A stretch of 41,838 nucleotides of DNA from an uncultured Syntrophomonadaceae bacterium (GCA_964345455.1 CAYFRE010000005.1:1330-43167); one strand, 5' to 3'. Positions 1 through 41,838 are shown, numbered from the stretch's first letter. The notes: generated from the sequence alone by a model not told the origin. Made by a program: numbers and translations.

Positions 1-867
1 GCCGGTGGCTGGATCGCGATAGGCACCGTCACCGTATACCAGGACCTCGGCCTGCACCCCCAGCCTCTCCCGGATCAGCCGCTGCAGCCGGCCGACAATG
101 TTTGAACCGTCCCGGGGAGCCAGCTTAATTTTTTCACCGGCGGAAATATTGCTGCCGAGCAGCCCCCATTCCGAATAGGCCTCGCCGGAGTTGCAGATCT
201 CATCCAGGGTGATGCAGCGCGGGTGGTGAGCGCCAATTATGGCCCTGGTCCGGGCGCGGGAATGAATATCGGCGGCAACCACACCGTCGGGCCGGTAATC
301 CAGGATCCGCAGGGGATCATTGCACAGGAATATCTGCGGCGCGGCGCCGGCCGCGCTGATGATCTCCCGGTAAAAACTGATATAGTCAATGCCGGTGACA
401 GGGTGGGGGAATTTTCTTCCGGCCAGGTCCTCCAGCGTGATCAATTCCTTGCTCAGCGCTTCGGCAAATTCGGGGTCGATGACCCGGTTGCCGACCTCGT
501 CGCAGGGGAAAGAGAGCTGCATGATCACCTCGCCCCCGGGCAGGGCCAGGGCAAAGCCCCGCAAAACCAGGGCAAAACGGTTGCGGCTGGCGATGGGAAA
601 GACCACTCCGAGCCTGCTGCCGGGTTCAAGATGCAGCTTCTCCCGGATCTCCCCGGCCACATCGGCCGTGGTCACATAATTGTTCTGAGCGCGGGCCACC
701 ACCGATTCGGTAACGCATATAATATCTCCGTTTTCCAGAAGTCCGTCCCGGTGGCAATGCGCCAGCTGCTCAAAAACGGTCTGCACAATATCCATCCCCG
801 GAACAATGACCCCCATTTTCACCCCAAAGGCGTGCGGTCCGATATATTCAGGCAGTTTAGCCAATAA
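1..867 (-). CDS. F420-0:gamma-glutamyl ligase (CofE)-like family protein, partial; the C-terminus lies beyond the window start
   Basis: This ORF is absent from the track because it runs off the window. My minus-strand translation from TTG at 867 is uninterrupted: LAKLPEYIGPHAFGVKMGVIVPGMDIVQ...ICVTESVVARAQ...VLVYGDGAYRDPATG. The plus-strand ORF 223..867 is its shadow. The family call is from memory of CofE-like proteins. Confidence 0.45.
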
Positions 868-1536
868 TCAGGGCTCCTTTCCCCAAAGGCAGGCAGAGTT
901 CAACTGCAGCCTTTTTACTTCCGGCAGCAATTTTTGCGCTTTCCGGTAATCGGTCCAGGTATTGACGTTAAAAAATGAACGCTGGCCCGGATCGAAGCGC
1001 GTGATCTCGGAATGTCCGATATGCCGCACCCTGATTTTATCATAAAACCCGGTCACCTTGCATTCACCCCGCTCGATCTGCCTCCGGATCTGATCGATGC
1101 AGGAGCGGCGGTAGTAAGCATGCAGCGGCTGGAAATAGTTGCCGATCCGGGGAACGACGACGTCATATCGCGGCGCGAAGGCGGCCATGTAGCGGACCAG
1201 GTCCAGGTTGATGAAAGGCATGTCGCAAGCCGCGACAAACTGGTAAGGCAGATCAGAGACGCTCAATCCGGCATGGATTCCCCGCAGGGGGCCCTTCGCA
1301 TGGCCGGTCAGCAGATCGCCGGTCAGCTTCACCGGAAGGCCGGCAAAGAGATCCTGGCGGTCGGTCACCACCGTGATCTGTTTGAAGAGCAGGCTCAAGC
1401 GGCGGACCATGATCTCGATCAACGATACACCCTCCAGCTCCAGGAAAGGCTTCGGGCAGCCGAGACGGCTGCTGTCGCCTCCCGCCAGGATGATCGCCCC
1501 GCCCGGCCGGGGGCAGTTGTTCAAGGTTAACACCAC
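868..1536 (-). CDS. mobA: molybdenum cofactor guanylyltransferase (MobA-like NTP transferase)
   Basis: 222 aa. It has the N-terminal LAGGDSSRLG..KPF motif, an internal GPL.G.HAGL and a CDMPF motif, all typical of MobA. Confidence 0.8.
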   Translation of the reverse strand: MVLTLNNCPRPGGAIILAGGDSSRLGCPKPFLELEGVSLIEIMVRRLSLLFKQITVVTDRQDLFAGLPVKLTGDLLTGHAKGPLRGIHAGLSVSDLPYQFVAACDMPFINLDLVRYMAAFAPRYDVVVPRIGNYFQPLHAYYRRSCIDQIRRQIERGECKVTGFYDKIRVRHIGHSEITRFDPGQRSFFNVNTWTDYRKAQKLLPEVKRLQLNSACLWGKEP

Positions 1537-1579
1537 CGTTTAATTTTGAAGGCTCCAATTCTATCGCTTCTATTATACC

Positions 1580-2317
1580 TTATTGTTGCAGCACCATCTC
1601 CTTGATCCTGCCCCGGTAACCGATGGCCGCCATGAAAACGCATAGCTCATAGAGCAGCAGCAGCGGCAGGGCCAGCAATAACTGGGTGATGGGATCAGGA
1701 GGGGTGAGAATTGCCGTCAGGATGAGGATGACCAGGAGAGCATACTTGCTCCCGCGTTGCAATACCCGTGCCCTGATCAGATCCAGCCTGCCCAGGGCCC
1801 AGGCCACCAGTGGAAGTTGAAATATAGCCCCAAAAAAAAGATGGAAAGAGAAGAAATACGAGATATATTCACCGATCGCCAGTTTTGGAGAAACCCCGCT
1901 ACCGGCATAATCCAGCAGGAAACGGAGGACCAGCGGGAAGGCAACCAGGTAAGCAAAGACAACCCCACCAGAAAAAAGAAGGGCAACCCCCATCAGGGCC
2001 CGCAGGCAGGTTTTCTTTTCAAATGGAGTCAGGGCGGGATAGATGAAGGCGAACAGTTCATACAGGATCAGGGGAGAAGCCAGCGCCGCCCCGGCAAGCA
2101 GGGCCAGCTTTAATTGCGCCGTAAACGCTTCGGGCGGCGAGAAATAAACCAGGGTTACCCCTCCCGCGGGTTGGGTCAAGAAGCGGCGGATCGGCGCCGC
2201 CGCGGCAAAACAGATAATGGAGGCGGCCAGAAAAGCCGCGCCCGCCGCGATCAGGCGGCAGCGCAGCTCGGCCAGGTGCTGCAGCACGGTCATGGTAGCG
2301 CCTCTGTCTTTGCTCAC
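1580..2317 (-). CDS. tatC: twin-arginine translocase subunit TatC
   Basis: 245 aa polytopic membrane protein. The N-terminus HLAELRCRLI and the overall TatC-like hydrophobic pattern support the call, and it is adjacent to tatA. Confidence 0.85.
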   Translation of the reverse strand: MSKDRGATMTVLQHLAELRCRLIAAGAAFLAASIICFAAAAPIRRFLTQPAGGVTLVYFSPPEAFTAQLKLALLAGAALASPLILYELFAFIYPALTPFEKKTCLRALMGVALLFSGGVVFAYLVAFPLVLRFLLDYAGSGVSPKLAIGEYISYFFSFHLFFGAIFQLPLVAWALGRLDLIRARVLQRGSKYALLVILILTAILTPPDPITQLLLALPLLLLYELCVFMAAIGYRGRIKEMVLQQ

Positions 2318-2446
2318 AAACCTGTCGATGCCTCCTGCGAATTATGGTGCCGGCGAAGCATGCGTGCTAAAGTGAAATCAGCAATCGACGCAACAAAAGG
2401 CACAACCTACCCGCTAAGATCCCGGAGAGGGAACCTGCCAAAAATA

Positions 2447-2635
2447 CTATACTTTTCCCTTATCCTCGTCCGGTACGGCGGTAGGCGCTTCGGGCTTTCC
2501 CTTTATCCCCTCTTTCAGCTCGGTAACGCTTCTGCCGATGGCCCGGGCCAGCTCCGGCAGCTTGTTCGCCCCGAAAAGCAGCAATATGGCAAGCAAAATC
2601 AGGAGCAGCTCTACGATACCGGGTTTTCCAACCAT
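2447..2635 (-). CDS. tatA: twin-arginine translocase subunit TatA/E
   Basis: 62 aa with a single TM helix followed by LLFGANKLPELARAIGRS, the TatA signature. The gene ends in TAG. Confidence 0.85.
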   Translation of the reverse strand: MVGKPGIVELLLILLAILLLFGANKLPELARAIGRSVTELKEGIKGKPEAPTAVPDEDKGKV

Positions 2636-2656
2636 ATGCTTTGACCTCCTTTAAGT

Positions 2657-3574
2657 TTATTGCTGCAACACCGCCAGATCCCGGCCCGCGCGGTACCCTT
2701 CGCGCCGGGCGAGATGGTCCAGCTCAAGAGTAAAGATATCCTCCAGCTCGAGAATTACCTCGCGGCCGATCTCTTTCACCACCGCTGTTTTCAGGTAGTT
2801 CTTGCAGCGCTCGCAAACCTGGACCCTTCTTCCGGGGTAATCATCGGCGTAGAAATAGCGCAGCCGCTGCGGATCCCTGTTCCGGCAAAAGGGGCATTCC
2901 AGCCGGGGGAATTGCCAGGCGGTGCGGCAGAATGAGCATTGGAGAATCCGGGCGCCCTCTGCATTGAGCAGGGCCATGCCCGGATTCTGGCCGCATACCG
3001 GGCAGCAGCCTTCGCTCCAGAGAGCCAGGTTGATCTCTTCCCGCACCGCTGCGGCAAAAGCTATATAAAACGAGGCCAGGGCATCCCTTAACGTGCCGGC
3101 GACAAGGGAAGAATCCACCGGCCCCTCGTCCTCCCACCCCCAGGCGCGAACCTGCTTTTCCAGTTCTCTGCTGTCCGGCAATTTACTTCCGGCCAGAAAT
3201 TGAGGCAGGCGGTTTTCCGTTAGTTCCGGCTGTTGCATGATTTTCCGGAGGGCCTTCGCCTGGGGAAAGACGCTACCAAAAACATCGACAATCTCGCCCA
3301 GGACGCTCCTGAAAAGCCCGGGAGCAATGCCGGGGGGACCGTCCTTAAGCAGGTAACACCCCTGTGAGAACAGCTCACGGGCCTGCTCCCGGCTCCAGGT
3401 ACGATCGAGTTTGATCTGCCCGCCATAGCGCCACTGCAGCCGGAACAGCTCACGGTAGAACCGGAAAAGAGGCTCCGCGTCCTGCTTCTCTTTCAGGTAG
3501 ATCTCGATTTCGCGATTCAGCTTCTCCAGGCTCACCATCTCTTTTGGCGCCATTCTCACTTCCCCCATCAACAA
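2657..3574 (-). CDS. fdhE: formate dehydrogenase accessory protein FdhE
   Basis: 305 aa. Four CxxC pairs (CPVCGQ, CSFCRT, CPFCRN, CERCKN) sit in the FdhE arrangement. The gene is flanked by tat genes. Confidence 0.8.
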   Translation of the reverse strand: MLMGEVRMAPKEMVSLEKLNREIEIYLKEKQDAEPLFRFYRELFRLQWRYGGQIKLDRTWSREQARELFSQGCYLLKDGPPGIAPGLFRSVLGEIVDVFGSVFPQAKALRKIMQQPELTENRLPQFLAGSKLPDSRELEKQVRAWGWEDEGPVDSSLVAGTLRDALASFYIAFAAAVREEINLALWSEGCCPVCGQNPGMALLNAEGARILQCSFCRTAWQFPRLECPFCRNRDPQRLRYFYADDYPGRRVQVCERCKNYLKTAVVKEIGREVILELEDIFTLELDHLARREGYRAGRDLAVLQQ

Positions 3575-3580
3575 ACATTA

Positions 3581-3775
3581 TTACTTCTTTTCAGCATCTT
3601 CTTCTTCATCCAGAGAGAAAGCCTTGCCCACGTCACCAAATGCCTGCTTGAACTCCCGGATGCCGCGGCCGATGGAGCGCCCGAGCTCGGGGAGCTTGTT
3701 CGGCCCGAAGATGACTAAAACCGCTACAAGAATAATAATGATTTCAAAAAGGCCAATTCCACTACCGAACGGCAC
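3581..3775 (-). CDS. tatA: twin-arginine translocase subunit TatA/E (second copy)
   Basis: 64 aa with a TM helix followed by IFGPNKLPELGRSIGRGIREFK. Confidence 0.85.
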   Translation of the reverse strand: MPFGSGIGLFEIIIILVAVLVIFGPNKLPELGRSIGRGIREFKQAFGDVGKAFSLDEEEDAEKK

Positions 3776-3906
3776 CGGGCTTCACTCCCACCGTGATATT
3801 ATAGAGACTCAAAGATGTATCTCTACTGCGAGATTTAACTATCTATTATTTCTACTCAATTGCAAAATATCCTCTCTTTTATCTTGTTAAAATTCTTTAA
3901 AGTGAT

Positions 3907-3946
3907 CAAAAAGTAAGTCACCTCCGTTATTTTTCCGGAGGTGACT
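3907..3946 (-). terminator. rho-independent terminator closing the long minus-strand gene string that ends with the PAP2 gene
   Basis: A perfect 11-bp inverted repeat (AGTCACCTCCG / CGGAGGTGACT, 3916-3926 and 3936-3946) has a 9-nt loop. On the minus strand it is followed by TACTTTTTG. Confidence 0.7.
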
Positions 3947-3990
3947 GTAATCCGACGAGAAAGTGGGAAGAGAAAGCGGTTGTTTCTTGG

Positions 3991-4995
3991 TTAATCTCCC
4001 GCTTCGCGCGGGGTCAGCTTAAGCGCCACAAAAACAGCCGGCGCCAGCAGGGTGACCCAGATACCGCCGAGCCCGTAGCGGAAAAAACGGAGGCCTGCCT
4101 GCAGGGCCGGATTGCCGGAGGAGAAAACCGGGCCCAGCCCTATCAAGATACCGAAGAGCACCGCCAGGCCAAGAACCGCCTTGAGAACCTGGAGCGCCCA
4201 GTGCGTCCGGGGAATGGAGCGCACTTTTTCCCGTTCAATGATGTAGCCGGCGGCGGCGCCGGCCAGAAGCCCCATCAGCTTCGGCATATCACCCTGCGGG
4301 CTGAGAACCGTGAGGATCACGGGGATCGCCACGCAGAGCGCCAGGAGAAGCACCTTAGAAAATTTCTGATCCCAGCCTCTTTCAACAAAAAGGCTGCTCA
4401 GCCAGGCCAGGAACAGCAGCAGGGGAATGCCCATGGCATAACCGCCCAGGATATCACCCGGATAGTGAAAGCCCAGGATGATCCGGGAAAAGGGGATCAG
4501 GATCATCGCCGCAAGAGCCCAGATCCAGAACCACCTTCTCTTCAGCCGGATCGCCAGGTAACCCCATACCGTCACCGCTGTCAAGGTGTGACCGCTGGGA
4601 AAAGCATGGCTCTCGAGCTGCTTCATCCCCTCGAGAGAAGGCCGCTCCAAGGCAAAAAGATCTTTGACTACACCGCTGACCATGCCGGAAAGCAGCAGCA
4701 CCGCCGCCGCCCAGAAACCGAGCGGCTTGTTGACGCACCAGATCAAAATGCCGAAAAAGATCATGTAGAATTCATCGTTGCCCAGAAAGGTAAAAAACTG
4801 AAAGAAATATTCCACCGGTTTGATCGACCGAAATTGCTGCAGGTAGTTAATCAAATCCATGCTGCGGGTCCGGTCCCAGTAAAAATAGAGCAGCGCACCG
4901 CAAAGAAGCACCACCGCCCAGCAGAAAAACAGCCAGAAGATCTCCCACCCCCGGCGCGGAGAGAAATAGGGTTTGGTTACAGGGGGGCTCTCCAT
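3991..4995 (-). CDS. PAP2-superfamily membrane phosphatase
   Basis: Multi-TM protein carrying PSGH and ..PGDILGG PAP2 motifs. I prefer the ATG at 4995, which has AAGGAG 8 nt upstream, over the TTG at 5043 used by the track. Confidence 0.7.
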   Translation of the reverse strand: MESPPVTKPYFSPRRGWEIFWLFFCWAVVLLCGALLYFYWDRTRSMDLINYLQQFRSIKPVEYFFQFFTFLGNDEFYMIFFGILIWCVNKPLGFWAAAVLLLSGMVSGVVKDLFALERPSLEGMKQLESHAFPSGHTLTAVTVWGYLAIRLKRRWFWIWALAAMILIPFSRIILGFHYPGDILGGYAMGIPLLLFLAWLSSLFVERGWDQKFSKVLLLALCVAIPVILTVLSPQGDMPKLMGLLAGAAAGYIIEREKVRSIPRTHWALQVLKAVLGLAVLFGILIGLGPVFSSGNPALQAGLRFFRYGLGGIWVTLLAPAVFVALKLTPREAGD

Positions 4996-5039
4996 GAAAC
5001 TCACTCCTTCGTTTATTTGCCCCGGAAAAGGCAATTTTC

Positions 5040-5726
5040 TCAACCGCTAATTTCTCCGCCGCCACGGCCCCTTCCTGCTTCCGGATTCCATTGCAGGCGA
5101 TGGATTATAATTTTGTAGGAGCTGCGGACGGGATCGCCGGGCACGGTTACGGGGATTATGCAGCTCTCTTCGCTAAAAGTTCCGGCGGCATGAAGCTCTT
5201 GAATAAAGGAGAGGGTTACCGGACGGCCGGGATGGGAAATATAGATGCTCCCGCCGGCCCTGACCGCCCCCAGCAGCACCGCTTTCAGGAAGGGCAGCAG
5301 GCGGGGCTCATAGGCGATATCGGAGGCCAGCACAATATCAAAGCGCTCGCTGCACGAATAGCTGCGCCAGTCGGCAAGCAGCAGACGATAGCGGGCCAGC
5401 CGGTGCAGCCGGGCATTGGCCTCGCATAGACAGAGAGCGCGGGGCTGAAAATCGGAGAAGGTCACCGTCGCTTCCTGCAGCCCGCAGATCACTCCCGGCA
5501 GCCCCACTCCCGCGCCCAGCTCGAGAACTGTTTTGCCTGCCAGGAGAGGGCCCTGCAAAAAATAGGCCGCCAGACCCCGGGCGGCGGGCCAGGCCTCGGC
5601 CCAGCAGGGGGTCTGGTCGGGGTCCGCCGGATCGTCAACCAAGGCCGCCACATTGTCAGCCACATACAGCGGAAACACCTTTCCGCCAATTTCGATCCGG
5701 ATCAACCTTTTTTCAAGCGGCATCAT
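5040..5726 (-). CDS. class I SAM-dependent methyltransferase (Methyltransf_16-like)
   Basis: 228 aa with the glycine-rich SAM motif VLELGAGVGLPG. Its last ~55 codons are duplicated at 26546..26708. Confidence 0.7.
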   Translation of the reverse strand: MMPLEKRLIRIEIGGKVFPLYVADNVAALVDDPADPDQTPCWAEAWPAARGLAAYFLQGPLLAGKTVLELGAGVGLPGVICGLQEATVTFSDFQPRALCLCEANARLHRLARYRLLLADWRSYSCSERFDIVLASDIAYEPRLLPFLKAVLLGAVRAGGSIYISHPGRPVTLSFIQELHAAGTFSEESCIIPVTVPGDPVRSSYKIIIHRLQWNPEAGRGRGGGEISG

Positions 5727-5741
5727 TCTTCTTTGTGCTGC

Positions 5742-6992
5742 TTACCCCTCATAACGGGGAACACAGAGCGATCCTTGAGGCAGCACATAGGTAAACAAGT
5801 TACCGTCTTTTTCATATACAGCCTCCAGGGCTTCGTTCAAAGTCTTCGCCGGAATAAATCCAAGCAAGCGCGATTGCTCAGGAGAAAGTTGGGAGACCAG
5901 GTAAACCCGGCCCCGCTGCAGCAATCTGGCGATGGAATAGGCTTTGTGCCCTCCCAGGATGAACTGCTCATGCAAAGCAGCCTCCATTTCATCCAGAGAA
6001 CTGTAACGTACCGCCCATTCCTCGAAAGTAAAAGAGCCAAACCCCTCGGAACATTGGGCCAGCAATATCACCTGCCCCCCCCTTTTCAGCGCTGCCATGG
6101 CATTATCCAGCGTTTTATGAGCCTGATATAGATTAATATCTTTAGGCGCGCCGCCGCAGCCGGCAATAACCACATCCGCAAGGCGCTTCAGCGGTACGCC
6201 ATAGACCTGTTTGGCCAACGCACAGGCCTGTCCATGAGCTTGAACCATGTCGCCGGCGTAAACACCCAGCAACTCCTCCCGCTCGTTTAGAACTGTGTTA
6301 ACTAAAAAATCACAGCCTGCCAGGAGCGCTCCTTCCACCAGGTCTTCATGAACCGGGTTGCCCGCCAAACGCCCGCTGCAGGCCCGATCGTCCAACATCA
6401 GGCTATGATTTTTTTGAATGGTGTCCCAGCCGGCGACTCCCGGAATCAACGCCTTCCGGCCGCCGCCGAAACCGGCAAAAAAGTGATAGACCACGCTGCC
6501 GGTTAATATGCGGCGATCCGCCCGTGCTACTTTCCGATTAATGCTGACAGGTGTACCACGAGAAGTTTGACCCAGGTAAACAAGCTCAGCCGCGTTGTTA
6601 CAGTCGTGGTTATACATGTCGTGTTCCAGGGCCATATTTCTACCGGCCAGGTTTACCATCTCGTCATCTGTCATCATTCGGTGAGCTCCGTTGGCAAAAA
6701 CGATGAAAATGTCCTCTTTTTTAATCCCCGCCTGCTCCAACTCGGCAATTACCGGCGGCAGAATCAGCTCTGTGCGGGCTACCCGGGTGAAGTCATTTGC
6801 CAACAGGCAGACTGTTTCTCCAGGGTGAACCAGCTCCCTTAGCGGCGGTGAACCGATGGGGTTACGCAACGCCTCCATGATGCAGCTGTGCGGGTCTTCC
6901 GGGGGTGCCGCCGCATGGCAACTTAAAATCTCCCAGGGGACGCCCGGCGGAAGTTTTAACTCGATTTTGTCACTGCCGTATGCTATCCTCAT
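5742..6992 (-). CDS. LarA-like (nickel-pincer cofactor dependent 2-hydroxyacid racemase/epimerase family, DUF2088) protein
   Basis: 416 aa. The NDFTR, NGAHR and FAGFGGGRKALIPG motifs resemble the LarA NPN-binding region, including the Lys. Confidence 0.65.
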   Translation of the reverse strand: MRIAYGSDKIELKLPPGVPWEILSCHAAAPPEDPHSCIMEALRNPIGSPPLRELVHPGETVCLLANDFTRVARTELILPPVIAELEQAGIKKEDIFIVFANGAHRMMTDDEMVNLAGRNMALEHDMYNHDCNNAAELVYLGQTSRGTPVSINRKVARADRRILTGSVVYHFFAGFGGGRKALIPGVAGWDTIQKNHSLMLDDRACSGRLAGNPVHEDLVEGALLAGCDFLVNTVLNEREELLGVYAGDMVQAHGQACALAKQVYGVPLKRLADVVIAGCGGAPKDINLYQAHKTLDNAMAALKRGGQVILLAQCSEGFGSFTFEEWAVRYSSLDEMEAALHEQFILGGHKAYSIARLLQRGRVYLVSQLSPEQSRLLGFIPAKTLNEALEAVYEKDGNLFTYVLPQGSLCVPRYEG

Positions 6993-7025
6993 GATATTCT
7001 CTTAATCTTTTGTTAAGCCTCCCTG

Positions 7026-8297
7026 CTACAAAAGATCAACCCTCGACTGGCGAAAGCGGCGTGCTGACTGACGCAGAGATTTAATGGCTGGAAGTTCTTC
7101 GCCGCTTAAAAACCTCACCAGACCCCCTCCTGCCGTGCTGATGTAAGAGAAGGCTTTGCCGTCACAAAATTCATTGGCCGCCCGGATACTGTCCCCGCCG
7201 CCCAGAACGGAAAAGGCCGGCGAAGCCGCAACAGCCTGCCAGACTTGCTGTGTGCCCCAAGCCGTGGCCTTCTTTTCAAAGATACCCATGGGCCCATTGA
7301 CAAACAGGGTTCCAGCCCTGGATATTCCTTCCCGGTAGAGATCCACTGTGCGCCTGCCGATATCTGCAAGCGGCCCTGGCACCGGCAACGACTCGACTGC
7401 CACTTCTTGCCGTCTGCCCTCTACCGTGTAAGCGTAGTCCAGGGGTAAAATGACTTTATCCCTGTAACCGGCAAGTATCTCTTTTGACTTCTCCACGTAA
7501 TTCGAGAGGTTGTGATTGTAAACATAATCTACGGTAGACTGACCGGGTAACTGGCCGGAAGCGATCAGGAAAATGTTGGCTACCAGCCCTCCCGTAAGGA
7601 TACTATCGGCCACCGCTTCTTTCAGAACAACCGTCATGATATCAAAGGCATCCTGCACCTTGGCCCCTCCCAGGATAAAGAGAGAAGGCCGCCTGGGTTC
7701 TTCCACGACTTGGTGAAGCATATCCAGCTCTTCTTCAAAAAGCCGGCCCATGGCCGATGGAAGGAGCCGGGGGAAACCGACGATCGAAGGCTGAGACCTG
7801 TGAGCGGCGGCAAAAGCATCCAGCACAAAGAGCTCTCCCAAGGGAGAAAGTTTTTGAACCAGCAATGTGCGGGCCTGCTCTTCAAAAGTGAGGTTTAACC
7901 GGGTTTCAAACAGAGTCAGCTCTTCGGCCAGGTAGCGAACATTGTCCAGCATAAGAACCTGCCCTTCGTCAAGGCGTCCAATCTTTTCACGGGCGGCAGG
8001 GCCGCAAATGTCATCAACAAAATCCACCGGATGATGAAGGGATTCTGCGATAAACCGGGCATGAGCTTTCGTAGAGCCATAGTTTTGATACTCCAGGTCT
8101 CCTCCCTGATGGGTCAGAAGGGCCACCCTGGCTCCTTGCTCCACCAGTTCTTTGATTGTTGGCAAGCTTCTGCAGATCCGGGTGGGGTCAGTTATATCCC
8201 TGCTCCTGATGTCCAGCGGGGAATTGAGATCCAGCCGGCAGAGAACTGTCTTGCCCCGGAGATCAAAATCGTCCAATGTATTAATGCCATACTTCAT
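7026..8297 (-). CDS. pgk: phosphoglycerate kinase, archaeal-type sequence
   Basis: The N-terminus (MKYGINTLDDFDLRGKTVLCRLDLNSPLD ... LTHQG ... VDDICG ... LDNVRY) resembles archaeal PGKs. I prefer the start at ATG 8297, which has a GGAGGGG RBS. The gene ends in TAG. Confidence 0.8.
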   Translation of the reverse strand: MKYGINTLDDFDLRGKTVLCRLDLNSPLDIRSRDITDPTRICRSLPTIKELVEQGARVALLTHQGGDLEYQNYGSTKAHARFIAESLHHPVDFVDDICGPAAREKIGRLDEGQVLMLDNVRYLAEELTLFETRLNLTFEEQARTLLVQKLSPLGELFVLDAFAAAHRSQPSIVGFPRLLPSAMGRLFEEELDMLHQVVEEPRRPSLFILGGAKVQDAFDIMTVVLKEAVADSILTGGLVANIFLIASGQLPGQSTVDYVYNHNLSNYVEKSKEILAGYRDKVILPLDYAYTVEGRRQEVAVESLPVPGPLADIGRRTVDLYREGISRAGTLFVNGPMGIFEKKATAWGTQQVWQAVAASPAFSVLGGGDSIRAANEFCDGKAFSYISTAGGGLVRFLSGEELPAIKSLRQSARRFRQSRVDLL

Positions 8298-8316
8298 CCC
8301 CACACCCCTCCCCTGT

Positions 8317-9336
8317 CTACTCAAGCCCGAGGTACTTGTTGGTCAGAGCAAGCGCTTCGTCTCTTACAGGCTGCATGCCGGTTGCCGCACGGATACCGTC
8401 AATGGTCTCGGGAATCACTACGGCTTCCTGGGGTATATTCAGGGTAAATATGATATCTTGACCGCTGAAAGCTACGGTTTCCTCAAAAATGGCGATTTCA
8501 TACATATCACCGCGGAGACGGCCCAGGTCCCTGGCATACCGGAACAAGGCTGTATTCGAATTGAAACCATCGGCTATTTTCACCACCCGGATACGCGGAT
8601 GTTCGTTAAAGGCCGACAGCGCTTCTTCCCGCGTTAGCTTTCTTTTTGGCGTAGCCACAACACTGATAATATGTCCGTGGGTTGTAGGCACATGAACGAG
8701 TACACCGGTTGCATCAATATGCGGCATGATGTTCATCAAGTCCACAGCCTGGTGGTTTGGAACAGGCTCTACCAGGGCCACATCGACCAGGCCACGATGA
8801 GTATCGGCCGGATCCGCAACCCGCCGTAGTATCGTAACCATCACTTTTTCCAGGCCGGCCAGGCGATCCAGACAATCAACAGCACGGATCAAACCTGTGG
8901 TGTTGCAGGAGGTTAGTTTTAGAAAATCCTTGTTGACTCCCTTTTCGTAATTCGCGTACCCATGAAAAAAAACATCGGCAACCTCGTCCTTCTCGCCACC
9001 CTGGAATATTGCCTTTAAGCCCATCTTGCTGTATGTTTCCTTATTTTTTTGACCCATCCCCGCTCCTGTAGCATCGAGAACGATGTCAACCCGGCCTAAA
9101 AGATCTTCTACAGTACCTGAAACAGGGATCCCGGCATCCTCCAACCGGGGAATCTTTTCGGGAGCGGCGGAAAACAACTTGTAGGGCATACCCTTCTCCG
9201 CCAGGGCTCTTAAAGCCAGGGTGGGAGCCACATCTACAATACCTTCAAGTTCCATATCCTTCTGCAACTCTACTCCATCCGCCAACCTTTGACCGATAAC
9301 TCCATAACCAACCACGCCGACTCTTACCTTGGACAT
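8317..9336 (-). CDS. gap: type II (archaeal-type) NAD(P)-dependent glyceraldehyde-3-phosphate dehydrogenase
   Basis: 339 aa with the N-terminal Rossmann motif VGVVGYGVIGQR and the catalytic SCNTTGL motif characteristic of class II GAPDH. The gene ends in TAG. Confidence 0.8.
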   Translation of the reverse strand: MSKVRVGVVGYGVIGQRLADGVELQKDMELEGIVDVAPTLALRALAEKGMPYKLFSAAPEKIPRLEDAGIPVSGTVEDLLGRVDIVLDATGAGMGQKNKETYSKMGLKAIFQGGEKDEVADVFFHGYANYEKGVNKDFLKLTSCNTTGLIRAVDCLDRLAGLEKVMVTILRRVADPADTHRGLVDVALVEPVPNHQAVDLMNIMPHIDATGVLVHVPTTHGHIISVVATPKRKLTREEALSAFNEHPRIRVVKIADGFNSNTALFRYARDLGRLRGDMYEIAIFEETVAFSGQDIIFTLNIPQEAVVIPETIDGIRAATGMQPVRDEALALTNKYLGLE

Positions 9337-9426
9337 CTACTATGTACCCTCCTCTCATATGATCGCGGCATTACTTAAATCGACCGGCAAACCAGTTGAA
9401 ATGCTTTCTCCAAACCTTTCTCCTTC

Positions 9427-9825
9427 TTATTTGTCAACTTTGCCTGGAGATAAGTCTGAACCATAGTGTTGATGAAAATATGTCGAATGATATTTTTGTA
9501 ATTTCCAGGAGGGAACTCTACATGTTCTACAAACAGAAAAACCCCACTTGTTACGCAGGCAACGGGCCGCGCGACTGTTTTTTGAATTATAGGCCACAAA
9601 GGTCTCGTTGCAATGCGTCGTTATTTGAGCCTGATTTCCGACAATCTTGATTGATTTTATGCCATGCAGTATTCCTTTGCGGGAGGGCCATATTTTCATT
9701 TTTTGCAGCAGTTTAAAAAAGTCTACCCGTTTCCGATAGTATGTTTTCTTGGTATTTTCTTTTTTGCTGGCGCCGCCAGTCACTTCGTTGCTTTTTCCCA
9801 CGAACTCACTCTCCGATTTATTCAT
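9427..9825 (-). CDS. pylSn: pyrrolysyl-tRNA synthetase N-terminal tRNA-binding domain protein PylSn
   Basis: 132 aa. The core (IWPSRKGILHGIKSIKI...THCNETFVAYNSKNSRAARCLRNKW..VCRTCRV) aligns with the N-terminal domain of archaeal PylS (WMSRTGTIHKIKHHEV...[34 protein letters not shown]). A ~30-aa K-rich leader precedes the domain. Confidence 0.85.
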   Translation of the reverse strand: MNKSESEFVGKSNEVTGGASKKENTKKTYYRKRVDFFKLLQKMKIWPSRKGILHGIKSIKIVGNQAQITTHCNETFVAYNSKNSRAARCLRNKWGFSVCRTCRVPSWKLQKYHSTYFHQHYGSDLSPGKVDK

Positions 9826-9828
9826 GTG

Positions 9829-10659
9829 CTACTTCACAAGAGCTTGAAACAGCATCGTCGCCACACCGATCTGCAAAGGATCGTGAATAAGCCTCTCTGA
9901 AACCTTCCGCGCAGCATCGGGGTCCAACCCCAAAGGTATACCCGGCGCGGCGATCAGCGTCTTTTCATCAACCTGTTCACCGGTTACAAAATGCCGCCCC
10001 GGAGAGGCATCAAAGAGAATTGAACACCTTCCCAACGCTTCATTCAAGCTAAAACCGGCTCTGACCGGGAAGCTGCTTCTTGATTCCATGCTCCGGGCCA
10101 GGTTGGACTCCTTTTTTTTATTGATATCAAATATCACCAGATGGGCGCCTAATTCAGTTAGAGCAATTGCCGCAGCGGCGCCAACCTGGCCGGCGCCGAT
10201 CAGCAAAACATCTTTATTGTGCAAACTGCCGGCCATTCTATCCAAAGCAACTGCATATCCTTGAGCTGTTGCCGCGGCATTATCAACAATTTTGCGTGAC
10301 ACAAGGTTTATCGCGGCAAAACAATGGTCATCGGCAAGCATGACCACATGTGCATCTCTGCTATAGGCCTCGGTCAACCCGCGAACATCTGTAGACCCGG
10401 TGATAAAGGATTGACCGCCAAGATGATCAACAATCGCCACAACCGATTCAGAGAAGCCTTTGATTAAACCCTTCCCGGAGGTAACCGGGATAATGGCGAC
10501 CTTGCAGTCAGCCAGGCAATTTTTACTTAAATCATACCCGGCTGCAGCGGCGCCAATCTGGCCTAAAGAGAAGCCTGTTTTTTTGATCAGATCGCGATCA
10601 TAGCTGATTACTGAGTAAGCAATATCTACGATGTCATTGTCAGTTAATCTGGTCATCAT
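9829..10659 (-). CDS. pylD: pyrrolysine biosynthesis dehydrogenase PylD
   Basis: 276 aa with a Rossmann motif (LLIGAGQVGAAAA) and IPVTSGKG, occupying the position of PylD in the cassette. The gene ends in TAG. Confidence 0.85.
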   Translation of the reverse strand: MMTRLTDNDIVDIAYSVISYDRDLIKKTGFSLGQIGAAAAGYDLSKNCLADCKVAIIPVTSGKGLIKGFSESVVAIVDHLGGQSFITGSTDVRGLTEAYSRDAHVVMLADDHCFAAINLVSRKIVDNAAATAQGYAVALDRMAGSLHNKDVLLIGAGQVGAAAAIALTELGAHLVIFDINKKKESNLARSMESRSSFPVRAGFSLNEALGRCSILFDASPGRHFVTGEQVDEKTLIAAPGIPLGLDPDAARKVSERLIHDPLQIGVATMLFQALVK

Positions 10660-10719
10660 ACTCTCCCCCTGCCCAGAATTCCCACGTTGTTACCCACACC
10701 ACGATAACAAAAGCGTTAC

Positions 10720-11933
10720 TTAAATATAGATCCTTCGAGCGCTGCCCTCAGGATGACAAAGAAGGGGGGTTTTCACAGCTGCCGGAGAGGAGTCGAAGCA
10801 ATAATCAAGATTCTTCTTTTTTCTAATATTGTCGACAACCGCCTCCATTTTCTTTTTAGCCTGTTCACGATCCTTTGCGGTAACAATTAATGTAGCGGCC
10901 CAGTGTTTTTTGCCGGGACAATAATTTGTTAAAGCCTCTTCAGCCCCGAAAAAGCCTTCGTGAAAGGATAAGGGGCCTGCCGGGGAAATAATATGTTCTC
11001 CTGAAACTTCAAGTTTTTCCGGAGAGACCTTAATATGTTCATATATAACCGCTTGCTGCTTTTTATTAAACAGATTCCCGGGCCGGGTTCCCCGAACAAA
11101 GCAATCTGCCAGCACCTCCAGCAAATTAACCCCTGTCGAGTGATACACTACAGTAGGCGTTTGACTCGGCAACCTGGCGTCAATCTCCAACACTTTTAAC
11201 TTATGATCATGAAGAATTACCTCAACATCCATAATGCCCTTCAATTTTAAAGACCGGCAATCGTTAAAGCGATTCTCTCAAGCTGTTTTTGCTGAACTAT
11301 GGATAGATTGGCCGGGGCAATGACGCGCTTGCAATCATACCCCGGATCCATTTCAAGCTCGGTTACCTGGAAAGCGCTGTATTCATGTTCATAGCCGATT
11401 ACCTCTATGGAATAGGAGGGGCCCTCCAGATATTCCTGAATCACCCATCGCTCTGCGCCCGGCCCGGTTTTCTCCTTGAGCGCTCTGAGCTCGATCTCAT
11501 TTTGAATCCGCGCGATACCTGCACTGCCGCTGGAGTTATCCGGTTTCGCAATAACCGGAAACCCGCATTCCGGCCAAAGCGCAGGTACCGGCAGGCCAAT
11601 TTCCATAAATAATCTATCGGAGACGGTTTTTGAAGATGATACTGTATATGCCTGCAGGTCTAAAGCAATCGGCGTTTTTGTCTTTTCTGCCGTTTCGGCT
11701 AAAATGCTTAAGCATTCCCGGTTTTCCAGTGCAGGAATAATAAAATCTATCCCCTCCAAAGCCCGGGTTGTCTTCTCTGTTTCGTTTACGTTCAAACAAT
11801 AAAATCGATCACAGATCCCCCGCGCCGGAACTTGCGGCTCTTTATCGATGAGAAGAACATGCCAGCCGGCTTTCTTCGCCAGGTAAGCCGCTTCTAATCC
11901 CTGTAACTTTCCGCCCACAACAGCCACCCGCAT
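10720..11933 (-). pseudogene. pylC: pyrrolysine biosynthesis ligase PylC, interrupted by a 1-nt frameshift
   Basis: Two track ORFs (11247..11933 and 10720..11244) together cover an ATP-grasp PylC. The N part begins MRVAVVGGKLQGLEAAYLAKKAG. The C part begins LKGIMDVEV...EIDARLPSQTPTVVY. The break falls in the minus-strand CTTTAAAATTG, where the upstream frame hits TAA at 11247-11249. Confidence 0.8.
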
Positions 11934-11966
11934 TTTATCCTTCTCCTTTTTTGGCGACTCTTTCTT

Positions 11967-13091
11967 CTACCAGGAAGTCCGGATATGTTCAAGGCCTCTT
12001 TTTGCCTCGGCAACCCAATCAATAAAGGATTGTTTTTTAGCCGGCTGCAATCCACACTGCTCCAAAACAGGCAATACCCCGTCTACTGTCCTGCTGCCTT
12101 TTTCAATATCCAGGGTGCTTTGGGAAACCCCCAACAGGCCGGTGTGAGGCGGTATAATCGAGGTGATCACGTTTGCTCCGGCATTCAGTCTCTGTTTTAA
12201 TCCGGAAATACCATCAACATCAAGAGATGCCGGAATTAGTTTGTCGGGAAACATTATGCGCATTATGGCAATAATCAGGAGCTCGCGCAAATGAGATGGT
12301 GACTGCCAATGCTCCAGGGGTGTTCCTTTTTGCGGCACAAAGCTCATCACTCTAACCTGCTCTGCGCCCAGTTGGTTCATCACATTCAAGGAATCATAAA
12401 TATCTTTTGCCGACTCGCCGATTCCGGCCAGTAAACCCTCTTCAATCAAAAAACCCATCCGGCGGGCATCTATTTTGATCTCCAGCCTCTCACTATAACT
12501 TTGTAATAGCCTCAATTGAGCGAAGAGAGTATAATTATGGGTTTCCTGGTAGCATGCGAACCAGTCTACCCCGATACTCTTGAATTCCATTAAAACATCT
12601 CGCGGAACAACACCCGGGGAGATCATCAGGGGCAATTGGGTAACGCCTTTTACTGTTTCAACGACGTCTAACAGCTCATCAAACAGACCGGCTGAAAAAT
12701 ACTTTGGGTCTTCACCCATGGTCAGGTCAAGCAGGTGCACCCCCGACGACGCCAGTTGGTGAGCCGTTTCCACAATTTCTGTTTTTGATTTTCGATACCG
12801 TTCACTAACGTTATTTGATCGCCTGTAGAAGCAAAAGGTGCAATCATTCCGGCAATATGTGGAAAAATAAATAAATCCGTATAAGAATACCTGCCCGCCA
12901 AAGTGCCTTCGCCTCAATTCCCTGGCAACACTAAATAGCTTTTCAATGTCTGATTCGTCTTTCAGGTTAAGCAGGTAAGCGATCTCTTCTTCAACGAGAA
13001 ATGCACCGCTGGATGCCTTAGAAAGTAGATTGTCCAGATTGATATGTTTGGAATCTATCATAATGTCCACCTTTGGAAACATATTAGCCAC
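11967..13091 (-). CDS. pylB: radical-SAM lysine mutase PylB (3-methylornithine synthase)
   Basis: 374 aa with the CRNDCTFCFY radical-SAM cluster motif and strong similarity to archaeal PylB (FIYFSTYC.N.C.FC; MISPG; RVM.F.PQ.GTPLE; LIPASLD..GI.G...RLNAGAN). The start is uncertain: GTG 13091, ATG 13082 or ATG ~13061. The gene ends in TAG. Confidence 0.9.
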   Translation of the reverse strand: MANMFPKVDIMIDSKHINLDNLLSKASSGAFLVEEEIAYLLNLKDESDIEKLFSVARELRRRHFGGQVFLYGFIYFSTYCRNDCTFCFYRRSNNVSERYRKSKTEIVETAHQLASSGVHLLDLTMGEDPKYFSAGLFDELLDVVETVKGVTQLPLMISPGVVPRDVLMEFKSIGVDWFACYQETHNYTLFAQLRLLQSYSERLEIKIDARRMGFLIEEGLLAGIGESAKDIYDSLNVMNQLGAEQVRVMSFVPQKGTPLEHWQSPSHLRELLIIAIMRIMFPDKLIPASLDVDGISGLKQRLNAGANVITSIIPPHTGLLGVSQSTLDIEKGSRTVDGVLPVLEQCGLQPAKKQSFIDWVAEAKRGLEHIRTSW

Positions 13092-13121
13092 CCTGCTTCC
13101 GGATCGCCTGGCCTATCCATG

Positions 13122-13955
13122 CTATATATTCAGGCGAACCCCACCCAGGTAAGTCAGGCTTCTTCCGATTTTTTGGATATTGTAAAGCCCTTCCCTGGTT
13201 ATAACCAGCCGTTCCAGGCCAAAACCAATCCCCACCCAGGGGTCGGTAACCCCCCATTCCCGATCCAGGAAGTGGGGGCCCATGGCCCCGGATCCCAACT
13301 CTATAGTTGACATAACATCTATAGATTCTCCGTAAACTACCGATTTCTCTACTTCCAGCTGATAATCGGTGATCCCAACCGTATCCATCACCAGCGCCGC
13401 CAGTTCCTTTATCCGGTCGGGACATTGTTCTTCCGGCAGACCCATCTCCACAAGGTTAAGCATGGTAAACTCATTCATATGGTAAGGGCCCCGGGTGTCT
13501 TTGCGAAAACAGGGGCCGATTTCAAATATTCTAACCGGTTTCTCCCAGAGACGTGCCAGCTCTTTCATAAGATAGTAAAGATTCGGGGCCAGCATCGGGC
13601 GAAGGCATTTTTTGGAGTCAACCCAATATACCTGTGAAAAGAGGGGATGATTTTCTGTAATTAACATTTTGGCCAGCAAGCCCCTGGATAACAATAGAGG
13701 GGTAGATACTTGAACAAAGCCATGCGCAGTTAATGCTTCAGCCAGTATATTCTCTAATTCAACCAGAGACGGTCTTTTCTTAGACTTTTGATACTCAGAC
13801 AAACAGTCTTTACCCTTTCGCACAAGTTGCTGTTCTATCTGCTGGTAAGTCTTGTTACGCTCCTGGATGCTTTTGAAAGAGAGCCCCAGCTGCGCCTCAG
13901 ACGCATTCAATTCCTGCAGCCTCTGTTTTTGAACCGATGTCCAATTAATATCCAT
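13122..13955 (-). CDS. pylS: pyrrolysyl-tRNA synthetase catalytic domain protein PylSc
   Basis: 277 aa, a class II aaRS core very similar to the Desulfitobacterium-type PylSc as I recall it (QRL.ELNAS..QL; CLRPMLAPNLY; IFEIGPCFRK; EFTMLN; ELGSGAMGPHFLD..W...DPWVGIGFGLERL). The gene ends in TAG. Confidence 0.92.
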   Translation of the reverse strand: MDINWTSVQKQRLQELNASEAQLGLSFKSIQERNKTYQQIEQQLVRKGKDCLSEYQKSKKRPSLVELENILAEALTAHGFVQVSTPLLLSRGLLAKMLITENHPLFSQVYWVDSKKCLRPMLAPNLYYLMKELARLWEKPVRIFEIGPCFRKDTRGPYHMNEFTMLNLVEMGLPEEQCPDRIKELAALVMDTVGITDYQLEVEKSVVYGESIDVMSTIELGSGAMGPHFLDREWGVTDPWVGIGFGLERLVITREGLYNIQKIGRSLTYLGGVRLNI

Positions 13956-14003
13956 GATCTCTCCGTGTCATCTTATCTGTAATTTGGTTTTATGGATAAA
14001 GTC

Positions 14004-14075
14004 TGGCGGGGAGTCCGGGAGTTTCACCCGGCTATACAGATTTAGAGTCTGCATGATCCTTCCGATCCACCCCCC
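14004..14075 (-). tRNA. pylT: tRNA-Pyl (anticodon CUA)
   Basis: The 72-nt minus-strand sequence is GGGGGGTGGATCGGAAGGATCATGCAGACTCTAAATCTGTATAGCCGGGTGAAACTCCCGGACTCCCCGCCA. By hand it folds into a 7-bp acceptor stem, one linker nt, a 4-bp D stem with a 5-nt loop, a 6-bp anticodon stem, a CUCUAAA loop with the CUA anticodon, a 3-nt variable loop, a 5-bp T stem, discriminator G and an encoded CCA. These are the tRNA-Pyl hallmarks. It lies directly upstream of pylSc. Confidence 0.93.
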
Positions 14076-14155
14076 GCGTTTAACGAAGGTTTAACTTATT
14101 TCGCCCAAGTAATAACAGAACCCTTTAAGGAGTTATTATTTAGACAAAAACAGCT

Positions 14156-15517
14156 TTAGCCCCTTTCTTCGGATGCCTTAACAATGGCCAGGCCAAGAGT
14201 CTCCACAATTCTATCGATCTCTTCTCCGGTAATCACCAGTGGCGGTGAAAGCTGTAGAATGTCTCCTGCCAAAGGCCGGGTGATCAGGCCTTCTTCATAG
14301 GCAATTTCTACAACTCTCGGTGCCAGCGGGACAGGGAATTTCTCACGGGTTTTGCAGTCTTTAACCAGATCTACGCCAACCATTAAACCCATGCCCCTCA
14401 CTTCACCAATGGTTTTCAGGTTCAGGCAGCGCAGCCCTTCCTGAAGGCGCTGCCCCATGATAGCGGCCCGGCCATGAAGGTTTTCTCTTTCAATGATTTC
14501 TATGTTTTTTAAGCCGACCTGGCAGGCCAGGGGATGACCGCTGTATGTATAACCGTGGAAGAACCGGTCGCGGCTTTTCAAAACCTGGAATATTTCATCT
14601 GAAAAAACAGCAGCCCCCAGCGGCACATAGCCGCTGGTGATCCCTTTGGCAAGTGTCATAATGTCCGGAACGGCACCTTCCCAGTGCTCGATGCCGAACA
14701 TGGTCTCTCCTGTACGCCCAAACCCATTAATCACTTCGTCGGCAATAAAGATGACTTGATTGTGATTACATATTTCGCGGATTTTTTGATAATATCCCGG
14801 TGGCGGCACTATAACTCCGCCGGTGCCCAAAACAGGTTCGGCAATGAATGCCGCCACGTTTTCTGCCCCCAGAGAGCTGATTTTTTGCTCGAGGGCCAAC
14901 GCGCATTCCAGATCACACTGAGGGTACTCCTTGCCCCAGGTGCAATAATAACAATAGGGAGGGGCAATACTTTCAAAACCGGGCAGTAATGGAGAGAATC
15001 CCTCGTGAAACCCGGGCAACCTCGTGGCCATGACTGCTCCGCAGCTAACCCCATGATAAGCCTTATCACGGGTAATGATAATATCCTTGCTGTCCATCTC
15101 TCTGGCGTGCCAATAAAAGCGCACTGCCCTGATGATCGTGTCATTGGCCTCAGAACCACTGGATGTAAAGAAGATTTTTGCCTCCGGAATAGGAACCATC
15201 GAAGCTACTTTCCCGGCAAGGCGAATCGCCGGAACATTGGCAAACTCATTGAAGCTGTGATAAGCCTCCAGATTAACAACCTGTTTCTCCATCACCCGGC
15301 CAATCTCATCCCGGCCATGACCTATAGCACAATACCAGAGCCCGGCAGTCGCGTCAATATATTCCTTGCCCGCTACATCAAAAACCCTGCTGCCCTTTCC
15401 CCGGTAAATTATTTTCGCTCCTTTTTCCTGAAGGGCTACAATACTCGAGGTGGGATGCAGGTAATAATCCTGGTCTGCCTTGATCAGTTCTGCAATCTCT
15501 GAAGATCCCAAAAACAT
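14156..15517 (-). CDS. class III (omega-type) pyridoxal-phosphate aminotransferase
   Basis: 453 aa with typical class III aminotransferase blocks (SGSEANDT, DEV..GFGRTG, TLAKG.TSGY). A strong AGGAGGG RBS precedes the start. Confidence 0.8.
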   Translation of the reverse strand: MFLGSSEIAELIKADQDYYLHPTSSIVALQEKGAKIIYRGKGSRVFDVAGKEYIDATAGLWYCAIGHGRDEIGRVMEKQVVNLEAYHSFNEFANVPAIRLAGKVASMVPIPEAKIFFTSSGSEANDTIIRAVRFYWHAREMDSKDIIITRDKAYHGVSCGAVMATRLPGFHEGFSPLLPGFESIAPPYCYYCTWGKEYPQCDLECALALEQKISSLGAENVAAFIAEPVLGTGGVIVPPPGYYQKIREICNHNQVIFIADEVINGFGRTGETMFGIEHWEGAVPDIMTLAKGITSGYVPLGAAVFSDEIFQVLKSRDRFFHGYTYSGHPLACQVGLKNIEIIERENLHGRAAIMGQRLQEGLRCLNLKTIGEVRGMGLMVGVDLVKDCKTREKFPVPLAPRVVEIAYEEGLITRPLAGDILQLSPPLVITGEEIDRIVETLGLAIVKASEERG

Positions 15518-15561
15518 GATGTCCCTCCTATACTGAAAATAAGATTCAATTTAATATATCA

Positions 15562-15576
15562 GCAAAAGTCATGCCA
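15562..15576 (-). promoter_or_regulatory. sigma-54 (-24/-12) promoter upstream of the aminotransferase gene
   Basis: The minus strand reads TGGCATGACTTTTGC with GG-N10-GC spacing. It lies ~45 nt upstream of the ATG at 15517. Confidence 0.7.
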
Positions 15577-15761
15577 TAAGAGATTAAGGCTGAGACACGT
15601 TTTTAACAGATCCGACAGCGTCACCGGGGAAAAAAGATTTTTTTATGCATCAATGCCAATGGAATATTGCATTATTTTTTTCTTGCATACATCCAATTAA
15701 AAAAAAACGAATGTCAACTGCTTGAAGCTACTCAACCTTATTGCTTTCCCTCCAGCAAACT

Positions 15762-17261
15762 TCATTGCCGGTTAGCCGGATTCAATTCACTTTCGAATTC
15801 ATTTATGATCCGCTTCATTTCTTGCACCGCTCCATCGGACAGAGGGTGCGGTATATGTTTTTCTAAAACAGCGCGGGCTTCTTCATAGGCCCGTTCTGAT
15901 GCCTCTTTTCCTCCACCTTTCTCCCAGGCGGAGCGGTTCCGGCGATCGAACACATTGGCCTGAGACTGCCCCCGCATATGTTTAAAGGTGTGCTCGCTGG
16001 TCAGAAACTCTCCCGCCGGGCCGGCTTCCCCGATAACTTCCAAAGCTATCTCTTCATCTATAATCGAGAAACCGCCGATAATCTTTTTAATATGGCGGAT
16101 CATCTCCACATCCATAACCAGCTTCGCAAAATCTATGGTCAGGCCCATCTCCAGAGCACCTGCGCCGTAGATCACGTTGGCGCCGGCAAGGGAACCGAGA
16201 AGGGCATTCATAACATATTCGTACCCAGCCTGGGCGTCAGGAAGCTTGCTGTCAGAGATCCCGCCTCCAACGAGGCTAGGCAGCCTGTAATACTGGGCCA
16301 ATTTTACGGCCCCCGTGCTTAACATTCCATGTTCCGGCGCTCCCACCGCGCCAACCATATATTTCAGGTCCATAATCGTGCTCATGGAGCAGTAAGTACA
16401 GGGAGTGCCTTTCCTGATCAGTTGGGCCAAAATGAGCACACTTAAAGTCTCAGCATTATGGCTCACCAGGGTTCCGGCAAGGGTAGCAGTTGAGGTTGCT
16501 CCTGCCAGAGCCATGGGGATAATGGCCAGCCCCAATCCCAAACGGGCCGTCTCCATGGCTATTTCACAGCATTCTTTCCCCAGCGTCAAAGGAGATGTGG
16601 GACAGACAAATATGGTTACATGAGGCCTGTTTTTGAAATTATCCTTGCCGCCCACTGATAATGCTGCCATCTCCGCCATCTTGCCCACATTCCGGCCCTG
16701 GTGGGCGCCGATGAGAATATGCTTCGCTGTATTCTGCATAATAATGTTCAGATTGTGAAGCGCCTGGGTGTCGGGCGGCTTCTCTGTTGACCCTAAAGGA
16801 CGCACCATTACACTGATCTCATCATAGTAATCGCAGAGACGACAAAAGAGCCCCAGGTCCTCGTTCCGTGATTTTCGGAGCCGGCGGCTGTAGGGATCAA
16901 TGACCTGGATACATTCGCCAAATGTACTGAAGCCGACCCTGTTAGGCTCCGCAACGTAATCGTATGCAGGCAATCTGCCGTAATATACTGTTTTGCGGGG
17001 AGCCCAGCGGAGGCAATCCTCGATCATATGAGATGGTATTTTTACATTGGCATACCCTTTTTGGCGATCCACCACCGCCCCGGCTTCACAGAACACCTTT
17101 ACAGCCTCTTCGCTTTCTACTTTAATCCCTGTAATCTGAAGTAGTTCCAGCGTGGCATAATGAATTGAATCCAGCTGGTCCTGTGACAGTGCCGTGAGCC
17201 TGAAGCCTTTTAAATGATCAATGCCGTTCCTGGTATTTCGTAACATTAGGTTCGCCCCCAA
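15762..17261 (-). CDS. MttB-superfamily methyltransferase without pyrrolysine (quaternary amine:corrinoid methyltransferase candidate, MtgB-like)
   Basis: Full-length uninterrupted ORF homologous to the mttB at 22883..24358. The Pyl position is occupied by Ile (VGGG-I-SDSKLPD versus VAGG-UAG-ADSKIPD). The start may be ATG 17246 rather than TTG 17261. Confidence 0.8.
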   Translation of the reverse strand: MGANLMLRNTRNGIDHLKGFRLTALSQDQLDSIHYATLELLQITGIKVESEEAVKVFCEAGAVVDRQKGYANVKIPSHMIEDCLRWAPRKTVYYGRLPAYDYVAEPNRVGFSTFGECIQVIDPYSRRLRKSRNEDLGLFCRLCDYYDEISVMVRPLGSTEKPPDTQALHNLNIIMQNTAKHILIGAHQGRNVGKMAEMAALSVGGKDNFKNRPHVTIFVCPTSPLTLGKECCEIAMETARLGLGLAIIPMALAGATSTATLAGTLVSHNAETLSVLILAQLIRKGTPCTYCSMSTIMDLKYMVGAVGAPEHGMLSTGAVKLAQYYRLPSLVGGGISDSKLPDAQAGYEYVMNALLGSLAGANVIYGAGALEMGLTIDFAKLVMDVEMIRHIKKIIGGFSIIDEEIALEVIGEAGPAGEFLTSEHTFKHMRGQSQANVFDRRNRSAWEKGGGKEASERAYEEARAVLEKHIPHPLSDGAVQEMKRIINEFESELNPANRQ

Positions 17262-17279
17262 ATATCATAAACCTTGACT

Positions 17280-18116
17280 TCATTCTTTCCGGTAATCCTG
17301 AATAAACTCTTCGATATATTCACTTGCAGGTGATGATAATATTTCATCGGAGGTGCCAATCTGCTCTATCTTCCCGTTCTTCAGCATGGCAATCCGGTCT
17401 CCTATCTTGAAGGCCTCTTTAAGGTCGTGAGTAATGAATATAATGGTCTTCTGGATACTCGATTGTAGCGACAGGAGTTCGGTATGCATGTTGCGCCTGA
17501 TTAGCGGGTCAAGCGCACTGAAGGGTTCATCCATCAAGAGTATATCCGGATCATTGGCCAAAGCGCGCGCCAGGCCTACCCGTTGCTTCATACCCCCGCT
17601 CAGCTCACTGGGATATTTATCCCCCCACCCTTCCAGGCCTACCCTCTCCAGGGCTGCACTGGCAGTTTTAATCCGCTGCTGTTTAGGGATGCCTCGAATC
17701 TCTAACCCCCACTCAACGTTACCGATAACTGATCTGTGGGAAAAGAGCCCAAATTGCTGGAAAACCATGCCGATTTTTAATTGCCGCAGATCCTTGAGCT
17801 GTTTTTTGTCGTAATCAACGATATTATCTCCATCAACATATATGTTGCCCGAGGTAGGCCTTGTGAGCAAGTTGATGCAGCGAACAATTGTAGATTTGCC
17901 GCTACCCGAAAGGCCCATGATTACAAACGTTTCACCCTCAAATACATCAAAGGATACATCATCTACGGCGACAACATGATCGGTATCTTGAAATATATCT
18001 TCTGCGCTTGATCCATTGATGCTCATCATTTTCCACATGGCATCCGGATCCGGCCCGAATATTTTTACCAGGTTTTCCACTCGCACCTTTGTCTTTTTCA
18101 AACGCTCACCTCCCAA
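17280..18116 (-). CDS. glycine betaine/proline betaine-type ABC transporter ATP-binding protein (OpuAA/ProV-like, no CBS tail)
   Basis: Walker A (GLSGSGKST), the ABC signature (LSGGMKQRV) and Walker B (LLMDEPFSALD) are present. The N-terminal region is ProV-like. At 278 aa it lacks the C-terminal CBS pair. Confidence 0.8.
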   Translation of the reverse strand: MGGERLKKTKVRVENLVKIFGPDPDAMWKMMSINGSSAEDIFQDTDHVVAVDDVSFDVFEGETFVIMGLSGSGKSTIVRCINLLTRPTSGNIYVDGDNIVDYDKKQLKDLRQLKIGMVFQQFGLFSHRSVIGNVEWGLEIRGIPKQQRIKTASAALERVGLEGWGDKYPSELSGGMKQRVGLARALANDPDILLMDEPFSALDPLIRRNMHTELLSLQSSIQKTIIFITHDLKEAFKIGDRIAMLKNGKIEQIGTSDEILSSPASEYIEEFIQDYRKE

Positions 18117-18130
18117 CTATTGATGCCTGC

Positions 18131-18994
18131 TCAGTCGATCCTGAATTTTTTTGAAAACCTGCCGGCCAAACCCTGTGTTGCCCGGTCAATGATAATGGCC
18201 AGAAAAACAATGCTGATCCCGGCGTTAAACCCGCGGGCTATATCGATCCGGTTAATCGCTATGTAGACCTCCAATCCCAAACCCCCTGCACCTACCATCG
18301 AGGCAATCACGACCATGGATAAAGCCATCATGGTGGTCTGATTGACACCGGCCATGATATTGGGAAGTGCTTGCGGAAGTTTAATTTTTAGCATCAATTG
18401 TAATTGTGAAGGGCCAAAGGACTCCGCCGCTTCAACCATCTCCTTGGATACTCTGCGTATACCCAGATTGGTTAACCTGATCGCCGGGGGAACTGCAAAC
18501 AGGATTGTAGCAAAAGTAGCAGGAACCGACCCCAACCCGAAAAACATGATCGCGGGAATCAAATATACATACGCAGGCAGTGTTTGCATTGCATCCAAAA
18601 TTGGGGTGAGGGCGCTGTCAAATCCATCATATTGAGCCGCCAGTATCCCTAGAGGAACCCCGATCATGATTGATATCAAAACCGATGCCAGGATTATCGC
18701 CAAAGTCGCCATCATATGGGTCCATAAACCCAGTGTGCCAATCAAAAAGATCAGGAAAGTAAAGAGCAGCGCACTGGACCAGCCCCGGACCTTCATCAAT
18801 ATTAAGAAAACAGTGATTAATACGAGCCACCACGGCAACCAGTTAAGTCCCGTTTCTAACTTGAGTAATAACCATAGAATGCTGTCTGACATTGCCGTAA
18901 AGAATCCTGCACAACTAACATTAAGCCACCTGATCGCATATTCTACATATTCTCCCAGATCAAAATATAGAAATTCGGGAAAATTTTTCATCAT
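18131..18994 (-). CDS. glycine betaine-type ABC transporter permease (OpuAB/ProW-like)
   Basis: 287 aa polytopic protein with a BPD-transporter EAA-like loop (EAAESFGPSQLQLMLKIKLPQALP). Confidence 0.8.
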   Translation of the reverse strand: MMKNFPEFLYFDLGEYVEYAIRWLNVSCAGFFTAMSDSILWLLLKLETGLNWLPWWLVLITVFLILMKVRGWSSALLFTFLIFLIGTLGLWTHMMATLAIILASVLISIMIGVPLGILAAQYDGFDSALTPILDAMQTLPAYVYLIPAIMFFGLGSVPATFATILFAVPPAIRLTNLGIRRVSKEMVEAAESFGPSQLQLMLKIKLPQALPNIMAGVNQTTMMALSMVVIASMVGAGGLGLEVYIAINRIDIARGFNAGISIVFLAIIIDRATQGLAGRFSKKFRID

Positions 18995-19144
18995 GCGTGC
19001 AGCATATTTGACACAGCTGCTTCCCCCCTTGGCATGTGCTCAGTTATAGTGATGCCCGGTAGAAACTCTCAAGATCTACAGATAAACGTTTCTCAGATTT
19101 CTATGCACTGACTGACATTTCGGGGATGCCCTGGTCTTCTCTAT

Positions 19145-19179
19145 CGATTGGCGTGGGAGAACCATCCCCACGCCAATCG
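19145..19179. repeat. perfect 13-bp inverted repeat (stem-loop) in the 298-nt gap between the binding-protein and permease genes
   Basis: CGATTGGCGTGGG (19145-19157) and CCCACGCCAATCG (19167-19179) are separated by a 9-nt loop. Confidence 0.6.
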
Positions 19180-19292
19180 AAAAAATGGTTCCAACACTAC
19201 CCTTGCCTCTATCTTGCTGTTATTTTTCCAGGAGCAGCTTTAGGGAACAAACCGGTTAAAATGTCAGCATGTTGGCCGGGTGTATTCTACTA

Positions 19293-20303
19293 CTACAGCG
19301 CTTCTTTGACCTTATCAGCGATCTCTGCGGGAAGCCATTCCGCCCAGAGATCCGGATATTCTTTCAAAAAGTGCAAAGCTGCTTCATCAGCTTCCGCATC
19401 GTTTGTCTCCATGTACGCCAACATCTCATTATGAACATCCACGCTGATGACCAGCTTCTCCAGGAACTCCACAATCTCCGGACCCCACTCGGGCATATCT
19501 TTCACTACAGCTTTGGTGACATCCTGAGGCTTCCGTTTGCAACCATAGCCGTCCTCCCATAGTTCCGGATCATATGGGGGCTCATCAAGCAAAGTCCAGT
19601 CACCCAACCCGAGCACCCAGTCCGGCGCCCAGTGATAGGCCACGATGGGCTCTCCTTTATCATAGGCATCGACCATAGCGGTAGCGAGAGCCATATCGGA
19701 GCCTGGCAGGAAGTGATTGTACCACTCATCGAGCCCGTAAGTTTTGATCTGATCATCCATCAATTCAGCTACAAACCATGTCGGCGGAGGACCAACAATC
19801 CGCCCTTTGGATGGATCCTCGGGATCTTTGAACAGCTCCCAGTAGTCGGGCAGATCCAGAGCCGACTTCAAATCGGGCGCCATCGGTTCGATACCCCTCT
19901 CAGGATCACCCTCGATTACATAGGTGGGCACGAAGAGCCCTTCCTGGTCGGAGACGAAGTTCACGCCGAGATCTAAAATGTCGCCTGACTCAACCAGGTC
20001 GGAGTAGGCCTCGCCGTAATTTTCCGTCCATGCTTCAGTCAGAATATGAACGTCCCCCTGAACCATTCCTTCCAACAACACGGGGGTTGCACCCAAAAGA
20101 ACCTCGTACGTGTAACCGTAACCCTCTTGCAGGATTATTCCGGCGACATGAGCATTGAAGTGCATGCTCTCCCAACCGCAGTTACCCAGCACAAGGTGTT
20201 TTTTCTCTGTTTCTTCCTCTGCAGGTGCACATGCCATTAACGAGGTGAGTAAGACAATAGCAAGCAGAAAAACTGATGCCCTTATCAAAACGGACCTTTT
20301 CAC
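19293..20303 (-). CDS. glycine betaine-type ABC transporter substrate-binding lipoprotein (OpuAC/ProX-like)
   Basis: 336 aa with a signal peptide and lipobox (LLTSLMAC). It is Trp/aromatic-rich, as in quaternary-amine binding proteins. It starts at GTG with a GGAGG RBS and ends in three consecutive TAG codons. Confidence 0.75.
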   Translation of the reverse strand: MKRSVLIRASVFLLAIVLLTSLMACAPAEEETEKKHLVLGNCGWESMHFNAHVAGIILQEGYGYTYEVLLGATPVLLEGMVQGDVHILTEAWTENYGEAYSDLVESGDILDLGVNFVSDQEGLFVPTYVIEGDPERGIEPMAPDLKSALDLPDYWELFKDPEDPSKGRIVGPPPTWFVAELMDDQIKTYGLDEWYNHFLPGSDMALATAMVDAYDKGEPIVAYHWAPDWVLGLGDWTLLDEPPYDPELWEDGYGCKRKPQDVTKAVVKDMPEWGPEIVEFLEKLVISVDVHNEMLAYMETNDAEADEAALHFLKEYPDLWAEWLPAEIADKVKEAL

Positions 20304-20503
20304 AAAGTGACCTCCTTTTTAAGTTTGATTGTCAGTGAAACACTGTAATTTACCGATCATCTATCCCGATAAAGCCACCTCCCTCATCCAACATCTTGCG
20401 CTACATATCAGCCGGTATCGCTTCTACTCAATAATTGACATGATGCAATATTTGTTTATACTATCCAAACAGCCTCATCCCTGGAGTTGCCCGGTGATAC
20501 CGG

Positions 20504-21163
20504 CTACCTGACCAACTCGAGTAATCCCAGAACCTTGTCTACGGCTTCAGCCGCATCTTCGGCATAGGCGTCTGCGCCAATTTTATTGGCAAACCCTTGC
20601 GTGACCGGGGCCCCCCCGACAATGGTCTTGAATCGTTCTCTTAAACCCCTTTTCCGCAGTTCATTCTCCAGCTTTTTTTGACCATTTAAGGTTGCTGTTA
20701 ATAGAGCGCTGGTGCCGATAATATCAGCTTCATGCCTCAGGGCGCCTTCAATAATGTCTCCGGTGCTCACATCCCTGCCGAGATCAATGACCTCAATGCC
20801 CTGGGTTTTTATTACAGATATGACGATGCCTTTCCCGATATCGTGGACATCTCCTTCCACTGTGGCAATTACCATGGTCCCCTTTTTAATAACTCCTCCG
20901 GAACCGTCCTTGACAATGGCTTCGTTTAAAACCGACGTGGCTTTCTCCATGATCTGTGCCGCCTCGATGAGTTCGGGCAAAAACTTTTCACCCCGCTCAA
21001 ACAAGTTACCCACTTCCCGGATACCCTTGCTAAAACCCTCATTCAGCACCATCATCAGATCCTCTTTTTCTGCAACAGCGCGCCGCGCAATTTCTACAGC
21101 TTTTTCTTCATCACCATCCACGATCGATTGGATGGCCCAATTTAAAATATCCTTCTGGCTCAT
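20504..21163 (-). CDS. methylamine-specific corrinoid (cobalamin-binding) protein, MtbC/MttC-like
   Basis: 219 aa. An N-terminal B12-binding-2 helical cap precedes a Rossmann B12 domain carrying DVHDIGKGIV (the DxHxxG motif). The gene lies 23 nt downstream of mtbB and ends in TAG. Confidence 0.85.
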   Translation of the reverse strand: MSQKDILNWAIQSIVDGDEEKAVEIARRAVAEKEDLMMVLNEGFSKGIREVGNLFERGEKFLPELIEAAQIMEKATSVLNEAIVKDGSGGVIKKGTMVIATVEGDVHDIGKGIVISVIKTQGIEVIDLGRDVSTGDIIEGALRHEADIIGTSALLTATLNGQKKLENELRKRGLRERFKTIVGGAPVTQGFANKIGADAYAEDAAEAVDKVLGLLELVR

Positions 21164-21186
21164 TTCCTGCCCTCCATTGCCATTTG

Positions 21187-22581
21187 TTAAAATGATAGCC
21201 CTGCTTTCTCTTTAAATCGCTCTACAGAATTAATCTCTATACCCAATAATTCTGCGATGCGAATCTTGGCCTCAATCCCTATCGCCCCCCCGGGGCGGGC
21301 TAAAACATGGCCAATGTTCAGCTCTTCTCTCAACTCGCGCATGATTTGAGAGTCACTGAGCTCGATAACAGATATCCCCAGTTTATCCGCTACGTATTTT
21401 TTGGCTTCGCCAACCCTGAGAGCTTTGGATGCCATGACCCGCGCTACCAGATCTCCGGCAGTGCGAATGCCACCCATCCCTGTTGCCAGCTCATGGAGAA
21501 AGGCCATGCCAAATGTATCACCGTGACCTATCTACAACCCGTCTGCTTTTCCGATTTCAATTAAAGCCACCGATGCCCTTGATATGGCATCAACAGGAGC
21601 AGTGCTGGTGACAGGCACTCCGCCGACGCCCATGCCGGCATTGGGATGAATGGGTATTGTGGCTATTTCGGAGCAAGCCTTGATAAATGTGCAGGCGCGA
21701 GAAATATTCCAGGGAACAGTTTTATTGCTTTTGGTGTTGACCACAGGCCCGAAGAGGTCTACCCCTGCTTTTTCGGCAAGCTTTACCTGTAAATGTGGAT
21801 AAAGCCCCGCCAGGCGAGTCTCTTCATATTTCAGATCGCCATGCATCCCCAGCACAAACTCCCCGGCCATCCCCATTTCCACCTGTATACAGGGGTGATC
21901 TTTTTTTAACTTTTCTACAGCTTTCAATGCGGCCAAGAAATCCGCGTCGCCCGAAGCTCCTACGGTATCAAAATTAATGCCGTCAGATCCCGCTTCGTGC
22001 ATAATGCCGGAAACAAAACAGATATCTTTTACGGCAATCTCTACCGCTTCTTCCTGGGCCTCCCTGGACTCTTGAATTTTGCCCATGGGCAATAGCTCCG
22101 ACCAGTTGTCAACAGGGCCATCAGGCTTGGTATAAAGGCCTAAATTGGGCATGGCCCCGTAGAAGACAGGAATGGTCGCATTTAACTGAATTTGTTCCAT
22201 AACCTGCCGTTCTTCATGAACGATGGATTTTACCGGTTTGAAGCTATAGTCCACATGCCCCAGTTCAATAGTGTCAGAGCAAAATGCTCTTTCATGGGCT
22301 AAAACCGTTCCGAGACGATCCACCGGCACCCCACCCCGCAGTGGGAATTTAAGGGTTCCTGCATCAAAACTATGCACCACTTCATCGCCTTGTTTTACAC
22401 TGACAACCTTTTGGGGTGAAGCACATATTTCAAAAAGGCGCTGAAGTTCATCCTCATCAAGAGGAGGAACCTTTCCCCGGTCTGCTGCATCCAGGGTTCC
22501 ATCTTCCAGTTCCTGCCTCAGCTCTTTTTCAGTTAGCCAAAGGGTAGTTCCATCCCCCATCCTGGTTAAAATTCTTTGCAT
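21187..22581 (-). CDS. mtbB: dimethylamine:corrinoid methyltransferase MtbB with one in-frame UAG (pyrrolysine) codon
   Basis: Track ORFs 21532..22581 and 21187..21507 are one gene. The minus strand reads ...GKADGL-TAG-IGHGDTFGMAFLHE..., colinear with archaeal MtbB (..GVDGI-O-IGVGDPLGM..., ...AAGDLVAR...EAK.YVA.KL). The total is 464 codons. Confidence 0.9.
21532..21534 (-). other. in-frame UAG (predicted pyrrolysine codon) of mtbB
   Basis: Plus-strand cta is minus-strand TAG. Homology to MtbB continues in the same frame on both sides. Confidence 0.85.
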
Positions 22582-22633
22582 CCTGCAACCTCCTTCTGCG
22601 ATAATAAACCCTAACCTTTCCTAATGTTTATGC

Positions 22634-22648
22634 GCAATATACGTGCCA
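22634..22648 (-). promoter_or_regulatory. sigma-54 (-24/-12) promoter upstream of mtbB
   Basis: The minus strand reads TGGCACGTATATTGC with GG-N10-GC spacing. It lies ~53 nt upstream of the ATG at 22581. Confidence 0.75.
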
Positions 22649-22882
22649 TCTAAGGATAGGTTAGGGTAATATACGCCATTAACGAACGAGCCTGGCAACC
22701 CTCAAAAGCCTGTCACCGTTATTGTAATGTTTCTTGTCTCAATCTAAATTGCAACCATTTTTGTAGACCATCTTCTATCTAGAGGCAGCTCTTTGTCCCA
22801 TCATTTAATGAATCTTTTCATTATTTCTAATGCATAATTTCATTACATTGCCTCCCAGGTAAGAGGGTGCATTTTAAGGTAT

Positions 22883-24358
22883 TTACTTATTTAACCCATA
22901 TTCATCCTCGCTTTCTTCCACAATTTCCTGTATTTTCTTTATCGTGCCATCCGGCAACGGTTCGGGTTTATGTTTATTCAAGATCAAATTTGCCTTTTCA
23001 TAAGCCCGTTCTGTCATTGATGTACCTCCGTCCTCTAACCATGAAGCACGGTTTCGCCGGTCGATAAGCTCGCTTTGCGATTGCACTTTCCGGAAGTTTT
23101 CAAAGGTATGATGATGCCCGACAAAATGCCCTCCGGGCCCGACCTCATGGATAACATCCAGAGCCATATGTTCATCAGTTACTGAAATGCCCATGATCGC
23201 CTTTTTAATCATCTTGAACATCTCATTGTCCATTACCAACTGAGCATAATCAAAAGTAACGCCGAGCTCAAGCATCCCCGCCCCATAAATCAAGTTAGCG
23301 CCACCCTGGGCTGCCAACAAGGCTGTTATGGTCTTTTCGTGGGCCGCCTGCGCATCGGGAATTTTACTGTCAGCCTACCCGCCGGCAACAAAGCTGGGAA
23401 GGAGATAATAACGGGCTAATTTGGCGACACCTGCAGAGATCAGGCCCAGCTCCGGAGCTCCTACCGGAGTGGTGGAATAGCGCAAATCCATGATCGTGGT
23501 AGAGCTGCCGTACAATACCGGAGCGCCCTTGCAGGCCAACTGACTTAAAACAACCGCACTTAAAACCTCGGCATTGTGGATCACCAGCGTTCCGGCCAAT
23601 GTAACCGGAGTCGTTGCCCCTGCCAGAGCCATGGATATAATGTTACTGGGAACTCCGGCCCGGGCCGCTTCAATAATAATGTCAGTACAATCCGGAATGA
23701 GATGCAACGGGCTAGTCGGACAGACGTTAAAACTGATTATCGGCCGCCTTTTCAGGTTTTCCCGGCCTCCGCTCACTTCTTCCGCCATTTTAATGATCTT
23801 TCGACAGTTGTTGATACTATCTGCACCGATAAAGAAATGCTTACTGGTATTTTGGAATAAAGCTTCAGCGTTATGCAGGGATTGAACCTTGCTGTGATAA
23901 TCCAGTGATGTTACCGCACGATAGTTGATATCCAGTTCGTCCAAGTAGTCACTAAGTCTGGCCGCATCAGCTACATCTTTTTTTGTTGTTTTGCGATACT
24001 CAAGCGTGATGGGATCAATAATATTAATTCCTTCACCGAAGCATACAAAACCTACCCGGGAGCCCTCAACAACAAAATCTTTTTGGGGATTCCGCCCGGC
24101 CAGTGTAATAGTAGGTGGGGCGGAACGGATAGCATCTTCGATCATATACGCAGGTATTTTTACCAATCCCGTATTGTAGTCAACATCGGCCCCATAACCA
24201 TCAAAAAGATCCTGGGCTTCTTTGCTCTCGATCTTAATTCCCGTATTCCGCAAAATGTCCAATGTGGCAAAATGCAAGGTGTCCAGCTCATCCCCGGTAA
24301 ACATGTTTAACCCGAGACCGTCAAACCGGTAAACCGCTTGCAGGTTTCTTTTTGCCAT
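22883..24358 (-). CDS. mttB: trimethylamine:corrinoid methyltransferase MttB with one in-frame UAG (pyrrolysine) codon
   Basis: Track ORFs 23375..24364 and 22883..23320 are one gene. The minus strand reads ...[27 protein letters not shown]..., matching archaeal MttB (...[24 protein letters not shown]...). I prefer the start at ATG 24358, which has GGAGG 9 nt upstream. Confidence 0.9.
23375..23377 (-). other. in-frame UAG (predicted pyrrolysine codon) of mttB
   Basis: Plus-strand cta is minus-strand TAG, at the position homologous to Pyl334 of archaeal MttB. Confidence 0.88.
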
Positions 24359-24474
24359 GCACACTCACCTCCATTTAACCTGTATGAAGCAACCTTACCC
24401 TTTTCCCAAAGCCCCCCTTTACTCGTAGTTATATTCCGTCCGGTAAGCAGCTCCATCCTTGATTTCTTTTACAG

Positions 24475-24490
24475 TGCAAAATGCATGCCA
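24475..24490 (-). promoter_or_regulatory. sigma-54 (-24/-12) promoter upstream of mttB
   Basis: The minus strand reads TGGCATGCATTTTGCA with GG-N10-GC spacing. It lies ~115 nt upstream of the ATG at 24358. Confidence 0.75.
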
Positions 24491-24602
24491 TGGATTTATG
24501 AAGAAGACTGTTTCCAGAAAGGAGCCCTGGACAGGCCCGGTCATTTAAAACTTTTTATTATCTTTGGAAGTATTGCATTGCCGGTAATGTTTTTTTGCAT
24601 TG

Positions 24603-26333
24603 CTAATATCCGTTGTCTTCCCTGATTCGTTTTAAAATGCGTGCCACAGTGGATTGATCAATCTCAAGAGCTTCAGCAGCTTTATAGGTGGATCCATAGA
24701 CTTCATACGCTTTTCCGATAAGCTGGCACTCCAGCTCCCGTTTGGCACGCTTATAAGGAATTATCTCTGTGCAAAACACGCCTCCTTCATTCGGACGGGG
24801 CCCTTTCAAAATATTCCACATGCTGTCTTTTGTGCAAACATTAATGTCATTACTATAAATAACTACAGCTCTTTCGACCATATGTTCCAGCTCGCGAACG
24901 TTTCCCGGCCATTCATAATCTAAAAATTCTTTGATTACCTGTTCGTTAAAAGATATATTTTTATTATATTTACGGTTGTACAGCTCCAAAAAATATGTGA
25001 TCAGAGCAGGAATATCCTCACGCCGATTACGAAGTGGGGGTATGGTAATCGGAAACAAATTCAGACGATAAAACAGGTCCTTGCGGAACCTTCCTTCCTT
25101 TACCTCTACCTGCAGAACACGGTTGGTCGCCGCAATAATCCGCGTATTTACCTTAATTTTTTTTGTTCCACCGATCCGGAATAGCTCCTTATCCTGTAGA
25201 AACTCTAAAAGTTTCACTTGAATGTCATGAGATATATCTCCAATCTCATCAAGAAAAAGAGTGCCTTCATGAGCCAGTTCGATTTTACCCTTTCTCCCTT
25301 TACTATCTGCCCCGGTAAAAGCTCCTCCCTCATAGCCAAAAAGTTCTGACTCAATCAATTTGTCGGGAAGAGTAGCGCAATTAATTTTTACAAATGAAGA
25401 TTCTCGCCGCGGGCTCAATGCATGAATAGCTCTGGCCACGACCTCTTTCCCAACCCCCGTTTCACCCTGAAGAAGAACCGTTAAATTCAATGGGGCGATC
25501 TTTTGTACAGTATCCTTTATGTGTCTCATCTCCGGGCTTGTAGATATAAAGTTCACCTGGGTAAAAAGCTCCTCCTGCATATTGCTTAATTCAATGTTTT
25601 TACGTTTTAGTTCGTCTTCTTTGTTTTCCAGCTCTTTTTTTAAGTCAACAAGCTCCGTCATGTCTTTGGATGTGCAGAGAGTCAGAACAATATTCCCTTG
25701 CCCGTTTAGTATTGGCACTCCGGTGCACAGGCGCCACTTTCGACCTTCTTTTACTTGTTGCATAATATGTATTTTTTTCTTCTGCCGTAATACTTCAAGA
25801 GCACCGCTGATTGAAAAAACCTGTTGTTCTACAAGTTCTTCTACAAAACGCCCCTCCATTTCCGATGCTTTCATCCCCATGATTTGCTCTCCTTTGGGGT
25901 TAACAAGAAGGACCCGGCCCTTGTTGTCGGTAACAAATATTTCTTCTTCAAAACTCTCGATGATAGCTTTATAGACCATCAATTGCTTACTTATGCAGGC
26001 AGAGTCAACAACTTCTACCACGGACCCGTTTGAAGATAAAATCAAAACAATATCCGAAGAAAGGCAATCAATATCAAGCAGCGATTTATCCTCTGAAAGA
26101 CAGCAAAAATTTATTCCCCCGTTAATATCACCTATTGTTAAATCATTATCGCCTTTGTTAAATAATAGTGATCTAAATATCTCCAAAACAGGCAATACCT
26201 TAACGATCATGTTCTCCCGGTTTACGATAATGAATTTTATATTTTCTGACAGTTTCTTGAAACCAATCTCCCCTAAAGTGGTGGTGGCCGGTAATTCCAA
26301 AAAGCTTTTGCTTTTTTTATACTTCGTGTCCAT
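24603..26333 (-). CDS. sigma-54-dependent transcriptional activator (N-terminal sensory region + PAS + AAA+ + Fis-type HTH)
   Basis: 576 aa. Walker A (GETGVGKE), the GAFTGA loop (EGGAFTGA), Walker B (LFLDEIG) and a C-terminal HTH (STYKAAEALEIDQSTVARILKR) are present. A PAS-like segment spans about residues 120-230. The gene ends in TAG. Confidence 0.88.
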   Translation of the reverse strand: MDTKYKKSKSFLELPATTTLGEIGFKKLSENIKFIIVNRENMIVKVLPVLEIFRSLLFNKGDNDLTIGDINGGINFCCLSEDKSLLDIDCLSSDIVLILSSNGSVVEVVDSACISKQLMVYKAIIESFEEEIFVTDNKGRVLLVNPKGEQIMGMKASEMEGRFVEELVEQQVFSISGALEVLRQKKKIHIMQQVKEGRKWRLCTGVPILNGQGNIVLTLCTSKDMTELVDLKKELENKEDELKRKNIELSNMQEELFTQVNFISTSPEMRHIKDTVQKIAPLNLTVLLQGETGVGKEVVARAIHALSPRRESSFVKINCATLPDKLIESELFGYEGGAFTGADSKGRKGKIELAHEGTLFLDEIGDISHDIQVKLLEFLQDKELFRIGGTKKIKVNTRIIAATNRVLQVEVKEGRFRKDLFYRLNLFPITIPPLRNRREDIPALITYFLELYNRKYNKNISFNEQVIKEFLDYEWPGNVRELEHMVERAVVIYSNDINVCTKDSMWNILKGPRPNEGGVFCTEIIPYKRAKRELECQLIGKAYEVYGSTYKAAEALEIDQSTVARILKRIREDNGY

Positions 26334-26545
26334 AGCTTTCCCTCCACTCTTTTTGACATCTTGTCCAAATATTCTTCGTTGTTTAAAAGGTAAAACCCTT
26401 CATATCCGGCATATTTGTTTACATAAATAGAATACTCTAAATTCCGGCGGTGAAAAGCTTAGCAGGTGATCGGGGGGGGGGTGAATTTGAGGTAAGAATC
26501 CGGATACTTTAAAGCGGTACTCCCCAGCAAAGATCAGAGGTACGG

Positions 26546-26708
26546 TAATTTCTCCGCCGCAACAGCCCCTTCCTGTCCCCGGATTTCTTTGCAGGCGGTG
26601 AATGATAATTTTCCAGGAGCTGCGGACGGGTCTCCGGGCACGGTTACAGGGATACGGAAGCGCTCTTCGCTAAATAATTCGGCGGCATGAAACTCTTCAA
26701 TAAAGGAG
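26546..26708 (-). pseudogene. relic of the 3' end of a methyltransferase gene (diverged copy of 5048..5211)
   Basis: My manual ungapped alignment gives ~25 mismatches plus one 1-nt indel over ~165 nt, in the same orientation as the copy at 5048..5211. It translates to SFIEEFHAAELFSEERFRIPVTVPGDP..., versus LSFIQELHAAGTFSEESCIIPVTVPGDP... in the intact gene. No 5' part of the gene is present. Confidence 0.75.
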
Positions 26709-26751
26709 TAGTTTAGGCATGCGACATCAGCCTTGTTTCAAGTCATCATTT

Positions 26752-27003
26752 TCATTTTTCCTGATTATCTAAAGCCCCTTCGCGAAGCACTTCGGCAAGA
26801 AGAGCCCTGGCCCGTGGCAGCATTTTCTGCGGGACAAAAATATCAATTTCGTAGGCCTGGCCGCCGACTACCCGCATGGCGCCGGACAGGGGGTCGCTGT
26901 CCTTTCGCCGCACCGGAATGGAGGCTTCCCGGAGCAGGCCGCAGACGATTTCGGCCTCGATATCATTGAATGCCTGCATTAGAAAGGTCCATTCTTCTTC
27001 CAT
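26752..27003 (-). CDS. DUF2007-like small putative signal-transducing protein
   Basis: 83 aa. The pattern EAEIVCGLLREASIP...DIFVP...ARALL resembles the DUF2007 family. Confidence 0.5.
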   Translation of the reverse strand: MEEEWTFLMQAFNDIEAEIVCGLLREASIPVRRKDSDPLSGAMRVVGGQAYEIDIFVPQKMLPRARALLAEVLREGALDNQEK

Positions 27004-27236
27004 GTTCTTTTCCGCCTCCTTTTGATGGCTTCGCCAATTCCCGAAGGTTCCCTCTTTCAGGATATACCCAAACCATGACGGATATGCCGGACGGTAATTT
27101 CGATGTCAATTTGACGGGCAGTATAAATAATTTTATGATACATGTAAGTCCCCCTCGTATGATGGAATTGGAAATTCAATCTTATCTTGTCAAAGGGGGG
27201 AGTCTTTCAAGCATCCTTTTGCAAGGAGCGGTATTT

Positions 27237-28373
27237 ATGGTCTACCGACTTAAATATTTAGCGGAGATGGCCGCGGCGGCCGGACTGGAACTGGCGGGAA
27301 TCGCCCCCGCCGCTCCCCCCGCTCACCTGCAATCATTGCTGCAGCAGCGCCTCGATGAAGGCCGGGTGACCCCTTTCGAAGAGAAAGATCCGGCGCTCCG
27401 GGTGAATACTGCAAAACTGCTGCCGGGATGCCGCAGCATTGTCGTTGTGGGGATGCCCCACCCCTTCCGGGAAGAGGATGCGCCTTCGATAGCCGGCGGC
27501 CCGCGGGGAGTGGTGGCCCGCTGCGCAAGGGGGCCCGACTATCACCTTCTCTTGACCTCCGGAGCGAAGCGCCTGCTTTCACTGATAAAAAAAGATCTTC
27601 CCGCACCGTTGAACGGCCGGATCCTGGTAGATCGCAGCCCGCTGGTCGAGCGTGAACTGGCCCGGCTCGCCGGCCTGGGCTGGAGCGGGGAGAATTGCAC
27701 TCTGATCACGCCGTCCGCCGGCTCATACACGGCCCTGGGGACAATCTTGATTGACCGGGCACTGGAACCGGGCGCACCGCTGCCGCAAAGCTGCCGGCAG
27801 TGCGGCCGCTGCCGCGAGGCCTGCCCGACAGGGGCACTAACGGAGCCGTTTATCATCGACCCTCACCGTTGTCTCTCCTACATCACCCAGGCGCCGGGGG
27901 TTGTCCCGGCTGCGATGCGGCCGCTGATGGGAGCGCGCCTCTACGGGTGCGACCGCTGCCAGGAAGTATGCCCCCATAACCGGGAGCTCCCGGCAACGCG
28001 CGGAGAGCCGGACCAACCCGCCGCCTTCCCCTTCTCCCCGGCGCGCCCCCTGCTGGAGCCAATATTAAAGATGACCCGGAAAGAGTTTGACCGGACCATC
28101 GGCCTTACGGCAGCAGGGTGGCGGGGCAAAAGCATCCTGCAGCGTAACGCGGTGATCGCTCTCGGCAACAGCGACGACCGCGATGCCGTCCCGGCACTGG
28201 CACAGCTCCTGAAACATGATTCCCGGCCGCTGCTCCGCTTGCATGCCGCCTGGGCCCTGGGCCGCCTGGGCGGAAACCGGGCCCGCCGCAGCCTTGAGCT
28301 GCAGCTTCACCGTGAAGTTGAACCGGCCGTCATCGAAGAGCTGCGCCTGGCAATGGACCTTTCAAGCCCTTAA
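27237..28373 (+). CDS. queG: tRNA epoxyqueuosine(34) reductase QueG
   Basis: Two ferredoxin-type cluster motifs (CRQCGRCREACP and CDRCQEVCP), CLSYITQ and a C-terminal HEAT-like repeat are present. I prefer the start at ATG 27237, which has AGGAG 7 nt upstream, over the track start at 26970. Confidence 0.85.
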   Translation: MVYRLKYLAEMAAAAGLELAGIAPAAPPAHLQSLLQQRLDEGRVTPFEEKDPALRVNTAKLLPGCRSIVVVGMPHPFREEDAPSIAGGPRGVVARCARGPDYHLLLTSGAKRLLSLIKKDLPAPLNGRILVDRSPLVERELARLAGLGWSGENCTLITPSAGSYTALGTILIDRALEPGAPLPQSCRQCGRCREACPTGALTEPFIIDPHRCLSYITQAPGVVPAAMRPLMGARLYGCDRCQEVCPHNRELPATRGEPDQPAAFPFSPARPLLEPILKMTRKEFDRTIGLTAAGWRGKSILQRNAVIALGNSDDRDAVPALAQLLKHDSRPLLRLHAAWALGRLGGNRARRSLELQLHREVEPAVIEELRLAMDLSSP

Positions 28374-29257
28374 TTTGCAACCCCGCGCTCCTCCATCAGC
28401 TGCAGCAGCAGATCGGGCCGGTCGGTGATGATCCCGTCGACTTCCAGGTCCAGCATCCGCTTCAGATCGGCGGCCTCATTTACCGTCCAGACATTGACGC
28501 GGTATCCTTTCTTCCGCGCCCAGTCCATATATTCTTCGTCGACCATCCTGACCTCGGGATGGAGCGCCTCCGGTCTCAATATGGAGATAAACCAGCCCTC
28601 GCTCAGGTAGCGCGCCAAATCCGGCGCATAGAGCAGCCCGACCGGTATATCCTTATCGGCCCACTTCACCCGCAGCAGGGCGATGGGGTTAAATGAAGAG
28701 ACTATCACCCGGTCGTAGAGATCGTGCTTCCGGATCAGTTCCACTACCACATTCTCGAGCCCGTCAGTGGCCGGGCTTTCTGTTTTCAGTTCGATGTTGA
28801 TCAGCGTCTGGGGGTTAAGAAATTCGACGACCTCTTCCAGCGTAGGGATGCGCTCACCGGTAAAAGCTTCATCAAACCAGGAACCTGCGTCCAGCTGCTT
28901 GAGCTCGGCCAAGGTGTAGTCCTTCACCGGACCTTTTCCGCTGGTGGTGGCATCAATATCGTAATCATGAATCACAACCGGTTCGCCGTCCCTGGAAAGC
29001 ATTACATCCAGCTCAATCCCATGTGCGCCCATTATTTCAGCGGCCTGGAACGAAGAAAGTGTATTTTCAGGAGCCGCCTCCCGCGCGCCACGGTGGCCGA
29101 TATTTAAAACGGGGCGTTCACGATAGAAGCTCGCCACCGGATCCGGGGTCCAGGTCCAGTAACGTACTGCTATAACCAGGACAACCAGAACAATCAAGCA
29201 AATCACAACCGTGAACAGCCACAAGATCGCCTTGCCGATGAATCCAAGAAATTTCAA
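28370..29257 (-). CDS. membrane-anchored glycerophosphodiester phosphodiesterase family protein
   Basis: An N-terminal TM helix is followed by the GDPD motifs HRGA...PENTL..F and ELDV..S.DG.PVV.HD. Confidence 0.8.
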   Translation of the reverse strand: MKFLGFIGKAILWLFTVVICLIVLVVLVIAVRYWTWTPDPVASFYRERPVLNIGHRGAREAAPENTLSSFQAAEIMGAHGIELDVMLSRDGEPVVIHDYDIDATTSGKGPVKDYTLAELKQLDAGSWFDEAFTGERIPTLEEVVEFLNPQTLINIELKTESPATDGLENVVVELIRKHDLYDRVIVSSFNPIALLRVKWADKDIPVGLLYAPDLARYLSEGWFISILRPEALHPEVRMVDEEYMDWARKKGYRVNVWTVNEAADLKRMLDLEVDGIITDRPDLLLQLMEERGVAN

Positions 29258-29592
29258 GGAAACCCTCTCCCTTCAGATAAAGGCTTGCCGGTAAACCAGG
29301 AAAATTAACCCATTTTGACGGCCGGCGATATCTCTCACTGTCCCGCAAGAGCGCTGACGCGAGACTTTTGCGACCACCCCCTCTATCTATCGCATCGAGA
29401 TACCATCCCTGGAATTGTACCATAAAAATTCTTGATCCGGAGACGTAATCCTTTTTTTCTGGAGGAAAAAGCTGATAAATGAACCTTTCTTCCGGGAATT
29501 TAATTTTCCCGGTGACCATACGGCAGGTAAACCGGCAGGTCTATGGAATGAGAAGTAAGGGACAATTGATATCACAAGAAAGGAGCACGCCA

Positions 29593-30030
29593 GTGTCCAA
29601 CCTGATCATACCAATCAAGTCGGGATTTAAAAAAAGCCTGCGGATGCTCTGGCTTCTGGCAAAGATCATTATTCCTGTAACATGCGTGGTGCAGTTCCTT
29701 GAACATTATGATCTTTTGGTACAGGCCGCTGCTTTTTTCAGTCCGGTCACTTCCTGGATCGGGCTGCCCGGAGAAACGGTGCTGCCGTTGATGCTCGGTT
29801 TCTGGACCAATTTCTACGCCTCCCTGGGTATCATCAGCAACATGTCTCTCGGTTCCCGGCAGATCACCGTCCTCGCGCTGATGCTCTGTATCTGCCACGA
29901 ACTACCCATAGAGTCGGCAATCTGCCGCAGCACCGGACTGAAAATCTACCAGTCGGTTTTGCTGCGGTTGATCACCGCTTTCTTTGCCGGTTTTCTGCTC
30001 AATGCACTGTATACAATAATAGGAGGATAA
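29593..30030 (+). CDS. nucleoside-recognition (Gate) domain membrane protein, part 1
   Basis: Hydrophobic multi-TM ORF. I prefer the start at GTG 29593, which has AAGGAG 7 nt upstream. It is paired with the following ORF. Confidence 0.5.
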   Translation: MSNLIIPIKSGFKKSLRMLWLLAKIIIPVTCVVQFLEHYDLLVQAAAFFSPVTSWIGLPGETVLPLMLGFWTNFYASLGIISNMSLGSRQITVLALMLCICHELPIESAICRSTGLKIYQSVLLRLITAFFAGFLLNALYTIIGG

Positions 30031-30033
30031 AGG

Positions 30034-30519
30034 ATGGGAGTCGTGCTCGGAATACTCAAAGAAGGCCTGGCCGGCGGGGCCGGGACTATCCTGAAGATAG
30101 CCCTGTTTCTTATCCCGATCATGGTGGCGGCAGAAATTGCCCGCCACTACAACCTTCTTGAATCGCTTTCAAAGAAAATCAAAGGGGTGCTGGATTTTTT
30201 AACCCTCCCCCTGGAAGCAGCATTTCCGCTGCTTGTCGGCCTCTGCTTTGGAATCGTCTACGGGTCGGCGCTGATTGTCGATTACGCCCGGGAAGGTTAC
30301 CTGGGGAAAAGAGACCTTCTGCTTATCGGCATTTTTCTAAGCATCGGCCACTCTCTGGTTGAAGACACGCTGATCTTCTCCGCTTTTGGCGCAAACCCGC
30401 TGCTGATCATATTGATCCGTTTCCCCCTTGCATTCCTGATTACCAAACTGGCCGCCTGCGGGATGGATTTGCTTTCAAAAAAGGAGATTCCGGGTAGCTG
30501 CAAAAGAACGAGGGGGTGA
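30034..30519 (+). CDS. nucleoside-recognition (Gate) domain membrane protein, part 2
   Basis: 161-aa multi-TM ORF with a GGAGG RBS, lying 3 nt after the previous gene. Confidence 0.5.
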   Translation: MGVVLGILKEGLAGGAGTILKIALFLIPIMVAAEIARHYNLLESLSKKIKGVLDFLTLPLEAAFPLLVGLCFGIVYGSALIVDYAREGYLGKRDLLLIGIFLSIGHSLVEDTLIFSAFGANPLLIILIRFPLAFLITKLAACGMDLLSKKEIPGSCKRTRG

Positions 30520-30566
30520 TCTAATAAACAGGACTTTATATTAAGTGATAGAATATAGATAGTGGT

Positions 30567-30582
30567 TGGCACCGCTATTGCA
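30567..30582 (+). promoter_or_regulatory. sigma-54 (-24/-12) promoter upstream of pntAA
   Basis: The plus strand reads TGGCACCGCTATTGCA, a full consensus with GG-N10-GC spacing. It lies 46 nt upstream of the ATG at 30628. Confidence 0.7.
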
Positions 30583-30627
30583 TAAAACTATTACTAAAGC
30601 TAATTACATCCAAGGGAGGTTTGGTCA

Positions 30628-31803
30628 ATGCAGTTCAAGGATCTCACTTTCGGCATTCCCAAAGAGATAATGCCCGGAGAAAGACGCGTTGCTGCGATCC
30701 CCGAAACCGTGGAGAAGCTGGTGGCAGGCGGGGCGAAGGTGCTGGTGGAGAAAGGCGCCGGTGAGGGAGCCTATATTACAGATGATGACTACCGGGAAGC
30801 CGGCGCCCGCATCGTAGAAGATGTAACCTTTTTATTCGCCGAATCCAACGTGGTCTTGAAGGCCAAGGAGCCGCTGTTCAACCCGGAGAAAAACAAACAT
30901 GAGGTGGAGATGATGCCGCGGGGGCAGGTCCTGGTGACCTTTCTGCATCCCGCCGCCCCGGCCAACCATGAGATGGTAAACAAGCTGGTGGAGCAGGGGG
31001 TAACCGCCCTGACGCTTGACGGCATCCCCCGGATCTCAAGAGCCCAGGCCATGGATGCTTTAACTTCAATGAGCACCGTCGCCGGCTACAAATCTGTCCT
31101 CATGGCCGCCAACCGCATTGCCAGGTTTCTGCCCATGATCGGTTCTGCGGTGGGCATGATCAAGCCGGCGAACGTATTGGTTTTAGGCACCGGTGTGGCC
31201 GGCCTGCAGGCGGTAGCCACGGCTAAAAGGCTGGGCGCCGTTGTCACCGCCGTGGATATCCGTCCCGATGCGGCGGAGCATGCCAAAAGCCTGGGGGCCA
31301 AGATTATTGACACCGGGGTCCCCGCCGGGGTGGCCATGGGTGAAGGCGGTTACGCAAAGCATCTGCCGCAGGAATGGCTGCTCAAGGAGCGGGAGCTCAT
31401 TGCCGAAACCGTGGCCGGTTCAGATATTATCGTTTCCATGGCCCTCGTTCCCGGAAAGCTGGCTCCCATACTGCTGACCGAAAAAATGGTCCAGTCGATG
31501 GCACCGGGATCGGCTATCGTAGACGTGGCCATTGACCAGGGCGGCAACTGTGAGCTTACCGTTGGCGGCGAAATCATTGAGCGATACGGCGTCAGTATTG
31601 AAGGCACAAAAAACATTCCCGGCCTGGTCCCGGCCAGTTCCACGCAGATGATCGCCAAAAACATATACAACTATATCGCCTATTTCATCAAAGACGGCCG
31701 GGTCGAGCTGAACCTGGAAGACGAGATCATCGCTTCGTCAATTGTTACTAAAGACGGGCTGCTCTTGCATGCCGGGGCCAAAGAAGCGATGGGGCTGAAC
31801 TAA
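30628..31803 (+). CDS. pntAA: NAD(P) transhydrogenase subunit alpha part 1
   Basis: 391 aa with an alanine dehydrogenase/PNT fold and the NAD-binding motif VLVLGTGVAGLQA. Confidence 0.88.
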   Translation: MQFKDLTFGIPKEIMPGERRVAAIPETVEKLVAGGAKVLVEKGAGEGAYITDDDYREAGARIVEDVTFLFAESNVVLKAKEPLFNPEKNKHEVEMMPRGQVLVTFLHPAAPANHEMVNKLVEQGVTALTLDGIPRISRAQAMDALTSMSTVAGYKSVLMAANRIARFLPMIGSAVGMIKPANVLVLGTGVAGLQAVATAKRLGAVVTAVDIRPDAAEHAKSLGAKIIDTGVPAGVAMGEGGYAKHLPQEWLLKERELIAETVAGSDIIVSMALVPGKLAPILLTEKMVQSMAPGSAIVDVAIDQGGNCELTVGGEIIERYGVSIEGTKNIPGLVPASSTQMIAKNIYNYIAYFIKDGRVELNLEDEIIASSIVTKDGLLLHAGAKEAMGLN

Positions 31804-31819
31804 GTTCAAGCGGGAAGGA

Positions 31820-32104
31820 TTGGAGGTTAAAATGAATCCCCTTTTATTGCTCGCTGTTTTTGTTGTTGCCGCATTGCTGGGGTACAGGGTCATCAAGGAG
31901 GTGCCCTCGCTGCTGCATACTCCTTTGATGTCCGGCACCAACGCCATTTCGGGGGTAACCATTCTTGGCTCACTGGTCGCCACCGCCGCAGCAGCGGCTT
32001 CCGGAAGCCGTCTTCTGGGGTTCGTCGCCATTGTGCTGGCCTCGATTAACCTGGTTGGCGGTTTTATGGTGACAGACCGGATGTTAAAAATGTTCAAGCA
32101 GTAG
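31820..32104 (+). CDS. pntAB: NAD(P) transhydrogenase subunit alpha part 2 (membrane)
   Basis: 94-aa three-TM protein containing TPLMSGTNAISG, located between pntAA and pntB. Confidence 0.85.
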   Translation: MEVKMNPLLLLAVFVVAALLGYRVIKEVPSLLHTPLMSGTNAISGVTILGSLVATAAAAASGSRLLGFVAIVLASINLVGGFMVTDRMLKMFKQ

Positions 32105-32119
32105 AGAGGAGTATCGCCC

Positions 32120-33514
32120 ATGCAGCAACCAATCTATATTGCTGTTTCCATCATTCTCGGCGCGCTGATCCTTCTGGGAATCAGGTGGATGAGCTCGCCC
32201 AGGAGCGCTGTCCGGGGAAACCGCCTCAGCGCCCTGAGCATGTTTGCCGCCGTGCTGCTGGTTCTGTGGTACCAAGGAATTATCAGCCTGCCTTTGCTCT
32301 GGACAGCCATGGCCGCCGGCGGCCTGATCGGCTATCTGCTGGCCATAAGGGTAACCATGCTGCAGATGCCCCAGATGGTGGCCCTGCTCAACGGGCTTGG
32401 CGGCGGTGCTTCGGCCCTGGTGGCGCTGATTGAAATACTGCAAAACTACGCAACGATGGATCTATTCAACCAGGTTACCAGCCAGCTGGCGCTGATCGTC
32501 GGCGGGGTCACCTTGAGCGGCAGCATCATCGCCGCCTTGAAGCTGGACCGGCGGATCACCCAGCAACCGGTGATCTTGAAAGGGCACGGGTTCCTGGCCA
32601 ACGGGACCATCGTCCTGATACTAGCCCTGGCCGCAGCCACTTTTTTCACCGGGCTACCTCCGGCTACAGCCCTTTCCATCGCCGTTTTTCTCTTCGCCCT
32701 GATCTACGGTGTCCTTTTTGCCATTCGCGTCGGCGGCGCGGATATGCCCATCACCATTTCCCTGCTGAACTCATTTTCCGGGCTGGCCGGGGCGATCTGC
32801 GGTTTCACCATCGGAGAGCCTTTGCTGGTGGCCGTAGGCGCCATCGTCGGAGCTTCCGGCTTTATCCTGACCCAGATCATGTGCCGCGCGATGAACCGTT
32901 CGCTTGCCGGTGTCTTCAGCGGTTCAATTGCCGGGTATAGAGCCGTGAACAGTGAAACGGAGCCGGAAAGTGAACCGGAAGCAGAAGACCGGGAAGAGGT
33001 TTCTGTTGGTCAGATCCTGGCAAGCGCGCAAAGGGTAATCATCATTCCCGGTTACGGCATGGCCCTGGCCCAGGCCCAGAGAAAAGTGAAAGATCTGCTC
33101 GATTTTTGGGAGGCGCAGGGCGTGGAGATAAAATTTGCCATCCACCCGGTCGCCGGGAGGATGCCCGGGCACATGAACGTCCTGCTGGCAGAAGTCGATG
33201 TCCCCTACGATAAACTTTGCGAAATGGATCAGATCAACCCCGAATTTGCCGAAACCGACCTGGCGGTGATAATCGGAGCCTGCGATGTGGTCAACCCGGC
33301 GGCCAATACTGTCGAGGGAACGCCCATTTACGGGATGCCTGTTCTAAACGTGGAGGAAGCGAAGCATGTTTTTATCTATAACCTGGACCTGAATCCGGGA
33401 TACTCGGGGGTGGAAAACCCGCTTTACCAGATGAAGCATGTCCGCCTCTGCCTGGGAGACGCCAACGAAACCCTGGCCGGTTTGCTGGAGGAGCTGGCTG
33501 CGGCGTTTGATTGA
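32120..33514 (+). CDS. pntB: NAD(P) transhydrogenase subunit beta
   Basis: 464 aa. A polytopic N-terminal half is followed by the C-terminal dIII NADP(H) domain (IIPGYGMA.AQAQ, HPVAGRMPGHMNVLLAE). Confidence 0.9.
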   Translation: MQQPIYIAVSIILGALILLGIRWMSSPRSAVRGNRLSALSMFAAVLLVLWYQGIISLPLLWTAMAAGGLIGYLLAIRVTMLQMPQMVALLNGLGGGASALVALIEILQNYATMDLFNQVTSQLALIVGGVTLSGSIIAALKLDRRITQQPVILKGHGFLANGTIVLILALAAATFFTGLPPATALSIAVFLFALIYGVLFAIRVGGADMPITISLLNSFSGLAGAICGFTIGEPLLVAVGAIVGASGFILTQIMCRAMNRSLAGVFSGSIAGYRAVNSETEPESEPEAEDREEVSVGQILASAQRVIIIPGYGMALAQAQRKVKDLLDFWEAQGVEIKFAIHPVAGRMPGHMNVLLAEVDVPYDKLCEMDQINPEFAETDLAVIIGACDVVNPAANTVEGTPIYGMPVLNVEEAKHVFIYNLDLNPGYSGVENPLYQMKHVRLCLGDANETLAGLLEELAAAFD

Positions 33515-33522
33515 GACAGGAG

Positions 33523-33563
33523 AAATTAACGGGCTTTGGCCGGCGGCTGAAGCCCGTTAATTT
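33523..33563. terminator. stem-loop after pntB, a probable terminator
   Basis: A perfect 14-bp inverted repeat (AAATTAACGGGCTT / AAGCCCGTTAATTT) with a 13-nt loop begins 9 nt after the pntB stop. The U-tract is short (TTT). Confidence 0.5.
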
Positions 33564-33592
33564 CACGATGCAGCTTTGTTAAGAAGACTTAC

Positions 33593-34303
33593 TTAGGTAA
33601 GCGGCCGACCAGGCTTCCCAGAAGGCCCCCCAGGTCGCCTTGCGAACTTTCCTCTTTCTTCTGATTGCCCAGCGCTCCGAGCACGAGAGGCGCTAGCTGG
33701 GTTAACAATCCCGCCACCTGGTCGATAGTCAATCCTGCTTTCATATTTTTGGGTCCCATCTATCGCCACGAGATAGCGTTTTTTATGCAGCAGATGTTTA
33801 AACTTCTTTTTACCGATTAGTTGCCTTAACAGGTCGATGTAGATGCTTTCGATTCTTTCCACATCTATCTCTTTTAGCAAACGACACAGGGTATCCTGGT
33901 GCGGCATCTCTTCTAGCTCCGGGAAAACGGCCTGCAGGTTCTCTATTAGCTGAGGGGTGGTCATCTCCCGGTTTGTCCGGCGCCTTGAACTCATTTGAAA
34001 GGCAAACATCAAAATCCCGTAAAGCATCAACACATTCGTTTTATGCTTTACTTTTTTTAAATTCCTCGGGTCGGGAATATGAGCTAATTTCTTTAACAAC
34101 CCCGGCAGCAGCAGTCTGTAGACCCTGAGTTTCTCCTCCGTTGTGCCCTGGACCGCCGCTTTTTCTTCCTCTATTGTTTCAAGGCTGCTTTTGCGGTTGG
34201 GAAGCGTAACGGTAGGATGGTTCCCTTTTCCCTTTCTTTTCTGCTCCTCTCTAAGGGACCGCCTAAGTCTTCTGCGTTCATAGCGCGACATCGCTTCACT
34301 CAT
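33593..34303 (-). pseudogene. 3'-truncated DDE transposase (IS4/ISAs1-like N-terminal region)
   Basis: The N-terminal ~185 aa look transposase-like (HIPDPRN..KVKHK...LYGILMF, YLVAIDGTQK with the first catalytic D). After about nt 33745 the frame decays into low-complexity sequence with no second D/E region. Its start overlaps the upstream ORF by 8 nt (ATGAGTGA). Confidence 0.6.
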
Positions 34304-35192
34304 GATTTCTCCCCTTCAAGTGAGCGCGAAAATCGGCCACCAGGGGATAGGCGTAGATATGCTTGCGGGTGAGCAGCCTCTTTTTGTAGCGGTCCATGCG
34401 GCCGCGCCCGGCAGTTTGCCCCAAAAAGAGCCAGTTGGCCGCCCGGTAACAGGTGCCCCTGTACTCCGTGGGATCTACAAAGGTTTCCAACAGCACCGGG
34501 CTGTAACCGTAGCGTTCCTGCCAGTCACCGCGGATACGCTTCGCGGTCAGGGATAAGGCTTTGCTGGCCATGTTTTTGACGTAGACCCAGGGGAGGATCA
34601 AAAAACGGCTGTTGTTGACGATTAAATTTAGCCTGAGGCTGCGGTCAACTTCGTTCCAACCGATCCACTCGTCACGTGAGGCCAGGGCCCAGGCTGCCGC
34701 TGCAAACAAAAGACAGCCCAGTTTCTGCCCATTACCGGAAACGATGAAGTAGCGCTGGTGGGCTCCGAAGGGTGTTTTGTAACCCAGGGTGTGGTAGCGG
34801 TGAACATATTCATTCCAGAGCATAGAGTCGGACCTTGTTTTTACCGGCATCACAGTAAGCGGCTCATGGTCTTTAAGAGACCCCTCAACGGGCGGAGCAG
34901 GCGCCGTGCGCGGGCCAAAGCTGATCTTTTTTTGCTTGTACTTTTTGCGCTTTTGCTTGGGCGGTAAAACAACAAGGCCTTGCTCTTCCAGTTTTTCTAA
35001 AAGCTGAAGGCAGGAGGCTGTTTTGTAGCGGCCCACCGGCGTAACCCAATCTAAATTTTCACAGATCGTCTTGGTCAATTCATCACGGCTAAGTTTCGGA
35101 AACATACGAACCGTGGCCTGGATTTCCAAAAGCTCTTGCAGGTTGAAATATCTACCGCACAACAGGACTGGTGCATCGAACTGTTCTCCCAT
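34296..35192 (-). CDS. DUF4338-domain protein (IS-associated accessory ORF)
   Basis: 298 aa. The motifs YH.LGY, RD.WIGW, NNSRFLILPWV, LETFVD and GTCYRAANW are as I recall for DUF4338. It is translationally coupled to the transposase remnant. Confidence 0.65.
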   Translation of the reverse strand: MGEQFDAPVLLCGRYFNLQELLEIQATVRMFPKLSRDELTKTICENLDWVTPVGRYKTASCLQLLEKLEEQGLVVLPPKQKRKKYKQKKISFGPRTAPAPPVEGSLKDHEPLTVMPVKTRSDSMLWNEYVHRYHTLGYKTPFGAHQRYFIVSGNGQKLGCLLFAAAAWALASRDEWIGWNEVDRSLRLNLIVNNSRFLILPWVYVKNMASKALSLTAKRIRGDWQERYGYSPVLLETFVDPTEYRGTCYRAANWLFLGQTAGRGRMDRYKKRLLTRKHIYAYPLVADFRAHLKGRNHE

Positions 35193-35226
35193 AGTGTGGG
35201 CTCCTTTCTACAATGTCCCACACTAT
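35191..35226 (-). promoter_or_regulatory. 10-bp perfect inverted repeat sequestering the RBS and start codon of the DUF4338 gene
   Basis: ATAGTGTGGG (35191-35200) pairs with CCCACACTAT (35217-35226). On the minus-strand RNA the loop contains AAGGAG and the 3' arm overlaps the ATG at 35192. Confidence 0.5.
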
Positions 35227-35357
35227 TGTCTCATATGAATTCTTTTTTGTCCAGCCCCTTATCGCGAAAAAGTTTTTTCCTAAGTCTCAAGATTCCCCTC
35301 CAGGTATGGGCTTGTAAGTTGTGCGTCAGCACTGATTCCCGGGCTAATAGAAACGGG

Positions 35358-36284
35358 TTAAGCTCCTTTTCTCCAGATACTGTCCTCTCCCCTGCCCGGG
35401 GCAAGTACAGCCAGGGCCCGCGGCCGCACCTCGATGGTCAGGGGAAGGGTGCCGAGAATTTCCCCGTCGGCCTGGATCATCAGGGGAACAGGAGACTGCA
35501 CGTTGATCCGTCGGGCTTTCAGAATAACCACATCGCGGTGCCGGGTATGCCTGCCGGAGATCGCTGACGGCAAAACCCTCAGCGTTTCAAACTTTCCGAT
35601 ATCCTTCACCAGGCAGATATGAAACCAGCGGTCGTCAGGCTCTGCCGGGGGGAGAATATGCAAACCTCCGGCGTAGTATCTTCCGTTACCGACAGCGATA
35701 AGCAGGGACTTCCCCGACCAGCGGTGGCTGTCATATTCCAGCTCCAGCGGGGCATTGCGATATGTAACCAGGTTTTTTAGAATTCCGGCCATGTAAGCAC
35801 TCAACCCGGTCAGCCGTTTGAATTTCCGGTTAACATCACAGGCCACCTGAGCGTCAAAACCGACTCCGATCATATTGACAAAATAACGTTCGCCGATCTT
35901 CCCCAAATCAACGCGGCGGCTTTCCCAGTTCAACAAATTATCCGCTATCTCGAAAGGATCCGGAGAATAGTTCAAACTGCGGCAGAAATCATTCCCAGTC
36001 CCTGCAGGGATCATGCCCAGTGTCCCGCGTTTCAAATCCATCCCGTTGACAATCTCATGGACGGTCCCGTCCCCGCCGACAGAGACCAGCACGTTGGCCC
36101 CATCCTCCTGGGCCAGGCGGGCCAGACGCACGGCATCACCTGCCTTTTCGGTATAATAGACACTATAAGGACGATCAACCTTTAAGCGGGGCTCGAGTTC
36201 TTCCCAGATTGTACCAGCCTTGCCCCTTCCGGCCAGCGGGTTGACGATAAATGCCGCTTTCAATAGCTGTCTCCTCCTTTTCAC
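35358..36284 (-). CDS. diacylglycerol kinase-family lipid kinase (YegS/DagK-like)
   Basis: 308 aa with NP.AG.G and GGDGTVHEIVNG motifs. Confidence 0.85.
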   Translation of the reverse strand: MKRRRQLLKAAFIVNPLAGRGKAGTIWEELEPRLKVDRPYSVYYTEKAGDAVRLARLAQEDGANVLVSVGGDGTVHEIVNGMDLKRGTLGMIPAGTGNDFCRSLNYSPDPFEIADNLLNWESRRVDLGKIGERYFVNMIGVGFDAQVACDVNRKFKRLTGLSAYMAGILKNLVTYRNAPLELEYDSHRWSGKSLLIAVGNGRYYAGGLHILPPAEPDDRWFHICLVKDIGKFETLRVLPSAISGRHTRHRDVVILKARRINVQSPVPLMIQADGEILGTLPLTIEVRPRALAVLAPGRGEDSIWRKGA

Positions 36285-36416
36285 GATTTTTTACTCCGCT
36301 TGACGCTATGATGTTGACTCTGCAGCCCGGCAGTTTTATTTTTCTCCGGCAGGAGCGCTTCTTCCTTCTCTCTTGAACAATATGAAACCGTTGAGACCCC
36401 CCGTCTCTTTACAAAC

Positions 36417-36446
36417 TTGACTTTTGGGACCACCTGAGTTTATAAT
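36417..36446 (+). promoter_or_regulatory. sigma-70-type promoter candidate for nadE
   Basis: TTGACT, an 18-nt spacer and TATAAT, ~80 nt upstream of the ATG at 36527. Confidence 0.45.
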
Positions 36447-36526
36447 GCCTCCAGAATAATCTATTTGCAGGGCGCTCGCGGGGGATTCTGACTTTCCGTG
36501 AGCTTTTGCTTCAGGAGGAAAATAAG

Positions 36527-38146
36527 ATGCTTATTGCCCTGGCTCAGATAAACCCTGTCACCGGTGCCCTGCGGTGGAATGCCGCCAGAATCAAACAATT
36601 TTATGAGAAAGCGCGGGACAGAGGGGCCGGGCTGGTGATCTATCCGGAAATGGCCCTAACCGGCAGCCCGCCGCAGGACCTGCTGCTCTACAGCAGCTTT
36701 GTCGCTGAAGCGGATGCTCTGATCGAGCGGGAGCTGGCTCCGCTGACCGCAAACTCTTCGGCCGCCATGCTGCTGGGAACATGCCGCCGCCTGCAGGGCC
36801 ATCTGTGCGACACCACCCTCCTGCTGAAAGAGGGGAAGGTATCCGCAATCTACCCGAAGACGGTCCTGGAGAAGAGGGTGCCCTTTCAGGAAGAACGCTA
36901 TTTCACCTCTACAGGCCGGAGCGTATATGAACCGTGGGGTGAGCTCATGGTGGCGATAATTGTCGGCGAGGGCGCCCTTCTGCCAGAACACCGCGAACTG
37001 CTGCCACAGCCGCGCGGGAAGCCGGCGGAGAGGCGGCTGCTGATCAACCCGACAGCCTCGCCGTACTACTTCGGCGGGCAGGCGCAGCGGGAGATTGCCG
37101 CCGCCGCGCTGGCCGGGGAGCAGCGCAGCGCCCTGCTGGTTGCGAACCTGACCGGCGGCAGCGATGAACTGGTCTTTGACGGAGCCTCCCTGGCCTACAA
37201 TCACCGCGGCGAGCTGCTCTGCCGGGCCGCCTCTTTTGCCGAAGACCTCATCTATATCTCCGCCGGCGATCTCTTCGTTCCTGCAGGCAGAGAACTCCCT
37301 GCAGCCGCTGAAGATATTGACACCATCCACCGGGCTTTAATTCTCGGGATCAAGGATTATTTTGCGAAGAGCAGGTTCCGCCGCGCTGTCCTCGGACTGA
37401 GCGGCGGCCTGGACTCGGCGGTAACCGCCGCCCTGGCCGCAGAAGCGCTGGGCGCAGAGAATGTTCTCGGTGTGCTGCTGCCCTCGGATTATTCACCGCC
37501 GCACAGCCTGGAAGATGCCCGCGCCCTGGCTGACAGCCTGACCATAGAAAGGCGAATAATCCCCATCACCTCCTTATTTCACGCTTACCTGGAAGAGCTC
37601 AATCACTCCGGCAGGCCGGAGATGGACCTGGCCGAGGAGAATCTCCAGGCCCGCATCCGGGGAGATATCTTGATGCTTATCGCCAACCGGGAACGGCGCC
37701 TTCTCCTGACCACCGGGAACCGCTCCGAGCTGGCCGTGGGCTACTGCACCCTCTACGGGGATATGGCCGGCGCCCTGGCTGTGCTGGCCGATCTGCCGAA
37801 GCAGACCGTCTACGAGCTGGCCCGGTCGATCAACCGGGAGCGCGAAAAGGCCGTAATCCCTGAGCGGACCATCACCAAACCCCCCTCCGCCGAGCTGCGC
37901 CCCGGCCAGAAAGATGAAGATTCGCTGCCTCCCTACGGCATCCTCGATCCCATCTTGAATCTATACCTGGATCAGTATCTTTCTCCCGCCGAGATCATCG
38001 AGCGGGATTTTGACGCGGCCACGGTTCGGCGGGTCACCTCCCTGGTGGAGCGGGCCGAATACAAGCGCCGCCAGGCCGCGCCCGCTATCCGAGTGATCAG
38101 CGGCCTGAACCGGCGGAGAACCCCCATCGCCCGGGGTCAAGAATAG
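36527..38146 (+). CDS. nadE: glutamine-dependent NAD+ synthetase
   Basis: An N-terminal CN-hydrolase domain is followed by a C-terminal NAD synthetase domain with the SGGLDS PP-loop. I prefer the start at ATG 36527, which has AGGAGG 8 nt upstream. Confidence 0.88.
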   Translation: MLIALAQINPVTGALRWNAARIKQFYEKARDRGAGLVIYPEMALTGSPPQDLLLYSSFVAEADALIERELAPLTANSSAAMLLGTCRRLQGHLCDTTLLLKEGKVSAIYPKTVLEKRVPFQEERYFTSTGRSVYEPWGELMVAIIVGEGALLPEHRELLPQPRGKPAERRLLINPTASPYYFGGQAQREIAAAALAGEQRSALLVANLTGGSDELVFDGASLAYNHRGELLCRAASFAEDLIYISAGDLFVPAGRELPAAAEDIDTIHRALILGIKDYFAKSRFRRAVLGLSGGLDSAVTAALAAEALGAENVLGVLLPSDYSPPHSLEDARALADSLTIERRIIPITSLFHAYLEELNHSGRPEMDLAEENLQARIRGDILMLIANRERRLLLTTGNRSELAVGYCTLYGDMAGALAVLADLPKQTVYELARSINREREKAVIPERTITKPPSAELRPGQKDEDSLPPYGILDPILNLYLDQYLSPAEIIERDFDAATVRRVTSLVERAEYKRRQAAPAIRVISGLNRRRTPIARGQE

Positions 38147-38166
38147 CCGCCGTCCGCACCCCCAGG

Positions 38167-38195
38167 TTGAACTGGCCATCCCGCTAAGGTATAAT
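38167..38195 (+). promoter_or_regulatory. sigma-70-type promoter candidate for mnmG
   Basis: TTGAAC, a 17-nt spacer and TATAAT, ~40 nt upstream of the ATG at 38236. Confidence 0.5.
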
Positions 38196-38235
38196 TTTAT
38201 TTACTTGAACAAGCCCTGGATTGAGGTTGAACCCA

Positions 38236-40131
38236 ATGGAGTACCGGTGCATCCCGGATCAAGATAGGAAATACGACATCGCCGTGATCGGCGCGGGCCA
38301 TGCCGGCTGCGAAGCGGCCCTGGCCTCGGCCAGGCTCGGCTGCCGCACGCTGCTCCTCTCGCTGAATCTCGACCTGGTGGCGGTGATGGCCTGCAACCCC
38401 TCGCTGGGCGGACCCGGCAAGGGGCACCTTGTACGCGAGATCGACGCCTTAGGGGGCGAGATGGCTTTCAACGCCGACCACAACCTGCTCCAGCTGCGCC
38501 TGCTGAACACGGGAAAGGGGCCGGCGGTGCAGGCGCTGCGGGCGCAGATAGATAAACTCGGCTACCAGAAAACCATGCGCCGTGTCCTCGAGCGCGAACC
38601 GATGCTTTCGCTGCGTGAAGATATGGCCGAAGAGATCGTTCTCGAAGAGGGGCAACTGCATGGCGTACGCGGGCGCAGCGGCGCTTTCTACCCGGCCCGC
38701 AGCGTTATCCTGGCCGGTGGCGTCTACCTGCGCTCAAAAATATTTTTCGGCTCGCAAGGACATAGCTTTGCCCCCGGAGGGCTGCGGCCCCCGGTAACCC
38801 TGGCCGAAAACCTGCAACATCTCGGCATTACCCTGCAGCGCTTCAAAACCGGCACCCCGCCGCGGGTACACCGGCGAAGCATCGATTTCGGCAGGCTAAG
38901 ACCGGTCCACGGCGACCCGCAGGCGCCGCCCTTCTCCTTTCTCTCGACAACTGTGCCCGAAAAACAACTGTCCTGCTGGCTCACCTATACCAACCTCGAT
39001 ACTCACCGGATCATCCGCGAAAACCTCTCCGAGGCTCAGCCCTACAGCGGCCCGATCAAGGGACCTCGCTACTGCCCCTCCATCGAAGATAAAATTGTCC
39101 GCTTTGCCGACCGCGAGCGCCATCCCATCTTCATCGAGCCGGAAGGGCCCGATACCGACGAGATGTATTTGCAAGGGATTTCCACCGGCCTGCCGCCCGC
39201 TATCCAGGAGCTCTTTCTGCAGACCATCCCCGGTCTGGAACGGGTGGAGATCATCCGCCCCGCCTATGCCATCGAATACGACTACGCCCCGCCAACCCAA
39301 CTGAAACCGTCCCTGGAGAGCAGACTTATCGAGGGCCTCTTTTTCGCCGGCCAGGTCAACGGAACCACCGGCTATGAAGAAGCGGCGGCCCAGGGGCTGA
39401 TTGCCGGGATCAACGCCGTCCGGCGGCTACGGGGAGAAGAACCGCTGATTTTAAAACGCAGCGAGTCCTATATCGGGGTGATGATCGACGACCTGGTCAC
39501 GCGGGGGGTGGAGGAGCCTTACCGTATCTTCACTTCGCGCAGCGAATACCGCCTGCTGCTACGGCAGGACAATGCCGACCTGAGACTGACCGAAACGGGT
39601 TACCGGATAGGCCTGGTCAGCGAAGAACGCTGCGCGCTCTACCGGCGAAAAAAAGAGTTTATTGACAGCGAGCGCCGGCGCTTGCGGGAGAGGCAGTTTC
39701 TACCGGGCAGGGAGTTCGACCGGCATCTGGTATCCTGGGGCTCCACGCCGCTGCAGCACCCCGTCTCGGCCGAAGAGCTGCTCCGTCGCCCCGAGATCAG
39801 CTACCGCCGGCTGCTCGATTTTGAAAAAATAACGCCGCCCCGGCTGCCTCCCGGCACGATCAACGAGGTGGAGAACCAGGTCAAATACAGCGGTTACATC
39901 GAAAAACAGCAGCGCGCGCTGGAAAGAACGGCCCGGCAAGTTGAAAAAACAATCCCGGCCGATTTCAACTACGATAAAGCGGTGCATCTCTCGGCGGAGG
40001 CGCGTCAGAAGCTGGCCCGGGCGCGGCCCTATACCGTAGGCCAGGCCGCCCGGATGGAGGGGGTCACCCCGGCTGATATCTCCATGCTGCTGCTTTACCT
40101 GGAAAGGCCCGGCGCGCTCAAAGGGAAGTAG
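38236..40131 (+). CDS. mnmG: tRNA uridine 5-carboxymethylaminomethyl modification enzyme MnmG (GidA)
   Basis: The FAD motif (YDIAVIGAGHAGCEAA), NPS.GG..KG.LVREIDALGG, RYCPSIEDK and FFAGQ.NGT.GYEEAA are all present. Confidence 0.92.
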   Translation: MEYRCIPDQDRKYDIAVIGAGHAGCEAALASARLGCRTLLLSLNLDLVAVMACNPSLGGPGKGHLVREIDALGGEMAFNADHNLLQLRLLNTGKGPAVQALRAQIDKLGYQKTMRRVLEREPMLSLREDMAEEIVLEEGQLHGVRGRSGAFYPARSVILAGGVYLRSKIFFGSQGHSFAPGGLRPPVTLAENLQHLGITLQRFKTGTPPRVHRRSIDFGRLRPVHGDPQAPPFSFLSTTVPEKQLSCWLTYTNLDTHRIIRENLSEAQPYSGPIKGPRYCPSIEDKIVRFADRERHPIFIEPEGPDTDEMYLQGISTGLPPAIQELFLQTIPGLERVEIIRPAYAIEYDYAPPTQLKPSLESRLIEGLFFAGQVNGTTGYEEAAAQGLIAGINAVRRLRGEEPLILKRSESYIGVMIDDLVTRGVEEPYRIFTSRSEYRLLLRQDNADLRLTETGYRIGLVSEERCALYRRKKEFIDSERRRLRERQFLPGREFDRHLVSWGSTPLQHPVSAEELLRRPEISYRRLLDFEKITPPRLPPGTINEVENQVKYSGYIEKQQRALERTARQVEKTIPADFNYDKAVHLSAEARQKLARARPYTVGQAARMEGVTPADISMLLLYLERPGALKGK

Positions 40132-40200
40132 AGCTATGGCCATGTTAACTCCCCCCCCCCCCCGGCCCTCTTTTCCAAAGGGGGGGGCTGAGATAGAACG

Positions 40201-40328
40201 AGATTCTTCGCTTCGCTCAGGGTTACCCCTTGTGCTCACACCATGATAAATGAAAGCATTGCTCTAAACATAGATCCTTCGCTTTGCCCAGGAGAGGGAT
40301 CCTTCGGGCTGCGCCCTCAGGATGACAA
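40201..40328. repeat. cluster of three degenerate copies of a short dispersed palindromic repeat (GATCCTTCG...CTCAGGATGACAA type)
   Basis: The three units are AGATTCTTCGCTTCGCTCAGG, TAGATCCTTCGCTTTGCCCAGG and GGATCCTTCGGGCTGCGCCCTCAGGATGACAA. A further copy sits at 10727..10759. Confidence 0.6.
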
Positions 40329-40422
40329 CAATGGGGACTTTACCAGCGATAACGTGTAAAGAGTTGTTTGGGCGAGGCACGCCTCACCCAAAACCATACA
40401 TCCAACCTCTAACCTCCAACTT

Positions 40423-41247
40423 CTAACATCCAATCAGGGGCAGCCGCAAGATCCGGCGGGCCTCATCGGGTGTGGCCACTTCACGGCCGTGCAGCCGGGC
40501 AATATGGGCCACCCGCTCGACCAGCCGGGCATTGCTTTCGGCCAGAACCCCTTTTTCAAAAAATATATTATCCTCAAAGCCGACCCGCACATGGCCCCCC
40601 AGCAGAATTGCCGCCGTAGCCAGGGGCAGCTCGTGGCGCCCGACACCGGCCACGGTCCAGGTGCTCCCCGGAGGAATGCTCTCCACCAGGTGCAGCAAGT
40701 TTTTCAGGTTGGCCGGGATTCCGCCGGGAACGCCCATGACAAAATCATAGTGCATGGGCTCTTCAATCAGGCCTTTCCGGGCCAGGTAGCGGGCATTGTT
40801 GATCATCCCCACTTCGAAGACCTCGATCTCCGGCCTGACCCCCTGCTCCTGCATGGCGCGGGCGAACTTCTCCAGGTATTCCGGCGGGTTGTAGAAAACA
40901 CCGTCGCCAAAGTTGACCGTCCCCGCGGTCAGGCTGGCCATCTCCGGTTTCAGGTAAACCGGCTGGATCCTCTCTTCGGCGCTCATCCCCACCGCACCGC
41001 CGGTGGAGGTCTGGATGATGATATCGCATTTCGCGCGGATCTGCTCGATCGCCGCTTTAAAAACGGCCGCCTCCTGGGTAGGGGTACCGTCTTCTTTGCG
41101 CACGTGCAGGTGAACCAGCGCCGCCCCGGCCCGGTGGCATTCGCAGGCGGCCTCGCCGATCTCGGCCGCAGTTACCGGCAGGTTCGGGTTGTCTTTCCTG
41201 GTCACCTCTGCCCCGGTCAGGGCGACAGTGATGATCAACTTTTCCAT
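40423..41247 (-). CDS. kce: 3-keto-5-aminohexanoate cleavage enzyme (BKACE/DUF849 family)
   Basis: 274 aa. The N-terminus (LIITVALTGAE...P.T..EI...A.EC..AGAA.VHLHVR..DG.PT) is typical of Kce. The gene ends in TAG. Confidence 0.8.
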   Translation of the reverse strand: MEKLIITVALTGAEVTRKDNPNLPVTAAEIGEAACECHRAGAALVHLHVRKEDGTPTQEAAVFKAAIEQIRAKCDIIIQTSTGGAVGMSAEERIQPVYLKPEMASLTAGTVNFGDGVFYNPPEYLEKFARAMQEQGVRPEIEVFEVGMINNARYLARKGLIEEPMHYDFVMGVPGGIPANLKNLLHLVESIPPGSTWTVAGVGRHELPLATAAILLGGHVRVGFEDNIFFEKGVLAESNARLVERVAHIARLHGREVATPDEARRILRLPLIGC

Positions 41248-41672
41248 TACATTTCCCCCCCGCTTTTTTCCGGAGGCGGCTGCGGCCCCCGCTGCAGATC
41301 TTTGGGGACCACGCAGGTGCCACCCGCGCGGGCCACCAGCTGCGGCGGCGCCAGCACGTTGCAGGCTGACGGCTGATCCTTCAGCCCGGCATTGGTCACA
41401 ACCTTGTAGGCCTCGAACTGCATATGCCGTGAACTGCTTCCCTCCCAGTCAATCCACCCGCTGATCTCCAGGTAATCGCCGGCATAAACCGGCGCTTTGA
41501 ACTCCACATTATCATAAGCCACGAACAGGCCCTCGTCGCCGTCGCGGCGGATCAGCAGCTCCGTGGCCACGTCGCCAAAGAAGTTCATCAGCCTGGCGCC
41601 GTCGACCAGCCCGCCGGCATAGTGAACATCGCGCTCGCTGATCCTGACCCGCAGCATCACTTTGTACATCAA
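41247..41672 (-). CDS. kal: hotdog-fold protein, probable 3-aminobutyryl-CoA ammonia-lyase
   Basis: 141 aa. Its stop overlaps the kce start (TAATG). Size and position match kal of lysine-fermentation operons. The family call is from memory. Confidence 0.5.
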
Positions 41673-41711
41673 TATCGCCTCCTTTTATTGACGGCCCCGC
41701 CGGGGCCGCGC

Positions 41712-41838
41712 CTAGGTATACAGTTCCTCGAATATCTGCCGCAGGATGGGGCTTTCGCGCATCACGTTAAGCGAGATCGCGGCATGACCCTTTGTATAAC
41801 CGTTGCCCACGATCATGGTAATGTCCTTGCCCACCCCT
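41712..41838 (-). CDS. C-terminal fragment of a CDS (possibly L-erythro-3,5-diaminohexanoate dehydrogenase, by operon context only)
   Basis: The minus-strand frame reads ...GVGKDITMIVGNGYTKGHAAISLNVMRESPILRQIFEELYT-TAG. The N-terminus lies outside the window. Confidence 0.3.
   Translation of the reverse strand, partial: GVGKDITMIVGNGYTKGHAAISLNVMRESPILRQIFEELYT

Follow-up and report, generated by a model that had tools for sequence, protein, structure and literature searches.

In the window (the whole 41.8-kb stretch from an uncultured Syntrophomonadaceae bacterium analysed here), the genes for the trimethylamine and dimethylamine methyltransferases, and probably the pyrrolysine (Pyl) genes as well, probably lie behind tightly shut sigma-54 promoters whose opening depends on a single sensor-activator encoded nearby. 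We assign a probability of roughly 0.7 to a sigma-54 regulon for anaerobic methylamine growth that comprises a single PAS/AAA+/HTH activator, palindromic upstream sites and three promoters, the third of which reads into the pyl cassette. The activator would bind 18-bp palindromes located ~100-200 bp upstream of the three -24/-12 promoters; its sensor domains would detect a signal, most likely a methylamine or quaternary amine, and ATP-driven opening of the closed sigma-54 RNA polymerase complex would follow. The first unit would consist of mttB. The second would join mtbB and the gene for its corrinoid protein to those for a betaine-type ABC transporter and an MttB paralogue that lacks Pyl. 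The third would begin with a class-III aminotransferase gene and continue by read-through into pylT-pylSc-pylB-pylC-pylD-pylSn, with no recognisable promoter or terminator in between. A fourth sigma-54 promoter, in front of the pntAB transhydrogenase genes, would probably be part of this regulon or of an allied one.

Since Pyl-decoding bacteria still use UAG as a stop in many genes, they have to hold Pyl-tRNA off whenever it is not required. Sigma-54 promoters stay silent in the absence of their activator. Here mttB and mtbB need UAG to be read as Pyl, and TAG closes 12 of the 36 annotated ORFs tallied in the window; a promoter class of near-zero basal activity would therefore keep the suppressor tRNA off when substrate is absent.

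Promoter sites, upstream palindromes and the activator

Scanning the whole window with the pattern TGGCAYNNNNNTTGC gave four matches, at 15562-15576(-), 22634-22648(-), 24476-24490(-) and 30567-30581(+), against an expectation of 0.38 +/- 0.58 from 100 dinucleotide shuffles, none of which reached four. The regulatory features are as follows, with L numbers denoting loci used for comparison.

24475..24490, minus strand: sigma-54 promoter PmttB, TGGCATGCATTTTGCA, by pattern match; equivalent site in L003, L089, L090, L091 and L092
22633..22648, minus strand: sigma-54 promoter PmtbB, TGGCACGTATATTGCG, by pattern match; kept before mtbB in L001, L003, L089, L090 and L092
15561..15576, minus strand: sigma-54 promoter before the aminotransferase gene, TGGCATGACTTTTGCT, by pattern match; kept in L093 as TGGCATGAATCTTGCG
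30567..30582, plus strand: fourth sigma-54 site, TGGCACCGCTATTGCA, by pattern match, before pntAA-pntAB-pntB (30628-33514)
24585..24602, unstranded: candidate upstream activator site for PmttB, CAATGCAAAAAAACATTA, 10/12 to TAATGC-N6-GCATTA, starting 112 nt upstream of the -24 element
22806..22845, unstranded: two adjoining candidate upstream activator sites for PmtbB, TAATGAAATTATGCATTA and TAATGAAAAGATTCATTA, by palindrome match
15657..15674, unstranded: candidate upstream activator site for the aminotransferase promoter, TAATGCAATATTCCATTG, by palindrome match; kept in L093 as TAATGCAGAAATTCATTG
24603..26333, minus strand: enhancer-binding protein of 576 aa with N-terminal domain, PAS, sigma-54 AAA+ and HTH (Pfam PF00158, 7.5e-67, plus PAS_9, AAA_lid_14 and HTH_50)

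All four sites are intergenic and each faces the next gene downstream. Their GG and GC doublets are exactly 10 nt apart within TGGCAC-N5-TTGCW, and each scores 11/12 against the consensus. The three minus-strand sites, which an earlier note on this DNA had placed at precisely these coordinates with GG-N10-GC spacing and distances of 45-115 nt from the start codons, are exact matches to TGGCAY-N5-TTGC; the measured gaps to the ATG span 44-117 nt (~117 nt for mttB, ATG 24358; 52 nt for mtbB, 22581; 44 nt for the aminotransferase, 15517), and the fourth, 46 nt before pntAA (30628), had been missed in that count of three. Lower-scoring matches near 10220-10235, 7861-7876 and 1758-1773 all fall within coding regions and were treated as chance.

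An 18-bp palindrome, TAATGC-N6-GCATTA, lies ~100-200 nt upstream of the mttB, mtbB and aminotransferase promoters, and all five matches in the window occur at these three promoters. No palindrome of at least 10/12 was found upstream of the pntAB promoter in the same scan. Across the wider locus set, 18 palindromes of at least 10/12 fall in 4.68 kb of promoter-upstream DNA and 8 in the other 152 kb, an enrichment to be read with the consensus having been derived from the same upstream regions that were later counted. The position of the PmttB palindrome is kept in L003, L090, L092 and L091.

By its domains and motifs, the predicted activator is an intact bacterial enhancer-binding protein, with Walker A (GETGVGK) at residue 290, the GAFTGA loop at 337 and Walker B (LFLDE) at 359. 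Pfam places the PAS domain at residues 121-229 and assigns no domain to residues 1-115; the HTH_50 match at 533-569 reaches 25.2 bits, slightly below the 27-bit cutoff. As the earlier note held, this is the sole enhancer-binding protein in the window, encoded just upstream of mttB, and tblastn finds no other sigma-54 AAA+ domain there. Its best NCBIfam match is PrdR (NF041552), an equivalog identity that we reject on score (377 bits against a curated cutoff of 795). A metagenome scan with low-complexity peptides from the activator returned only three weak loci.

Six loci (L001, L003, L089, L090, L091 and L092) encode activators 60-69% identical to that of the window, and each carries -24/-12 sites before its Pyl-containing mttB and mtbB genes. 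In L089 the pyl cassette comes immediately after mtbB-mtbC. Flanking sequences have diverged while the sites are conserved. The palindrome accompanies activator orthologues over seven loci, including at mtbB and, in L004, at pntAB, where a 72%-identical activator gene immediately precedes pntAB and both the -24/-12 site and a perfect palindrome are present. Because sites and palindrome recur together in six orthologous-activator loci, and because the palindrome is present at all three promoters of the window, a shared regulon of activator, sites and palindrome is well supported as a prediction from sequence comparison, much as the earlier note had proposed, and the palindrome is the predicted binding site of the 24603-26333 activator.

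Methyltransferase genes, the pyl cassette and alternative readings

The genes placed downstream of the three minus-strand promoters are the following.

22883..24358, minus strand: mttB, trimethylamine methyltransferase (TIGR02369, 721 bits, cutoff 525), with in-frame UAG at 23375-23377 and Rfam PYLIS_3 at 86.7 bits
21187..22581, minus strand: mtbB, dimethylamine methyltransferase (TIGR02368, 534 bits), with in-frame UAG at 21532-21534 and Rfam PYLIS_2
20504..21163, minus strand: cognate corrinoid protein, MtbC-like (B12-binding and B12-binding_2; MtbC model 6e-55, below its cutoff)
17280..20303, minus strand: betaine/choline-family ABC transporter with OpuAC-type binding protein, permease and ATPase (NCBIfam/Pfam)
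15762..17261, minus strand: MttB-family paralogue without pyrrolysine (Pfam MTTB), 49% identical to the Pyl-containing MttB
14156..15517, minus strand: class-III (omega) aminotransferase (Pfam Aminotran_3, 2e-93; no NCBIfam model reaches cutoff)
14093..14155, minus strand: A/U-rich hairpin in the gap between aminotransferase and pylT (-20.3 kcal/mol, z = -3.15), with no U tract behind it
14004..14075, minus strand: pylT, tRNA-Pyl with anticodon CUA (ARAGORN)
9427..13955, minus strand: pylSc, pylB, pylC, pylD and pylSn (TIGR02367, TIGR03910, TIGR03909 over two ORFs, TIGR03911 and TIGR03912)

The internal stops of mttB and mtbB are both TAG at the conserved Pyl position, and the paralogue has isoleucine there, its GGI aligning with GG-Pyl. 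A CUA-anticodon tRNA adjoins a split PylS, as in bacterial pyl cassettes. Both pylB and pylD are intact. A T/A run near 11245-11250 carries a 1-nt frameshift that splits pylC; it may reflect misassembly or be a genuine lesion, in which case the cassette would be unable to make pyrrolysine.

The start of pylT lies 80 nt past the aminotransferase stop, the distance given in the earlier note. That note had seen no convincing promoter or terminator between the two genes, and the scans agree: no sigma-70-like match was found on the coding strand of the gap, and folding gave no U-tract terminator. The gap hairpin has no counterpart conserved in L093 and is not accepted as an intrinsic terminator, given this absence and that of a U tract, although it could serve in attenuation or processing of the transcript. 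In the long mttB leader and the pre-pylT gap, an Rfam search at E <= 0.1 gave PYLIS matches only, and known riboswitches or leader RNAs were set aside there.

Transcription of the pyl cassette from the third promoter, suggested in the earlier note, is the best reading, albeit unproven for this contig. It is favoured by the empty gap scan and by L093 (PylSc 83% identical), which retains the order MttB paralogue, palindrome, sigma-54 site, aminotransferase, pylT and pylSc, as well as by the wider comparisons described below. The same locus provides an argument for a different reading, in which the regulon is real but its third promoter serves the aminotransferase alone, a weak constitutive promoter within the 80-nt gap or close to it drives pylT and the pyl genes, the hairpin ends or trims the upstream transcript, and code expansion is independent of the activator. 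In L093 a possible sigma-70 promoter, TTGCTT-N17-TATAAT, with a perfect -10, a weak -35 and 17-nt spacing, lies 13 nt before pylT, and in the more distant L094 and L095 pylT is preceded by an extended -10, TGTGCTATAAA, with no sigma-54 site. In this clade, then, independent promoters for pylT do occur. In the window itself such a reading can draw on the gap hairpin and on weak sigma-70-like matches within the aminotransferase gene that are at chance level, but the L093 hexamers are not conserved, the gap is empty of coding-strand sigma-70-like matches and the hairpin is without a U tract. Weighed also against the many other Bacillota in which the pyl cassette is under a sigma-54 promoter or behind a sigma-54-driven methyltransferase operon, and against the only mapped primary pylSc start in Sporomusa, which is SigL-type and seen on betaine only (PMC12456013), we consider a separate promoter for pylT unlikely.

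It is less probable still that, with all three sigma-54 promoters genuine, the adjacent activator controls mttB alone and other enhancer-binding proteins, whose genes lie elsewhere in the genome, act on the rest. Paralogous PAS-AAA+ activators are numerous in related genomes, L003 having a second one 8 kb off, and the pntAB site has no palindrome; yet one palindrome is common to all three promoters and absent from the rest of the window, and it follows the activator orthologues from locus to locus. A reading of the -24/-12 matches as accidental or without function, in an organism lacking sigma-54, would be compatible with rpoN not being on this 42-kb contig, but is highly improbable given the excess of sites over expectation, their intergenic placement and orientation, and their conservation amid diverged flanks. 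Moreover, we know of no function for a full-length GAFTGA activator without sigma-54. Taken on their own, the sites, with their excess over chance and their conservation, the palindrome common to the three promoters and the intactness of the activator are evident from the sequence and its comparison.

Sigma-54 sites at other pyl loci

The survey of bacterial pyl loci drew on the best 80 genome loci, among which those of Acetohalobium arabaticum and Desulfitobacterium hafniense do not figure. A TGGCAY-N5-TTGCA site ending 27-48 nt before pylT is present in 18 of 58 bacterial pyl loci, with non-conserved flanks, and the same motif occurs only 62 times in the 2.83 Mb scanned. The pyl clusters of Desulfosporosinus, Formimonas, Dehalobacterium-type and Sporomusa genomes have their own activators, 37-41% identical to that of the window in the first three and 32-36% in Sporomusa, and their own upstream motifs; when the pylT promoters of other genera were searched, the palindrome of the window did not turn up upstream of them. 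In Desulfosporosinus a second sigma-54 site precedes pylB, an upstream motif is common to both sites, and an activator gene ends the cluster. The comparative evidence for a link between sigma-54 and pyl is strong. We lean toward the broader view that a large set of Pyl-decoding Bacillota (Desulfosporosinus, Sporomusa, Formimonas, Dehalobacterium and this lineage) switch between a 20- and a 21-amino-acid code by means of a sigma-54 promoter that a substrate-sensing enhancer-binding protein opens and that in many of them directly transcribes pylT. To our knowledge, a sigma-54-dependent tRNA gene has not been described before. A switch of this kind, if true, would account for the conditional code expansion seen in Acetohalobium. 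A sigma-54 promoter before pylT constitutes a testable mechanism, with a defined promoter, a defined upstream site and a candidate sensor whose ligand can be screened, and the idea is checkable in the cultivable Desulfosporosinus and Sporomusa and in an existing dRNA-seq data set. Such a tight natural promoter-activator pair for a suppressor tRNA may also serve engineered code expansion.

Relation to known systems

An expansion of the Acetohalobium arabaticum genetic code that depends on carbon source was reportedly described by Prat et al. in PNAS in 2012. According to passages in two later papers, its pyl operon was shown in 2012 to be transcribed only with trimethylamine (PMC11467909, PMC8318568). 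It is, as the organism studied here would be, a Pyl-decoding Firmicute in which UAG is conditionally read as Pyl; the passages in these papers name no promoter type or regulator (PMC11467909, PMC8318568). The window offers a candidate mechanism and not the phenomenon.

The closest published data come from Sporomusa sphaeroides KIAC, whose genome has a sigL gene and in which TGGCA-N6-TTGC promoters and neighbouring sigma-54 activators drive substrate-induced expression of mttBC and related genes, a likeness to the present arrangement (PMC12456013). The supplementary dRNA-seq tables of that study list a primary start at 1680199 that appears on betaine only, is assigned to pylSc and has a SigL motif, and a betaine-only 8-kb unit of nine genes that takes in those from pylSc to pylSn together with mtbB, one for a corrinoid protein and two more; pyl transcripts rise from 0-1.6 on CO2 to 496-5063 on betaine (PMC12456013). 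Our predictions for two further Sporomusa genomes separate the divergent sites by 359 and 366 nt, compared with 360 nt between the two published starts (PMC12456013). The main text of that paper does not mention pyrrolysine or pyl. Sporomusa differs from the window in that its relatives have the promoter directly before pylT, with no intervening aminotransferase gene, as well as in its more distant activators and unlike upstream motifs.

Two papers of 2025 describe mttBC driven by SigL in Sporomusa (PMC12456013) and predict that MttB genes are under sigma-54 control (PMC12316311). Together with the substrate-dependent pyl transcription noted above (PMC11467909, PMC8318568), these reports make the earlier note's claim of an undescribed regulatory logic too strong. 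Conditional pyl transcription being known already, what is added here is a likely mechanism: the literature searched nowhere states a link between sigma-54 and pylT and names no regulator or promoter type for pyl transcription. The 2025 matrix-based survey of Clostridia lists MttB-family (COG5598) genes as sigma-54 targets, but does so at the COG level, with no activator, upstream site or link to pyl or pylT, and calls the enzyme a B12-biosynthesis function (PMC12316311). A 2019 reconstruction of Clostridiales sigma-54 regulation leaves methyltransferase, trimethylamine, betaine, corrinoid, pyl and tRNA unmentioned (PMC6615313). PrdR and other Clostridia PAS-AAA+-HTH activators (PMC6615313) share domain order and mode of action with the activator of the window; the target of PrdR is proline reductase, whereas the predicted targets here are methyltransferases and pyl genes.

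The sigma-54 regulon and its candidate activator

The genes of interest form a single co-directional string that begins at 26333 and runs along the minus strand to 9427; a further operon of the window with a sigma-54 site is added as the last line.

Genes and sites of the window discussed here
24603-26333, minus strand, sigma-54 activator (PAS/AAA+/HTH), first gene of the string
22883-24358, minus strand, mttB with in-frame TAG
21187-22581, minus strand, mtbB with in-frame TAG
after mtbB, minus strand, cognate corrinoid protein
after the corrinoid protein gene, minus strand, OpuAC-type ABC transporter, three genes
15762-17261, minus strand, MttB paralogue, non-Pyl
14156-15517, minus strand, class-III aminotransferase
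14004-14075, minus strand, pylT
after pylT, ending the string at 9427, minus strand, pylSc, pylB, pylC, pylD and pylSn
30567-30582, plus strand, sigma-54 site before the pntAA-pntAB-pntB transhydrogenase operon (30628-33514)

The DNA belongs to an uncultured bacterium of the Bacillota. The nearest named relatives of the window proteins belong to Desulfosporosinus, Formimonas, Dehalobacterium and similar genera, and Rfam places PYLIS elements at the UAG codons of both mttB and mtbB. The earlier note had proposed that one activator serves three -24/-12 promoters, before mttB, mtbB and the aminotransferase. The pattern TGGCAYN5TTGC matches the window exactly at these three places and at a fourth that the note had missed (30567-30581, plus strand); 0.38 matches are expected and none of 100 shuffles reaches four. 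All four sites are intergenic, face the next gene and lie 44-117 nt from its start codon. The activator, with GAFTGA, Walker A and Walker B, contains the sole sigma-54 AAA+ domain within the window, as the note had claimed. The sigma-54 finding is real and the interpretation given to it essentially right.

Assignment of the three promoters to this activator draws on loci from other genomes that encode activators 60-72% identical to it. In six of these (L001, L003, L089, L090, L091 and L092) mttB(Pyl) and mtbB(Pyl) come after the activator gene, each preceded by a -24/-12 site, and in L004 the activator gene directly precedes pntAB with an intervening site, TGGTATGTATTTTGCA. Alignment by eye of the regions upstream of 18 promoters in the activator loci revealed a palindrome of 18 bp, TAATGC-N6-GCATTA, whose start lies between 98 and ~220 nt upstream of the -24 element. 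At 10 or more of 12 matching positions, 4.68 kb of DNA upstream of promoters contain 18 copies and the other 152 kb of the same loci 8, and at 11 or more the numbers are 7 and 1, an enrichment somewhat inflated because the motif was derived from the sequences in which it was then counted. Within the window, five matches with at most two mismatches all fall beside the three minus-strand promoters; shuffles give 1.9 matches window-wide.

Palindrome matches in the window
24585-24602
22828-22845
22806-22823
22622-22639
15657-15674

An element that is confined to promoters and travels with orthologues of the activator would be hard to explain otherwise than as its upstream site, and the presence of the palindrome at all three promoters argues for their common control by this protein. 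The activator and palindrome appear to be an undescribed candidate pair for Pyl-dependent methylamine genes. No palindrome was found upstream of the window's pntAB promoter; in L004, a 72%-identical activator stands immediately before pntAB with a perfect palindrome, and it is this one locus that would place pntAB of the window in the regulon. Together, the pntAB site and L004 suggest that redox balancing may be co-regulated with methyl-group oxidation.

Several other features of the window deserve mention. The non-Pyl MttB paralogue shares 49% identity with the Pyl enzyme, has isoleucine at the Pyl position, and is also matched by Rfam PYLIS_3 (63 bits, 16160-16259), so that the model seems to score coding-sequence homology and not a UAG-specific structure. 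Among the 36 annotated ORFs tallied, TAG serves as stop codon in 12, TAA in 16 and TGA in 8, a high share of TAG for an organism able to decode UAG as an amino acid. A DruA-like (Druantia) ORF and an adjoining ORF with a DDE_Tnp_1-associated domain (33593-35192, minus strand) separate pntB from a diacylglycerol-kinase-like gene and may be what is left of a defence system or mobile element.

The pyl cassette downstream of the third promoter

The earlier note had further suggested that the pyl cassette may be transcribed from the aminotransferase promoter, having seen no convincing independent promoter or terminator before pylT. In the 80-nt gap that separates pylT from the aminotransferase stop, a consensus scan detected no coding-strand sigma-70-like promoter and no terminator-like site, which upholds that observation. 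The gap does hold a stable A/U-rich hairpin (14093-14155, minus strand; over 20 base pairs, -20.3 kcal/mol, z = -3.15). No U tract follows the hairpin, which may serve to process or attenuate the transcript. The metagenomic relative L093, whose PylSc is 83% identical, has its genes in the window's order, from the ABC transporter through the MttB paralogue and the aminotransferase to pylT, pylSc and pylB. Before its aminotransferase the palindrome (TAATGCAGAAATTCATTG) is kept, as is the -24/-12 site (TGGCATGAATCTTGCG), in otherwise diverged surroundings. Its gap lacks the window's hairpin and has TTGCTT-N17-TATAAT 13 nt before pylT, a possible independent pylT promoter that the window does not conserve. 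L089, which is from the same organism as L022, has 172 nt between mtbB-mtbC and the cassette, and there too a sigma-54 promoter lies upstream. For the window, the interpretation we prefer is that the third promoter would co-transcribe the cassette, and we would give this a probability of about 0.6.

The cassette may or may not be functional as assembled. A 1-nt frameshift near 11245-11250, inside GGTCTTTAAAATTG, divides its pylC (10720-11933) into two ORFs, and one base is missing in comparison with L089, where PylC is intact; either an assembly error in a homopolymer or a true inactivation of pyrrolysine synthesis could account for this.

A class-III aminotransferase directly upstream of pylT or pylSc is found in the window lineage, where that of L093 (3717-5078) is 84% identical to the window's, and in L019 (1043-2263, a Bacillota MAG), L047 (2824-4125) and L058 (167-1408; both Desulfobacteraceae MAGs). 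The last three proteins are 32-36% identical to the window's and therefore may not be orthologues. In L090, a 73%-identical aminotransferase (14256-15629) lies just downstream of pylSn. The enzyme could conceivably have a functional tie to the metabolism of pyrrolysine or methylornithine. The pyl cluster of L090 (12154-14259) is reduced to pylSc, a short PylD_N protein and pylSn and adjoins the orthologous activator, mttB(Pyl) and mtbB(Pyl); pylB and pylC are absent there and pylT was not detected.

Sigma-54 sites at the pyl loci of other bacteria

A scan by PylSc alignment, with one genome per species, supplied its best 80 pyl loci, and the count covers the 58 pylT copies in them that have 600 nt or more of upstream sequence. 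In 18 of the 58, TGGCAY-N5-TTGCA ends 27-48 nt before the first pylT base: 12 in Desulfosporosinus, 2 in Sporomusa, 1 in Candidatus Formimonas warabiya, 1 in a Dehalobacterium MAG and 2 in uncultured Clostridia/Bacillota. With both strands counted, 2.83 Mb contain 62 matches to the strict pattern, and therefore ~0.08 sites would be expected in the short stretches before pylT. In the alignment of the 18 sites no columns are invariant except the TTGGCA and TTGCA blocks, and those that flank them hold little information.

The arrangement of these loci varies. Clusters of the Desulfosporosinus, Formimonas and Dehalobacterium type read pylT-pylSc-pylB-pylC-pylD-pylSn-mttC-mttB, with a convergent activator gene at the cluster end in all five loci that reach far enough. 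In Sporomusa, the opposite strand upstream of pylT carries mttC-mttB and an activator gene. A second sigma-54 site is present in Desulfosporosinus ~30-50 nt before pylB, and the two promoters of this genus share an upstream motif of repeated TGACTTGA-like half sites ~170-200 nt away. L014 and L053 show activator, sigma-54 site, mtt operon and then pylT, Syntrophaceticus schinkii (L082) has a sigma-54 site before pylB, and L094 and L095 have none before pylT, where an extended -10 is found. From these varied layouts it follows that sigma-54 control of the cassette is common in Bacillota, not universal.

Published data from Sporomusa sphaeroides KIAC, which has a sigL gene, give experimental support. 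A 2025 multi-omics study (PMC12456013) reports 24 SigL promoters (TGGCA-N6-TTGC), and its supplementary tables list a primary start at 1680199(-), seen with betaine only, assigned to pylSc and flagged with the SigL motif, as well as a divergent SigL start at 1680559(+) for a corrinoid gene. A betaine-only unit of 8004 nt comprises pylSc, pylB, pylC, pylD, pylSn, mtbB, a corrinoid protein and two more genes, and normalised counts of the pyl genes are 0-1.6 on H2/CO2 versus 496-5063 on betaine; neither 'pyrrolysine' nor 'pyl' appears in the main text (PMC12456013). For two other Sporomusa genomes we predict divergent sites with spacings of 359 and 366 nt; the spacing of the published KIAC starts is 360 nt.

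Conditional transcription of the pyl operon of Acetohalobium arabaticum is attributed to Prat et al. 2012 by two later articles (PMC11467909, PMC8318568). Sigma-54 control of MttB (COG5598) in Clostridia was predicted in a 2025 survey (PMC12316311), and a 2019 reconstruction of Clostridiales sigma-54 regulons makes no mention of methyltransferases, pyl or tRNA (PMC6615313). A full-text literature search, with most subscription journals outside its reach, returned no relevant link of pyrrolysine to sigma-54 or rpoN, and an earlier description is possible. The mechanism is that of a canonical regulon of sigma-54 and its activator and is therefore of a known kind; the pyl cassette as its target, which in many relatives means the very gene of the suppressor tRNA, appears to be undescribed.

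Two further observations concern pyl loci. Four Desulfosporosinus clusters (L006, 10986-11954; L013, L024 and L033) carry between pylSc and pylB an inserted 322-aa gene, by sequence motifs a choline- or aminoglycoside-kinase look-alike, with the second sigma-54 promoter after it. Ten public MAG contigs (L007, L008, L009, L011, L012, L015, L026, L028, L031 and L041) end ~10-350 nt upstream of pylT, where assemblies seem to break repeatedly, and the remnant retained in L007, L008 and L015 is a 3' gene end that by eye resembles a corrinoid protein.
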